64,000 nucleotides of DNA, from contig OX337237.1 in assembly GCA_946965045.2 (NCBI GenBank), positions 558,001-622,000 of the forward strand, given 5' to 3'. The position numbers and the translations under genes are program-made. How positions within the stretch are numbered: position 1 is the stretch's first letter; the number at the start of each line of letters is the position of its first letter. Source of the stretch: Epithemia pelagica. Taxonomy: Eukaryota; Protista; Bacillariophyta. The notes beneath the pieces were generated by a model that saw only the letters and a list, made by a program, of their open reading frames with translations, was not told the origin of the DNA and did not search any database. Positions 1 to 64,000 of the stretch are shown piece after piece.

Positions 1-12
1 TTCTATACTTGT

Positions 13-3000
13 TTGAAATTGATGGTCCATCACAACCATCAGAACCTAGTATATGTTGACAAAGTAACATTCGATGAAGCAAACAGGAACCCATTTCCTA
101 AGAAAATTCCTATGTCATCATGGAGACAACAGGATCCGAACACACTGATATTGGCGATCATTGCCTTGACAACAGCAACTGATGTCAGCGACCCAGCTTT
201 ATTGGCTTTCGAAATCGACAAAAAGATACTTCATATCTACGAACCAATACATAATCGATCAGACCAATACTGGGAAGGAACGACGCGTCATGTACTACGG
301 AAATGGGACCTGGTCAATACGTCAAAAGGTGCCCCGCCTGTCAGTCTATGTTATGACCCATCATTAGTGGAAGAAGATGAAACAACACATGATACAAACA
401 AGGAATGTAACAAGTGGCGATATCGCATTGTGAAAATGCCAGAACCTAAGAAGGATACTCCAAAGCCAATGCCACAAGCTATTGTGATCAGAATGCTTGG
501 AAACATAATGAGTAGTCGACCAAACCCGGGTCGGAAAGAAGGTCAGATAGACAAGAGTATGACGATATCCAATTGTTTTTCGAGTAATCAAATACGGTAC
601 AATAATGAATTTTCGAGAGGACTAGAGCATGCTGTTGAAGGCAATTCGATTTCTCCTTTGGTGTTGGGACCTGACAATTTCGATGGCAACAGCGACGACG
701 ATCCTGTTGAAGTGGGGTTTTCACGTGGTACCGATAAATACGAATACCAGGAGAACGTCGATCTATCTGATGGTGGGTGTTCAGAGACGTGGACTACGGA
801 TGGTGACATATTGTTCATACCGTGCCCGAGGGTGGGATTAGAACCCAAGGAGGTGTTACTTGACTCCAAACTTTCCAAGAGAGATATAAATCGATTGCTA
901 CCGACCGTTGTATATTGTCCAGATTCTTGTGTATGCTGTAACAGGGCATTGAAAACAGATACAGACAGCGAAGTCTGTACCCTCATCCCATGTGGACATC
1001 TGGTTCACGGAAATTGCTTACGAATACGGTTCAAGTATCATAATGTATGGTGTCCCCAGTGTGGACAAAAGATCAAGAGTAACATCCACATGTTTGGTGC
1101 GGAGAAGATAGAGGGACACAAGAAAACAGCGGAAGACACTACAACTACGAGCGAGGGATTCCCTCAAGAGGGACATAGGAAAACAGTCAAAGACACTACA
1201 ACTACGATTGAGGGACGCCCTGAAGAATCATCAAAAAAAACACCCGTGAGTAACAAGCCATCAACACTAGAACAAAGAGGAGTTGAGACAAAATACAAGC
1301 CCGAGGTTTGTTCGATTTGTATGACCAGAAAAGTGGATTGCGAACTGTTTCTTTGTAGACATACATTTTGTCGGGAATGTGTTGGAGATTGGATGCAGCG
1401 GGGCCACAACACATGTATGGTGTGCAGCCAGGATATTCAAAGTCTATTGTACTTCTGTCCTATGACACGTTCTGTTCAAAGAACATATACTCATCCTTCT
1501 GAACACAAAGCAATCTATCAGTCACCAGAGGGTGAGAAGCCTAAATACCAGCAATGGGGAGGAAATAACTCATCACGTTCCGTTGCAATGCCTGCGAATT
1601 GGGGTAACCGGAGTGAGCTGCCTGAAGAAAGACATAGAACAGAGCAAACCCAACATGATAACGAAAGAACCAAGGACAAGAGAGAGAATCCACATGGGCT
1701 GTGGGGAGGACGGAATCAGAACAACGTCCTATCGACAACTCGAAGCCCCAGAACAAATGAGTGGGGTTCGCTACCTGAACATGACAGACCAGTGTATTGT
1801 AAGCATGGACAGAATCGATTCAATGATGATCATCCAGGATCGAGAGGATCTAATACATCGGATTATCATGGGTCTCGTCATTCACATTTCGATCAAGATA
1901 ACCAACAAACTAGAAGAGGAGTCATTGAACGACAAGACCAACATGGATACCATGATAACCACCAAGACGAGTCTAGAGGGAGAAGAGATCAAATCATGGA
2001 AAACACTTACCGGGATAGAAAAAGAAGACATGATAATCAAAATCAATTGTCTAATCGACATTCGATGGATTGGAGGAGATTCTCTGGATACAACGAACAT
2101 TCGAGAGAACATACAAGGCACCATTCGGTATATAGAGATAGCCACAATCAATGGTCTAATCGACATCCGATGGATCCGATGGATTGGGAGAGATTCCCTG
2201 GATACAACGAACATTCCAGGCACCATTTGTCACTTAGAGACAGTCATCCTGGACACAACGATCATTCTAGGCGTACCCGTCAGAGAGAGCCTAACCGTCC
2301 CTCAACTGATAGAGGTAATAGTCAACCAAATCAATCACCTCGTAGAGAGAGAGAAAAGGACATTCATCACACTACAGCGAGTCGTGGAGGGCAGGATGGC
2401 CTATCCAAACTTGGTTGGAATTCCAAGGACAATCAGGAGAGGGATGATCGGAACAGACAGAGCGGTCAGAAAGCAACCTCCAGTCACCAAGATGAATGTG
2501 GACAAGGAGAAGAGATACAAAGCAGAGATGGCAACGGTTCTACAGACAAACAAAAGGGCAAGGAATGTGGCAAGCAAGAGATTGTTGCTTACGAACAACA
2601 CGGAAATTCTGGAGAGAACGGGTCTAAGAATGCCAACAACACACCTGACAGTGATAATCCGTCTAGCTGTCACAATGACAGTGTCAACCAAGATGATGCG
2701 ACACAAACCAAAGAAGGAAAGGATAGTACAGACAAACAAAAAGGTAGCAACAAGAACAACGATGACCAAATGACAAAAAACGACCATAACAAGGGAAGTA
2801 GCATCAACACGACAACACAAACGGATCAGCGCATACAAGACGAACGAGGTACGAAGGAGATTCACAAGTCTCCAATACACGGTAATCATGACGATACTGA
2901 CGAACAGAATACTTCACCGGAAAGGAAAAGAAAAGAATCTAAGACCATTGGTTCATCCAGGGGACTACCCACGAACAAGCAACGACGACAAGAGGGCCTA

Positions 3001-4899
3001 TCGAAGTTGACACTAACACATGAAACGATGAAGAAGTATAAGAGACGACAGGCTGAGAAACCTAGCCATTTGACGACAAAATTCTCCAAACCAAATGAAT
3101 CCGATCATACAGAAATGTGTTTTTTTGGAATTCCTGACATGGACAAGGTAGCAAAAAGACTACGCGACTTACTATCACTCTGTCTCAGTAGCAATGATGA
3201 TCGGAGAATGTTCGGCATCTGCTATACAAAGGTTCTGAAAGACTACGACATCACACCAACAGACCTCCAGACAATCATGGGAAAATTACCTAACATATAC
3301 GAACAAATGAAAGACATGGTTGGTGAGGTGACGGAAGATCCAGCAAGCCATTGTTGTTTCGAAGACAACAAGCTTCATGTGACAGAATGTGACCCGAAGT
3401 TCTTAACAACCCGGTCTCCATGTGCCTTCTTGGTAGAATGTGTACTGAATCGCTGTCAACGACATAAGGGACATCGGAAATACCCCAAAACCGTGTGGTC
3501 TGCGTTTGACGATACAATCTTCCATTGTCGCACATCCAAGAAAAACTGTGATGATTGTATGGACCATATTTTCCATGACGTGATCGTTATCATCCCTTTG
3601 GCCGGTATTTTTTATACTTCGGCAATGATAATGAATACTGGGTATGCAACATCGGAATGCACTTCATCTTTGGTAGCACTACCTATATCCTGGCTGCGCT
3701 TACGACATTCCGACGGCCAACCAAGTGGTGGGGCATTCCTCAAAAAGGTTGTCAAGTGTTGGTGTATTGATTGGACACAAAGTGCAAAGAGAGTTGTCCA
3801 TGAATGCTACCAAGCGTCTGATGTTGAAAGTGGTTCTCCACTTTGGGCCCCTGATCATTACACAAGTGAAAAGTCCAGACCAAAAATGACACCAAATGAC
3901 CAACATTCTCTTAGAGTGTGGTATCGTGAAACACTGCTGAATAAAGCCAGTGCTAACAAGACTGGATGCCGAAAGTACGTCCATGGAGCATTGTATAGAA
4001 ACCTGTCCCCTCCGCCTGATACTTCGGTCCGTCCGCTCCTGTTTGATGTAAGGGATACCGGAGAAGATACAACATTCATTGTTCGGACACGTGGGTACGC
4101 GGGTAAAAACGAAACCATCAGCCATATCAAAGTGACAACACTTCAGCAAAATGACAAAAACCTACTTTCATTGTTACACAAGAGGTCATGTCACTTCGCG
4201 CAGAGCGGTACACTAGAGAGATCAGCCAATGCAAGGTGTAACCATGGTGATATGGGGACCATGACATCTGTTGGTGTGTGCACAAAAACGGGTGGCAGAA
4301 GTACATTCTTTTCTGACAAACTTTTCAAAATATCTCCAAACATGATGAATATATTGCCAAAAATCTGTGGAGGTGTTCGGCGATTCTGTGAGAGGAAATT
4401 CCCTGGTGTGTTATCGGCTTTCAGACACCTGGAAACAAACTTCGGTTTGGATGTCCCAAACGAATTGGGAGGAAACGAAAGGGGTGTGTCATCATCCATC
4501 ATTTTGAGTTGCGATTTGATGAATGCAAGCCACTATGATATTCATGATGCATCAGTGTCCTTTACAATCTGGACAGAAACCAACCCGGGCAGCACCAACA
4601 ATTGGTATTTTGTCCTTCCCAATGTCCTTATAAAGCATAAGGACATGACTTATCATGGGCTTTGTATCCGGTTATTCCATGGCATTGCGATCGCATGGGA
4701 CGGGAGAATCATCAGACATGGAACATCTGTCCATACACACTCCATACCACCGAAAGACAAGAATGTGGGAAATCATACGATTGGTTGGTTTTTTAGCACA
4801 AATGCAAGATCTTTGAGTGCTACCGTAACACAAAACGAGGATGACAATTCTCATGAAATTGGAGGCTTTGCGTCGGGCCAGAAATCTAGTGACGAATAG
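13..4899 (+). CDS. Large protein: two RING fingers, long low-complexity linker, Cys/His cluster, C-terminal TET/JBP-like 2OG-Fe(II) dioxygenase domain
   Basis: RING1 CVCC...CGHLVHGNC...CPQC (928-1062) and RING2 CSIC...CRHTFCREC...CMVC (1309-1425). The C-terminus has R..GDMGTM..VG (4234-4272), HYDIHD (HxD at 4531/4537) and distal RHGTS (His at 4717), the TET/JBP layout. The frame is open back to base 1, so the true start may lie outside the window; first in-window ATG is at 22. Confidence 0.75.
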   Translation: MKLMVHHNHQNLVYVDKVTFDEANRNPFPKKIPMSSWRQQDPNTLILAIIALTTATDVSDPALLAFEIDKKILHIYEPIHNRSDQYWEGTTRHVLRKWDLVNTSKGAPPVSLCYDPSLVEEDETTHDTNKECNKWRYRIVKMPEPKKDTPKPMPQAIVIRMLGNIMSSRPNPGRKEGQIDKSMTISNCFSSNQIRYNNEFSRGLEHAVEGNSISPLVLGPDNFDGNSDDDPVEVGFSRGTDKYEYQENVDLSDGGCSETWTTDGDILFIPCPRVGLEPKEVLLDSKLSKRDINRLLPTVVYCPDSCVCCNRALKTDTDSEVCTLIPCGHLVHGNCLRIRFKYHNVWCPQCGQKIKSNIHMFGAEKIEGHKKTAEDTTTTSEGFPQEGHRKTVKDTTTTIEGRPEESSKKTPVSNKPSTLEQRGVETKYKPEVCSICMTRKVDCELFLCRHTFCRECVGDWMQRGHNTCMVCSQDIQSLLYFCPMTRSVQRTYTHPSEHKAIYQSPEGEKPKYQQWGGNNSSRSVAMPANWGNRSELPEERHRTEQTQHDNERTKDKRENPHGLWGGRNQNNVLSTTRSPRTNEWGSLPEHDRPVYCKHGQNRFNDDHPGSRGSNTSDYHGSRHSHFDQDNQQTRRGVIERQDQHGYHDNHQDESRGRRDQIMENTYRDRKRRHDNQNQLSNRHSMDWRRFSGYNEHSREHTRHHSVYRDSHNQWSNRHPMDPMDWERFPGYNEHSRHHLSLRDSHPGHNDHSRRTRQREPNRPSTDRGNSQPNQSPRREREKDIHHTTASRGGQDGLSKLGWNSKDNQERDDRNRQSGQKATSSHQDECGQGEEIQSRDGNGSTDKQKGKECGKQEIVAYEQHGNSGENGSKNANNTPDSDNPSSCHNDSVNQDDATQTKEGKDSTDKQKGSNKNNDDQMTKNDHNKGSSINTTTQTDQRIQDERGTKEIHKSPIHGNHDDTDEQNTSPERKRKESKTIGSSRGLPTNKQRRQEGLSKLTLTHETMKKYKRRQAEKPSHLTTKFSKPNESDHTEMCFFGIPDMDKVAKRLRDLLSLCLSSNDDRRMFGICYTKVLKDYDITPTDLQTIMGKLPNIYEQMKDMVGEVTEDPASHCCFEDNKLHVTECDPKFLTTRSPCAFLVECVLNRCQRHKGHRKYPKTVWSAFDDTIFHCRTSKKNCDDCMDHIFHDVIVIIPLAGIFYTSAMIMNTGYATSECTSSLVALPISWLRLRHSDGQPSGGAFLKKVVKCWCIDWTQSAKRVVHECYQASDVESGSPLWAPDHYTSEKSRPKMTPNDQHSLRVWYRETLLNKASANKTGCRKYVHGALYRNLSPPPDTSVRPLLFDVRDTGEDTTFIVRTRGYAGKNETISHIKVTTLQQNDKNLLSLLHKRSCHFAQSGTLERSANARCNHGDMGTMTSVGVCTKTGGRSTFFSDKLFKISPNMMNILPKICGGVRRFCERKFPGVLSAFRHLETNFGLDVPNELGGNERGVSSSIILSCDLMNASHYDIHDASVSFTIWTETNPGSTNNWYFVLPNVLIKHKDMTYHGLCIRLFHGIAIAWDGRIIRHGTSVHTHSIPPKDKNVGNHTIGWFFSTNARSLSATVTQNEDDNSHEIGGFASGQKSSDE

Positions 4900-4966
4900 A
4901 GATTTCTAATATACAAGACCATGCCCACCTATCAGCAAAACCACTACCTACCATCAATCAATGCCT

Positions 4967-5218
4967 ATGATACCCCAAGGGTCTCTAGAAAATTTGGAGC
5001 CATTCGATTTCTAGAAGAATGTCTTTGCTCCATGTCCATAGAATTTTGGGACGACGGCAACACCACACCGGTAGGGTCTATTGCAAGTCTTTTGGTTGAT
5101 GATAGACAAATTCAGAGCCTTTACCGTCCATGCAAATGATACCCAAATGGTCTATACGAAAATTTGGAGCCATTCGAGTTCTAGAAGCATGTCATTGTTC
5201 CATGTCCATGGAATTTTG
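4967..5218. repeat. Imperfect ~83-bp direct repeat, two copies (4967-5048 and 5136-5218)
   Basis: Both copies read ATGATACCC..GGTCT.TA.GAAAATTTGGAGCCATTCGA.TTCTAGAAG.ATGTC.TTG.TCCATGTCCAT.GAATTTTG; spacing is about 169 bp. Confidence 0.85.
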
Positions 5219-5380
5219 CAAAGCCACACCGATAGGTCAGCCCAGCGAGTGAAACGCGACCATGTTGGGAATGATTACACTTATCCTCACAGTATGTGGT
5301 AATACTCACAGTGAATAGTATAGTGTGACGATTTCTGTACACAAACGCGACCGATCGGTTATCCGTGGATCTATTTCCAG

Positions 5381-6448
5381 TTGAACTCTCGTTCATATGA
5401 CAGCAGAGGTTTCATAAAAATCCAAAGAAGAAGCAACAAGTACAGGTATTTGCATTCACAGCAAAACGAAGAGAAGGATACTGCAAACAGAATGGCTGAC
5501 AATCCAGAGGACCAACCGGAGGATGAATCGGGAGATGAATCGGAGGAAGAAGAATCGGAGGAAGAAGATTTTTATGTTCGGGAACGTAGACGACGACGAG
5601 AAATGCGGGCGATCAACGACAGGAATTTGGAAGTGAATGATCGGCCTTGTTTCAGGGACGCTGGGAGGATCTTTTTTGATTACGATAATGAAGAAGAAGA
5701 TGTACCACAAGTCATAGAACAACTCAGAGAAGAGATGCGTGTCGGTCATGAAATCCAGACTGAATTCAAACGGTTGGTGGACGAAATGCTTAGAGGTGAG
5801 AAACTCTGTCCATACTGTGTTATCCTTGGTCGTCCCACACCACATCACCAGTGCAATCATGGAAATACTACAGTGGTAACACGTGCGGCATATCTCGATT
5901 ATTCAGTTATCTGGCAGCAGAATTTTTTGATGCGTTGTAACTTATGTCACCGCCACAGGCATCCAACATTTCATTGTCAGGTGTGTAGGGAATTTTTCCG
6001 AATTCCCGAACGCTCAATACCTTTTGGGATTCCACAACCAGATTTGGATTCATGCAGTGTCTGTGTGGAATCTGAGAACAAGCACTTCGTGTGGCAGTTC
6101 TGTATGCTCATACGCCATATTGTGGCGCGTACTTTTCAAATAACATCATTTTACGATGGTGTGAACTTTCCCCGTCAAATCACCTGGCCAATGTTTACTA
6201 TTGTCCGCAGCGTTTGGCTTGAGGAATTGCGATCCCGTTTCTATTTTGATGATAACGATTGTGCCCCATACGATTATGCCCGAGCATCTGATAAAACATG
6301 GGCAGTATGGTTGCTTTCGTTGCCTCATTCTACGGCTGGTTTTCGCAACTACATGCCACTCTTTGTCAGGTGCTTCCGTAATTGTCTCGAAAGAATGGCT
6401 GAGACGGCGGAGTTGGAACGTGGAAATATGGATGGTAATGATCATTGA
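5381..6448 (+). CDS. Hypothetical Cys/His-rich (Zn-binding) protein with acidic N-terminus; paralogue of 6510-7637
   Basis: 355-codon ORF; first ATG at 5492, and a TTCCAG acceptor-like site immediately precedes 5381. Motifs CPYC, CNLC, CQVC, CSVC, NKHFVWQFC, WAVWLLS and NYMPLF. Confidence 0.65.
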   Translation: MNSRSYDSRGFIKIQRRSNKYRYLHSQQNEEKDTANRMADNPEDQPEDESGDESEEEESEEEDFYVRERRRRREMRAINDRNLEVNDRPCFRDAGRIFFDYDNEEEDVPQVIEQLREEMRVGHEIQTEFKRLVDEMLRGEKLCPYCVILGRPTPHHQCNHGNTTVVTRAAYLDYSVIWQQNFLMRCNLCHRHRHPTFHCQVCREFFRIPERSIPFGIPQPDLDSCSVCVESENKHFVWQFCMLIRHIVARTFQITSFYDGVNFPRQITWPMFTIVRSVWLEELRSRFYFDDNDCAPYDYARASDKTWAVWLLSLPHSTAGFRNYMPLFVRCFRNCLERMAETAELERGNMDGNDH

Positions 6449-6509
6449 CATATATTATAAATCTTGTTATCTGTTCCCAGTTTGCCTTTCGAAGAAGTCG
6501 AGAGTTTGT

Positions 6510-7637
6510 TTAATACAATGGTTTCGATGAACACATCAAGGCTGTGTAACAATGACGGAAGAACGGCATGTAATTGTAGTATCGACCGAAAGACATGGAG
6601 ACAAGCCATTTAGACCAGGAGTCTTGGTCAAGAACATGACAAAATGGAGATGTGTACTGAGAAGACTCCATCGGATCTCGCAGTTCGTTGTACATCAACT
6701 CTGTTGCGTTTTTGATAATATCCTGTGCATGTTTGGGAATCGTGCCTGGTCCTTTGCAATTGGGCTTCAATTGTGAGTACACCAACGCCCGTCCAGCAAT
6801 ATGACAGAATCGCCAGACGAAGTACTTGTTGCAAGAGTTCCAACAACCATGCGAGAAGACGCATTCTGAATAAGAATTGCATGGCCTTAAGCAAGACTTA
6901 CACACCAATGGAACCTTGTTTATGTCTGATTCTTCGCGTGTGATATTCATCGAATCATGGATATACAGGGCTTCGGTGCAACAACGTTCATTCCCACCTG
7001 AATCACATCCGTTCATGGGCACTCCACAACCATAACAACAATCGGCACATGAGAGAGATTTACCGAAGCGATGCCAACATTTTCCTGTAAGTCTACGATC
7101 TGTTGAAAGGTTGTCGGTTACAAAACACCAAGGACAGACTGGCTCTGGGGGAACATCATTGGATCCATAGATTTTATTGACAAGCTCAGTGAACCGAATA
7201 ACTTCGAGATGCAGCTTATCTCGGTTTGCTCTTGGTTTACACATTGGAGGAGAGTCATGTAATAGCAAGATTGGAATAGTAGATGGATCGGCAACCTTGA
7301 GCTTCTTCTTATATGGGTTTGGGATCAACTGATACGATGGGCGCTTGATTGGTGGAAGTTTCTTCTCCTCTTCTTCCTTGGTATCAAGCTTAGAAGACGG
7401 AAGTGGATGACATTTGATTATTGATTTGGACGCAGGCGGTGGCTTCTTGTCATGTTCACCGTCGCAAGTTTTCGGGGTTGGAGAGTGCGTTTTGACCATT
7501 GGGGTCTCTATTTCCTCTAGCTCGTATGGGTTGATCATCATTTCTTCATTAGATGGAGGTATCTTTGTGACTGGAAAGTTTGGTTTGACCACCAAGGGTG
7601 GAACTGTTTTCTTCCTCGATTTGTATGGGTTGATCAT
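6510..7637 (-). CDS. Hypothetical Cys-rich (Zn-binding) protein with Pro/Lys-rich N-terminus; paralogue of 5381-6448
   Basis: 375-aa ATG-started ORF with CPWC, CCYGCGVP..GC, NKYFVWRFC, WSKWLVS and NYMPFF; INPY/PNPY occurs three times in the N-terminus. Confidence 0.7.
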   Translation of the reverse strand: MINPYKSRKKTVPPLVVKPNFPVTKIPPSNEEMMINPYELEEIETPMVKTHSPTPKTCDGEHDKKPPPASKSIIKCHPLPSSKLDTKEEEEKKLPPIKRPSYQLIPNPYKKKLKVADPSTIPILLLHDSPPMCKPRANRDKLHLEVIRFTELVNKIYGSNDVPPEPVCPWCFVTDNLSTDRRLTGKCWHRFGKSLSCADCCYGCGVPMNGCDSGGNERCCTEALYIHDSMNITREESDINKVPLVCKSCLRPCNSYSECVFSHGCWNSCNKYFVWRFCHIAGRALVYSQLKPNCKGPGTIPKHAQDIIKNATELMYNELRDPMESSQYTSPFCHVLDQDSWSKWLVSMSFGRYYNYMPFFRHCYTALMCSSKPLY

Positions 7638-7832
7638 TGTTTGAAGAGGAGTAGAATAGCTTTACTGACTGAAGACTGAGGATGACTTTTGGAAAACGAT
7701 GGAAAGTATCTACTATTTCATCCAATTTGTGTGTGACACTCTGAGTTGAATTGGTCGGCTCGCGTACGGTTGGGGGGGAGATTAGGAGGGGAGTGCTGGT
7801 ATGTGACAACCCCCCATAGAGGCAAATTATGA

Positions 7833-9035
7833 TCATGACGTCGAATTGCTAACGGATTGTTTCAATCTTTCTTTCATTTCATTACAGCGTTTCTCGAGAT
7901 TGTCACGGGCACTTTCATTGAATTCGGAAGCCCATTCTTTGATGTTGCGTACGGCCCAGACATTGTCACTAAAGTTTCTCAAATTACGACTGTCTTCTTG
8001 GAGTAAATCTTTTTCAAGTGAAGAATGGAAATATGTTGGGATAGAATCACGGTCTTGAATCATTTCTGGGTTCTCATCCACTACACCAACAACCTCAACA
8101 ATATTCCGGAGTGGAACCATGACAATTTCAGCTATTCGATGTAGGTCAAAACGCTTACGCCATTTTTGAAAGAGAACGGATGATTTCTCGATATCAGCTG
8201 TACTCCGTACATATGTTGTTCGGAGAAGGACATGGGTCATCTCGGGTGAAGTTGAAGGTTGACATACCGGTGATGGTTGCATTTGTATGTGGTCTGTTCG
8301 AGTAATGGGTATTTGAATGAAGCATATCGTTTGACATAGGATGGTATCAAATTCTCCGAGAGGTTGGTTGTATACCTCATCAAGAGGTTTCCTTTTTTTC
8401 TTTGGAACTTTAGCCATCACCCAATCTCTCCATGGCCCCTCGCTTTGATAATTCGGATGAGCCCGTATATTTCCTATCCTGGGGTCTTCGAACTTAAGTT
8501 CTGTGCTCCCGAACCATTCCAGTGTGGTTGAAGTCTCATTTGTTGGATCATCACTCATCCCGTCTATATGATGAAAAAAGCGTTTGTAATGTAATCGAAA
8601 GAAGTGATTACAAAACTGTGGCAATGTCATGTCATGATTTGTTTTGGAATGGAATTCAATATTCACTGATACCACATCCTCCTCGTGTGGTGCTGCTGTC
8701 AATCGCCTGTGTACACTACTCGTCTGGTTTCGGTTTGATCCGTCTTGTTCTTTTCTGGTCGTGCCTGGAACTTGAATCGACATACCCAATGGAGACGGAA
8801 GATCCTTGTCTATTTCATCTGATGACTGGTCTTGATTATCACCAGAAGTATGTACGTTCGTGTGAGGTACTGGAATCAAACATTTTTCTCTGGTCATGGA
8901 TACTACTATGACCGTTCCACGGCTATTCGAGGTTGATGTGGTAGGGAGTTGGTTTTGGGATCCCTTTTTTCTCCTTATTTCATAAGGCGACTTCCCTTCC
9001 TGGAGAAAGGTGACATGATCTTCTTCAAGACCTGT
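7833..9035 (-). pseudogene. 3' part of a Plavaka/CACTA-like transposase, 5'-truncated at an LTR
   Basis: The motif IRAHPNYQSEGPWRDWVMAK followed by CQTICFIQI resembles the C-terminal region of Plavaka-type transposases. The frame stays open upstream of the track start (8897) right up to the LTR edge at 9036. Confidence 0.55.
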
Positions 9036-9806
9036 TGAGACTGTTAATCTGGCAGAACTCTCATTGAGAATTCAGAAGGGTAATAGGTAGTTGGGTAAAA
9101 GGCTCGCTGAGCCGACAATCGAATCACCAACCGATACAACAATCCTCCACGGGTCAGAGAAGAGTTGCAAGTCGAAGTCTGCCGTGGGTGGGGGCAGTCG
9201 GTCCACTGATAAGAGGTTAGTCTTAAGATGAGTGTTAAAATGGTGATATTAATGATTGTGAGATGATTACTAACTAAGGTGTTTGATGAAGGTCGAGGTC
9301 CTGGCTTCTGTATACGGCCATGGATCTGGTGTGATAGGTCCTCAAATGGTTGGAGTAGACCTGCATTGTTGTATTGAAAGTATATGCAATTGTATATCAT
9401 ATACCAATGCCAACAGCTCTTGCTTTGTTGTGATATAGGTAGTTTTCTTGGCGCATTGTTGATTGCATTCTTGGAATTGTGGGAATGGAAATATGGTCTC
9501 GCGTGATCGTGATTCGTGCTTTGATTACTTAGGTCGTTGAGGTAAGTCGTGGAGGTGCTCACTCGGATCTTGATTGCGCGCGCTTGAGAATATTGGGCGC
9601 GCACGTGATGGGCCATAGTCAATATCCGAGCGGTCGCCGATAGCGCGTGCATTGCGAGCATGCCTTGGCCAAAATTAAAGGTCCGCGAGCATGCCGTCAT
9701 TCTTTTCTCACTTTTACACAAATGTCATCGGATGCCATAAAATACTAGCATCAGTCGATGTGTTGTAGATTCCACCACCACCTACTTAAAGGTGAGAATC
9801 CTAACA
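9036..9806 (-). repeat. 3' LTR (771 bp)
   Basis: TGAGACTGTT...ATCCTAACA on the plus strand; matches 13699-14469 with three substitutions seen (9180, 9455, 9647). Confidence 0.95.
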
Positions 9807-12800
9807 CTCCCCACAATTCGTCGAGTGAGGATTGTTATTTTCCTTGTCATGCTTCTGAACGTTTCCTCCCCAGAAGAATATGATCTTGAACGTGGTCCAT
9901 ACTTTCGAGAATTTCCAATGCTTACTGACAATGTATCCCGGACGCTCTCATAGGGATATCTCAGGCAATAAGTAATCAGTTCATCATTCTTCAGTTGGTA
10001 GGTCTTGTCGGTGCCCTTTGAGCTATGCTCCCCAGGTGCCTTCTTCATCCAAACATTGGGATCTGCTTTAGTTGGTGACAAATCCATATCAAGTGGGATG
10101 TCAAAGAAACAGTCACGCCGACATGCTCCTGAAGATTTCAATCCCTTTGAGGCCTTGTGCGTAATCAAGATGTGACCTGATTCCTTGAGTTCTTGTCTTG
10201 CAACTATCAAGATCTTCTCTCCAGATAAAGCTTCCAGGTCGTGTGCATTTCCAACTTTTGCTCCCCATATATCCATATCATTGAGAATCCCAAGACAGGT
10301 GGTTGTATGAAAGTTGTGAATGGAAGTAGTACACAAAAAGATTGCCTCAACCGGTTCTTTGGTAAAAGCCTCGTCTGTGATGAGAAGTGCTGGGCGACTA
10401 TCATCATGTTTTACAAGATGGATTTGAATCTTGTTCTTGTGATACTCTTCTGGTGATGCATTTATCATTTCCCTTCTCTTGAACTGAGCTTGAACGCAAT
10501 CCTTGACTTTTGTGAGGGATTGGATCTGTGAAGCCTGAAAGAGCTCAACTTCAGTAGTGTCGTGCCACTTTCTTTTACCATGTTGCTTGTCTAACAAAAC
10601 AACTAATTCTTCATTTGTCATTGAAACTTGATAACCAAACTTGTACTTGATGGAACGACAGACTTGCTTGATTCTTGACTGCTGTTTGGCAGCTTGAACA
10701 AGGCATTTACTGGTCTTGACAAAACGCTTGAGATGTTTCCATCCAAGTTCATTTAATAGGTCATGTTTCTTGGCATAGGCATCATTTACCATGAGTGACG
10801 GAGGCTCATAGATCATCTCCCCAGTCTCCCAATCAACAAGTATATTACAGTGACTTCTTTTGTAGTCAGGATTGTTGCTAATACTTGACGGCTCTTGATC
10901 TGCAACAACGTCCCTGAACTGAAAAACGTCATCTTCAGTTTCCTGTGCTTGGTTGTCCTGTTTGATGTATTCCATATGTTGACGGTATGAAATTATCTTG
11001 TCAATGTCGGAAATGGATTTGCAGAAAGTGTACTTGATACAGTCTTCTTGCTTGAGAGCATCTTGTTCTAAATCAATGACGCATCTTATAAGACACGGTT
11101 GTGGTTGCTCCCCATTATACGGTTGTCGTTGCTCCCCATTTTCCTCTGGATCATAAACAAGGAAAGGTTGTCCAATAGTGTCATCATGTTTGATCGTTGG
11201 AATTTGCGTGGATGGATCTTCACCTTTGCTAGAAATGAGAACAATGTCAGCTTGCTTGCCGTTGGGTTCACTTGGAAGCGATTCCTCCCCTGAAGAGGTA
11301 TCCACACAAAGGTTGCTGGGTGGCGTGGGTGCATCATGAAGAATGGCAGAGTAACAAAGGGTTTGAGTGTCCAGAGACAAAGTATCACCAATAGGAGGGG
11401 CAAAAACAAGCCAGTAGCCAAGTGTCGTGACAAAAGAGGGAGGGTAGGGACGGTAGGGACGGTGGGAGAGGGCATATGATTCGGTAAAGTAGGGGGCCTT
11501 GTCCCAGATAAGGAAGAAAAGTGGGTGGGTAATGCCGGGTGGGCGACCATTGAGGATCTCAAGAGGGATATGGCCCGAAACGGTCACGACGTATGTTGTC
11601 CTCTTAGCGGTCTGATAATGGTTCTCAGCCATGTTCTGATCTTGGAGGTATGGTTTGGAACAGTATTCTCCAAGCAGGGGTGTGAAGAAGGAAGGCGTAT
11701 CAGGTCCATGATCGTAAGGTAAATCCAAGAGAAGGTTGAGGTTACAGACAACACAATTGGTATACTTCCCAAAAGCATCATGCGGATTGTTGCCATCATT
11801 TTCAACAGTCCTTGAAGAAGGTGCCGTATCTTGCATGGGATCAAGATACCAATGATTATAGCCAGTCAATTGATTGTCACCGGAGAAAGTAGACATGCGA
11901 GAGAGCAGATGTCGAGATATCTCAACTTTCTGTTTACAGTTGGTGTTGTTCTCGAGACAATCATTAGGGATGGATGTTGCCTTGATATTGGACACCAAAT
12001 TAGCAAGATCAGATGTTGGATGATTGACATCAATATTGGTCACAACTTGTGGAACACACCGGGTAATCAGATCAGAGAAATTATCTTGATGGTCTTGGGA
12101 ATCATCTTGAATCATGTCGTCAATCCATGCATGACCAGGGTCGGGATCAGGTTCCGGATCAATGTCAAGAGTATGCGTCTGTTCCATGCATGCAGTTGTT
12201 GATGACGGATTCTGGGTAGACTTGTTGTACGCAATGATTACTTGACGACTATTGTCGTTGAGTTTACTCCACAGATCTCTTGGAAGACTGATCTTTGGAC
12301 GAAGCGAAGATGATTTCTTGGTCTTCACGTTAGTTCTCTTAATCATGCGGTGTTTTTCTTTGGGTGATAGATCTTTGATATCAAAATCTTGATCATATTG
12401 AAAGTCGCATTGCTTGGTATGCTTAAGTCGGTTAGACTTTGGTGCTCGAGTTGCTTGGTCATGATCATATGCGGCATCAAGGAGAAGACGGAAATATGAT
12501 TGATAACAAAGTGTCTTTGCACCAGACAAGACGTTGACTTGTCGTAAATCAGGTACCTTTTCAACGGCTTTCATCAGGAAGGTCATCCTAGTGTAGTGGC
12601 CAGGAATGTGATCAAACATTGATACCAGATTGTCGAGGAGATGGAACTGGTGTTGAAAGTGTAGGAGAAACTGGTAGGTTGTGCCGTGCCATGAATCATC
12701 GAGACAAAGATTGGAGATGTAGTTGTTAAGACGTAGCACCTCTCTTTTTGCTAAATGAAATGACGAAATCCAACCTTGGTTCACGCGAAGCTTGGTGAAG

Positions 12801-13204
12801 TCTGCATTGATTCTCCAATGATCGTAATTGGCCTTGGTGAGGTTCAACCAGGTAGAACGGGATGTATCACACTGCTGCAGGGTTGAGGTTTGTTCTCGTG
12901 ACCAATATGCTAGGATCTTCAGTTGATGCCTTGTATATGTCTTCAGGTCCATGGTCTTGTTCCCATACTTGTATTGTCCAAGGTCCTTGATATTCTTTTC
13001 TGGATTGACTGCAAGATAGTCGATGACATTCAGAATGTGTTCGAAACCACTATGTTTTATCCATTGATGAAGGGCTTGAGCTCGTTCTTCATCACATTCA
13101 AATAGATGCTGGGTGATATGATTGAACACTTGTGTATCTGATATGTCAGGCGGTACTGAGTCGTCAGAAGGAAGAGAAGGTGTCTTGGGGTATGTTGGAT
13201 CCAT
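9782..13204 (-). CDS. Internally deleted, degenerate CoDi gag-pol polyprotein (gag, integrase C-terminal part, RT N-terminal part)
   Basis: CoDi-like gag N-terminus; integrase remnant QNMAENHYQTAKR and IPLEILNGRPPGI; ILVDWETGE region; RT remnants KHDD, DIWGAKVGNA, GLKSSG and PTKADPNVWM. Protease, integrase core start, RT YxDD and RNase H are not recognisable. Confidence 0.85.
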   Translation of the reverse strand: MDPTYPKTPSLPSDDSVPPDISDTQVFNHITQHLFECDEERAQALHQWIKHSGFEHILNVIDYLAVNPEKNIKDLGQYKYGNKTMDLKTYTRHQLKILAYWSREQTSTLQQCDTSRSTWLNLTKANYDHWRINADFTKLRVNQGWISSFHLAKREVLRLNNYISNLCLDDSWHGTTYQFLLHFQHQFHLLDNLVSMFDHIPGHYTRMTFLMKAVEKVPDLRQVNVLSGAKTLCYQSYFRLLLDAAYDHDQATRAPKSNRLKHTKQCDFQYDQDFDIKDLSPKEKHRMIKRTNVKTKKSSSLRPKISLPRDLWSKLNDNSRQVIIAYNKSTQNPSSTTACMEQTHTLDIDPEPDPDPGHAWIDDMIQDDSQDHQDNFSDLITRCVPQVVTNIDVNHPTSDLANLVSNIKATSIPNDCLENNTNCKQKVEISRHLLSRMSTFSGDNQLTGYNHWYLDPMQDTAPSSRTVENDGNNPHDAFGKYTNCVVCNLNLLLDLPYDHGPDTPSFFTPLLGEYCSKPYLQDQNMAENHYQTAKRTTYVVTVSGHIPLEILNGRPPGITHPLFFLIWDKAPYFTESYALSHRPYRPYPPSFVTTLGYWLVFAPPIGDTLSLDTQTLCYSAILHDAPTPPSNLCVDTSSGEESLPSEPNGKQADIVLISSKGEDPSTQIPTIKHDDTIGQPFLVYDPEENGEQRQPYNGEQPQPCLIRCVIDLEQDALKQEDCIKYTFCKSISDIDKIISYRQHMEYIKQDNQAQETEDDVFQFRDVVADQEPSSISNNPDYKRSHCNILVDWETGEMIYEPPSLMVNDAYAKKHDLLNELGWKHLKRFVKTSKCLVQAAKQQSRIKQVCRSIKYKFGYQVSMTNEELVVLLDKQHGKRKWHDTTEVELFQASQIQSLTKVKDCVQAQFKRREMINASPEEYHKNKIQIHLVKHDDSRPALLITDEAFTKEPVEAIFLCTTSIHNFHTTTCLGILNDMDIWGAKVGNAHDLEALSGEKILIVARQELKESGHILITHKASKGLKSSGACRRDCFFDIPLDMDLSPTKADPNVWMKKAPGEHSSKGTDKTYQLKNDELITYCLRYPYESVRDTLSVSIGNSRKYGPRSRSYSSGEETFRSMTRKITILTRRIVGSVRILTFK
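9807..9812 (-). other. Polypurine tract
   Basis: Minus strand reads GGGGAG directly before the TGTTAGG start of the 3' LTR. Confidence 0.8.
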
Positions 13205-13698
13205 GGTAGTATATGGTTGGTTCGTTGTTTATTTAATGTGTGGTGTGATCTGAACCCGGATGTACCACGTGTGTGCCACGTATGTAAGTACCCGGATGTG
13301 TGTTGTGCTTGGAACCCGGATGTGAGGAACTCGGTTTTGTCTCTGGTTTGTTCTGGAAACTACTTAAAGTTACTTATCCTTGGTCACTTCCGGACTCGTT
13401 GCGGTGATCGAGTTGAACCGGGGAGTCAGGAATAGTGGTAGCTTCCTCGTCTTGCTCGTAGTCCTCAACAAAGTACTGGTCAGGTGAGTATTGGGAAGGT
13501 AGTTGCACGGAGTCCTGGTCCAGCTTGAGTGAAGTCCTGGAATAGGAGAGGGTTGGTGACCCTAGCCTCAGCCAGGCTGGCCCTGTTGTTGGGTTGGGTA
13601 GTTTTGTCCTCTAACTCTTGTTTGTTGGGGTAGCTCAATCTGTAATGGGTGTAGATGGGTAAGTAAGGTATCCAATGCAACTGCAGGGCAATGAGCGA

Positions 13699-14469
13699 TG
13701 AGACTGTTAATCTGGCAGAACTCTCATTGAGAATTCAGAAGGGTAATAGGTAGTTGGGTAAAAGGCTCGCTGAGCCGACAATCGAATCACCAACCGATAC
13801 AACAATCCTCCACGGGTCAGAGAAGAGTTGCAAGTCGAAGTCCGCCGTGGGTGGGGGCAGTCGGTCCACTGATAAGAGGTTAGTCTTAAGATGAGTGTTA
13901 AAATGGTGATATTAATGATTGTGAGATGATTACTAACTAAGGTGTTTGATGAAGGTCGAGGTCCTGGCTTCTGTATACGGCCATGGATCTGGTGTGATAG
14001 GTCCTCAAATGGTTGGAGTAGACCTGCATTGTTGTATTGAAAGTATATGCAATTGTATATCATATACCAATGCCAACAGCTCTTGCTTTGTTGTGATATA
14101 GGTAGTTTTCTTGGCGCGTTGTTGATTGCATTCTTGGAATTGTGGGAATGGAAATATGGTCTCGCGTGATCGTGATTCGTGCTTTGATTACTTAGGTCGT
14201 TGAGGTAAGTCGTGGAGGTGCTCACTCGGATCTTGATTGCGCGCGCTTGAGAATATTGGGCGCGCACGTGATGGGCCATAGTCAATATCCGAGCGGTCGC
14301 CGATAGCGCTTGCATTGCGAGCATGCCTTGGCCAAAATTAAAGGTCCGCGAGCATGCCGTCATTCTTTTCTCACTTTTACACAAATGTCATCGGATGCCA
14401 TAAAATACTAGCATCAGTCGATGTGTTGTAGATTCCACCACCACCTACTTAAAGGTGAGAATCCTAACA
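13699..14469 (-). repeat. 5' LTR (771 bp)
   Basis: Near-identical to 9036-9806 at a constant offset of 4663. Confidence 0.95.
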
Positions 14470-14470
14470 C

Positions 14471-16450
14471 CCTGAACCCCAAGTTACTGACATTTGCTCC
14501 GGATTTCAAGAAGTTTCAGTCGATTATCCCCTTTCTGACATCAGTGATGCCTTCATTCAAGCCGACATTGATCCAGATTATGTGGCTCCCAAGTTTCCTG
14601 TCGACAGTGTCCCATCAGGCTATAGCGCCAATTCCACCGACATGGCCAAAGAATGTGCTATGGTTGGAGCCGGTTTGGGAGGTGGCATCCAAAATACCAA
14701 GGAACTACACGTTCTGAAGTACGAGGAAGCTATTAATGGCCCTGAGCGTGACCAATGGTTAGAGTCTATTGAGAAGGAGTATCAGCGGATGATTGACAAC
14801 GGTGTCTTCATCCCCTGTTCTCCAGTTGATGTTCCTGGTGACGCCAAGATCCTTAGCAACGTCTGGGCAATGAAAAAGAAGGCCAATGGGACCTTTCGTG
14901 CTCGATTGAATGCCCGTGGTTACGAGCAAGTTGACGGTGAGCATTACGACAGCCACGCAACTTTCGCTCCTGTAGCCTCTGACATGACCATCATGATCAT
15001 CTTTGTGCTGATTATTCTCGCGAATTGGGTCGTCCATGTGATGGATGTCAAGGGTGCTTTCTTGTTGGGTGATTTTGAAAAAGACAGAAAGATGTGGATG
15101 ACCATTCCCAAAGGAATGGAATCCAAGTATCCACCAGGTTGGTTGATTCTCTTGGGCAAGACACTCTACGGTACCAAACAGGCAGCTCGTGCCTTTTGGA
15201 ACAAAGTGCAGGAAGTCATGCAGTTGATTGGATTCCTTCGGAACCGTGCTGATCCCTGTCTGTACTTTGCGTGGACCGTTTATGGCCTCGTCATCTGGTT
15301 GTCTTGGGTCGACGACTTCTTGATCTGTGGATCGGAGGCAGGCGTGTTACATTCGAAGGCTGCCATGAAGGAGCACTTTGACTGTGATGACTGTGGTGTA
15401 CTCACCGAATACATTGGATGCAAGGTCGATATCGACCGTGACGCCCGCTCGTGCAAGTTCACTCAGCCGGTTTTACTTCGCAGTTTCACCGACGAGTTCT
15501 CTGTCCCTCATGCACCGCAGCCCTATTCCACACCAGCAGCACCTGGTGAGGTTCTTCGCAAGGACGATGGCACTCCCAATCTGGACAGTACCAAGCAGTC
15601 TCTCTATTGCAGTGGAGTTGGAAAGTTGTTGCATTTGATGAAGTGGACAAGGCCTGACATTTTGAATTCCGTCCGTGAATTGTCCAAGTTTATGAAGCAG
15701 GCTACCACGAATCATCTGAAGGCCATGTACCGTGTCATGCGTTTCTGCCTGGACACGTCGACTCGCAGCAAGACTCTGCGTCCGGTTGGTTGTTGGGATG
15801 GATCTCGCGATGGTTTCGAATTCGAGATTCGTGGTGTCAGTGACTCAGACTTTGCCAAGGATCCTGAGAAGCGGCACAGCGTGTCTGGCATTTCCGTCTT
15901 TCTTCAAGATGCTCCAATTTCCGAATCGAGTCGCATGCAGGATTGTGTCACGTTGTCCGTCAGCGAAGCCGAAATCGTAGCAGCAGTGGAAACGGGTCAG
16001 CGCATGCTTTTTGGAATGCGTGTTATCGAACAAATGGGCCTTACTGTCAAGAAACCGATGATCCTCCAAATGGACTGCAAAGGCGCACTGGCCTTGACAC
16101 ATTCCTGGAGTGTTGGCGGACGCACACGCCATATCGACGTCAAGTGGCATTTTCTCCGTGAGATGAAAGAAGATGGATTGATTCACACCATTTGGGTTCA
16201 CTCACCTGACAATAGCGCAGACCTCTTCACCAAGAATCTTTCTGGCCCTGACTTCAAGCGCCATTCCCTTGTCTACTGTTCTGACATTGATCCCAGTTCC
16301 AACGCTGACGACGATCCTTCTTCGATGGCCATGAACGCACAAGGCGCTCACGTTGAACCCATTGTCGGATCCAAAACCGCCCTGATCGCTCACCAAGGTC
16401 CAATTCCCTATTGGATTCAATGCTTTCTTCGACAAGCACCATCCAATTGA
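14471..16450 (+). CDS. Copia reverse transcriptase-RNase H (5'-truncated pol)
   Basis: FRARLNARGYEQ, MDVKGAFL, LYGTKQA, ADPCLY, WVDD; RNase H SDSDFA, SVSEAE, HIDVKWHF, ADLFTK. The frame is open from 14471, directly at the neighbouring LTR edge, upstream of the track start at 14582. Confidence 0.93.
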   Translation, partial: PEPQVTDICSGFQEVSVDYPLSDISDAFIQADIDPDYVAPKFPVDSVPSGYSANSTDMAKECAMVGAGLGGGIQNTKELHVLKYEEAINGPERDQWLESIEKEYQRMIDNGVFIPCSPVDVPGDAKILSNVWAMKKKANGTFRARLNARGYEQVDGEHYDSHATFAPVASDMTIMIIFVLIILANWVVHVMDVKGAFLLGDFEKDRKMWMTIPKGMESKYPPGWLILLGKTLYGTKQAARAFWNKVQEVMQLIGFLRNRADPCLYFAWTVYGLVIWLSWVDDFLICGSEAGVLHSKAAMKEHFDCDDCGVLTEYIGCKVDIDRDARSCKFTQPVLLRSFTDEFSVPHAPQPYSTPAAPGEVLRKDDGTPNLDSTKQSLYCSGVGKLLHLMKWTRPDILNSVRELSKFMKQATTNHLKAMYRVMRFCLDTSTRSKTLRPVGCWDGSRDGFEFEIRGVSDSDFAKDPEKRHSVSGISVFLQDAPISESSRMQDCVTLSVSEAEIVAAVETGQRMLFGMRVIEQMGLTVKKPMILQMDCKGALALTHSWSVGGRTRHIDVKWHFLREMKEDGLIHTIWVHSPDNSADLFTKNLSGPDFKRHSLVYCSDIDPSSNADDDPSSMAMNAQGAHVEPIVGSKTALIAHQGPIPYWIQCFLRQAPSN

Positions 16451-16764
16451 CCAAGCCCAATCATCCTCACCACACCATAGTGAAACCGCCATCATCAAAC
16501 AAACGACAGAACCCATATTGCCCATATCAACAAGGAACAACAAATCATCAGAATATCAAGAATCAAAGAAACAAAACAAATCAACAACGACAACAACATC
16601 AAACAATCACTTACATCGCATTCAAACATCATCCAAATCAGGCAGGGTATCTTCTTTTCACATTGACACAACTCACAGAATATGAAATCTTCACCACACA
16701 CGACGAACATGAGAATCTCAAGTTTATGACATCAATGACATTCGAGCGACACAATTAGGCAGGG

Positions 16765-17040
16765 TGTTGGAATCAAGAATTGAATCGCTCTTCACGTCAT
16801 AAGTCGGTCGCACATATGATCTTTGGGATAGAAACCGCATGGGAGGCGGTTATAGCTCACCTAGATCTTGGACGATTACGATCACAACTGGCACAACAAC
16901 AACTCCCATCTTGGACATTACTCTAGTCGTAACTCTCACTCTTTTAAGATTGAACATTTTGCAAACCATTCATCTACGTTTATAACTGTATTACTTCTGT
17001 GCACAGGAGACCCCATTTGGGCCAATCTAGTGATCCAACA
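16765..17040 (+). repeat. 3' LTR of the second Copia (276 bp)
   Basis: Starts TGTTGGA after the PPT and ends TCCAACA (7-bp terminal inverted repeat); base 17041 resumes the duplicated unit seen uninterrupted at 23478. Confidence 0.85.
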
Positions 17041-20000
17041 TGACACTCCATGTACTTTTCAAGCCAGGCCGAAGGTCCAATGGCCACGGCCGCATTGTCA
17101 TTGCCATTGTTGCTGCGTCGGGTCAAGGCTTTCCCTGGAGTGGTACTCTTGGTATCGTGGAGATCAAACGCGGTGCCCTGTCTCGCTCGACCCGCGGCCA
17201 AGTCCAAGCTCGTTTGGGCATCTTGTCGACTGCAGTGCGGTTGATGCGGACTCTGAATGACGCGGTGCAACAGGACACGCGTCAAATGACGGAGGGAATA
17301 CTTGAACGAATCATCATATCCAGTGGCCTCAATCAAGGTAAAGCGTGTCAAGGCGGCCCGATCTTGGGTCGTTTCCACCATTTCGCAATCCAAGGCAAAA
17401 AGTTTGGGCGCTTGTTGTGGTTGTTGTTGCTCTTGTTATGATTTTAGTGTGGTTGTGGTTGTTGCAGGCCAAGATGGTGGTCAAGAGGGTGGTCAAGTCT
17501 TGCACGAGCAATTGGTTGAGGGCTCGGGTCGCTGTATGGACTTCCAGGACCACGACACATGCGACACTGACGTGATTGTGCAAACACAGCCAGGCCGGGG
17601 AAGACCCTTGTATCGAACGACAGATGACGACGAAGCTTGGTGGTACGATCGTTTCGTTCCGGGTGCCAATTTGGTGGTATCATTGATCTCGGGTGGTGTT
17701 ACTGTTATGGTGGTGGATGTTGGCATGGCGAGGCTGAACAAAATATCTCCATGATGCGATCCTTCGAGCAGACGTCCTTCGGGACAACCACGTCTCCAAT
17801 AAAAGGTGGCAGCCACCGTGTCGTCACTATGGTCGTCGTCGTCGTCTGCTGTAGTGGTAGTTGCATCTATGGCGACGGTGCTCCATCGTTTGCGCAACTT
17901 TTTGTATCGACCCTTGTCCTATTTCGTCTACCCATTTTGGTCTATGGTCGTTGTTGGGTTGTGGTGGTTTGGTTCTTGGTTCCTGGGTGCTGCGGCAGCT
18001 TCTATTCCCCCAGCAAGACATTTGTGTGTATATGTATTTGTATGTATGTATGAAGGTTGTTGTGGTTGTGGAACACAACGTTCTCGGCGGACATTCCAGT
18101 CGACGTGGTGGGCGATGCAACATGTTTCTCTTGTCGTGCTCTCGGTTGTTCTCTTCTTGTTCAATCTCTTTGTTGATCGGTTCTCTTGTTTGATCTCTTT
18201 TGCTACGCAGAATCCAGGTGCTACATGACAATAGGACTACAAAAGTTTCAAGTTTTATGTCATGTTCTGCTCTGTTGTTTTCTTGTTGCGTGCTTGTTGC
18301 CCCGCCCCGAACAGACCAAACGGACTCCTTGCAAATTCTATTTTTCAATTTTCAAGGCTGCATCCCATTCCTCCACCAGTCTCAACAGACTGCTGGTGCA
18401 TGCGGAGAGTCTCCCACTCTTGCTGTGAGCCTTTCAAGGACCATTGAACGGAATACCGATGTTTGGACAATCATGGTTGAAGCCCTGTGTGGTTTCTCGG
18501 GAGACATTTTTGTTTCAATTGGCATTGCTGGACAACCTATAATGTGTTTAGCTTGAAAGCAGTGCCTTCACCGAACATCCATCTAGGTAGGGAAGTATGA
18601 AACAACTGTAACACATCTCTTTCACGGGTGGCTTGGATCTGTTCTTGGAAGCCAACCGCACATGTACGATGGCGAGCGACATTTGACTAACAGCAATCAT
18701 TTATCGCAAGATTTATCAAACTCTCAGTGGCCCCCAATCCTTGTTAATTCCCAACAAACCAACAAATTACGTTGAGCATGAAACGCTCTTTTTCCGTTAG
18801 CAGTTGAGCGTCTCTGTGGAGGCCGTTTCCAATCGGTGCGTAAGTTTCGTGCGAACATCTTGGTTGAAAAGCTTGACTCGTCCATCTGTGACCCTGAACT
18901 TACCATATAAGATGCCGTTGCCCAGATATCTGATTTGGCAATGCTCCAGGCAAAGGCGCACAGGGCGACCCTATTTATCATTTGTCGTATGCCTCCCCCC
19001 AAGCTTTTCACAGCCAGCAATTTCCAGGGATTCAACTTCGCTACAGACCAATATTGTGGTCGGACAAATGCCTCCAGATTGTTAGCAGGAACAATGAAAA
19101 TGAACCGATCTTTGTCAAAGACAACAGGTGTGGCTCGTCGTCGACTTGCAATGCTTGCATTTTTTGTCGCTCTTCTTCCCAAACCTTGGATTCTTCTTCT
19201 TCTTTTTGTGCCTTGCGTCCTTTTCCTGCTTCTTCTCGACGTTTTCGTACTTCGGCCGATTTGGTCATGTTGCGACTGTGATCGTGACAGGTCCAGCGGA
19301 GGCTGCTTTCTTGTTTTTTCCTCTCCTCCTCCACACGGGCAGCGGCAGCCACTGTGGAAAAAGGATCGTGGTTGCTACATGCTGTCGTTCGTTCCTTGTC
19401 GTCGTAGTCCTCGTCATCCTCTTCATCTTCGGCCTTCGGCATTTATCGGCCTTTCCGGAATCTCCACGAGGACCAACTCTACGTTTGTTGAATCGTCCCT
19501 TGGCCATGGTGATGCTGTTGCGGGGATTGCTTTCGGTGGATAGAATGGAACGATATCTGATAGCGTTCATCTACCTGTCGTCGTGGTTGTCGTGACGATG
19601 TCGTCCGACAATGGGAGTAACTCGACTTTGTGGCTTTGAATGTCCTGATGACTGTCGTGAGAATGTCGTGATTGTCGAAAAATGTCGTATTCGCATTGTT
19701 AACTCGTACTCAATACTCAATACTAAACTCAATTTTTGTTTCGTTTGTGAAAAACTCTTGAAACAACCACCGAGAGATTGGAGATTCTTCACGAGTCATT
19801 TCTTTGCCATCAATGGTCAACGTTGTTTCTTTGGATCCAGAGAAACCGTTCTCCCATGAACCATCCATCTATCTACAATAGCGCACGGACTGCGTTACAC
19901 CACCTGAGAACGAGATGGGTCGGTCCGCGAGATCTGCAGATTCCTTCTTCATCCCGTAAGTTCCAGGCTTTTTCTCCTTGTGACTGTTGCTAAGAATGTG

Positions 20001-20250
20001 TACTAGCTAGATAGCCCAAGTCGTACAAAGCTCATGGCGCCTTTCGAACAGGTGCATCTGTAGATGGACCTTGTATGGAACACCGCTGTTGGACTGTTGC
20101 TCCGTATTCCGCCTAGCATTCGAATAGGATTTGTCTTACCCTTCCCCTCACCGCTGTCTTGTGCTCCCTAGGTAATGCTTTACTGCGGAACCTTTCAAAG
20201 GCTTACGTAGCAACCACTGCTAAAATACCTGGAACGAAAGAAGCCAATGT
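17041..20250. repeat. Segmental duplication, copy 1 (copy 2 at 23478-26805)
   Basis: Near-identical sequence and paired ORFs (e.g. 18724-19182 vs 25280-25738). Copy 2 has an extra ~115 bp near 24306-24425. Identity ends after ...GAAGCCAATGT. Confidence 0.95.
19041..19507 (-). pseudogene. Frameshifted PDAP1/PP28-like gene remnant (second copy 25597-26063)
   Basis: ATG at 19507 gives MAKGRFNKRR; after a frame change come an acidic stretch and EEERKKQE...AEVRKRREEA..., resembling the PP28 conserved core. Recognition by eye only. Confidence 0.35.
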
Positions 20251-22688
20251 TAGCAAATCTCCGAAGGCTCCGAAGGATGATGAAACCTTCACTGACTACT
20301 ACGATGAACAATGGAATAAGGATAACCTTTCGGTGGATCAAGAGGGCACGTTAAAACGTTTGCTTGGTGGAATCCAAATTCAGGATCTCAAAAGATCAGA
20401 TGACTTTTTTTAATTCAGTTCAAGAGGAGTTGAAGATCGACTTGTCTCACTTCTTGAAGACTGGCGAAGAAGTCCATCGTCAATCCGTCCCCTTGGACTC
20501 TTTGAGAATGGCTCCCTATGACTTTGGATTCAGCCTGCGCCTTGCGCACGACGAGGACCTGAAACTTTTCTTGCAAGAATTGGACAAGGTGAGACAATGG
20601 CACAAGGATGCCAAGATCCGTGATACATATCTTTCACCGACCTTGACAATAGTGCAATCTAGTGGAACGGGCAAATCTAGACTAATGATTGAGGCAAAGA
20701 AACAACTTGAGACAAAGAAGAATGCATGCCGGACTATTTTACTATCATCGAAGGACCACGACAACCTTGAAAAAGATACATTTGATACCTCTTACTGCAT
20801 TCCTGACACCCTGCCTGGAGAAGATGGTTTGAATAAAGCACGAGATATGTTTCGCAATATGATTTTCCATCAATGCGCCGAGGCAATTTCAAAATCAAAT
20901 CCCAATGGGGAACCGAACGAAAATGATCCGACCGAGGTTATTCTGTTTTTCGACGAAGCTCAACACCTGGCAAAGCACGGCGGCTACTTGTTTCGTGTGC
21001 TGCGATGGATTCTTCGAGAGAACCCTGAAATTTCTAATGACAAGAAGAAATATCGAATTGTTGCTGTTTTGGCGGGGACAACCACGTCATTGACCAATTT
21101 TTTCCCCGAAGTTAAGGCACAGTCGTCGGACACGAGAGTTCTTAACACCGAGGGCGCATATTTCGAGAAGGGGGAAACACCGTTTGACCCGTTCTTCATG
21201 TTCCGAACGATGGGATGTCTTGCAAACCACCCCGACGTTAGGACTCCTCAAAGCATGAGTGAAAGTGAATACGACAATATGATTCGATATGGTCGTCCCT
21301 TGTTCGCAGCAATGCACAAGGAGAAAAGGTTGGGCAATAACGAGATCTTTGAAATTGCCAACAAGATTATCCTGGGAGATATGACAATGCCTCTGGCGTC
21401 TTGTCTCAGTGTACTGGGAACTCGTATCCAGATGGGACAGACATCTGTTGCCATGGTGTCAAGACTAGTCTCCAAAGGCTACGCTCACTTGACATCGTTT
21501 CAGCAGGCACCAAAGCGGTCTGACGTACCGTCTAAGGCAACATTTACGTTCTTGCCAGACCCTGTTTGCGCCCGGATCTGTATGGCACTCATGGACAAGG
21601 ACTTTGCTATCCAAGGTGGACGGAATGGGAGAGAACGTACGCTTGACGCGACTATCACTGGGAACAAGAAGACCTTTTGGTCCGCTAAGATGGGCGAGCT
21701 TTTTTCGAACAGTATATGCGAGGCCAACAAGGGGGACTACGGCGAAGTGGCATCGGCTTTGTTTTTGTTGTTTTGCGGAGACATTCTTCGCAAGAAGGCA
21801 GACCCTGACTACAAGACATTCTCAGTTGCCCTGGGTCAATATCTTGAACAGATTGCAAGAAATGACAATGCTACTGAGGATGATGACCCGACGAACGTAG
21901 AATCAGGCCATGCGATATCAAATTGTCACGTGAATTTCATACAGTTGTTTCAATATAGATTCCACGTTGCATTGTCCGATCTTGGGCGGTCGGAATTTCT
22001 TGAGGGTTTGTACAACAAGGCTTGCGCAATATACTGTCCAAACAACCGGGAAGCAGCAGATTTGGTGGTTCCCTGCCGATCAATGGCATTGTCAGGAAGG
22101 GTTGAGTACATTCCCATCTTTGTGAGTGTCAAGAACCAAGCTAGCGTGTCTCCCGCGAAGGCGAACGGCTTCCTGTCTGAATCATTGAAGAAACTTCACT
22201 CAGCCGGTATCACAAAAGGTTTGTTGCTCCTGTGTCTCGTTGGACAAGATCGGGAGGATTTGAGACGGTCAGACTATAACAATGTTCTCGGCAAGGAGAG
22301 AACCGATAGCTTGTCCTCATTGAAGTTGGACGATGAGCTAAAGAAAGCCGTATGTAGCAACGTTGACAATTTGAGAGAAAAGCTGGTTCCCAAGATGTTT
22401 TGCATTCATAAAGACGAATTTGGTATCTATGAGGCTGTTATGGCTTCCAAGTCGCAGAAAGCGTTTCAACGAGCCGATGTGTTTACAATGCACCATGAGC
22501 TTTTGCATGAGGAACAAAAAGAAAGTGACAAGAACACCCAGTTGCCGTCCTTTATATCCTCGTTTAGGAAAGAGCCGAGGGATTTGTATAAGAAAACGTT
22601 GGGTTGCGTGAGTAAGTATTCCACGAGACTGACTGATGTGAAGGAATCCAAGCTAGAGAAGTCTCTAGAGGATGAAGCAAAAGACTAA
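19856..22688 (+). CDS. Crinkler/RHS-like protein A: header, P-loop NTPase, PD-(D/E)xK-like REase; exons 19856-19955 and 20172-22688 with a +1 frameshift in a T7 run at 20405-20411
   Basis: GTAAGT donor at 19956 and CTAG acceptor ending 20171 give a phase-1 in-frame join. Walker A QSSGTGKSR, Walker B ILFFDEAQ, YGRPL, REase-like ADLVVP...FVSVKN. Removing one T joins track ORFs 20159-20413 and 20364-22688. Confidence 0.75.
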
Positions 22689-22739
22689 GTAGAGTATTAT
22701 CGCTGAGACTTTGTCTTTATTTTTCGTGAAGTGACATTT

Positions 22740-24455
22740 AGTGAGTTTTGAGTTCGAGCAGTATCCCGCATAGGAGGTGACGTACTGGTGTCACTTGAGG
22801 GATCGACGAGGCGCACATCCCGCAGTTGCCGCCCCGCAACTCACTCAAAGCGTGCGAGCTCTTCTAAAGAAAAGCTCGATGTTGCCGTTCAGGTTGACAT
22901 ACATTTCTTCCCCATCGCGTCGTACTCATCTTTGGGTCCTCCTGTCTGGACAACGTGGACTGTGTGGTCATGAAACATCCATGCCAACTGTCCCAATGAG
23001 GTGCCACTCATGCGACCATTTGTTTTTCATCGGGATAACCATTCCTCTCATGCTGAACTCATAGTCTTGCTGGCTTTGGTTTTGCCTCCGCCGACCCACA
23101 GGACAAGTCCAAATCGGCACACGTTTCCACGGATTCAGTCAAGGCTTGTTGATCGGCATTCGTCCAGGTCAAGGTGGTAGTGGCATTGCGCAGAATGCGC
23201 CGTCGTTCTTGTTCTTAAGCGACATGCGCATATCCACATTGGAGAGCGACCATCACGACGGTATCCGGGGCCTCTGCGGTTTGGTCCACAACTTGTTGCA
23301 AGACTTGACGTCAGGCGGCTTGTTCCGTGTCATTGCAAACACGGTAGTGTGTCCAAGCCAAGAGAGTTCGATTCTTCATCTCTAGATTTATTGTGGTTGG
23401 CGACATAGGACAGGACGGTCCGCGCCGTGGTGGAATCCAGGACGGTTTCCATGAACAAGGCATGGGCGGGAGTGGCCTGACACTCCATGTACTTTTCAAG
23501 CCAGGCCGAGGGTCCAATGGCCACGGCCGCATTGTCATTGCCATTGTTGCTGCGTCGGGTCAAGGCTTTCCCTGGAGTGGTACTCTTGGTATCGTGGAGA
23601 TCAAACGCGGTGCCCTGTCTCGCTCGACCCGCGGCCAAGTCCAAGCTCGTTTGGGCATCTTGTCGACTGCAGTGCGGTTGATGCGGACTCTGAATGACGC
23701 GGTGCAACAGGACACGCGTCAAATGACGGAGGGAATACTTGAACGAATCATCATATCCAGTGGCCTCAATCAAGGTAAAGCGTGTCAAGGCGGCCCGATC
23801 TTGGGTCGTTTCCACCATTTCGCAATCCAAGGCAAAAAGTTTGGGCGCTTGTTGTGGTTGTTGTTGCTCTTGTTATGATTTTTAGTGTGGTTGTGGTTGT
23901 TGCAGGCCAAGAGGGTGGTCAAGAGGGTGGTCAAGTCTTGCACGAGCAATTGGTGGAGGGCTCGGGTCGCTGTATGGACTTCCAGGACCACGACACATGC
24001 GACACTGACGGGATTGTGCAAACACAGCCAGGCCGGGGAAGACCCTTGTATCGAACGACAGATGACGACGAAGCTTGGTGGTACGATCGTTTCGTTCCGG
24101 GTGCCAATTTGGTGGTATCATTGATCTCGGGTGGTGTTACTGTTATGGTGGTGGATGTTGGCATGGCGAGGCTGAACAAAATATCTTTATGATGCGATCC
24201 TTCGAGCAGACGTCCTTCGGGACAACCACGTCTCCAATAAAAGGTGGCAGCCACCGTGTCGTCACTATGGTCGTCGTCGTCGTCTGCTGTAGTGGTAGTT
24301 GCATCGCCAGGGTCATCTGGTTGCTCTTGTGGTGGACCACACGGGCGTGAACGACGACGATGCCTCACCAAGGTGCGCCATTCATACAACTCGTGGACCG
24401 ACACGAGGCCACTGACACTGGCATGTATGGCGACGGTGCTCCATCGTTTGCGCAA
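22740..24455 (-). pseudogene. Decayed REXO1/REXO5-like DEDDh RNA exonuclease gene (partial second copy ~17041-17900; 3' tail again at ~33990-34090)
   Basis: KLFALDCEMVETT..AALTRFTLI is the Exo I motif of REX1-type nucleases; several in-frame stops and frameshifts follow between 23310 and 22800. Boundaries are approximate. Confidence 0.55.
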
Positions 24456-26805
24456 CTTTTTGTATCGACCCTTGTCCTATTTCGTCTACCCATTTTGGTC
24501 TATGGTCGTTGTTGGGTTGTGGTGGTTTGGTTCTTGGTTCCTGGGTGCTGCGGCAGCTTCTATTCCCCCAGCAAGACGTGTGTGTATATGTATTTGTATG
24601 TATGTATGAAGGTTGTTGTGGTTGTGGAACACAACGTTCTCGGCGGACATTCCAGTCGATGTGGTGGGCGATGCAACATGTTTCTCTTGTCGTGCTCTCG
24701 GTTGTTCTCTTCTTGTTCAATCTCTTTGTTGATCGGTTCTCTTGTTTGATCTCTTTTGCTACGCAGAATCCAGGTGCTACATGACAATAGGACTACAAAA
24801 GTTTCAAGTTTTATGTCATGTTCTGCTCTGTTGTTTTCTTGTTGCGTGCTTGTTGCCCCGCCCCGTACAGACCAAACGGACTCCTTGCAAATTCTATTTT
24901 TCAATTTTCATGGCTGCATCTAATTCCTCCACCAGTCTCAACAGACTGCTGGTGCATGCGGAGAGTCTCCCACTCTCGCTGTGAGCCTTTCAAGGACCAT
25001 TGAACGGAATACCGATGTTTGGACAATCATGGTTGAAGCCCTGTGTGGTTTCTCGGGAGACATTTTTGTTTCAATTGGCATTGCTGGACGACCTACAATG
25101 TGTTTAGCTTGAAAGCAGTGCCTTCACCGAACATCCATCTAGGTAGGGAAGTATGAAACAACTGTAACACATCTCTTTCACGGGTGGCTTGGATCTGTTC
25201 TTGGAAGCCAACCGCACATCTACGATGGCGAGCGACATTTGACTAACAGCAATCATTTATCGCAAGATTTATCAAACTCTCAGTGGCCCCCAATCCTTGT
25301 TAATTCCCAACAAACCAACAAATTACGTTGAGCATGAAACGCTCTTTTTCCGTTAGCAGTTGAGCGTCTCTGTGGAGGCCGTTTCCAATCGGTGCGTAAG
25401 TTTCGTGCGAACATCTTGGTTGACAAGCTTGACTCGTCCATCTGTGACCCTGAACTTACCATATAAGATGCCGGTGCCCAGATATTTGATTTGGCAATGC
25501 TCCAGGCAAAGGCGCACAGGGCGACCCTATTTATCATTTGTCGTATGCCTCCCCCCAAGCTTTTCACAGCCAGCAATTTCCAGGGATTCAACTTCGCTAC
25601 AGACCAATATTGTGGTCGGACAAATGCCTCCAGATTGTTAGCAGGAACAATGAAAATGAACCGATCTTTGTCAAAGACAACAGGTGTGGCTCGTCGTCGA
25701 CTTGCAATGCTTGCATTTTTTGTCGCTCTTCTTCCCAAACCTTGGATTCTTCTTCTTCTTTTTGTGCCTTGCGTCCTTTTCCTGCTTCTTCTCGACGTTT
25801 TCGTACTTCGGCCGATTTGGTCATGTTGCGACTGTGATCGTGACAGGTCCAGCGGAGGCTGCTTTCTTGTTTTTTCCTCTCCTCCTCCACACGGGCAGCG
25901 GCAGCCACTGTGGAAAAAGGATCGTGGCTGCTACATGCTGTCGTTCGTTCCTTGTCGTCGTAGTCCTCGTCATCCTCTTCATCTTCGGCCTTCGGCATTT
26001 ATCGGCCTTTCCGGAATCTCCACGAGGACCAACTCCACGTTTGTTGAATCGTCCCTTGGCCATGGTGATGCTGTTGCGGGGATTGCTTTCGGTGGATAGA
26101 ATGGAACGATATCTGATAGCGTTCATCTACCTGTCGTCGTGGTTGTCGTGACGATGTCGTCCGACAATGGGAGTAACTCGACTTTGTGGCTTTGAATGTC
26201 CTGATGACTGTCGTGAGAATGTCGTGATTGTCGAAAAATGTCGTATTCGCATCGTTAACTCGTACTCAATACTCAATACTAAACTCAGCCGTCCTTCTTC
26301 GTTTGTGAAAAACTCTTGAAACAACCACCGAGAGATTGGAGATTCTTCACGAGTCATTTCTTTATCAATGGTCAACGTTGTTTCTTTGGATCCAGAGAAA
26401 CCGTTCTCCCATGAACCATCCATCTATCTACAATAGCGCACGGACTGCGTTACACCACCTGAGAACGAGATGCGTCGGTCCGCGAGATCTGCAGATTCCT
26501 TCTTCATCCCGTAAGTTCCAGGCTTTTTCTCCTTGTGACTGTTGCTAAGAATGTGTACTAGCTAGATAGCCCAAGTCGTACAAAGCTCATGGCGCCTTTC
26601 GAACAGGTGCATCTATAGATGGACCTTGTATGGAACACCGCTGTTGGACTGTTGCTCCGTATTCCGCCTAGCATTCGAATAGGATTTGTCTTACCCTTTC
26701 CCTCACCGCTGTCTTGTGCTCCCCAGGTAATGCTTTACTGCGGAACCTTTCAAAGGCTTACGTAGCAACCACTGCTAAAATACCTGGAACGAAAGAAGCC
26801 AATGT
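23478..26805. repeat. Segmental duplication, copy 2
   Basis: Matches 17041-20250; offset 6437 at the start and 6555 at the end. Confidence 0.95.
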
Positions 26806-29059
26806 CTCAAACTCTGTTCAGCTTAGTCTCAAAAAGATCCCAACAGGAAAACATTTGAAGCTTTCATCAGCGGATGCGTTGTTCGCATGGTTGAAAGAAC
26901 GTATGAACGACCAAGCGGTGTTGGCCTCTGGCGCTAATCTACTGTCTCCTGAAAGTATGGAGTTTACCCTTGAAGGCCGCCAACAAGCGATGAAAACAAC
27001 CGAAAGTTGTCTAAAAAAACTATTTGAATCCGCTACAAAGGGTAAAAGCGATCGAAGGGATTATCCCTTTCCTGTTTGTTCTGCAATGTCCGGCATTGGC
27101 AAAACCCGTTTGTTGGATGAGTGGGTGAAGAAATTCAACGACGATGCAGATATCTGGAGCGATGTAAATTTTCCACCTACAAAACAAAGGTTGGCGCTTG
27201 TCTTGAGTTATGGAAATGGCCATTCGGTGGTATCTGAGGAGAGGTCAATGGGTGCCCATGCTGGCTTCGCTTGGCGGCTTCTCTATGCTATTTTTCTTGA
27301 AAGAAACAGCAAGTTAAATGGTTGGCAACACTTTTGGACATCGTTGCCAAGGAATGCCGATGAACTCACACTTGGTGACGTTTTTAAAGTAATTCAGAGG
27401 GTTCTTGGATTAAATGATCAAGACAAATGTGCTCTCTTCGTTGGGATCGATGAGTATCAACGCATTCCCCCAAATCATGTCGACGGGGAAGATGCGTTGG
27501 CGAATTTTCTCGATGCCATGTTCAGTGAAATGACAAAACAAAACAGTGTGGTGATGCTTCCCATGTTTGCGGGTACGGACTGGTCAAAGATGTCATTGGC
27601 AGCCTCAGCATCGTCAAATGCATACGCAGCGGCTATAAGCACTAAGCGGGTCCGAATGCCGCTGCTCGACACAGAGGCAATGAGAAAGGCGGTGTATGGA
27701 AGAGGCGACGGCATGAAAGAACTTCTCCTGCAAGATATTTTTTGCAGACATCTATTCTTTCTGGGTGGTGTTCCACGCCCATGCACAGAATATGCAGACG
27801 AATGCCTCACATGGCAGAAGACGAATGGAGATGAATCACCGCATGCGGCGAAAGAAGAGTACAAAAACACCTTTGAAGAAAAGTTCGGAGAATTCTTCGA
27901 TAATGTGTACAGCACCGTTCCGAGAAGCGATGAAACGCCAAAAGCAAAAAAAAGGAAAGAGAAAACAGGTTTTACCCTACGCGAGCTTATTTGGTTGGTG
28001 GCCTACTCAGTCAACGGGGCAACAGTCACGGAGGAGGATACGCCATTTGCGAGAATTGAAGAATCAAAGATCAAACATCTCTCTTTTAGACGTCTCCGTG
28101 ATGGCTCTGTTTGCATCCTTGGCGACGACAGAAGGCTTCAACTTCCATATTGCTTCTTCTATCATCTGAGCAAAGTGGACAAAAGCAATCACAGGTTGCC
28201 CCCAGCAGAAGACGCTTTCATGGACGCTTTGAAGTATCTTGGGGATTTTGTGGATAACAACGTTTTTAATCCTTCGAATGCTCCTTGGCAGCAATGGGAA
28301 CTATTTGGCGCTTGTTTCGTTGCGCTTCGTATCAATGCGCTTTGTATCACATCGGCTACAAACGTTTCAACACTGAAGAAGCTCTTCAATGGTGCAGAGA
28401 CCAACGTGTCCAATTTAACTGTCCGTCTCAAGCCAATGCGGGTGGTTCAGATGAATGAGCCACTTAATGATTCCTTGCCTGCTTCGATTCTCTTTAAGGA
28501 CTACCCGAGGCCAGTAAACTGGATCAAAGAAGGGTTGGTTGTATTGAATGGCGACAACGGCAAGGGAATCGATATCTTCTACACACTGGAACTGGACGGG
28601 AATCCAGGCAATTATGTTTTGATAGCCGATCAACGCAAACGAGTCCATGGTCATCTAAACATACCAAAAACCATCAACAAAGCTCGCGCAGTCCTTCAAA
28701 ATAATCGATTTCCGGAAGTTCAGCATGTTGTCGTGGCTCTTTTCAGCATGTTCACGGTACGAAAACTGGATGACCTTCCTCCTGATTCAATTGCCGTTAC
28801 ATTTGATCAGCACAAAACTTTCCATGGGGCCTTGCACCTGCACCCTGCGGCATCTGTTTGTGTTCGCGTAAATGTCGATAACCAGACTGCTCTAGAAGGC
28901 CTCTTCTGTAAATCAGCGCGAGCTGGGGCCCAAAAAATAATCCAGGAGCGCAGCCAAGGGCGCGTTATAGTTTCTTTTGAGAATTTACAAGTTCTGTTGG
29001 GAGACGAGGCAGATAATCTTTGGGATGATGCAGTGGATCTTTGCAGCTTTTCTTGTTGA
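26411..29059 (+). CDS. Crinkler/RHS-like protein B (810 aa): same header, different NTPase, REase, C-terminal helix-hairpin-helix; exons 26411-26510 and 26727-29059
   Basis: GTAAGT donor at 26511 and CCAG acceptor ending 26726; the spliced ORF is intact. Walker A SAMSGIGKTR, Walker B FVGIDEYQ, LGGVPR, REase WELF...GIDIF...DQRKR, and a ComEA-like VNVDNQ..L...AQKIIQER...SFENL tail. Confidence 0.8.
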
Positions 29060-29143
29060 TGCATTTGGCCACATATCGATTACTGTATCTTGTCGTAGAC
29101 AAAGATCTGGTGACTCAGGGGTGGTGTCCATTGTTCTCATAAA

Positions 29144-29777
29144 ATGAAAGGGTTGCAGAAAGAGTTACCGATTAAGAAAAAAATGACTGCAGCAACGAAA
29201 CATTATGTTTTTAGGGTGTTCTTTAATTACAACCGGCGAGGGGAGAAGGCAAAAGCCGAAAGCGCAAGGGAGGAGTCGCTTACATACCTGACACGGTTGT
29301 TTGAAAGGGTTGCACAATTTGCGTGCATCGCCAAGGACGAGAATAAGGACAAACCCTGTTTCATGCTGAAGGGGTATGTGAGCCTTAATTCTCCTTGCAC
29401 ACAACCTCATATTAGACGATGGCTGGGAAAATGCAGCATTTGTTATCCTTCAAACTTTGGAGACACAATCAACCTGTGTCGGCTGGTCTGTGTCGACAAA
29501 TGTTTGGTTACAGTGGGTCGCCTGTCTCAGGCGGGTAATTCAAACGCAAAAAACACTCACCAAAGACCCAAAATTTGTCGTCAAGCTTCTAGTCGATTCA
29601 ACTGAAGGGAGGGATGGAACGCTTTTGTTGGAGTCCAAGTTTGCTTCCAACACGTCACTCGGCAATCCGGTCGCGCATTTACTAGCTAGCTATGTGTCGA
29701 GAGAGTCAATCAAAAGTCACAAAAGGTTCCTACTCCTATTACTCCTATATAGTAGGAGTAAGTACTCCTACTCCTAA
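29144..29777 (+). pseudogene. Degenerate HUH/Rep-endonuclease-like ORF with one extra A in the A6 run at 29548-29553 (210 aa if repaired)
   Basis: The layout KHYVFRVFFNY / FACIAKDE / FMLKGYVSL / IRRWLGK / FGD..NL.RL..VDK...VG parallels CRESS Rep motifs I-III, but the HUH histidines and catalytic Tyr are absent. Confidence 0.35.
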
Positions 29778-29782
29778 TTCTT

Positions 29783-30534
29783 TACTCCTATTGTACAAGG
29801 AGGGCAAACGAAACGATGATGGTTTTTGCTCTTTTGTCGCTCTCTTGAATTTGTGATGGTTGGTTGTAAGGTTGTATTGACTGTACTTTTACCCACAGTA
29901 CGAGTACGTGCGTCAAACTCCGTAGTTGTCTTTTACGGCCTAAAAAAACAGCCAAAAGTACGACAGTTGCTTGTATGATATACCACAGTAGTATTAATAC
30001 TTCCCGGTGTCGAGTCCTTTCAAGGAGGGACCGCCCGGCGCGGAGGGTAGAATGACGAGGAGGGCAATGGTCGAGGAGGGCGCACGCCCGACAAGACAAT
30101 TGCCCGTCGAGTCATTCTCCCGACAAGCCGGGCGCGCCCGACGCGAGAGGACGGCGAGACACGGGGAAGTAGTAAACTTACTCCCTATCAAGCTGTGTAG
30201 GTAGTGAGGATTTCCTGGAAGCCATGTCACAAAGTGTCACACAAGTGTCACACAAGTGTCACACACGAGAGGGAAACCGCGCGACTCGCACGAAACTACT
30301 TTCCGGTCGTACAAAAATTCTTACTGTAGTATAAAAATGTGAGACGAACTACCTACACAGTCTGGTATGGAGTTAGTCCAAAGAGGGCAGTGTGTAGATA
30401 CCACTATGTGCTCGCGCAATACCACAACCTCGTCTACTGCCTTCACCTAGAGCCTACTGAAGAAAATACTACATTGGTTGTATTTCCTACCTACTCCTAT
30501 TGTACAAGGAGGGCAAACGAAACGATGATGGTTT
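29783..30534. repeat. 43-bp exact direct repeats (29783-29825 and 30492-30534) bracketing a 709-bp unit
   Basis: TACTCCTATTGTACAAGGAGGGCAAACGAAACGATGATGGTTT occurs twice. Confidence 0.9.
30225..30266. repeat. 11-bp tandem iteron-like repeat
   Basis: AAGTGTCACAC three times (30232-30264), preceded by a partial TGTCACA. Confidence 0.9.
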
Positions 30535-30682
30535 CCATCGTAACTCGGATGAAAAATGTCTCTGGACTGCCGGCATCATTATAGGTCTTTCGAACTCTCG
30601 CAGCGGCAAAAAGAGGGAGGAGCACAACTCCAGTCATCTTTCAGTACTATGATGGGTCACAAGTATCATCTAATGCTGACAG

Positions 30683-31432
30683 TCAATCAAATTGTCTCAA
30701 TGAAGGACCATCCAGCAGAAGCTTGTACAGGGCAGAGTTCTTATCCATCAATGGAAACCTTTCAAAGGTCTGGCAGGGTTTCAACTCATCTCCAAGAGCA
30801 AATTCATTGTTAACAATAATCCCATTGGAATAAGCAACTGCTGCGAAATGCCCGCCTAGTCCTTTTGTCATTCCAGGAAGCCTCCAGACTTTATTGTGTT
30901 TCGTGTCAAGAACCTCCACGGAACGCACTCTGGCGTCACCCTCATTTTCAACAGAAAATCGATCGTCACTACGACCTCCGACCACAAGCAGGCATGTTCC
31001 AAGGCGGACAACAGAATGTCTGAAACGAGGAAGAGAAAGAACCAGATTATTGTGCATTTTCCATGACAAAGAAGGTGCAAGGGTCGATTCTTGAAAATCA
31101 CTTCCATCGTTGCCTGAATCAGCCGACAAGTCCAAGTATTCGACGGAAGTTAACATCTCATGTCCTCCAATAATCTTCTTTCCACCAATGACGTAGACAC
31201 GTGAACCAATGGCCGCCATTCCGAAGTAGATACGAGGAACATTCATGGATGGTCCTTGGAAAATGAAAGGTTGACTTGCTTGAGCTATGTCAAGAATATC
31301 CACATTTCCATTACAATCTGTTCCACCAATTACAATGTACCTGTTTTGGACCACGGTAGCTGAGCATGAACAACCAGTAGACAAACGACACTGCAATATT
31401 TTCCACGGTGTTTTCTTCTCAGTCTTGTTCAA
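30683..31432 (-). pseudogene. 5'-truncated kelch-repeat protein
   Basis: Kelch units YIVIGG, PR..FG...IGSRVYVIGG, PRFRHS...LLVVGG and SVEVLD. There is no ATG before the first repeat: an in-frame stop lies at 31448-31450, just inside the abutting CRN copy C. Confidence 0.75.
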
Positions 31433-31440
31433 ATAAGCAC

Positions 31441-33944
31441 TAATGCTTTACTGCGGAACCTTTCAAAGGCTTACGTAGCAACCACTGCTGAAAAACCTGG
31501 AACGAAAGAAGCCAATGCTAGCAAATCACCGAAGGTTCCGAAGAATAACGAAACCCTCAAATACTACTACGATGAAAACGGTGGAAAAAGGATAACCTTA
31601 CGGATGGTCAAGAGAGGAACTTAAATGTCAGTTTGGGATACCGAATTGGGGATCTCAAAGAAGACAGTAATCGAGTCAATTTAATTCAAGAGGAGTTGAA
31701 GATCGACTTGCCTCACTTTTTAAAGACTGGCGAAGAAGTCCATCGTCAATCCGTCCCCTTGGACTCTTTGAGAATGGCTCCCTATGACTTTGGATTCAAC
31801 CTGCGCCTTGCGCACGACGAGGACCTGAAACTTTTCTTGCAAGAATTGAACAAGGTGAGACAATGGCACAAGGATGCCAAAATCCGTGATACATATCTTT
31901 CACCGACCTTGACAAAAGTGCAATCTAGTGGAACGGGCAAATCGAGACTGATCACGGAGGCAAAGAAACAACTTGAGACAAATAAGATTGCATGCCGAAC
32001 TATTTTACTATCATCGAAGGACCACGCCAACCTTGAAAAAGATACATTTGATACCTCTTACTGCATTCCTGACACCCTGCCTGGAGAAGATGGTTTGAAT
32101 AAAGCACGAGATATGTTTCGCAATATGATTTTCCATCAATGCGCCGAGGCAATTTCAAAATCAAATCCAAATGGGGAACCGAACGAAAATGATCCGACCG
32201 AGGTTATTCTGTTTTTCGACGAAGCTCAACACCTGGCAAAGCACGGCGGCTACTTGTTTCGTGTGCTGCGATGGATTCTTCGAGAGAACCCTGAAATTTC
32301 TAATAACAAGAAGAAATATCGAATTGTTGCTGTTTTGGCGGGTACAACGACGTCATTGACCAATTTTTTCCCCGAAGTTGAGGCACAGTCGTCAGACACG
32401 AGAGTTCTTAACACCGAGGGCGCATATTTCGAGAAGGGGGAAACACCGTTTGACCCGTTCTTCATGTTCCGAACGATGGGATGTCTTGCAAACCACCCCG
32501 ACGTTAGGACTCCTCAAAGCATGAGTGAAAGTGAATACGACAATATGATTCGATATGGTCGTCCCTTGTTCGCAGCAATGCACAAGGAGAAAAGGTTGGG
32601 CAATAACGAGATCTTTGAAATTGCCAACAAGATTATCCTGGGAGATATGACAATGCCTCTGGCGTCTTGTCTCAGTGTACTGGGAACTCGTATCCAGATG
32701 GGACAGACATCTGTTGCCATGGTGTCAAGACTAGTCTCGAAAGGCTACGCTCACTTGACATCGTTTCAGCAGGCACCAAAGCGGTCTGACGTACCGTCTA
32801 AGGCAACATTTACGTTCTTGCCAGACCCTGTTTGCGCCCGGATCTGTATGGCACTCATGGACAAGGACTTTGCGGACGGAATGGGAGACCACGTACGCTT
32901 GACGCGACTATCACTGGGAACAAGAAGACCTTTTGGTCCGCTAAGATGGGCGAGCTTTTTTCGAACAGTATATGCGAGGCCAACAAGGGGGACTACGGCG
33001 AAGTGGCATCGGCTTTGTTCTTATTGTTTTGCGGAGACATTCTTCGCAAGAAGGCAGACCCTGACTACAAGACATTCTCAGTTGCCCTGGATCTATATCT
33101 TGAACAGATTGCAAGAAATGACAATGCTACTGAGGATGATGACCCGACGAACGTAGAATCAGGCCATGCGATATCAAATTGTCACGTGAATTTCATACAG
33201 TTGTTTCAATATAGATTCCACGTTGCATTGTCCGATCTTGGGCGGTCGGAATTTCTTGAGGGTTTGTACAACAAGGCTTGCGCAATATACTGTCCAAACA
33301 ACCGGGAAGCAGCAGATTTGGTGGTTCCCTGCCGATCAATGGCATTGTCAGGAAGGGTTGAGTACATTCCCATCTTTGTGAGTGTCAAGAACCAAGCTAG
33401 CGTGTCTCCCGCGAAGGCGAACGGCTTCCTGTCTGAATCATTGAAGAAACTTCACTCAGCCGGTATCACAAAAGGTTTGTTGCTCATGTGTCTCGTTGGA
33501 CAAGATCGGGAGGATTTGGGACGGTCAGACTATAACAATGTTCTCGGCAAGGAGAGAACCGATAGCTTGTCCTCATTGAAGTTGGACGATGAGCTAAAGA
33601 AAGCCGTATGTAGCAACGTTGACAATTTGAGAGAAAAGCTGGTTCCCAAGATGTTTTGCATTCATAAAGACGAATTTGGTATCTATGAGGCTGTTATGGC
33701 TTCCAAGTCGCAGAAAGCGTTTCAACGAGCCGATGTGTTTACAATGCACCATGAGCTTTTGCATGAGGAACAAAAAGAAAGTGACAAGAACACCCAGTTG
33801 CCGTCCTTTGTATCCTCGTTTAGGAAAGAGCCGAGGGATTTGTATAAGAAAACGTTGGGTTGCGTGAGTAAGTATGCCACGAGACTGACTGATGTGAAGG
33901 AATCCAAGCTAGAGAAGTCTCTAGAGGATGAAGCAAAAGACTAA
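31441..33944 (+). pseudogene. Crinkler/RHS-like copy C, paralogue of protein A; lacks exon 1 and has two frameshifts
   Basis: Near-identical to 20173-22688. It begins abruptly at TAATGCTTTA, has a frameshift near 31575 and a 10-bp deletion (TATCCAAGGT) near 32873 that splits ORFs 31633-33156 and 32832-33944. Confidence 0.88.
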
Positions 33945-34642
33945 GTAGAGTATTATCGCTGAGATTTTGTCTTTATTTTTCGTGAAGTGACATTTAGTGA
34001 GTTTTATCCCGCATAGGTGTCACTTGGGATGGACGAGGCGCACATCGCGCAATTGCTTGGTGAGGCCGCCCCGCAGCTGACACGAAGCGTCTCTCATGCT
34101 GTCGGAATCTGGTGGTACCTGCGAACGACAATTGTCACGGTCTATTCATTTTTTATATATTCGTATCCCAGGCTTTTTTCTAGAATAGAGAGAGTTATCG
34201 GTATGCATCAGCGCAACCCCAACGATATGTGCCGGTCATTGGGCTTTTGCAAGAAATCTCATTCATGAACGACATGACGAACGAACGAGATCCCAACAGG
34301 TGATTTCACATTGGACATGAGTGGTGGGCGTTACAATAAAATAATACTCATTGTGTCCACCCAAACGGTGAGAAATAGAGTAGGTAGATGGGATAATACA
34401 AGACACAATCACTGGCTGTTAAATGATTTGGATCCATGGTACGACATGGTTGTTCGCCCTGTGTGATTGTTTCCGTTGTTCCACGCACACAAGTCGTGAC
34501 GTTCTCTCTGCATCCAATCCTTGAATGAACGAGAAAGGATCGCTGTCTCGACATTTTCGTTTTCTGATTCGACAGGCGAGCACCAATCGAATGCTGGTTC
34601 AGCATTGAATGGAGGGAATGTAGTTGCGTCTCTCCCTTGGAC

Positions 34643-36588
34643 TCATCGGCGAATTTGGTAATAATCGTCGTCGTCATCCTCGTCATAGTCGTCGTCATAG
34701 TCATCGTCGTAATCATCCAATCGACTCATTTCATCCAATTCGTCCACCAAGAGAATGGTATCGTCGTCATCATCATCATCATCATCGTCGTCGCTTTCAT
34801 CGACAATTTGAATTTGCAAATCATCGCGTTTTTCCAATTCCAACTGCGAGATTTGATGCATTTCACCCCCACACAATTCCAAGACTTCATGCCACAATGG
34901 TTTGGGCAAGCTAATGCATTGTTTCAAGGCCAAACTTCGGGCACAGGCAATGGGTTGATACTTGCCCAAGACGAGACACGTCAAGTCCAATTCGGCCGCT
35001 TCCTCATAACAGTGTTGTCCCACAAAGAAGCGAAATTCCAAGGGTTTGTAGTCTCCCCGTAAGACCCCGTCCACGGCTGCGGCCAAGCCACCCCGATAAA
35101 TCCCCGTATTGGGCGCAATTTCGTACGATCCCGGCAATCCGGCAATGCCATGAATCAATTCGGCCGGCTGATCTTGATGGTCTGGGCCTGGGATATTCAC
35201 AAGTATACGAAATAATAAAACAGTGTCAGAACGAGATTCTCTCGACAAAGTGGGCGCACAAAAACTTTGGACCATACCTCCAATATACAACGCACATTCC
35301 GAGCCAAAGGCTCGCATGAATCGATTAAGATCGGGTCGACTGTTTCTCGTCGAATTGATGCTGCTGCTGCTGCTTTGGGAACGATTGCGCGCGACACCGC
35401 CAAACAAGACCAATTGGGCCAAACTTTCCGTCAATTTCATGGCCATGGGTCGATTCATGACCAAGGTAATGGCCGGTGACGATGACGGTTCCTCGTCGTC
35501 GTCCAAGGACCGGTCGAGGACATTCGACGACAACGGTTTCGGTGGGGCCACCGTGTGGCGGCGTGGCGTCGTTTCGGGTTTTTCCAAGACCAAACACACT
35601 TCTTGCCAGGTTTCTTGATGGTCCAAAAACAATTGCAGCATTTCCGCCATGTTTTCATCGAGCGACGTGGCATCAATTTGACCATTGGCTGCCGCTTCTT
35701 CCGTCAGGTACTGCAAATCTTGGGCAATCAAGGCCGAGGCACGATGATACCACACTTCCATGCTCGATTCGTCGTCGTCCGGTTTGTCTTGGTATTGGAG
35801 TTTGAGGCGAGACCCCGTGACGCTGTGTTTGTGATTGCGTTGGAGTTCCACTTCCAAGGGCATGCGAACCACCAGTCCACCAACCTCCGGCTGTTTCGCA
35901 AATAAAGAAAACAACAAGACAAACAAGCAAGCAAGCAATACTACGTGAGCCATCCAATACAACAGCACCATTGCCCCAAATGGATTACACAGTCCAGAAC
36001 TCTGGTAGGAGAGTGCCGTTTCCTTGGTGGTCCTCTTCTCGTTCTCGTGCTTACCACAGCGGTGGGGTGGGCCCAGACCGAAGCTTCAAATTCGTCATGC
36101 AATCGTTGATTTTGACTTTGCAACAATTCCTTATTTTCCGATGATACGGACGGAGGTCGTTCTTGCTGTTGCTCGTCCTTGTTCTTATTGTTGTTGTTTT
36201 CTTGCGCCAAGTTGCGCCGAAAGGCCCGCCAGTCCATTTGCGAGGTGGCCAACAAGACGGTATCAAATTCGTCATCGTCGTCATCGTCGTCGTCATCTTC
36301 ATCTTCCTCTGCATCTTCATTTCGATTTGTCTTTTTCGGGTTCTCGTCGTCATTGTATCCTTCGAAATCATTGTAAAAGGTTGGAGACTGCGCCAACGCG
36401 AATCTTCGTTTGGGTCTCGTGGCGGCGGGAGGAGGACCAGATGGTCGAATCTCAACTGCAACAGGGCTCGTACTCGAACGAGTCATGAGGGATATTCGGG
36501 GAATAGTGGTAAAGGCTGCTGCCACGTTCATGGAAACACAAGCCATCCAGGCCAACCACGACAAGGAGAATATGGAATAATACTTCAT
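34643..36588 (-). CDS. Plastid-targeted DUF179 (YqgE/AlgH-like) protein, 593 aa; exons 36588-36055 and 35890-34643
   Basis: Signal peptide MKYYSIF...VAAA-F followed by a Ser/Thr/Arg-rich transit peptide. DWRAFRRNL, WAHP|PEVG across a GTAAG..CAG intron of 164 bp, MNRP, LYIGG, FRFFVG and LWHEVLELCGG match plant/algal DUF179 proteins. Confidence 0.85.
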
Positions 36589-39500
36589 GGAAGCAACTTT
36601 TGTACCGATTCGAAATGTCCAAGGAAGCGAAACCTCTGAATGGTATCGTTGTCTCTCCTCAATGGCACAACCAGTCAATCAAATCAATCACTGCAGTCGT
36701 TCTGTTGCAAGTACTCGGTGTGAAGGTCGTTCTTGGCACTGCGTTGCTGTTTGAAACAAAAGAGGAATGTGTCTGATTTCTAGTAGAGTGCTGACCAAAG
36801 CGCGCTATATACAGAGAGGTATCCATTTACACGACGAATCTTCATTCTCGCCGTCTCGAAACAACCGAGAATGGGTGATCAACGTTGACTTGCACCACGT
36901 CATTGAGGATGGAGTGTGCTATGTGCTGCGCAAAACTGCCCCGGGGGTTGTCGCCCCTTTTCTCCTGGATGACAGGGGGTGATGCGAAACGAAAGAGGGG
37001 AGAACATTGAGTCGCCTCTACAGTCGTTCAAATTCAGACGCGATTAGGTCGCTTTTCAAAAGCGAACAAATCCCTACCAAAATCAGAACTCCTAAGGCTG
37101 GTATCGTATGGGGGACAAGAACCGTACGATTCGAAACAGAATTCGTTTTGGGGGAGAAGCAAAGGAAACTTGGTTTGTCCCAACAAGATGTAAAACAATT
37201 ATTATATCAATTAGGACCAATCGCGTCGAATTGATAGTCGTAAGATCACCTGGAACAAAGCCCAAAGACACCAAATAGGAAAAAGATGCAGACACTCAAG
37301 AGGCCAGGGTGATCTTTGTGTCTCTCATGACCGCGACCCTCTGGTCGTGGTCTTCGGTTGCTTCGTTGCGATTGGCCAGAAGGCAACGAATGCAACCATC
37401 GACCCACCAAAACCAAACGTTCCACAGTTGTTCTCCTCCCAACAATCGAGACACACTCGAGACGTAAAAATCCAAAGAAAAAGGAGGTACACGCCGTACG
37501 CCGTACGATTCGTAATTCGTACTGTTGGGAGTCAGCCAAACGGAATCCGGTTTTGTGTTTTCTCCGACCCGAGTCATCCTCATTTTGCTTCTTCGACCTT
37601 CTCTTCCTTGCAACCACAGCGCTCTCACAAAGAAGACACTGTGTTTTCTAAACTCGGAAGCAGGAGAGATGTCGCTGTACTAAATGTCCAGAGACACCTA
37701 TAATTAGTTCCATTTACCATTCGACCCCATTTTGGAGCCAAATTCATGCAAATCACAAGAAATAGGGGCAAAAAGGACCATTCGGGCCCTTTGACTCACA
37801 AAACAACCACTATGAAAAATCAAGGTCATCTCTTCTGCATTTTGCTTCATGGATCCAGATTCGGGACAATTTCTCCCTCCTTCTGACATCAACATTGCAA
37901 TTTTCGTGCACTTCGATCATCCTCTTGCTGAAATGCGAATCATTGAACGCAACGAGAGTTTTCATCTTTGCCATAATGGCCACAATTTCCTTGAATGATG
38001 GCATATCTGACGAAAAGTAGAGTGGCCAGAAGTCGTTGCTCGAAATCGTGTGTTCAGAAAATTCCAAGCCCTTGACAAAATCTCAAAAAAGCAAAAATCA
38101 AGGGATTTTCACGACCATCAGGTCAAGAGCAATATGCAAACCTTGAGGAACAAAGGGAAGAAATCCAACATGGCAGGACACGAGTCCTCAACACAGTTAG
38201 TCAGAGGATTCCTTTTCTGCATCAGCTTGTACCAAAGACTGAAGTACATGTAATATCAAAGAGACCACCTTCGACGATGAAGATGGAATATTGTGAAGCC
38301 ACCGAGGCCAACAGAGCATCAACAATGGCTGTGTCCTCACGGCAGAAGACCTTAAGCTGCCATCTTCCTTCGTAGAATCAGCTCTGCTCAAAACGACAAA
38401 ATGTCCAATTGCAACCAGCTGGAGAAATACCGAAGACTTTTCCCAACAAATTTGCTTGCAGGGTCACAAAAACCTTCTGACTCTATCAACACGCCATTCG
38501 TCATGTGGCAGAAAACAAACTTGGGACTCTATATTCCGAAACAAGCTCCATGATCCAGTCTCATTCTTGTCCCCTTGTCCCCGTCATAGACGGGGATGCT
38601 TAACCGCAGTATGAAGGACAATCTTCTTCTGAGCGATCTCTGGAGCACTCATCGGGGCATACCATGTGTCGTGGCCTTCTATAGCTTCCATCTTATTCCA
38701 TTCCATTCTTGCCTATCCAAAGCCCATCGGATTTGCTTCTCAAACAGAAGCCTTGTAAGGTCATAGCATTCTAGTCGTCCCATCAATCGGGCGAGACATA
38801 CATGCAAGCAATGACCATAGACCTTAGCAATGAGGGCAAGGAACATAGCCCCTTTGACATAACAAACATTCCTTGGCACCACCATCTGTCGAGCATTCAC
38901 AACAATGGCCAGCACTTGAAAAACACGGACTCAAGCAAAACCATGATGCGCACCGATTGGAACACAAAATCAGTGCTCGTGCGAAAAGGCTCAACCCATA
39001 GGGGCAAATCTGTCAACCATAGACAGAGTTCCACAAGACAGACTCGAGTGACTTGTGTAATCAAAGGGGAAGTCATTTGACTTTGCCAACACAGTGGGAA
39101 ACCAACGACTGACTGCAAGAAGCAATGTCAGCACGCAAAGCATAGCATGACAGACAAACCAACAACCGCACACCGCGAGAAGGCAAATGCGTAAAACACA
39201 TCATCAGTCCCCTTTCAAATGTGGGTCCTCCAATTTATCTCGGCCATCAAGTTACAGTTCTTCATGCAACATGGTCTGAATGGCTACCGTATTGGGGCTC
39301 CGCATCAATCATGATTGGGGCTCCGCATCAATCAACCTTATAACTGCAAATTGCCGGTCGAATATCCACGTCATGGATTCCAAGGCAATTTCATTGGGTC
39401 ATGGTTTAGGGGCTATAGGACAAGTCCCCTCTCGATGATGGGTGCTCTGTGCCGCGTCAATATAGAGAGCAACAAGACAGAACGAGGCCCATCAACATCG

Positions 39501-41298
39501 TGATTCGATTTCCAGAGCATCCAGAGCACCAAGGTACTTGGCCATACGAATAGCACCCAACAATTTCGTTGACAAAGGCCGACTCCACACAAATCTTGGC
39601 AATATTTAATTTCTTGTGATCATCCACATAGCAGCGGAGTCCTGACAGACAGGCAAAAGCAGCATATGAACTCAACGAACAGCTTAGGATTCGGAGCCCA
39701 TAGCAAAAGCGATCAACAATACTCAGCCCAACGATGCTGATACTGTCCTCAGCACTCCACAAGGCCTCTTCACGAGCTCACTGAGCTAAGAGCATGACAT
39801 AGAGCAAGCCACCGACTCGTCATAAGCTGTCATTTACGGCCAAGACAAGGACAGCGTCAATGAAAGGGTTACTCTGGTGGGGATTCACCCTGCCCCCACA
39901 AGAGATGGCAAAAGTTCATTCAAACGACTCTCATAACATATGACAACCACGTCGCCATAATATTGATGGTAAACCAACTCTCATGGACTTCACCAGCACA
40001 AAATAGACCAATCTTGCCACCATTATAATTTGATGGCCGTTGTACGCAACAACAGAAAAGATATACCAAATATCAAGTTTGACTGCTTCTTTCATTTCGG
40101 AGCAATGTCAAAAATTCATGGCAGAAGAAACGGGCATGATCGTCGCCATAAAACAACACCAGGCTCATGATCTTATACTCAGCATGCAAACTGCCCAACG
40201 AGCAGAATCTTGTCTTCAATTCTTGTTGTCTGTCTATCTCATAGACGGTGCATGATACAGGCACCCAATCCACGTTCAAAGCAGCAGAATCATAGGGAAT
40301 TGCCATCCATGGCACGATCAAACTCAGAACGCTGTGTGATCTCAAGATGCAACAATCGATTGCGATTGCAGTACAAGCACAATGCGCTCTCTGCTTGCAG
40401 CGCACAGCCAATCATGGAGTAAATCATCCATGCTCAGCCCACAGAAGGGGCTTACTTACGAAAGGAGACAAAGAGTCCCCTGTCGTTGTCGACAGGCATT
40501 TGCTTACTGTCCAATTTCGTACCTCATTCATGGTACCTCTATAGCGCATACTCTTCTGCGCTTTCGTAGTGTGCGACTTCCTTTGTCAGCACCGAGTTTT
40601 CTTTGTGACTTCTGGTGTGTATGTCCGAATCATCATCGAGTTGAGCAACGGGCTCGCAATGAAGCACCGTCTGTCGAGTGATCTACATGCGGCATGTTCA
40701 ACTTGGAACTCCAACAATGTAGAAAAACGGCGTACGTCGATTAACAACCGAACGCATCCGCAGTGGGCACTCTTTCATATTCCATACCTCCCAACGGGAA
40801 GAGGCTCGGCGCGTCCGCCGTTTGCCCGAATATGTGTGCAGCAGCAGACCACACATTCCTCCTCACCACTCATCCCCCGCTGTAGGACGAGCATTACGAC
40901 TGAGGAGTTCTTGGGCGAATGAACCTTCCATGAGGACTCATCCAGATATTCTCGCGACCTTCCCAGGCTGGATATTTCGACCTTCCCAGGCCTCAACTCA
41001 TGGTGAACGCTCAGAGACTTGGGTCTGATAAACCAAATTACGACACCGATACTGGATGAAAAATCGTTCAAATCAAAGAAGTGTCTACTTTATCTACCAA
41101 CAATAGGAGCGACTGGCGAGGGGCTAACCCTAACCCTAACTCGCCGACAGATAGCTATATCGCCCAAATTCCGCCCACTATCATGACCGTAATTTGATCC
41201 GATTACCGAAAAGCAGAAGGAGTTTCAATGCTGCCTCATTTCTTCTCACAATTTTTGCACAGCGACAAACTAAAACGCACATCCACAAAAACAAAATC

Positions 41299-41976
41299 AT
41301 GAAGATCTCCATCGCCCTCATTGTATCCTTCTTCTTGTCCTCCGTCTTGATCGTCAATGCCACCTATCTTCGTCAATCTTCCGGTGTGGACCAGAAGACA
41401 CGTGTGCTAGACGACGAAGACGACGATGACGATGATGATGACAACAGCAACAACCAAGAAAGTGAAAACACGATCATCAAGAAATGCCTGGATCAAATTT
41501 ACGCATTTCGTTTCGACTATTGCGACGCCTTGCGTGGTAAAATCACTCTCGATGAGTGGAGCGAAAGGGCCGAGAACTACATTCATCCTGGAATTGTGAC
41601 ATCGGGTTTTGCCGGTCCTGGTGAAATCGTGTATTGGATTGGCAGAGAAAACTTTTTGCACAATGAGACGGGGCTCATTCCAATGCTTCAGAATACTGCC
41701 GGTGGCAGCTTTACGAGCTGCATTGTTGTCTTTTCGGGCACGATCCGGGTGGATTATTTTCCTGACGACAACAAGATCATCCTCACCACACCCAATATCA
41801 AGGCTGTTAGTTCACCTACTTCACCAGGACAAGGTAACTTGCCAGGCGCTAGCAACAAGTTTATGGAATATGAGGAAGATAATTACACTTTCGAAAAAGT
41901 GGAAGATGATTGGCTCCTCTCTACGTATGACGATCCCAACACGGTTCTCTCTCTAAAGGCCAACTCCTATCCATAA
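41299..41976 (+). CDS. Secreted protein with acidic linker and probable NTF2/SnoaL-like domain
   Basis: Hydrophobic signal peptide MKISIALIVSFFLSSVLIVNA, then YLR...RVL and poly-Asp. The fold guess rests on the helix-then-strands pattern ending YTFEKVEDDWLL. Confidence 0.7.
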   Translation: MKISIALIVSFFLSSVLIVNATYLRQSSGVDQKTRVLDDEDDDDDDDDNSNNQESENTIIKKCLDQIYAFRFDYCDALRGKITLDEWSERAENYIHPGIVTSGFAGPGEIVYWIGRENFLHNETGLIPMLQNTAGGSFTSCIVVFSGTIRVDYFPDDNKIILTTPNIKAVSSPTSPGQGNLPGASNKFMEYEEDNYTFEKVEDDWLLSTYDDPNTVLSLKANSYP

Positions 41977-43043
41977 AGCGAGAAAAGAAGAGAGCAATTG
42001 GAGGGTAGAGTCAACCTTCACATTGACTACCCTTATCAACAACAATTTTGATGTGATACAAAACTCTGTATATTTAATCTTATGATTCATAATAATCTGT
42101 TTTCTGATTATGACCTACTGTCTGGTATTACAAGTAGCTGGATGCCACTTCACAACGATACCCTGACCTCCACTCTTGACTAGGCCGGTCGAAGCATTCG
42201 AGGTGGTTTGAGCAGCATCCCTGGGAGACTCTGGATCATGAGATGCGACATCTCAACCCGTGCAACACAACAACGATGGGGGTAGTAAAAAAAATCAGAA
42301 AACATAATATATTCAAAGTTGTGGGAACACGGCCATGGAAGTGGGGATTGAGGGTCGCCCTGCGCTAGCCCAGCAGATGGCAGAGAATTCTGAAAGGGTC
42401 AACAGATGGACAGAGAATTCTGAAAGGGACTCTTTTGAAACCGACAGACGCCGCCCCTGATTTTTCGCCCCCTTTCAGAAGCGGGGATGTCACAGAAAAG
42501 AGGCCCAGATTCTTTTGTTGGGCATAAGTATGTGGTATCCATCCATTGTTGATGCGACAATTGCCAGGCATCGTTGTAACAAGCTCCAGCCACCAACAGC
42601 AGCAGCACCAACAGGCAAGTGTATCAGAAAGAAGAGAGAAAAAGGAAGACTGAGTCTTTGTCAAACCGAAGGAGCGAGAGGCACATTTTTGAAAAATAAC
42701 GTCGCACTTGTTTTGCCCCTCGGTTCGGCTTCTGGCCTCTTCCATCCATTCGATACCCAGGCATTTCTTGATTTGAGTGTGACATTGACCACGAGGAGGA
42801 ACCACCGTCTTGGACGGCACTGACAAGAGTCTCGGGAGACATTTCGACGACCAACCAAACAAAACTACGTATGCTACGTCTTCCTCTTATCGATTGATTT
42901 CTGGTCTCTCTACCTAGTTTGACGCGAGTGATTGATTGTTGATTAGATTGAACAAATTATTGGATAACAACAAGTCGGGCCTCAATCTTGACCGGGGAAA
43001 ACAACAGAGGGCAAAATTGGTATTACCAACGACGGAACGAACC

Positions 43044-44727
43044 ATGTCGTCCCAACAACGACAAGGACCCTCGGCTGGTACCGAATGGGAAGCGCTGTTA
43101 CCATCCAGCCAGGCCGATACTCTTGCAAACAACAATGCTAGTAGCAACCACCAACCGACAACTGGTCCACCCCGACGACCGCTTCCGCCCCAACGATTGG
43201 AATCGTCGTCTCCGGTTCCTTCGACACGTGCCATGGGAAGTTTGTTCAAAACCTTGTACAGTGGTCGGTGGTTTCCCGGTGCATGGGATATTCGCGATGT
43301 GCCCCATCCCAACAACCTGAATGAGCATCATCATGACGACAATGATGGAGACATGGAACATTCGTCTCATCGTCGTCGGTCGAGCAAAAGTCGTAGGCAA
43401 CGTACGACTATAACCGGTTCTCCTGGTCCTTCCTCGTCAGCATCCTTGTCGAGTACGATTCGTATTCGACAAGGTCGGAGTTGGCGGCGGCGCATTTTTT
43501 TGCTCGTGACGGAACCGGATACCAGTATTTTGTCGGCCCTCTTTTTTGTCGCACTTATTGTGGCAATCATGGTCATGAATGGACTCATGATGTTGCAAAC
43601 CATGCAGTTCTTGCAATATACACCCACGACATGTGACTTTTGTCAAGTCGAATGGCCTCAACAACATCAATATGACATCAACTCTGTGGATGATGGTGTA
43701 TCGTCCTCGTGGATTCGGGATGCATCCTCCAATATTCCAGCCACTGATGATGCTACAGACAACAGACACATGGGAATTCCTTGCATCTGTCCTCCCACAC
43801 CCTATCCATGGACGGAGCGTGTTTTGAAATATTTGGTCTACTTCTTTTCGATTGAATGGATTCTTCGAGTTATCTGCTATTCCCCCGCTCCCCATGAACA
43901 AGAAGATCAAGATACCCCCCTAGGTCGGCGTCGTTCTCATCAGGATCGTCGCCGTCCTTTGGCGCCCCGCCTTGGCCAATTTCTCAATTATTTGTTTTCG
44001 TGGCAACAGATTTTGGATTTTTGGGCCACCTTTCCCTATTACATGGAGTTTTTGGGCAATTCCAATGGTCTCATGAGTTTGCGCCTGTTGCGCTTGTTTC
44101 GTGTCTTTCAATTGGTTCGATTGGGAACCTACAATGCCACCCTCACCACCCTTTTGACGGTTCTGCAGCAAGCCACATTGCATTTGAAATTGCTCGTTCT
44201 CATCTTGTTGTTTGGTGCCGCACTCTTTGGAAGTGTCATTTATTGGTTGGAACGAGGCGACTGGAAGTATTGGCCCGAAACAGAGTCCTTTCAGTTTATA
44301 CGAACCAACGAACATGGACAAGAAGAAGTTTCACCCTTTACCTCGATTCCAGCCACCTTTTATTGGTTCATGGTGACGGCCACGACGGTAGGTTATGGTG
44401 ACGTCTATCCCACCTCCAATGTCGGGCGATGGGTTGGCGTCATGGCCATGTTGTCCGGAGTCTTGGTCGTGGCCTTTCCCGTAGGTGTCTTTTCCGATTT
44501 GTGGTCCAAGGAACTAACAAAGAAGGGAGCCTGGCAATCCGATAATTACGAGGACGATGAGGACGACGATGGCGACGGAGATAATGAAGACAATGGGGAT
44601 GATGGTGAGAACAGACGATTGGTCGCTCCTATTACCAATATACCTTCCAACAGATATCGAACCATGGAGGAAGAACGCAAAGCGGCTCAGAGCGTTCATT
44701 CAAACACGGCTCCTACGCTACCTCAGG

Positions 44728-44759
<32 letters not shown>

Positions 44760-44930
44760 GGAACTTGGTTGGACTCCTTTTTCTCGGGGACGGCACAATC
44801 GGCAGGTGTGATCCTGTCACGGGCCAATGTAGACACGATCATGGCTCATTTGCAATCCATACAGGAATCGCAACGCGTTATTCAACATATACTGGCACAA
44901 GCCCAAACTCAAGCAACCCAACACGAGTAA
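43044..44930 (+). CDS. Voltage-gated potassium channel (6TM, Kv-like)
   Basis: S4 LRLLRLFRVFQLVRLG, pore SIPATFYWFMVTATTVGYGDVYP, S6 GVLVVAFPV; poly-Q C-terminus. First ATG at 43044. Confidence 0.95.
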
Positions 44931-45735
44931 TATGATATGGCTGTTCGGAGAGGAACGGATCTATAGTATAGAGAGAGCTGTTCCAAAGACGACCGATCCT
45001 CTTACCAGAGAGAGAGAGAGTCAACCAATTGGTTCGCAGACCCTTCACTTGCAAACACTCCGTCCACGTATATTCCAGTTGATCTGGGGTATTTTGTTGA
45101 GGTGGATTCTCTTGCTTTCTGATGTTGTTGCCTTTCCAGGATGGAACGGGTGATTCTTGGATACCGAAAAAAGACTTTTTTCTGTCAATACGAGCGGTTC
45201 TCGTGACAATCCAAACGCGTGTGTTTCCAAGACCACGACCACCCTCATTCAGAAACACATGACGTCACTATCCCGAAAATAGTAAGAAGCCCTTTTTGTT
45301 AAATAGCCTCCACCCCACATCACACCACCCTGTGTATCACGACCGACTTACCGTTGAATGCCATTTTTGGCCAATTGATTCTTATCGGAATCACGTTGCA
45401 AACCCAACGGACCATTCTTCATAGAGTCAAGATGGCCGCTCAATCGTTCCTACGCGAAAATCGGCCATTGAATCGGCTTTTTCGACCTCCCTTAGCACCG
45501 CCATCTATGCCCCACCAAAAAATGAGCAAATTTTCATTTTTTCAACACCGGCTTCCTCGCACATGAATATAAATTTTATACATCTCGTAATATTACATAA
45601 GGAATGGTCGCCCTTCAATCGTCGATGCCAAACCAATTTTTAGAATTTCACCTCTCGATGGATCGATCGATTGATGTGTCAATTCATCAAGTCTGTTGCC
45701 TTTGGTGACTAGATCTTATCTCTTCCTATTCAACC

Positions 45736-48700
45736 ATGACACGTACCCGTCGTTCCTCTGCGAAGCCCCCCGGTTCTCCTCGGAGCAAGATGCAGAATGT
45801 GTCACCCATTACCAAGAACCTACCAAAAAAGAAGAATCGCGTCCACTCCCCTTCAAAGAAGAAACAACGTCAACAACGTCGCTGCAACATGCAAGCTCCG
45901 TCCCCTAACCTTCAGACCCGGAGTAAGCGCAAGGAATCTGGAGTAAGCTATGCCATGAACATTGTCGAATCCACCCGGATTGCGAAGATTATTGCTGATT
46001 TCAAGGACGAAGAGAACAAACCATGTTCTTGTTTTGGTGCCGATCGTGAGGAACGATACAGAGACTATTTCTTCTGTCATCAATGCCTTCTTGCTGATCG
46101 TCAAGAACAGAACAAGCCTAACCTTTTCACCAATCGAAAATCTGAACGTGGATTGTTCAAATGTCAAGCAGAACACAAAAGCTTTATCCATCCCACGCAC
46201 AGATTGGAAATAATTGTTCCCAAGGAAAATCTGCGTCAAACAACCAAGGAAATAAAAGAAAAGGTTGCAGCCAAGGTAAAGAAACGAGAGGAAGCCAGAG
46301 GGTCCATGCAACCATCAACACAGCAACAGGCAACCAAACGTGTGATCCTAATTGACCCTGAAGACAACAAAACAAAACCAATGTCCCCCAAGGCTCGTAA
46401 GTACCACAAGAAATTTTTACATAAGACGAGTAAGGCTCAAATTGTAGGATTTAGTGGTTGCCCTCCTGCTGGAAGTACCAACAAAGAGACCCAAGTTCCC
46501 AACTCACCTGAAGCTTTCACCAAAGCAGATACTTTGTCCCTCAAAAAACCTCCCCCTCAAGATCCCAGGAGTCCACCAAAGAAACCGCTTCCTTGCATTT
46601 CAGAAACAAAAGAAACTGATATCGCTGTTGGATCCTGTGCCAATCCTTCTACTGCGAGTAACCAAGATCGAACTCTTTCGCCCCATCGAGCTGATTCTCC
46701 GTCCGTCCGTACGGAAGCTCCACCCCCCGTGCACAAGAGTCCACCGAAGACACCTCCACTTCCAGTACACGAAACAATGGTCACGTCCAATCGTTCACCA
46801 GCCAATAAAGAAACATCAACTATACCCGGTGTTATAGAAACTAATAAAACCTCTCAACCCGATTCTTCACCTGCCCTACCAGCCAATGACACTACCCAAG
46901 ATGCAACAGTGGAGTCTTCCGATGTCCATGAGGAGGAACAAGACGATAACGCTCAGGATGAAGGGCATACTGAGCGTAATCAAATTGGTCGACACATAGT
47001 ACAGAAGCTTACAGAAGCAGTACAGAAGTTACAAAATGAAACAAGTGTTCTCAAAGAACGTCTTCGTACCACCGAGAAGAAAGCCGAGAGGAAAAAAAGT
47101 CAAGTGAAGTACTGGAGGAAGCAGTGCGCGAGAAAGATTCCTCTCAAAATCCCCAAATCTGTTGGTCGTAAAGAAAATGCCATGACTCTAGCAGATCATG
47201 TACGTAACCTAGTCGAAGACAGTGTGTCAAGACTGTCCAATGACAGTCTCGGGTCTCAGACGCTGTTCAAGGAGTTGACTACGATGCTCCTTGATCCGTC
47301 ATTGCATGGTGGACAGAGTCTACAGTGTGCCTATGATGTATTTCGTAGCTACGTACGACAACATGTCTTCACTCCCTTTGAGATTCTACGCCAGATGGAT
47401 CTTCGGGGAGGTGGATTGAACTACAGCAACATTGAAGTACTCCGAAATGTAGAAACGCAAGGTCGTCCATGGCAGCGTACACTTCTGCCCAGTACATCTG
47501 TCCTTCAAGACTGTGCTAGACAGGTAGAGGAGTACGGACAGAACTTTTGTCCGTACCGAATGATTCGCGACAAGAAAGATGGTAGCGAGGGATTCGCGTT
47601 CCGTGCCGCAGATGTGATGGTCGCGATCTTGATGGCCGGGCAGGTACTCCAAGACGAAGCTCTACTGAGGCCTACTCATTTAGCACAGTCTATGGATGGG
47701 GCTTTATTTACAAACAATCTTGCGCACACCCTGGGGGGCTTGAAGTTTAATGACCAAGCGTCCGAGTTACGACAGTCACGAGACGGTGTCTTTCCTGTAC
47801 TCTGTGTTTGCTCTCGTGAATCGAAGGGCATTGTTCGTGGAATTTTCTATCGTATGATAAAGGAGATCGAAGAGGCAGCCCAGTTTGTTGTGCCCCGGCA
47901 TTTCGGAACAGAAATTATTGTCATCACCACCAATTGCGACATGAGTTTGGAATGGAAACTAGTGGCCCGAGGTGGCGCAGCAAGGCAAGTGACTTACCCT
48001 TGTGCTAAGTGTGCCGTCCGCAGTGGACAACTGCATATCCAAAGCCAGCCAACTCACTCATGTGTATGGTGCCAGGAGCTTGGACACCTTTCAAGGCCAA
48101 ATTGGGTCTGCCGACATCATCGCATCTGCACGAAGAACTTTATAGCTGAAGTCCGTAAGCAGGCCAACAGTCTCGAGAAGCACATCCCAACAAAATTGAG
48201 CAGTTTGGAGGAAACATGGATGGCATCCAATTTGACACACAGTGAAGACCCAAGGAACGATGTTACTCAACTTCAGAAAGGATCGACCAAGTCGATTCAT
48301 TTTGATCTGTCACGAGCATCACGTGAAGACAGGAAGACGTACTCTGAAAACCTCACGCATGACCTTGCGTTGAGGGACATGGATTTCACAGGCTCTCTGG
48401 AAGTTCGACAAAGCAGGCTCTTGGCTCAGCACATCAAGGAATGGACCTACTTTCGGGCAAGCCAAAGCCTTGCTCAGTTCGAGAATAGTCAGATCGACAG
48501 TGCTCTTGTCTTGGTTCTCGACATTGTCCCATGTATTCTCCACATGGAGAATCGTATGGGTCTCCTCTTCCTATCATTGATTCTTAAAATTGGTCTAGCC
48601 AACGTGAAAAGGAAAGGAATGTCGTGGATGTCATCTGCAGAGAAGAAAACAGAGAACCAGCGAATCGATGCATTCCGGAACAAAGTCAACAAAACAATGA

Positions 48701-49561
48701 ACACAAAGATGCTAGGAAGCGAAGACCAGCCAAGACAATGGGTTCTTCCATACGACAAAGAGAGCAAGTCCATTGCTATCATCTGTATGGACAATGTTCG
48801 CATTCGCAAGGTTGTGGCATCTTTTGACAGCCTCCTCCATGTATGTCTCACAAACAAGAACGAGATACAACGATGGAAAACATGTCTGTCACATTACAGA
48901 CAAGATTATGAGATCCTGTTGAGAAAAGAGAATCTGGATAACTCGACGATCTTTGAGTTTCAACGCCATATTGATCTATTCTTTGCTGACTGGGTTACTC
49001 TACACGGAGAGAACGGAGTAACAAATTATGCCCACATGCTGGGAAGTGGGCACATCATGGAGTTCCTCCTCCATTACAAGAATTTATCAGCCCACTCCCA
49101 GCAAGGTTGGGAGGGTACGTAGACAGGTTGTAGTGGATTTGTGAATGGATTGCCACTAACCACCCTTTGCAGCTTTCAATTCGTTGTTCAAACGATTTTA
49201 TTTTACCAGGACGCAACGAGGTGGGGCTACCAACAAAGGACTGGGCCAACAGACCAGGCTACAGCCTATCGCACGTTGGTTGCAAAGACGGTTAGTCTTC
49301 ATGACAGGACATTCTTTGGAGCAGATCCAAAAGTCAAACGAAACAATGACAGAGGAACAGAAACAGGCATTCACAAATTGGGTAAGGAAGGAGAAAGGCA
49401 CCTTGGAATATTGCATGCCTATTGGTAAGAAAGGGGAAGGAACCGCGTTTGATAGCAACGATGATTGGGATGTTGGTGTGCCAACAGAGAAGAAGGCCGA
49501 AGAAACCACACAGGAGCTTGACGACTCATTTTGGGAGCAGTCGTCTATGGAGAGCGAATAA
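45736..49561 (+). CDS. RAG1/Transib-like DDE transposase, 1255 aa; exons 45736-49114 and 49173-49561
   Basis: SMDG (Asp 47695), NCDM...YPCAKC (Asp 47938), PCILH, VTNYAHMLGSGH and SQQGWE (Glu 49111). A 58-bp GTACGT..CTAAC..CAG intron restores E-A-F-N-S-L-F-K-R-F, like RAG1 ESGNKLFRRF. No TIR pair found. Confidence 0.8.
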
Positions 49562-49598
49562 ATATGTAGTGCTTATATGTAACTGGAAGTTGTATTAT

Positions 49599-49958
49599 CT
49601 AAGAGTATTGAACAATGAGATCTTGTACCTTCTTGTAGTCCGTAGTGCGAACAACTCGTTGCGATTTCGGGTCACTGTCTTTGTCATACAACGTTCCAGC
49701 CAATACCTGAGAGGAAATTATGCGCTTTCGACTCTCACTGGACATGTAAACATGTACCACTTTGAATACTGTACCATCTTTCTCGTATATATCTCCAATG
49801 CATATGCCTTGGTATTCTGAGTCATCTGGCGGTGGTTGAGTGTGAGACAATACTTTCGTATGATTCAGCTTGTAGTTCCCCTCTAGGATGTTCTTCAAGT
49901 GCTCAGTAGGAGGCTCGTGTTGCAGTGACCCATTCCTGAGATTGCGATCCTTTTGCAA
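49599..49958 (-). CDS. Hypothetical protein or terminal exon convergent on the transposase
   Basis: 119-codon ORF with TTG start (frame open to about 50054); its stop lies 37 bp from the transposase stop. Confidence 0.35.
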   Translation of the reverse strand: MQKDRNLRNGSLQHEPPTEHLKNILEGNYKLNHTKVLSHTQPPPDDSEYQGICIGDIYEKDGTVFKVVHVYMSSESRKRIISSQVLAGTLYDKDSDPKSQRVVRTTDYKKVQDLIVQYS

Positions 49959-49960
49959 TT

Positions 49961-51196
49961 CTATGATGCGTTCACCAAACCTCGATCTACGGGTCTGTCG
50001 TCCTTGTGGTATTCCAACTGGAACAACAACGACGACGACGGACGGATATATGATCTATGCGGACTGTTTCTCGGCGCCTCCAAGCAAGGTGTGCATACGA
50101 TACGGGTTTGTACCGTTAGGGTTGTGTACACATGGAAGGATCCTCTTTTGCCTTGCGCTCTCGTTCGGCTCACTGTGTGGACGAACTCGAGACGTCGTTG
50201 GTCTGGAAAAGAGTCGTGGGAATCGACGACCACTTATCCGAATGTTTGCGGATCGACCAAACTGTAGATGGTGGATTTCGGGACGTGCTAGCAAGATTCT
50301 TTCAGCAAGGAGGTGGTCCTGAAAAGACGATCCGGAAAGCCAACCGACAGTTCACCAAGACACCATTGTTTCGTCGGCATGGGAGTTTGTCAAGAATTTC
50401 TCGTGCATGCACCATACTCCTATATCTATATTGTGGAAAGACCAGTTTCAGGACGATGGTTCCATCGTCTCTCGGTACAACCATCTCACGGATGGCACGA
50501 GTGATGGGGTCGAGGACGGCAGTTTGTCGTCTTCCGGATATGTTGTCATATTCCACTGTGGTACCACCATTGTTCCAGTTGAGCCTGGCGTGCCACAAAC
50601 GCAGACGATGGGCAACAGAGCAAAAGGGTTTTGGATGCTCTTGTCCGAGCCATTCGCTGTCGTCTGGCCATATCCAGCACTGGTCCTATATGTATTATTC
50701 AGAAGCAAAGTATCGGCAACCCATGGAACTATAGTTTGTTCTCGAGCAGGTTGTATCACCAAAGCAGATTCGCCAATGATCCAATGCTTCCTGTAGTAGC
50801 CGTCTCTTGGTAAGAAGGGAAGGAAGGCGTCCATTTTTCTCGGTCCTGAACTCCGAGTCCAAATTCTTGGAGCCCACGTCTCCCGTGGATGCCTTCCATA
50901 TAACGCGAACCACCCTACTACCAGAGTCGTTGTCGTTTGCCTCGTAGTGAAACATGTATTGATCCCAGAGTTGACACACTTGACCTTCTTCCCCGAGTTG
51001 CTCGAACGGTTGCAATACTCAATCAAAGTGCTGTTGTGGTTGTTGTCGCATGGTTGTTTATGTTGCGCACAGTGCGTTACCGTTTGTGTTCTGGATGTGG
51101 ATCAATCACCCCCACCTGTGCCGCGGGGGATGCCTCGTGGTCATTGTCGTCATTCTTCTTGTGGTTGCAGCAAGAGCAAGGCTCGTCCCGAACCAT
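49961..51196 (-). CDS. Probable multi-exon or disrupted hypothetical gene; exon structure unresolved
   Basis: ATG at 51196 after a host-like 5' UTR, GTAACG donor-like site, and several overlapping protein-like minus-strand ORFs (50695-51015, 50302-50598, 49961-50233). Confidence 0.3.
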
Positions 51197-51316
51197 GTTC
51201 TTGTGTAGAATACGTTCGTAGTTCGTTTGGTTCTTGTCTTTTGGTTCTTGTTTAGATTCTACGTTGGTAGTTCTTTTTTGGTTGGATTGTCGTCGTCGTC
51301 CTTCTTTCTTCTTCTA

Positions 51317-52234
51317 TTAGCGGTTGCGACCAGGGTTGCCCGCAAGGATGGAATGATTCTCTTCTTGTTCTTGTTGTGGTGGTTGTCGTTTGGTCCGAGG
51401 GGCAAACTCGTGGTACCGAAACAAGACGAGATTGCCCACCATGAGACCCAAAATGGTAGCACCGAGAATTTCCAAGGAAAAACTCATGGCCATAAACATC
51501 AACAGGTATCCAAACAGAGCTTGGAGGCCATAAATCAAGGTTAAAACGCTGGCGACGAGGATTCGTCGTATCCGAATATGGTGGTTTGAGCGATGGTGGA
51601 TGTTGTGGTTGCTCGTATTGCCAGTAGTAGCATTGACAAGAGTTGGAGACGTTGATTCTGCAGCATCCACAATGCGACGACGACGTCTCGTCGTTGTGGT
51701 TGTCGTTGTTCGTTCAGATTCCTGTGGAGGAACTACAGACTCGAGGAGTGGTTCGTGTTCGTCCTGTTGTGGTTGTAAATGTGGTGCATGATTGTGTTGC
51801 GATTTCATTCGGAGGAGGCCATGATGCAGTCGCAGCACATGATCTCGCAAAGCACTCAATACTTCCAACCAAAAGGCCAACCAAAAGGAAAAGACGACCG
51901 CCCCTTCAAAGGATCCACGCGTGTCCAACATCCACGTCGGTACCAAATAGACCAAACACGGTGGAAGTGATGGTGTCGTTGTCGACGAGGAATTGACAGT
52001 TGCATCATGATAATGATACCCCAACGATGTGGCATCGTGTTGGCCCTCGTCTTGTTGTGATGGTCTCCTCCACAAGGCCCATTGAAATCCTTCCATATAC
52101 ATGGTCATGGGCATGCCTTGACAAAAGGCATCTTCTCCCCCTTGATCGGATGGTGATGCATCATCGTTGTGGTGCAAAGCATACTGAGCAGTATCCGGAT
52201 GATGAGGAATGGTATGCGAATGATGATCCTCCAT
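51317..52234 (-). CDS. Ctr-family copper transporter
   Basis: His-rich N-terminus, MPMTMYM motif before TM1, GYLLMFMAMSF (MxxxM) in TM2 and GxxxG in TM3. First ATG at 52234. Confidence 0.9.
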   Translation of the reverse strand: MEDHHSHTIPHHPDTAQYALHHNDDASPSDQGGEDAFCQGMPMTMYMEGFQWALWRRPSQQDEGQHDATSLGYHYHDATVNSSSTTTPSLPPCLVYLVPTWMLDTRGSFEGAVVFSFWLAFWLEVLSALRDHVLRLHHGLLRMKSQHNHAPHLQPQQDEHEPLLESVVPPQESERTTTTTTTRRRRRIVDAAESTSPTLVNATTGNTSNHNIHHRSNHHIRIRRILVASVLTLIYGLQALFGYLLMFMAMSFSLEILGATILGLMVGNLVLFRYHEFAPRTKRQPPQQEQEENHSILAGNPGRNR

Positions 52235-52814
52235 CCTGATGCTACTTGTCAAACAAACAAGGTCGTTGTTGTTGGTGGTGTTGCTTTCCGCCCGCAGAAC
52301 AACGAATACTCTAATGGACTAGGTAGGAGGCAAGGATGAGGAGGGGACAACAGAATGGCGAATGTGTGAAGAACCGAGATAGACCCACCACAACGGCCAT
52401 TGTCCTCGACCACAAAAGAAGAGCTCGAGAAAGAGAGAATTTGACCGACTGTTTGTTGTCGTCGGTCAATGAAATTGAGGTCGCGTAGAATGGAATGAGG
52501 TCGCACATAATGATTGAGGTCGCGTACAAGTCGCTCAAATATGGATGGTTGTCGTTCGTACGAGAATTCTGTTGGTCGTGGTCTTGTTCAAATGATGGTA
52601 GTAGTGTAGCGAGTAGTACAGAAGGACGAGAATTTGACCTGGACCACGTTAACGCGTAATCTATCTGCACTTGTATTTTTGGTGCGGCGTGCGGCAGCAT
52701 CTTTTGGCCTCAATCGATCCATCCATCCATCATCGTCATCATCTTCGCGCTCCATCTGCTCCTGGTGTGTAAAGTGCCGCTCTCGCAGCCGCAGCAAGAC
52801 CCTCTTCTTCTTCT

Positions 52815-52888
52815 TGGTTGTGTGCGTTGTTGTTGTTGCCAAAAAGATTCGCCAAACGCTGATTTCTCTTTTCCACAAGAAAGAGATT
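52815..52888. repeat. 74-bp direct repeat, second copy at 63681-63754
   Basis: TGGTTGTGTGCGTTGTTGTTGTTGCCAAAAAGATTCGCCAAACGCTGAT(T/C)TCTCTTTTCCACAAGAAAGAGATT; one mismatch. Confidence 0.92.
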
Positions 52889-53264
52889 CGACAGAGAGAG
52901 AGAGAGAGAGTTTGGAGGAGGGTGTGCCAACTCTATAGTATACATATACACACACAGTCTCGTTGTTTTGTCTGTGTGTGGTGGTGGAGTGGCCTGCCGC
53001 TGTCATCTTTTGGTTGGAGTGTCGTCGTTTGGGTTGGCAAACTGGAACACACACAGTTGTCTTGGTTCCAGAAACAACAACAAGAAAGAAAACAACCAGA
53101 CATATAACAAACAAACGCACTTTTGCACACTATAGTGGTGTAGAGTCGACGTTTGGGAGTTTTTCCTTGTTTTAGAGAGAGTCTGTTCCATTCTAAAATT
53201 CAATTTACCAACAACCGAAACACACACACACGCACCAAGTACAACACAAGAAGAAATACAAACC

Positions 53265-54782
53265 ATGGTACCTCCGTCCGCCAATATGCTTCCGGACCAT
53301 ACAGTCGCCAATCATCATCATCCTCCTGGTGCGGCTGCTGCTCCCCTGTCCCCTCCCCCCAATCCATTGGCTGCCGCTTCGGAACCAGTGGATCATCCCA
53401 ATCCTCATAATAATCCAATTGCGACGGCATCATCTCCTCTGTTTCATGGCGGCAAACAACTCTTGTTGGCCCCTCCTCCGTCGCACTTGATGCTGGATGC
53501 CTCGTCTTCGTATCATAATCCTCATGCGGCGCACGACAGTGCTCCGTCCCCCTTGCCGGCCCAACATCACCACCAACACCATGCGGCACTTCACAATCAC
53601 TTGTCGGAAGCCGATATTCACGAGTTGCTCGGTGGTGTCTGGGATACCGAAACCACCACCCAGCAGCAACCGCCGGTTGCTCCTCCTTCCACGGCTGCAG
53701 TTGCTCCAGCCGCAGCAGCGTCCTTGCAGCATCCTGCAGCTGTTCCTACCACAACCACTACGACGGTATCCAACGACTCGACTGTCATTCCCGAAGACTG
53801 CAAAGTCTTGGCACGATCGGAACGCAAACGATCGCGAGAAAAACAACGTCGATCCGATGTCAATCGACAATTTTCCGAATTGATTCAAGTCTTGCGGCAA
53901 GTCGAAGCCAATAGTTTGGTGCATCAACAGCATCAACAAGAACAACAAGAACAACCCGAAGATGCGAATGGCACGGCTACGAGTACGAGCAATGGTGCTG
54001 CTGCTGCACCAACAACCGCAGCCACTACCAGTTCGTCCAGTAGTTTGACGGCCACGACAAGTAGTATTGCGACACCGTCCAATCGAGCCGATTTGATTGC
54101 GCGGACCATTCAAGTGTTGCAAAGTTTGGATCAGGAACGGACTCGGTCGCGACACGAAACCCGAACCCTTCAAACCAAGTTGAAGATGGCGCAAAAGGCT
54201 GGGGAAGAAACGGCGGCCAAGCTCAAGGAAGCCATGATGACACCTGTTTCGGCCGGATCCAATCGAATGCTCATGATGGTCCCCATGATTGTCGGTGGCG
54301 GAAATCATGCAAGTCCTCCTACGACGGCAGCGACAACGACTGGTACGACTCCCACACCGACAACCACCGCCAGTGACACGACGACGACTGGGACAGCGAC
54401 TGCTTCCACGGCGGCTCCTCCCACTGCTGCAGCGGCGGCCATGCCCATGATGCATCCCGGAATGATGATGCCCTTTGCGGCTCCCGAAGGAATGGCACAT
54501 CACCCCCACATGTCCACGGCCATGCCCTGGATGATGCCCCATCCGGCGGCATCGGCGGCTCCGTGGGGCATGATGCCCTTTGCGGCTCCACAAGCGACCA
54601 CCACGACCCCGCCGACCAACCCTGCTACGACCGCACCGGCTCCGGTCGGGAGCAGCACCACGGCCACCACGACGACGACGACGACGTCGACCACACCGTC
54701 GGCCGAAGGCAATGTCAAACCTCTGCCTCATGATGGCTCGGGTGGATCCTCCTCCTTGAGCAATTTGGCGCATTGTGCCTAA
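53265..54782 (+). CDS. bHLH transcription factor
   Basis: Basic region and helix 1 RKRSREKQRRSDVNRQFSEL, long Q/T/A loop, helix 2 NRADLIARTIQVL, then a coiled coil. Confidence 0.9.
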   Translation: MVPPSANMLPDHTVANHHHPPGAAAAPLSPPPNPLAAASEPVDHPNPHNNPIATASSPLFHGGKQLLLAPPPSHLMLDASSSYHNPHAAHDSAPSPLPAQHHHQHHAALHNHLSEADIHELLGGVWDTETTTQQQPPVAPPSTAAVAPAAAASLQHPAAVPTTTTTTVSNDSTVIPEDCKVLARSERKRSREKQRRSDVNRQFSELIQVLRQVEANSLVHQQHQQEQQEQPEDANGTATSTSNGAAAAPTTAATTSSSSSLTATTSSIATPSNRADLIARTIQVLQSLDQERTRSRHETRTLQTKLKMAQKAGEETAAKLKEAMMTPVSAGSNRMLMMVPMIVGGGNHASPPTTAATTTGTTPTPTTTASDTTTTGTATASTAAPPTAAAAAMPMMHPGMMMPFAAPEGMAHHPHMSTAMPWMMPHPAASAAPWGMMPFAAPQATTTTPPTNPATTAPAPVGSSTTATTTTTTTSTTPSAEGNVKPLPHDGSGGSSSLSNLAHCA

Positions 54783-56694
54783 TCGAGGGTGTCGTTGGAA
54801 GTCGGGACGTGAATGAGGAACTTTTTTGCTACAACAGCACCACAAGAACATCAATAGGGGACAACCACGAGGAGAAAAAGAACCAATTTTATTTTTTAAT
54901 ATATATTGCTACATAATTTGCATTTCTATCAAGAGTCTTCCAACATATCTCTTGTCTGTTGGTAGTCCTTCCCATCCTTCCATGTGTGTTTAACACACAA
55001 TGGATCCAAAGAGCAACAAGAGGCGAATGCGTAGTCCATCCCCAAAACCGGAAACATCCAGTATCCATCCGTATCATGTCGTCGTCCATGTCATTTGAGT
55101 TGGAATACGACAAGAACGACCGATCCGTAGATATCGAGATATGGTCCATTATACCACATTCCAAAGACCACCAACGCTCGCGATTGCTTTGTCAAGAGGG
55201 ACATAGTTCTTCCTACCAAGGATCTTCTGGTAGATTCGTTTGGGATCGTACAGGGGATTTTGCGGGTGCATCCCCAACTCAAGACGTTTTGGAACGTCCC
55301 AGTAATGTGTACGACGAACAAAAGAGAACTTTAATCTATGTTCTAGACTCCTTATCCCTCGGTATCAGTGTCCACTGCTTAGCTGTTTTTTGTCTGTGCC
55401 ACCTTCACAGGTTCCCAAGTGGACACAGCCAGCATTTTATGTTTTTCGTCTGTCTGTCTACCCAATAAAATTCCTCAGGGTTGGAGCAAGGCCAGCGTGC
55501 ATGTGACAGTTGACGGTTGGTGGTTGTCCTCTGGTCACCACGATTCAAATTTTTTGGGCAACCCTCCCGTCCTCGTCTGTCACAAAACACCAAAAACCGA
55601 GCCAAATGCTTGACCATGACGTGAGGTGAGAACAATGGATGCAACATGCTGGGCTGAACCTGAACTGCTTCTCACTTCTCACTACTGTGGCTTATTTCTA
55701 ATCTTCTTGTTTCTTTTTCTTTCTTCTCACTCATCACTGCTGCAATCTTTCCTCTTGTTCATGCATGATCCTTTGGCTTGTCTCTTGTTGAACGAGTAGA
55801 CTAGGAACAAGCCGCTTGATGTCAACTGGAGTATCTTACCCGTCTCATTTGTTGATGTAGGAGTAATTGTTTTGTTGTTTGATTGTTGGTTGGTTGCTTT
55901 CATGTCTTCTGTAGGATAGATGATTCACTATCGTCATAGATCGTAGCATCATCTCATTTCTCAATGACCGAACACTTTGTTGTTTTTGCTTCAAATAGAT
56001 GGGAAGCCCTCTTGCTCTTGCCACACCCTACTTTCCATGTCTATCAGTTCATAGAGTCAAAAGTTGTAGCTGTAGCGTGTGAGAGCTGCTTGTGTTCATG
56101 GTGAAACTGAGAGTCATTGCCATGCTCAAAACAGAAAAGAGATCTGCAACGAATTCAGAATGCACTGAACTCTACGAATGAATAGCACTTGAGTTCTATT
56201 TCTACTCCTAGTATATAAAGAAAACAATGTCTGCAGTCTGTTTATGTATCGAATGAAAGTTATCAAAAATCCGTCATTTCGACATGTAGAATGGCACGTA
56301 ATGAGCTACCCAGAGACACAACAGATGATCGCCTCTCTTCCCATGAGCAGAGCAAACAAAAGTGACAAGTGTCAGTGATCAGTGAGCATGAGCTATGTAA
56401 TTGTCATGGCAATTGGCAACGGATCACACTCACCTGGAATGCCATTCGTACGATGTGCTTCGGCAACAAGAGAAAAGAATTGTGTGCTTGTCATTATGTT
56501 GTCCACGCACGGCCGCTTGCTGGGCATGCGTCTGTTTCAAACTGTGAAAACTCCAGCTGGGTATGCGTGCCAATTTGCCATTTGATCATTTCTATTTGTC
56601 TCAAAAGCAAAAAATGATGTCTGTGTCCACCTGGGAACCTAAAATGATGGCACAGACAAAAAACAGCTAAGCAGTGGACACTGATACCGAGGGA

Positions 56695-57060
56695 TAAGTA
56701 AATTCTCTTTGCGTACGTACTATACTTACATACTTATATCCACTCTGTATATTATTCAGTACTTTACTTCGATATTTCTAGTCAGACTCAAACTAGCTCT
56801 ATACTTTACTTTCAAACTCTATACTAATATGTATAATAGATAATACTTTACTTCGTGACTTAGTAAGTTTCCCACAAACAAGCACGTAGTACTTCCCCCA
56901 CCCACAAATCACTTCTTCTCACCAGTTACTTTACTCCTCTACTTAAACTACCATTCCAATTCTTCCCCTACTTTACTTTCGTACTATGGATAGAACAAAA
57001 ACCACAGCCCACAATTACTTTCCTAGCACCGAAGTAGTCTTACTTTGTTACTTCAGTACA
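56695..57060. repeat. Left subterminal TACTT(T) motif array
   Basis: About nine TACTTT copies by hand count, several as TACTTTACTT. Confidence 0.75.
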
Positions 57061-57176
57061 CCCCACACTGTTATGTCCGACTGACATGCTGTATCTGCTT
57101 CACTCCCAGAGCGCAGCACATTCACCTCTGCCGCTTCTGCCTCTCTGATATACTCTCTCCCCACAATCATCAATAC

Positions 57177-58987
57177 ATGATGAATGAATTTATCGAACAC
57201 AACACAATTCAATTCAAATCTAAATGCCGGCCCATGTACGTTCTCCACTCGAGTAAACCTTTCTTTACTCTCATGGACGATTTCATCAACGGCACAGAGC
57301 AACCTTCCATGACACCCAACGCACTCCGCTATGCTGTTCATCGACAAACCATATCGTGGCTCATCCGGCACGATGGCTTCATCTTCTACAAAGAATGGAA
57401 CACATCGCAATCACAGTCTCATCCCTGCCTACTCCAACTATTCCATTTCTGGGAACAAGTACAACTGATTGTGTGCATCATCGTGCGGACATTAAAAGAT
57501 GGGTTTCCCAAACAGCATCCAGTCGACTCATTCCAACATTTTTTCATCCCTAACGAATCAAACGACTCCAACCGGCTGATACTTTCCATAAGTTGTGACC
57601 CTTTCTTCACTGTAATGGAGAATTCCAAATTCGAGCAATGCATGGAATTCACCAAGCAAATGTGCATACAAGGCCCACCCATTCCTACCGAAACCATCAT
57701 CTCATCATGGTTTATCCGCACTGGTTGTGCCATCTATTGCAAACCATGCGCACAAGATTTCATCGTTGATTACTACGTTGCGGATTCTCATACGGAAGAA
57801 ACGGCAACACAACAGACGCTCTTTCCAGTGCACCTGCGGCCCTACTTGTCATTATTGCAGCAACTCTTTGCTAGTCAATACAAACCAAACGTCTCAAACA
57901 GTCCTACATTACCCACTCCTACCAACAACCAATCGTCATCGACCAATTCCTTGCCGGAAGACAGTGGAAAGAAGGAGATTTCTTTACCCCATGAGATCCA
58001 AAACCAGTCTACACCCAAAAAGAACCAGTCGAAAGGTTCACCAAAGAAATCTCCCACAGGTACACACTCATACTCAACAAGACACCGGACTTCAACAGTA
58101 GCCAAATTGCTTCAATCCGCATCTCGTTCCAAACTGCAAATATCATATCCTGACCGGAGACACCAACCTGGGAAACCTCCATTATTGATGACTCCACCGA
58201 AATGTGGACTTCATATCCGGATGCTTGAGGAGAGCATTGTGGAGAAAAGACTTTCCATGCTTTCCCAGATGATTGCTTTCCACGAGGAACTCCAAGAAAA
58301 AGGATTCTTCGCACCTCGGGACAAATGGACAAGTTGGCTTGACTGTCAACACGACCCTAGTGCTGATCGACCTTTCATGATTTTAATGACAATTTGCATG
58401 AGCAGCAGTACGTCGGATCTTCAACTGAGCTCAATCATGCCACGGCTGTTCGCTTTTTGCCTCACTTCAGCAATGGCCGTCATAGAAATCGCGCAACAAT
58501 ATGGAATGGATGCCCTTTGTTCCATCTTCTCAGAGTCCGGTCGATACTATCAAAACACTGAGAGAATCGTTAATGCGGCAGACTACTTCTGTCAACGGCA
58601 TCATGGGAAAATTCCAAACGACATAACAATCTACGAGTTGACTACGTTGTATGGCATTGGGTACAAAACCGCCTGCATAGTGATCAAAACGGCGTTTCAA
58701 AGAGTGGATAGTATACCGTCCGACATTCATGTCATCAGGTGGAGTGAGCATCTTGGATGGGTCCCAAAAGGTGTCACTGGTTGCCATGTTCCAAAGTTCT
58801 CGAATCTTGGCTGCCCCCTGAAACTTGGCATGCCATCAATCCCCTCTTTGGCGCGTTCGGACAACATTCCGTATCTTATGAATCACGAACAGCATTCCTA
58901 TCGCAGTTGCGCCAGACGGACAGAGTTGATTTCTCTATGCGCAAAACAATCGAGTCCATGATCTACAAATATCAAGTATTCTCCTAA
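57177..58987 (+). CDS. Endonuclease III (NTH)-like HhH-GPD DNA glycosylase with unknown N-terminal domain; single-base frameshift near 58775-58795
   Basis: FMILMTICMSSSTSD, HhH motif LYGIGYKTA (Lys 58665), PSDIHV.RW..HLGW (Asp 58722). The expected continuation VLESWLPPETWHAINPLFGAFGQ is in the alternative ORF 58757-58987. First ATG at 57177. Confidence 0.82.
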
Positions 58988-59089
58988 ACTCTTAATCGCT
59001 CTTTGTGGTAAATTCATAAATTCCAATAGTAAAATCTTCCTCTGTAAATCTCATGTTTCACACTCATCTTCTCTTTTTGGTTCGTTCTT

Positions 59090-62000
59090 TTATTCTTCGG
59101 CATCGTCTTCGTCTTCTTCTTCTTCTTCATCGCGTTCGTCATCGTCGTTTTCATCATCGTTGTCATCGTCATCACCATCCGAACGGGTTGATTCTTCTTC
59201 TTCATCGTCACACACGTCGTCATCTCCTTGGTCTTGGTTTTCATCATCGCCATCGTCATCCTCTTCTTCTGTATTCAGAGCACTCTCGTCTTTTTCCAAG
59301 TCTCTGTCCACTGACATCTCGTCATTCTCCTCTGTGTCCACCTGAGACCGCTTGGTTGTCCTGTCCTTTAGCAGTTTCTTGTTGTTTTTGCGAATGCGAG
59401 GAGATTGTCGAATGGGTACGGTTTTGTTTCTCTTCTTTGCCGGAGATGTGGGAGCACTGGATGGACTAGGTTTACGTTTCCATCCCAATGTGGATTGGAC
59501 CGGTGCATCCTTCTTGGCATTTTTCCCTTTTGGCTTTGTATTATCGGTCTTTGTATTGTCGGTATTGTCGGGTTTCGTAACTTTGATGACCTGCACGTCA
59601 GTATCATTGCCATCATCTCTGGTTTTGTCATCTCCGGTTTTGTCTTCTCCGTCATTGTCTTCCGGCATGGTAACGAGTTCTTCTAGACGAGGATCGTCGT
59701 CCGTCTCGTCCCACAATTCCTTGTCCAGTACATGGTCAATGATCCCATCACTATCTTCGTCTGGATCCTTCGGCATAGGCAATGAGGAGGCTACCGAATC
59801 AAATTTGTATTTGTCATCAATCTCGACATATGCAACCCGGTTGAAGTCAATTGGAGTTGTAGTTTCTCCATGAGTCGACAACTTGTAGACCACGTTGTCC
59901 ATTGCACTATCCATTGCCACCGCTTCAGTTCCATCCTTGTCATCTTCATCGTCAGGCAACGGAGGTACAACCCCAGCATCTTTGGGTACCTCCTCAGGTG
60001 GTGGGACCGGAATGGTTGTTGATTCATTCTGTCCGTTGTCTTCTTCCGCTGGCTTTTTGTATCCAACCACGGGATAGTACGTGCCCCCAACTGCCGGGTC
60101 TTCCAAGACATTGCTGTTGACTTTGTATGAGTGGGAATACTGGCGGAAGCCCGTAGTTGCATCCTGGACGGCCGAGGTTTGAAACTTTTTCCGTTGGTCT
60201 TGAAGACTCAATTCGACTGCCGCATCCATTGCCGCATCCTCGGGGTGCACAATCCGTTTGTCGTATGACTTACTGGTGCCAATGCCCTTTTCAATGTTCT
60301 TCTCGTTCGTTGCAATCTCCTCCAAGACTTTTCTGTTAATGTACTCCATAGTACGCATTTCATTTGTTTTTTTTTCATGTTGCCCATTAACTTATTCTGG
60401 AGCATCCAACTCCCGATAGAGAAGATTCTCTCTTGGAAGGCATTGGTGGCCGGTTTGGCCAACCAGATGATCGCCGACGGGAACACATATTCCCAATTGC
60501 TGGAGTGCACGTTCCACCAACCCATCAGATCGAAGTGTTGGCCTACTTCAAGGTAGTTGCGATTGTGGCAATGGCGCGAGAATGTTTCCTTAGCTTCGAC
60601 AGACCAGTCGTCATATTCGTCCAGGAACTTGGGTGTTGGGTACTGCTTGATAACCTGCTCCCAGTTATTGTCAATTTGGGAACGGCAGTGTCGCAGGAAA
60701 TCATCGTACGAATCATTGCAGGCTTTGCGGAGTGCCTCTTCGATTTCTTTTTCTTTTGCTGCATTCGATGCCCTTCCTGTTAGATGGAGCATAGCTTGGT
60801 TCTTCAAATCGCTGGAGCGTCGAATTCGTTCAAACACATCGATTGCTTTGTATTTCAGTGTTGCTGAATTGCCCGATGAAGAAGCGGCGGTTTCCGTTGA
60901 GTTTCCTTGTTTCTTGTCGCCCTGTTGTCCTTGTTTCGCCATTGCAGCTCCGATAGTTGAAACACGTGCATTTATGTGGAGATCAACCATGTCTTGGACA
61001 AAAATACGACGCCCTTCCTTCACTGTATCCAAGTCGTAAACTCCAAAACTCACAAACATGTCAGCATAGACACTGGCCAACAGAGGATTTGCACATACAG
61101 CCTTTAGGGCATCAGGGTCGCGGTTGAATAGGTAGTGCCTGTATTCTTGAATTATGCGTCGGATAAGAAGTCGGGCACCGGGTTCTAGCTCCTTGTATGG
61201 GATTAGTCGCCGCATCTCTTCTAGGTCATCCATTGTGCAACTTGCATCCCAAAAAATATCACTGTCATCGGAAGAGATAGGCAAAACCCCAACTCCGCAG
61301 TCAGGCTCTTCCATACGCATTCTCTGGGCATGATAGAAGGCCGTATAAATCTCAAGTAAAGATGCAGAGTTGGCTCCTGGGTCTTCTGTTTGGAGTTTCA
61401 TGGAGACCCGCTTCAAATTTGTTAGGATGCCTTCGTATTGTGCCATCAACTTCCAGTCGTCTTCCTCAGGATAGTGTTCCTTGAATTGAGGGTTGCTTCG
61501 GACTGCAGTCTTTACGTACAGATCCATCATCTTTTTGTTGCGTAGAAGTGCCTGCTTAGATAAGACACAACCACCAACTCGGGTGTCGTTGGGGAGGGGA
61601 ATGACAACAACCCGTCCGCCAAGTTTCTTGATGCCCTCCTTGAACTTTCTCCAACGGTGAGGGGCTTTCTTGGCAGTGAGCCATGAAGCAAATTTCTCGA
61701 AAATCATCCAGCAATCGCAAAAGAGCTTATTACTTTCCATTAAGATATGGTTGTTGTATCGTTCGACAAGACCCGTCGCGTGTTTCAGGATCAATTCGGC
61801 CTTGTGCATATCGCACTTACCGGCCTTGTTGGGGTTGCCGATAATGTACTTCCCCACCAAAACAGCCGCGGAGGTATTGTCATTCACGGCCGCGCAGAGA
61901 TCTTTGGAGGTGAGACCAACACTCAAGAGGAGATGGTCCGTCAAATTCGCAACATCTGTTGCCGCGTGACCATGGCATTCGGCAAGGCCGATGGGGATCC

Positions 62001-63129
62001 GGTAGATTGTGCAATTTTGCGGATCTGTAAACATGATGGTGACACCGAGCACATCATGGTCACGGGCTTGCCAAATATCGTGGCAGCAAGTGACAAATGG
62101 AACGTCTTGGGAACAGAGACGGTTGTATTCAGCTCTGGCCTTGCGGACGAGAGAGGCAACAACAAGGAAAAAGTTCTGATACGACGAGATCCGAATCTTC
62201 GTGATCTGCCGCCGACTCATGATCTCAACACGGCTGCCCTTCAGCAAGCCGGCATTTTCCATGGCAAACTGGATCATTTTGCGAAACTGAGGTTTCTCGA
62301 CTGTGATTGCTGGAAGGCAACAGTCGTTCACGAACCGGTATATCAGCGTTTGGAATTCGGATTGAGTTGCTGAATTTGTTGGGTGGTCCTTCCGGCAGTG
62401 AGACATAGTAGATTGCTTATAAGGAGAAACCTTCCTCTCCTGGTCGGCATCAATGTCGAACTCTTTATGCTTCTTGTCACAGTGCTGTGAAATGTTGGAT
62501 GGGCGGAGGGAACCACAAAGAACAACTGATTCTGAAAGTGTCTTCTTATCATCTCGGAAACAGATGGGGCAAATGATACATTTCCGACAGACTTCTCCAA
62601 AACGCTCTTTTGAAAGTTCAGCGTGTTTGGCTGGAGGGGCATCGAGTGGGACAGGGTTTTCCCCAACCTTGACAAAGGCTTTGAGTTGGTTGATAATTTT
62701 GCGCATGCCAGCAAACTCGTAATAATTATGCTCCACTCCAATGATGTTGTTCTCAAGCAATGCCCAATCGATGTGTACTGCAAAATCCCACCACTTGGAA
62801 TGATTCGGAAAGGACAAGAAATAGGGATGAACAGTGTCAAGAAGAGGAACCATCTCTTTCTCGTTCTTAGCGGCAGTGTCGACAGCTCCTTCGATTTGTG
62901 CAAAGTTAGCGTCGACTTTTGCTTGTTGTTTTTTCAATGCCGAGGGTTTGCGTTGTAAGGGAGATTTCTTCTTCGGATTTGTAGAGGGCGGAGGTTTCTT
63001 CTTGGATGACGGAGTCTTGTTGGATTTAGGAGTCTTTTTCTTCGGTTTGGGAGTTCGCTTTTTAGATGATGAAGAAGGTAAAGGGGCTTCATCCCCTTTT
63101 GATGGAGATTCTCCCGGATCGTCCGGCAT
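59090..63129 (-). CDS. hAT transposase with long acidic C-terminal extension; frameshift in a T9 run at 60367-60375
   Basis: BED-like CPIC...QHCDKKH, TCCHDIW, VNDNTS, CDMH, NDTRVGG, and dimerisation motif PATNAFQERIFS. Correcting the homopolymer joins KKK-TNEMRTMEYIN to ORF 59090-60358. Confidence 0.9.
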
Positions 63130-63339
63130 GGTGAAACAATGAACAGTATCTCAAGAATAACAAAGGTATGTATGAAACTTGTTTGGTTGCTGTGTGTGAG
63201 AGGAGGAGAGGAGGAGGCGGTGAAACGATACCATGCTGTTACCAGAGGTGCTTATCCTCATCTGTTGCACGTGTGAGATTGGATTAATGGGGGAAAAGAA
63301 TGCGTGGGAAGATCGTGGAAAGTAGAAAGGGAGTGAGAT

Positions 63340-63675
63340 GAGGATTTACTTTCTACTGAATGGTGGATAATACTTGACAGTGGTGCTTGACTTTCGTACT
63401 TTGTGTTGCCAGCATGGGTGGTGGTGAGTTACTATGTTACTTATAGTCAGTCGTCAGCGATGGTGGTGCTTTACTTGATTACTTTATGACGTGGTGTAAA
63501 GTGGGGGGTACTTTAATTATGTACTTTGCGATAACGCAGTAGGAGAGGAGTAATGTACTTCGTGTAGTAAAGTAATGATCGAGTGAGATGGTTACTTTAC
63601 TTCGGGAAGTAGAAGTAAGGTAAAGTATAGTATAAAAGTATGGTACTTTGCAAAAAAGGGTACTTTTTACTTCAC
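63340..63675. repeat. Right subterminal TACTT(T) motif array
   Basis: About eight TACTTT plus three AAAGTA copies by hand count. Confidence 0.75.
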
Positions 63676-64000
63676 AACTCTGGTTGTGTGCGTTGTTGTT
63701 GTTGCCAAAAAGATTCGCCAAACGCTGATCTCTCTTTTCCACAAGAAAGAGATTTTCATTTTCGTGTTTTTGCGTTTTTGATGAAAATTTCTGGTCAAAA
63801 TGAAAATGATCACGCCGGCCTTCTGTGTCACCCTTTTGAAATCTTGTGAGCAGACGTGCGCGCTTTGACCGTTGGTCTTCTCGTTCGTCCTCACTTTCCC
63901 CTGCCAATCCACACAATTTTTTCTCGTCTTCTTCTCTTCTCCCTCTTTCTAATGGACAATGGACATGCACCATGACCATGCATTCTCTATCATGCATACC

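Follow-up and report, generated by a model that had tools for sequence, protein, structure and literature searches.

A diatom hAT transposon family with an Nth-derived DNA glycosylase gene under purifying selection, and a decayed copy of it in Epithemia pelagica

Members of the hAT superfamily (Ac, hobo, Hermes, Tol2) have 8-bp target-site duplications (TSDs), short CAG... terminal inverted repeats (TIRs), subterminal repeat arrays and a C-terminal dimerisation domain in the transposase. To our knowledge, classical hATs encode the transposase only. Other transposons are known to carry VANC anti-silencing proteins, histone methyltransferases or TET/JBP dioxygenases. HhH-GPD glycosylases that use a Lys/Asp pair include DEMETER and ROS1, which remove 5mC, and NTHL1 and endonuclease III (EndoIII) are enzymes for oxidised pyrimidines. 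Previously, fungal DNA transposons (Kyakuja/Dileera/Zisupton, hAT7 and others) have been shown to carry TET/JBP dioxygenases, which were proposed to counter methylation silencing (PMC12730594). The VANC protein of VANDAL is likewise transposon-encoded and removes silencing from its own family (PMC12730594). Full-text literature searches yielded no case of a transposon with a DNA glycosylase gene kept by selection. The sequence-only reading of this DNA knew of no hAT family with such cargo, and our literature search found none either.

The present study describes what appears, from its sequences, to be a diversified diatom hAT family with an autonomous unit of ~6.8-7.1 kb. Its layout is left TIR, ~0.5 kb of subfamily-specific subterminal repeats, glycosylase, a spacer of ~50-150 bp, convergent transposase, subterminal repeats and right TIR. 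Copies of the family have the 8-bp TSDs, the short CAG... TIRs, the subterminal arrays and the dimerisation domain of hATs, and the TIR and the AAGTA-type repeats probably resemble those of Tol2. Unlike classical hATs, this family encodes a DNA glycosylase in addition to the transposase, from a gene convergent with it, and its transposase is unusually long (1250-1365 aa) and has an acidic tail. As in the TET/JBP transposons, among which there is also a hAT lineage, a DNA-base-modifying enzyme is the conserved second gene (PMC12730594). The enzyme gene lies inside TIRs and TSDs and is conserved among copies, as in that class, but the enzyme type differs from the published cases (PMC12730594): a dioxygenase in fungi, a base-excision glycosylase in the diatom. 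Furthermore, the TET genes have moved from one transposon superfamily to another; the diatom cargo, in contrast, has diverged in step with just one lineage of hATs. We are highly confident of the hAT anatomy of the family and of the selection result on its glycosylase. For the statement as a whole, i.e., a decayed hAT copy with selected glycosylase cargo that performs self-directed base excision, the chances appear evenly balanced.

The copy analysed lies near the right end of a 64-kb window (the whole stretch of DNA studied), with the following features at and around its ends:
55351-56698, unstranded: unrelated high-copy, MITE-like element of 1348 bp with 96-bp terminal inverted repeats, abutting the truncated left end of the hAT copy
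56699-63682, unstranded: hAT-derived DNA of the window copy, truncated at the left (without TIR), right terminus intact
56718-57060, plus strand: left subterminal repeat array of TACTTT/TACTTTAC units, some spaced 42 bp
63340-63670, unstranded: right subterminal repeat array of TACTTT/AAAGTA units in both orientations
63671-63682, minus strand: right TIR CAGAGTTGTGAA, identical to that of the family
63683-63690, plus strand: probable right TSD GTTGTGTG, without a left-end partner

The right end had been placed at 63682 in the sequence-only reading, and a perfect 12-nt TIR indeed has its outer end there. The left end proposed in that reading, 56687 (CCGAGGGATAAG), is wrong: it marks the outer limit of an inverted repeat of 96 bp whose other arm is 55351-55446, and a separate 1.35-kb high-copy element ends there and supplied the supposed left TIR. 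Contig depth was 35,000-51,000 at 56500-56696, compared with ~160-200 in most of the bins that follow; at 56693-56695, the edge of that element, many contigs diverge, and the X1-X3 haplotype has CTTAT-ATACTA-ATAAG instead of the 1348 bp. The left limit of hAT-derived DNA was accordingly taken as the end of the high-copy element (56693-56698). A pattern search allowing up to 2 mismatches found no hAT left TIR in the 64-kb window, and a second GTTGTGTG 8-mer was not found near the left end, so a matching TSD is absent from the window copy. Local alignment of the right terminus to 54700-57180 yielded no left TIR or TSD, only a weak alignment, which suggests that ~10-40 terminal bp may be missing at the left. 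A 74-bp duplicate of the right flank lies at 52815-52888; a former insertion site, flank transduction and a macrotransposon were considered for it, and no TIR-like pseudo-end was found at either of its boundaries. With its left TIR and TSD gone and one frameshift in each gene of the assembled sequence, the window copy is an old, immobile relic, unable to move by itself.

Matching subterminal arrays had been reported to enclose the two genes. TACTTT-type repeats do stand on both sides, but matching termini do not exist in the window copy. The 64-kb window has 9 occurrences of the unit TACTTTAC, where 0.76 would be expected; 0 of 100 shuffles reached 9, and all but one of the occurrences (8/9) fall within 56760-56976 and 63567-63627. 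The terminal 800 bp contain the 7-mer TAAAGTA 10 times, the interior 0 times. Across the family, the subterminal motif varies from subfamily to subfamily.

Between the arrays lie the two genes and their parts:
57180-58987, plus strand: Nth/NTHL1-like HhH-GPD glycosylase gene of ~603 codons, with a 1-nt deletion near 58780
57180-57890, plus strand: conserved N-terminal domain with an internally duplicated strand-helix-helix-strand unit (alignments; AF2 model, pLDDT 79)
58317-58900, plus strand: HhH-GPD catalytic domain, EndoIII/NTHL1-like (Lys codon 58665-58667, Asp codon 58722-58724)
58988-59089, unstranded: 102-bp spacer separating the two convergent stop codons
59090-63129, minus strand: hAT transposase gene of ~1345 codons with a long acidic C-terminal tail, frameshifted at an A9 run
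60367-60375, minus strand: A9 homopolymer, site of the transposase frame break, with the conserved frame downstream offset by one base
60397-60582, minus strand: hAT C-terminal dimerisation region of the transposase (PF05699, 21.2 bits)

The convergent arrangement and the distance of about 100 bp agree with the first description of the locus, as the stops stand at 58985-58987 (corrected frame) and 59090-59092; a TIR was looked for in the intergenic spacer and not found. The transposase of the window copy consists of two overlapping ORFs (973 and 422 aa), and those of the siblings are single ORFs of 1255-1365 aa. Contigs of runs X1 and X2 that span 59869-61672 have no indel at the A9 run, and the break is thus common to the second haplotype. 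Because the frameshift clips the domain, PF05699 reaches only 21.2 bits in the window copy (cut-off 21.4 bits), compared with 27-32 bits in siblings. The transposase matches Hermes transposase residues 455-509 weakly, with no Hermes alignment obtained outside its C-terminal region. Among the matches listed in the transposase search, none was closer than 68% identity, and no near-identical sibling of the window copy appeared. In the glycosylase, the family alignment shows the frame lost past ...GVTGCHVPK, with LESWLPPETW...FGAFGQ going on in another frame. Contigs of runs X1-X3 have one extra base at 58779/58780 that restores the frame; this frameshift is limited to the assembled haplotype and the second haplotype is free of it.

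The best sequence and structure matches of the glycosylase are human NTHL1 (7rds/7rdt) and bacterial EndoIII. Its family profile matches human NTHL1 with an E value of 4.6e-22 and with Lys and Asp aligned, and the same two enzymes head the Foldseek matches (target-normalised TM-score, TMt, of 0.70 for NTHL1). Pfam is nearly blind on the single window ORF, which alone gave only E 0.021, and family profiles were required. TIGR01083 (nth) is matched at E 1e-18 to 1e-21 and 67-75 bits, far under the equivalog cut-off of 211.7, and the enzyme is Nth-derived yet no Nth equivalog. As reported earlier, the window copy has both the catalytic Lys (GIGYKTA) and Asp (PSDIH). The Asp lies ~19 residues downstream of the HhH-motif Lys, and these motifs, together with those of the surrounding pocket, are invariant in 16 of 16 glycosylase clusters.

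Thus, the diatom enzyme shares with EndoIII/NTH1 the fold, the HhH motif with its nucleophilic Lys and the catalytic Asp. In contrast to them, it has no [4Fe-4S] motif (Cys-X6-Cys-X2-Cys-X5-Cys): the tails past the GQ motif contain 0-1 Cys throughout the 16 clusters, that of the window copy has no Cys, and two helices take the place of the cluster loop in the predicted model. It further differs from them in being transposon-encoded in many copies and in its ~380 extra N-terminal residues, which include a conserved basic linker motif. From DEMETER/ROS1 it differs in lacking both the Fe-S cluster and the DME-specific domains (Pfam detects only HhH-GPD); it groups with NTHL1/EndoIII, away from the DEMETER/ROS1 branch, and NTHL1 is its nearest relative. 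The region before the catalytic domain had been described as ~450 residues, unknown and disordered. In the called protein it is in fact ~380 aa long, and its first ~235 aa form a folded, conserved domain. For this domain, Foldseek against the PDB, a wide VIA-align search and ESM Atlas fold and feature searches returned no fold match but only noise (best Z 4.5, TM ≤0.3, feature score ≤0.90), and no DNA-binding fold was recognised. At the level of predicted proteins, the comparison shows an enzyme in which the Nth-type Lys/Asp pair is retained, the [4Fe-4S] cluster has disappeared and a novel N-terminal domain has been acquired.

The check suggested in the sequence-only reading was to find other copies with both genes inside TIRs and 8-bp TSDs, and eight sibling insertions in the same assembly are of this kind (L001, L003, L004, L005, L006, L007, L014 and L015, with CAGRGTTG... 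TIRs and perfect TSDs). The hAT family with glycosylase cargo is hence borne out through its sibling copies, the window copy itself being decayed. Intact siblings are 6.8-7.1 kb long. The 8-bp TSDs fit nTnnnnAn, with T at position 2 in 8/9 and A at position 7 in 7/9. L005 and L006 occupy two loci with differing TSDs and share 99.96% identity along 6,799 bp, which argues for a catalytically competent transposase in the family. The convergent pair recurs in L001, L003-L008, L011, L012, L014 and L015, a set that includes contigs from four other samples (a JGI metagenome and Logan assemblies of three other runs), and it persists in lineages down to 35-38% transposase identity. The L013 transposase locus has no glycosylase within 5 kb, and a copia insertion interrupts that side. 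The glycosylase is multi-copy: clustering at 90% identity gave at least 17 groups, the membership of one being 16.

The glycosylase and transposase trees, compared for well-behaved rows only, agree wherever both are resolved; L008 and L011 have very long branches in the full-length transposase tree, owing to low-complexity tails and a partial row. Measured from the window copy, path lengths (glycosylase/transposase) were 1.06/1.14, 2.05/2.14, 2.17/2.23 and 2.93/3.04. The sibling insertions show the glycosylase to sit inside the mobile unit, and the trees show it to have diverged together with the transposase. Within two pairs of young copies, glycosylase dN/dS was 0.40 and 0.23 (pooled 0.30; 18 synonymous and 19 non-synonymous changes; P = 3e-4), and the transposase values were 0.29 and 0.37. 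By these estimates, purifying selection on the glycosylase matches that on the transposase in strength. All sibling glycosylase ORFs are intact, and ORFs of ~590 codons have stayed so over more than 2 substitutions per site. For the two haplotypes of the window copy, glycosylase dN/dS was ~0.47 (7 synonymous, 12 non-synonymous; estimated binomial P ~0.09), a value indistinguishable from relaxed selection.

The product would be a bifunctional glycosylase/AP-lyase, active and working for the element. Most likely, it would clear the DNA of its own element of a silencing or mutagenic base, either 5mC or a product of 5mC deamination or oxidation, and the N-terminal domain may target it there. DEMETER/ROS1 and VANC together make such a role chemically and biologically possible by analogy, although VANC is no enzyme acting on DNA bases. 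On these parallels, and on that of the fungal TET/JBP transposons, we put forward an anti-silencing role tentatively, as possible. That a remodelled, clusterless Nth-derived enzyme with a new targeting domain erases cytosine methylation from its own copies, or repairs methylation-driven mutations, is likewise a tentative proposal. With the Fe-S loop lost, the substrate is unpredictable. CpG observed/expected values in the elements (0.76-0.85) lie between those of flanks (0.78-0.98) and copia (0.68-0.71), so that protection against decay through methylation is not clearly indicated.

Alternatively, the role of the glycosylase/AP-lyase could lie not in epigenetics but in the chemistry of transposition or in its repair. 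The enzyme might nick or process donor-site or target-site DNA, clean damaged or hairpinned ends, or trigger repair synthesis that recopies the element into the gap left by excision, thereby raising copy number. The closest relatives, NTHL1 and EndoIII, are repair enzymes, and the lyase Lys is retained. Selection equal to that on the transposase is what a factor needed at each transposition would show, and gene order, orientation and the short spacer are fixed in all lineages examined. However, in Hermes, Ac and Tol2 the transposase by itself suffices for transposition, we know of no step in hAT chemistry that requires base excision, and no sequence feature ties the enzyme to the element ends. 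We regard this role as unlikely, though as the main rival of the anti-silencing role.

Somewhat less probable again is that the second protein is mainly a DNA-binding or recruiting accessory, whose N-terminal domain binds the subterminal repeats and whose catalysis is secondary or lost; the Myb-like second protein of PIF/Harbinger elements is the model for it. A conserved, internally duplicated domain without known fold would suit this role, and the subfamily-specific repeats would fit co-evolving recognition. Yet that domain has no recognisable DNA-binding fold, the Lys, Asp and pocket motifs never vary among the clusters, and among young copies no part is under more constraint than the catalytic domain, which holds only 2 of 32 variable residues (P = 1e-4).

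A neutral passenger, i.e., a host NTH1 fragment captured once and carried without benefit, is strongly disfavoured. DNA transposons do capture host gene fragments, and selection looks relaxed between the two haplotypes of the decayed copy, but the pooled dN/dS between transposed copies, the long-intact ORFs, co-divergence with the transposase and the presence of the glycosylase in every lineage sampled all speak against it. Finally, a single-copy host NTH1 beside a hAT whose real left TIR lies between the genes is refuted and, for the family, excluded by the eight siblings with TIRs and perfect TSDs round both genes: the window does lack a left TIR outside the glycosylase, but the spacer has none, the gene is multi-copy and it is without the Fe-S cluster of canonical NTH1.

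The window copy illustrates how such an element dies, as its ends erode, homopolymer runs acquire frameshifts and insertions occur next to it. Since near-identical, active-looking copies exist (L005/L006), the case for self-directed base excision is directly testable. If true, it would be the first self-encoded, glycosylase-based anti-silencing system of a mobile element. Should the enzyme edit the bases of element DNA, it would represent a new weapon in the conflict between transposon and host. It would also show that an Nth-type enzyme can be clusterless and retargeted in nature, and provide for study a compact glycosylase whose extra domain may direct it to particular sequences.

The 56.7-63.7 kb region of the window holds two convergent genes and one exact terminal inverted repeat (TIR), and adjoins a MITE-like element:

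55351-56698: MITE-like element of 1348 bp, with 96-bp terminal inverted repeats matching at ~90%
57045 onward (annotated start 57180), plus strand: glycosylase ORF, ~600 aa product
63129-60208, minus strand: transposase ORF 1, 973 aa
60358-59090, minus strand: transposase ORF 2, overlapping ORF 1, 422 aa
63671-63682, minus strand: right TIR, CAGAGTTGTGAA, exact

The two overlapping minus-strand ORFs jointly make up a transposase of ~1345 aa; a hAT dimerisation domain is recognised in it (PF05699, 21.2 bits), and the Hermes transposase is a weak match to it. The stop codons of glycosylase and transposase lie 102 bp apart, which bears out the convergent layout at about 100 bp described in the sequence-only reading. 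The catalytic motifs that it reported as kept, GIGYKTA and PSDIH of endonuclease III, are indeed present, in the last third of the window glycosylase. TACTTTAC occurs nine times in the window vs 0.76 expected, and eight of these nine occurrences fall in two subterminal zones.

The glycosylase gene belongs to the mobile unit. A search with its HhH region returned 16 further clusters at 53-72% identity, most of them from ENA assembly ERZ21939226, presumed to be the window's own genome, and the rest on short JGI/Logan contigs. Except where copia-type genes interrupt it, every large-contig locus fetched showed the same layout: a plus-strand glycosylase separated by a spacer of 50-150 bp from a convergent hAT transposase that is 1250-1365 aa long. 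Two sibling loci, L005 and L006, encode one and the same glycosylase (protein P0007), and their DNA is 99.96% identical across exactly 6,799 bp. This common block begins with CAGAGTTGTGAA, ends with the reverse complement of CAGGGTTGTGAA, and is flanked at the two loci by differing perfect 8-bp duplications (TTGTTCAC and ATTCAGGC). TIRs with a target-site duplication (TSD) were likewise found at L001, L003, L004, L007, L014 and L015. The sequence-only reading had called for other copies with both genes inside TIRs and 8-bp TSDs, and eight such insertions exist. Together with the right-hand 8-mer of the window, their nine target 8-mers fit the hAT consensus nTnnnnAn, with T at position 2 in eight and A at position 7 in seven. 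The pairing is still present at 38% transposase identity (L012). Outside ERZ21939226, the glycosylase P0009 occurs on contigs of a JGI metagenome, where a hAT transposase gene is convergent to it, and of two SRA runs, one contig of which shows the beginning of a convergent ORF; a fourth sample also carries the pair (L011).

The sibling copy at L001 (2204-13542) is an 11.3-kb hAT with intact outer TIRs and TSD (CTCACCAA). Nested in it is a gene whose product has a piggyBac-type transposase domain (PF13843, 2739-4916), and a stretch duplicated internally (5398-5807 equals 7001-7410) takes in the 5' portion of its glycosylase gene. Copia-type (RVT_2) retrotransposon genes lie within or adjoin the copies at L002 (9764-15451), L012 (1-4350), L013 (9031-12826) and L014 (1-1588), and at L002 and L013 they occupy the place of the expected partner gene.

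The catalytic residues of the family glycosylase are retained. The profile of the catalytic domain matches human NTHL1 (7rds, E 4.6e-22) with Lys and Asp aligned, and also EndoIII of Geobacillus (1.5e-16) and E. coli (1.2e-11). NCBIfam ranked nth first, at 67-75 bits vs a cut-off of 211.7. In the AlphaFold model, the C-terminal domain has pLDDT mostly ≥90, and the best Foldseek matches are NTHL1 (target-normalised TM-score 0.70), EndoIII and MutY. G[IV]GYKTA and P[SA]D[IV]HV are kept in all 16 clusters; the four-Cys iron-sulfur motif was found in none of the 16. The N-terminal ~235 residues (predicted pLDDT 79) form two strand-helix-helix-strand repeats, each with an invariant Trp, and matched nothing in PDB or ESM Atlas. 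Between this domain and the catalytic one runs a disordered linker, in which a basic motif is conserved (HSYSTRxR...SRSK..I.Y..RH.PG).

The two genes have diverged to nearly equal extents, as measured by path lengths from the window copy. The glycosylase tree reads ((L008,L011),((L005,L007),((L003,L004),(L001,L002,window)))), and in the transposase tree (window,L001) and (L003,L004) come out as groups, to which L005 and L007 are external.

Path lengths from the window copy, and dN/dS between young paralogous copies
Path window-L001: glycosylase 1.06; transposase 1.14
Path window-L003: glycosylase 2.05; transposase 2.14
Path window-L004: glycosylase 2.17; transposase 2.23
Path window-L007: glycosylase 2.93; transposase 3.04
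dN/dS L001 vs L014: glycosylase 0.40 (7 synonymous, 10 non-synonymous); transposase 0.37
dN/dS L003 vs L015: glycosylase 0.23 (11 synonymous, 9 non-synonymous); transposase 0.29

The glycosylase is selected like the transposase. Its dN/dS pooled over the two young pairs is 0.30 (P = 3e-4), and every sibling glycosylase gene is a single intact ORF. Furthermore, among three young clusters only two of 32 variable residues fall in the catalytic third (P = 1e-4). The non-coding termini of L003/L015 and L001/L014 are 99.4-99.6% identical; being better conserved than synonymous sites in both genes (dS 1.8-2.7%), they fit a cis-acting role.

The window copy is a degraded member of this family, and we read it as an old, immobilised relic. 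Compared with the 16 family members, its glycosylase loses frame after ...GVTGCHVPK, and the conserved LESWLPPETW...FGAFGQ continues in a different frame. Contigs from three same-organism sequencing runs (X1-X3), aligned to window 56500-62400, differ from it by 1-1.5% and therefore represent another haplotype or strain. They have one additional base at 58779/58780, which restores ...GVTALPCSKVLESW... and leaves the glycosylase frame intact; the break is thus specific to the assembled haplotype, or a consensus error. The window transposase breaks frame at an A9 run (60367-60375), beyond which the conserved frame is shifted by one base. Since X1 and X2 contigs spanning 59869-61672 show no indel there, this break is common to both haplotypes; the X1 and X2 contigs carry a further 14-nt deletion at 60887, within the transposase ORF. 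Between the haplotypes the glycosylase has seven synonymous and 12 non-synonymous differences (dN/dS ~0.47, not significant; binomial P ~0.09, our own estimate). The closest protein listed for the window copy in the transposase search is 68% identical.

The left boundary had been misplaced. Position 56687 (CCGAGGGATAAG), taken by the sequence-only reading as the hAT terminus, marks the outer limit of a 96-bp repeat whose inverted partner is 55351-55446. Contig depth is 35,000-51,000 at 56500-56696 vs ~160-200 in most later bins, and many contigs part from the window at 56693-56695; this shows 55351-56698 to be an element of its own, present at high copy (CpG observed/expected 0.52). A unique X1-X3 contig reads GTTCTAGACTCCTTAT-ATACTA and then onward from 56694, with CTTAT-ATACTA-ATAAG standing in place of the element, so the MITE body is absent there and window 55350 and 56699 are contiguous. 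The element has no evident TSD, and the DNA immediately beyond both its ends is itself weakly inverted-repeated. Its junction lacks a hAT TIR in window and X1-X3 haplotypes alike, and 54700-56800 contains no TIR-like sequence and no second GTTGTGTG. The left subterminal region aligns weakly with the right end, and this alignment suggests loss of the outer ~10-40 bp of the left end.

A 74-bp direct duplication (98.6% identity) lies at 52815-52888 and 63681-63754. The start of the right copy coincides with the hAT right terminus, and the putative TSD GTTGTGTG lies within that copy. The left copy, intergenic between a minus-strand ORF (ATG near 52752) and a bHLH-like ORF, looks like an unoccupied target site; the duplication may mark where an insertion once sat, or may stem from aberrant transposition or repair. 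The latter ORF (53265-54782, plus strand, 505 aa), between the left copy and the hAT, is Ala/Thr/Pro-rich, of low complexity, and contains a stretch resembling a basic helix-loop-helix (ERKRSREKQRRSDVNRQFSELIQVL); it presumably encodes a transcription factor of the host. Elsewhere in the window, 772-bp direct repeats (9036-9807 and 13699-14470, 99.6% identity) resemble an LTR pair, and 17041-34090 holds large segmental repeats, 95-99% identical between 17-23 kb and 23.5-34 kb.

The family glycosylase would be an active bifunctional glycosylase/AP-lyase serving the element. Tentatively, it may rid element DNA of silencing or mutagenic bases, by analogy with DME/ROS1 chemistry. Fungal transposons bearing TET/JBP are a further analogue on which this proposal draws (PMC12730594). 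Transposition-linked nicking or repair is a somewhat less probable function. That the protein is mainly a DNA-binding accessory factor, acting through its new N-terminal domain, seems unlikely; the subfamily-specific subterminal motifs speak for it. CpG observed/expected does not discriminate among base removal, nicking or repair, and the accessory role. In agreement with the earlier statement that no hAT family with such cargo was known, our full-text literature search found no description of a hAT, or any other transposon, with a DNA glycosylase. The family is real: a new form of hAT, with base-excision cargo.
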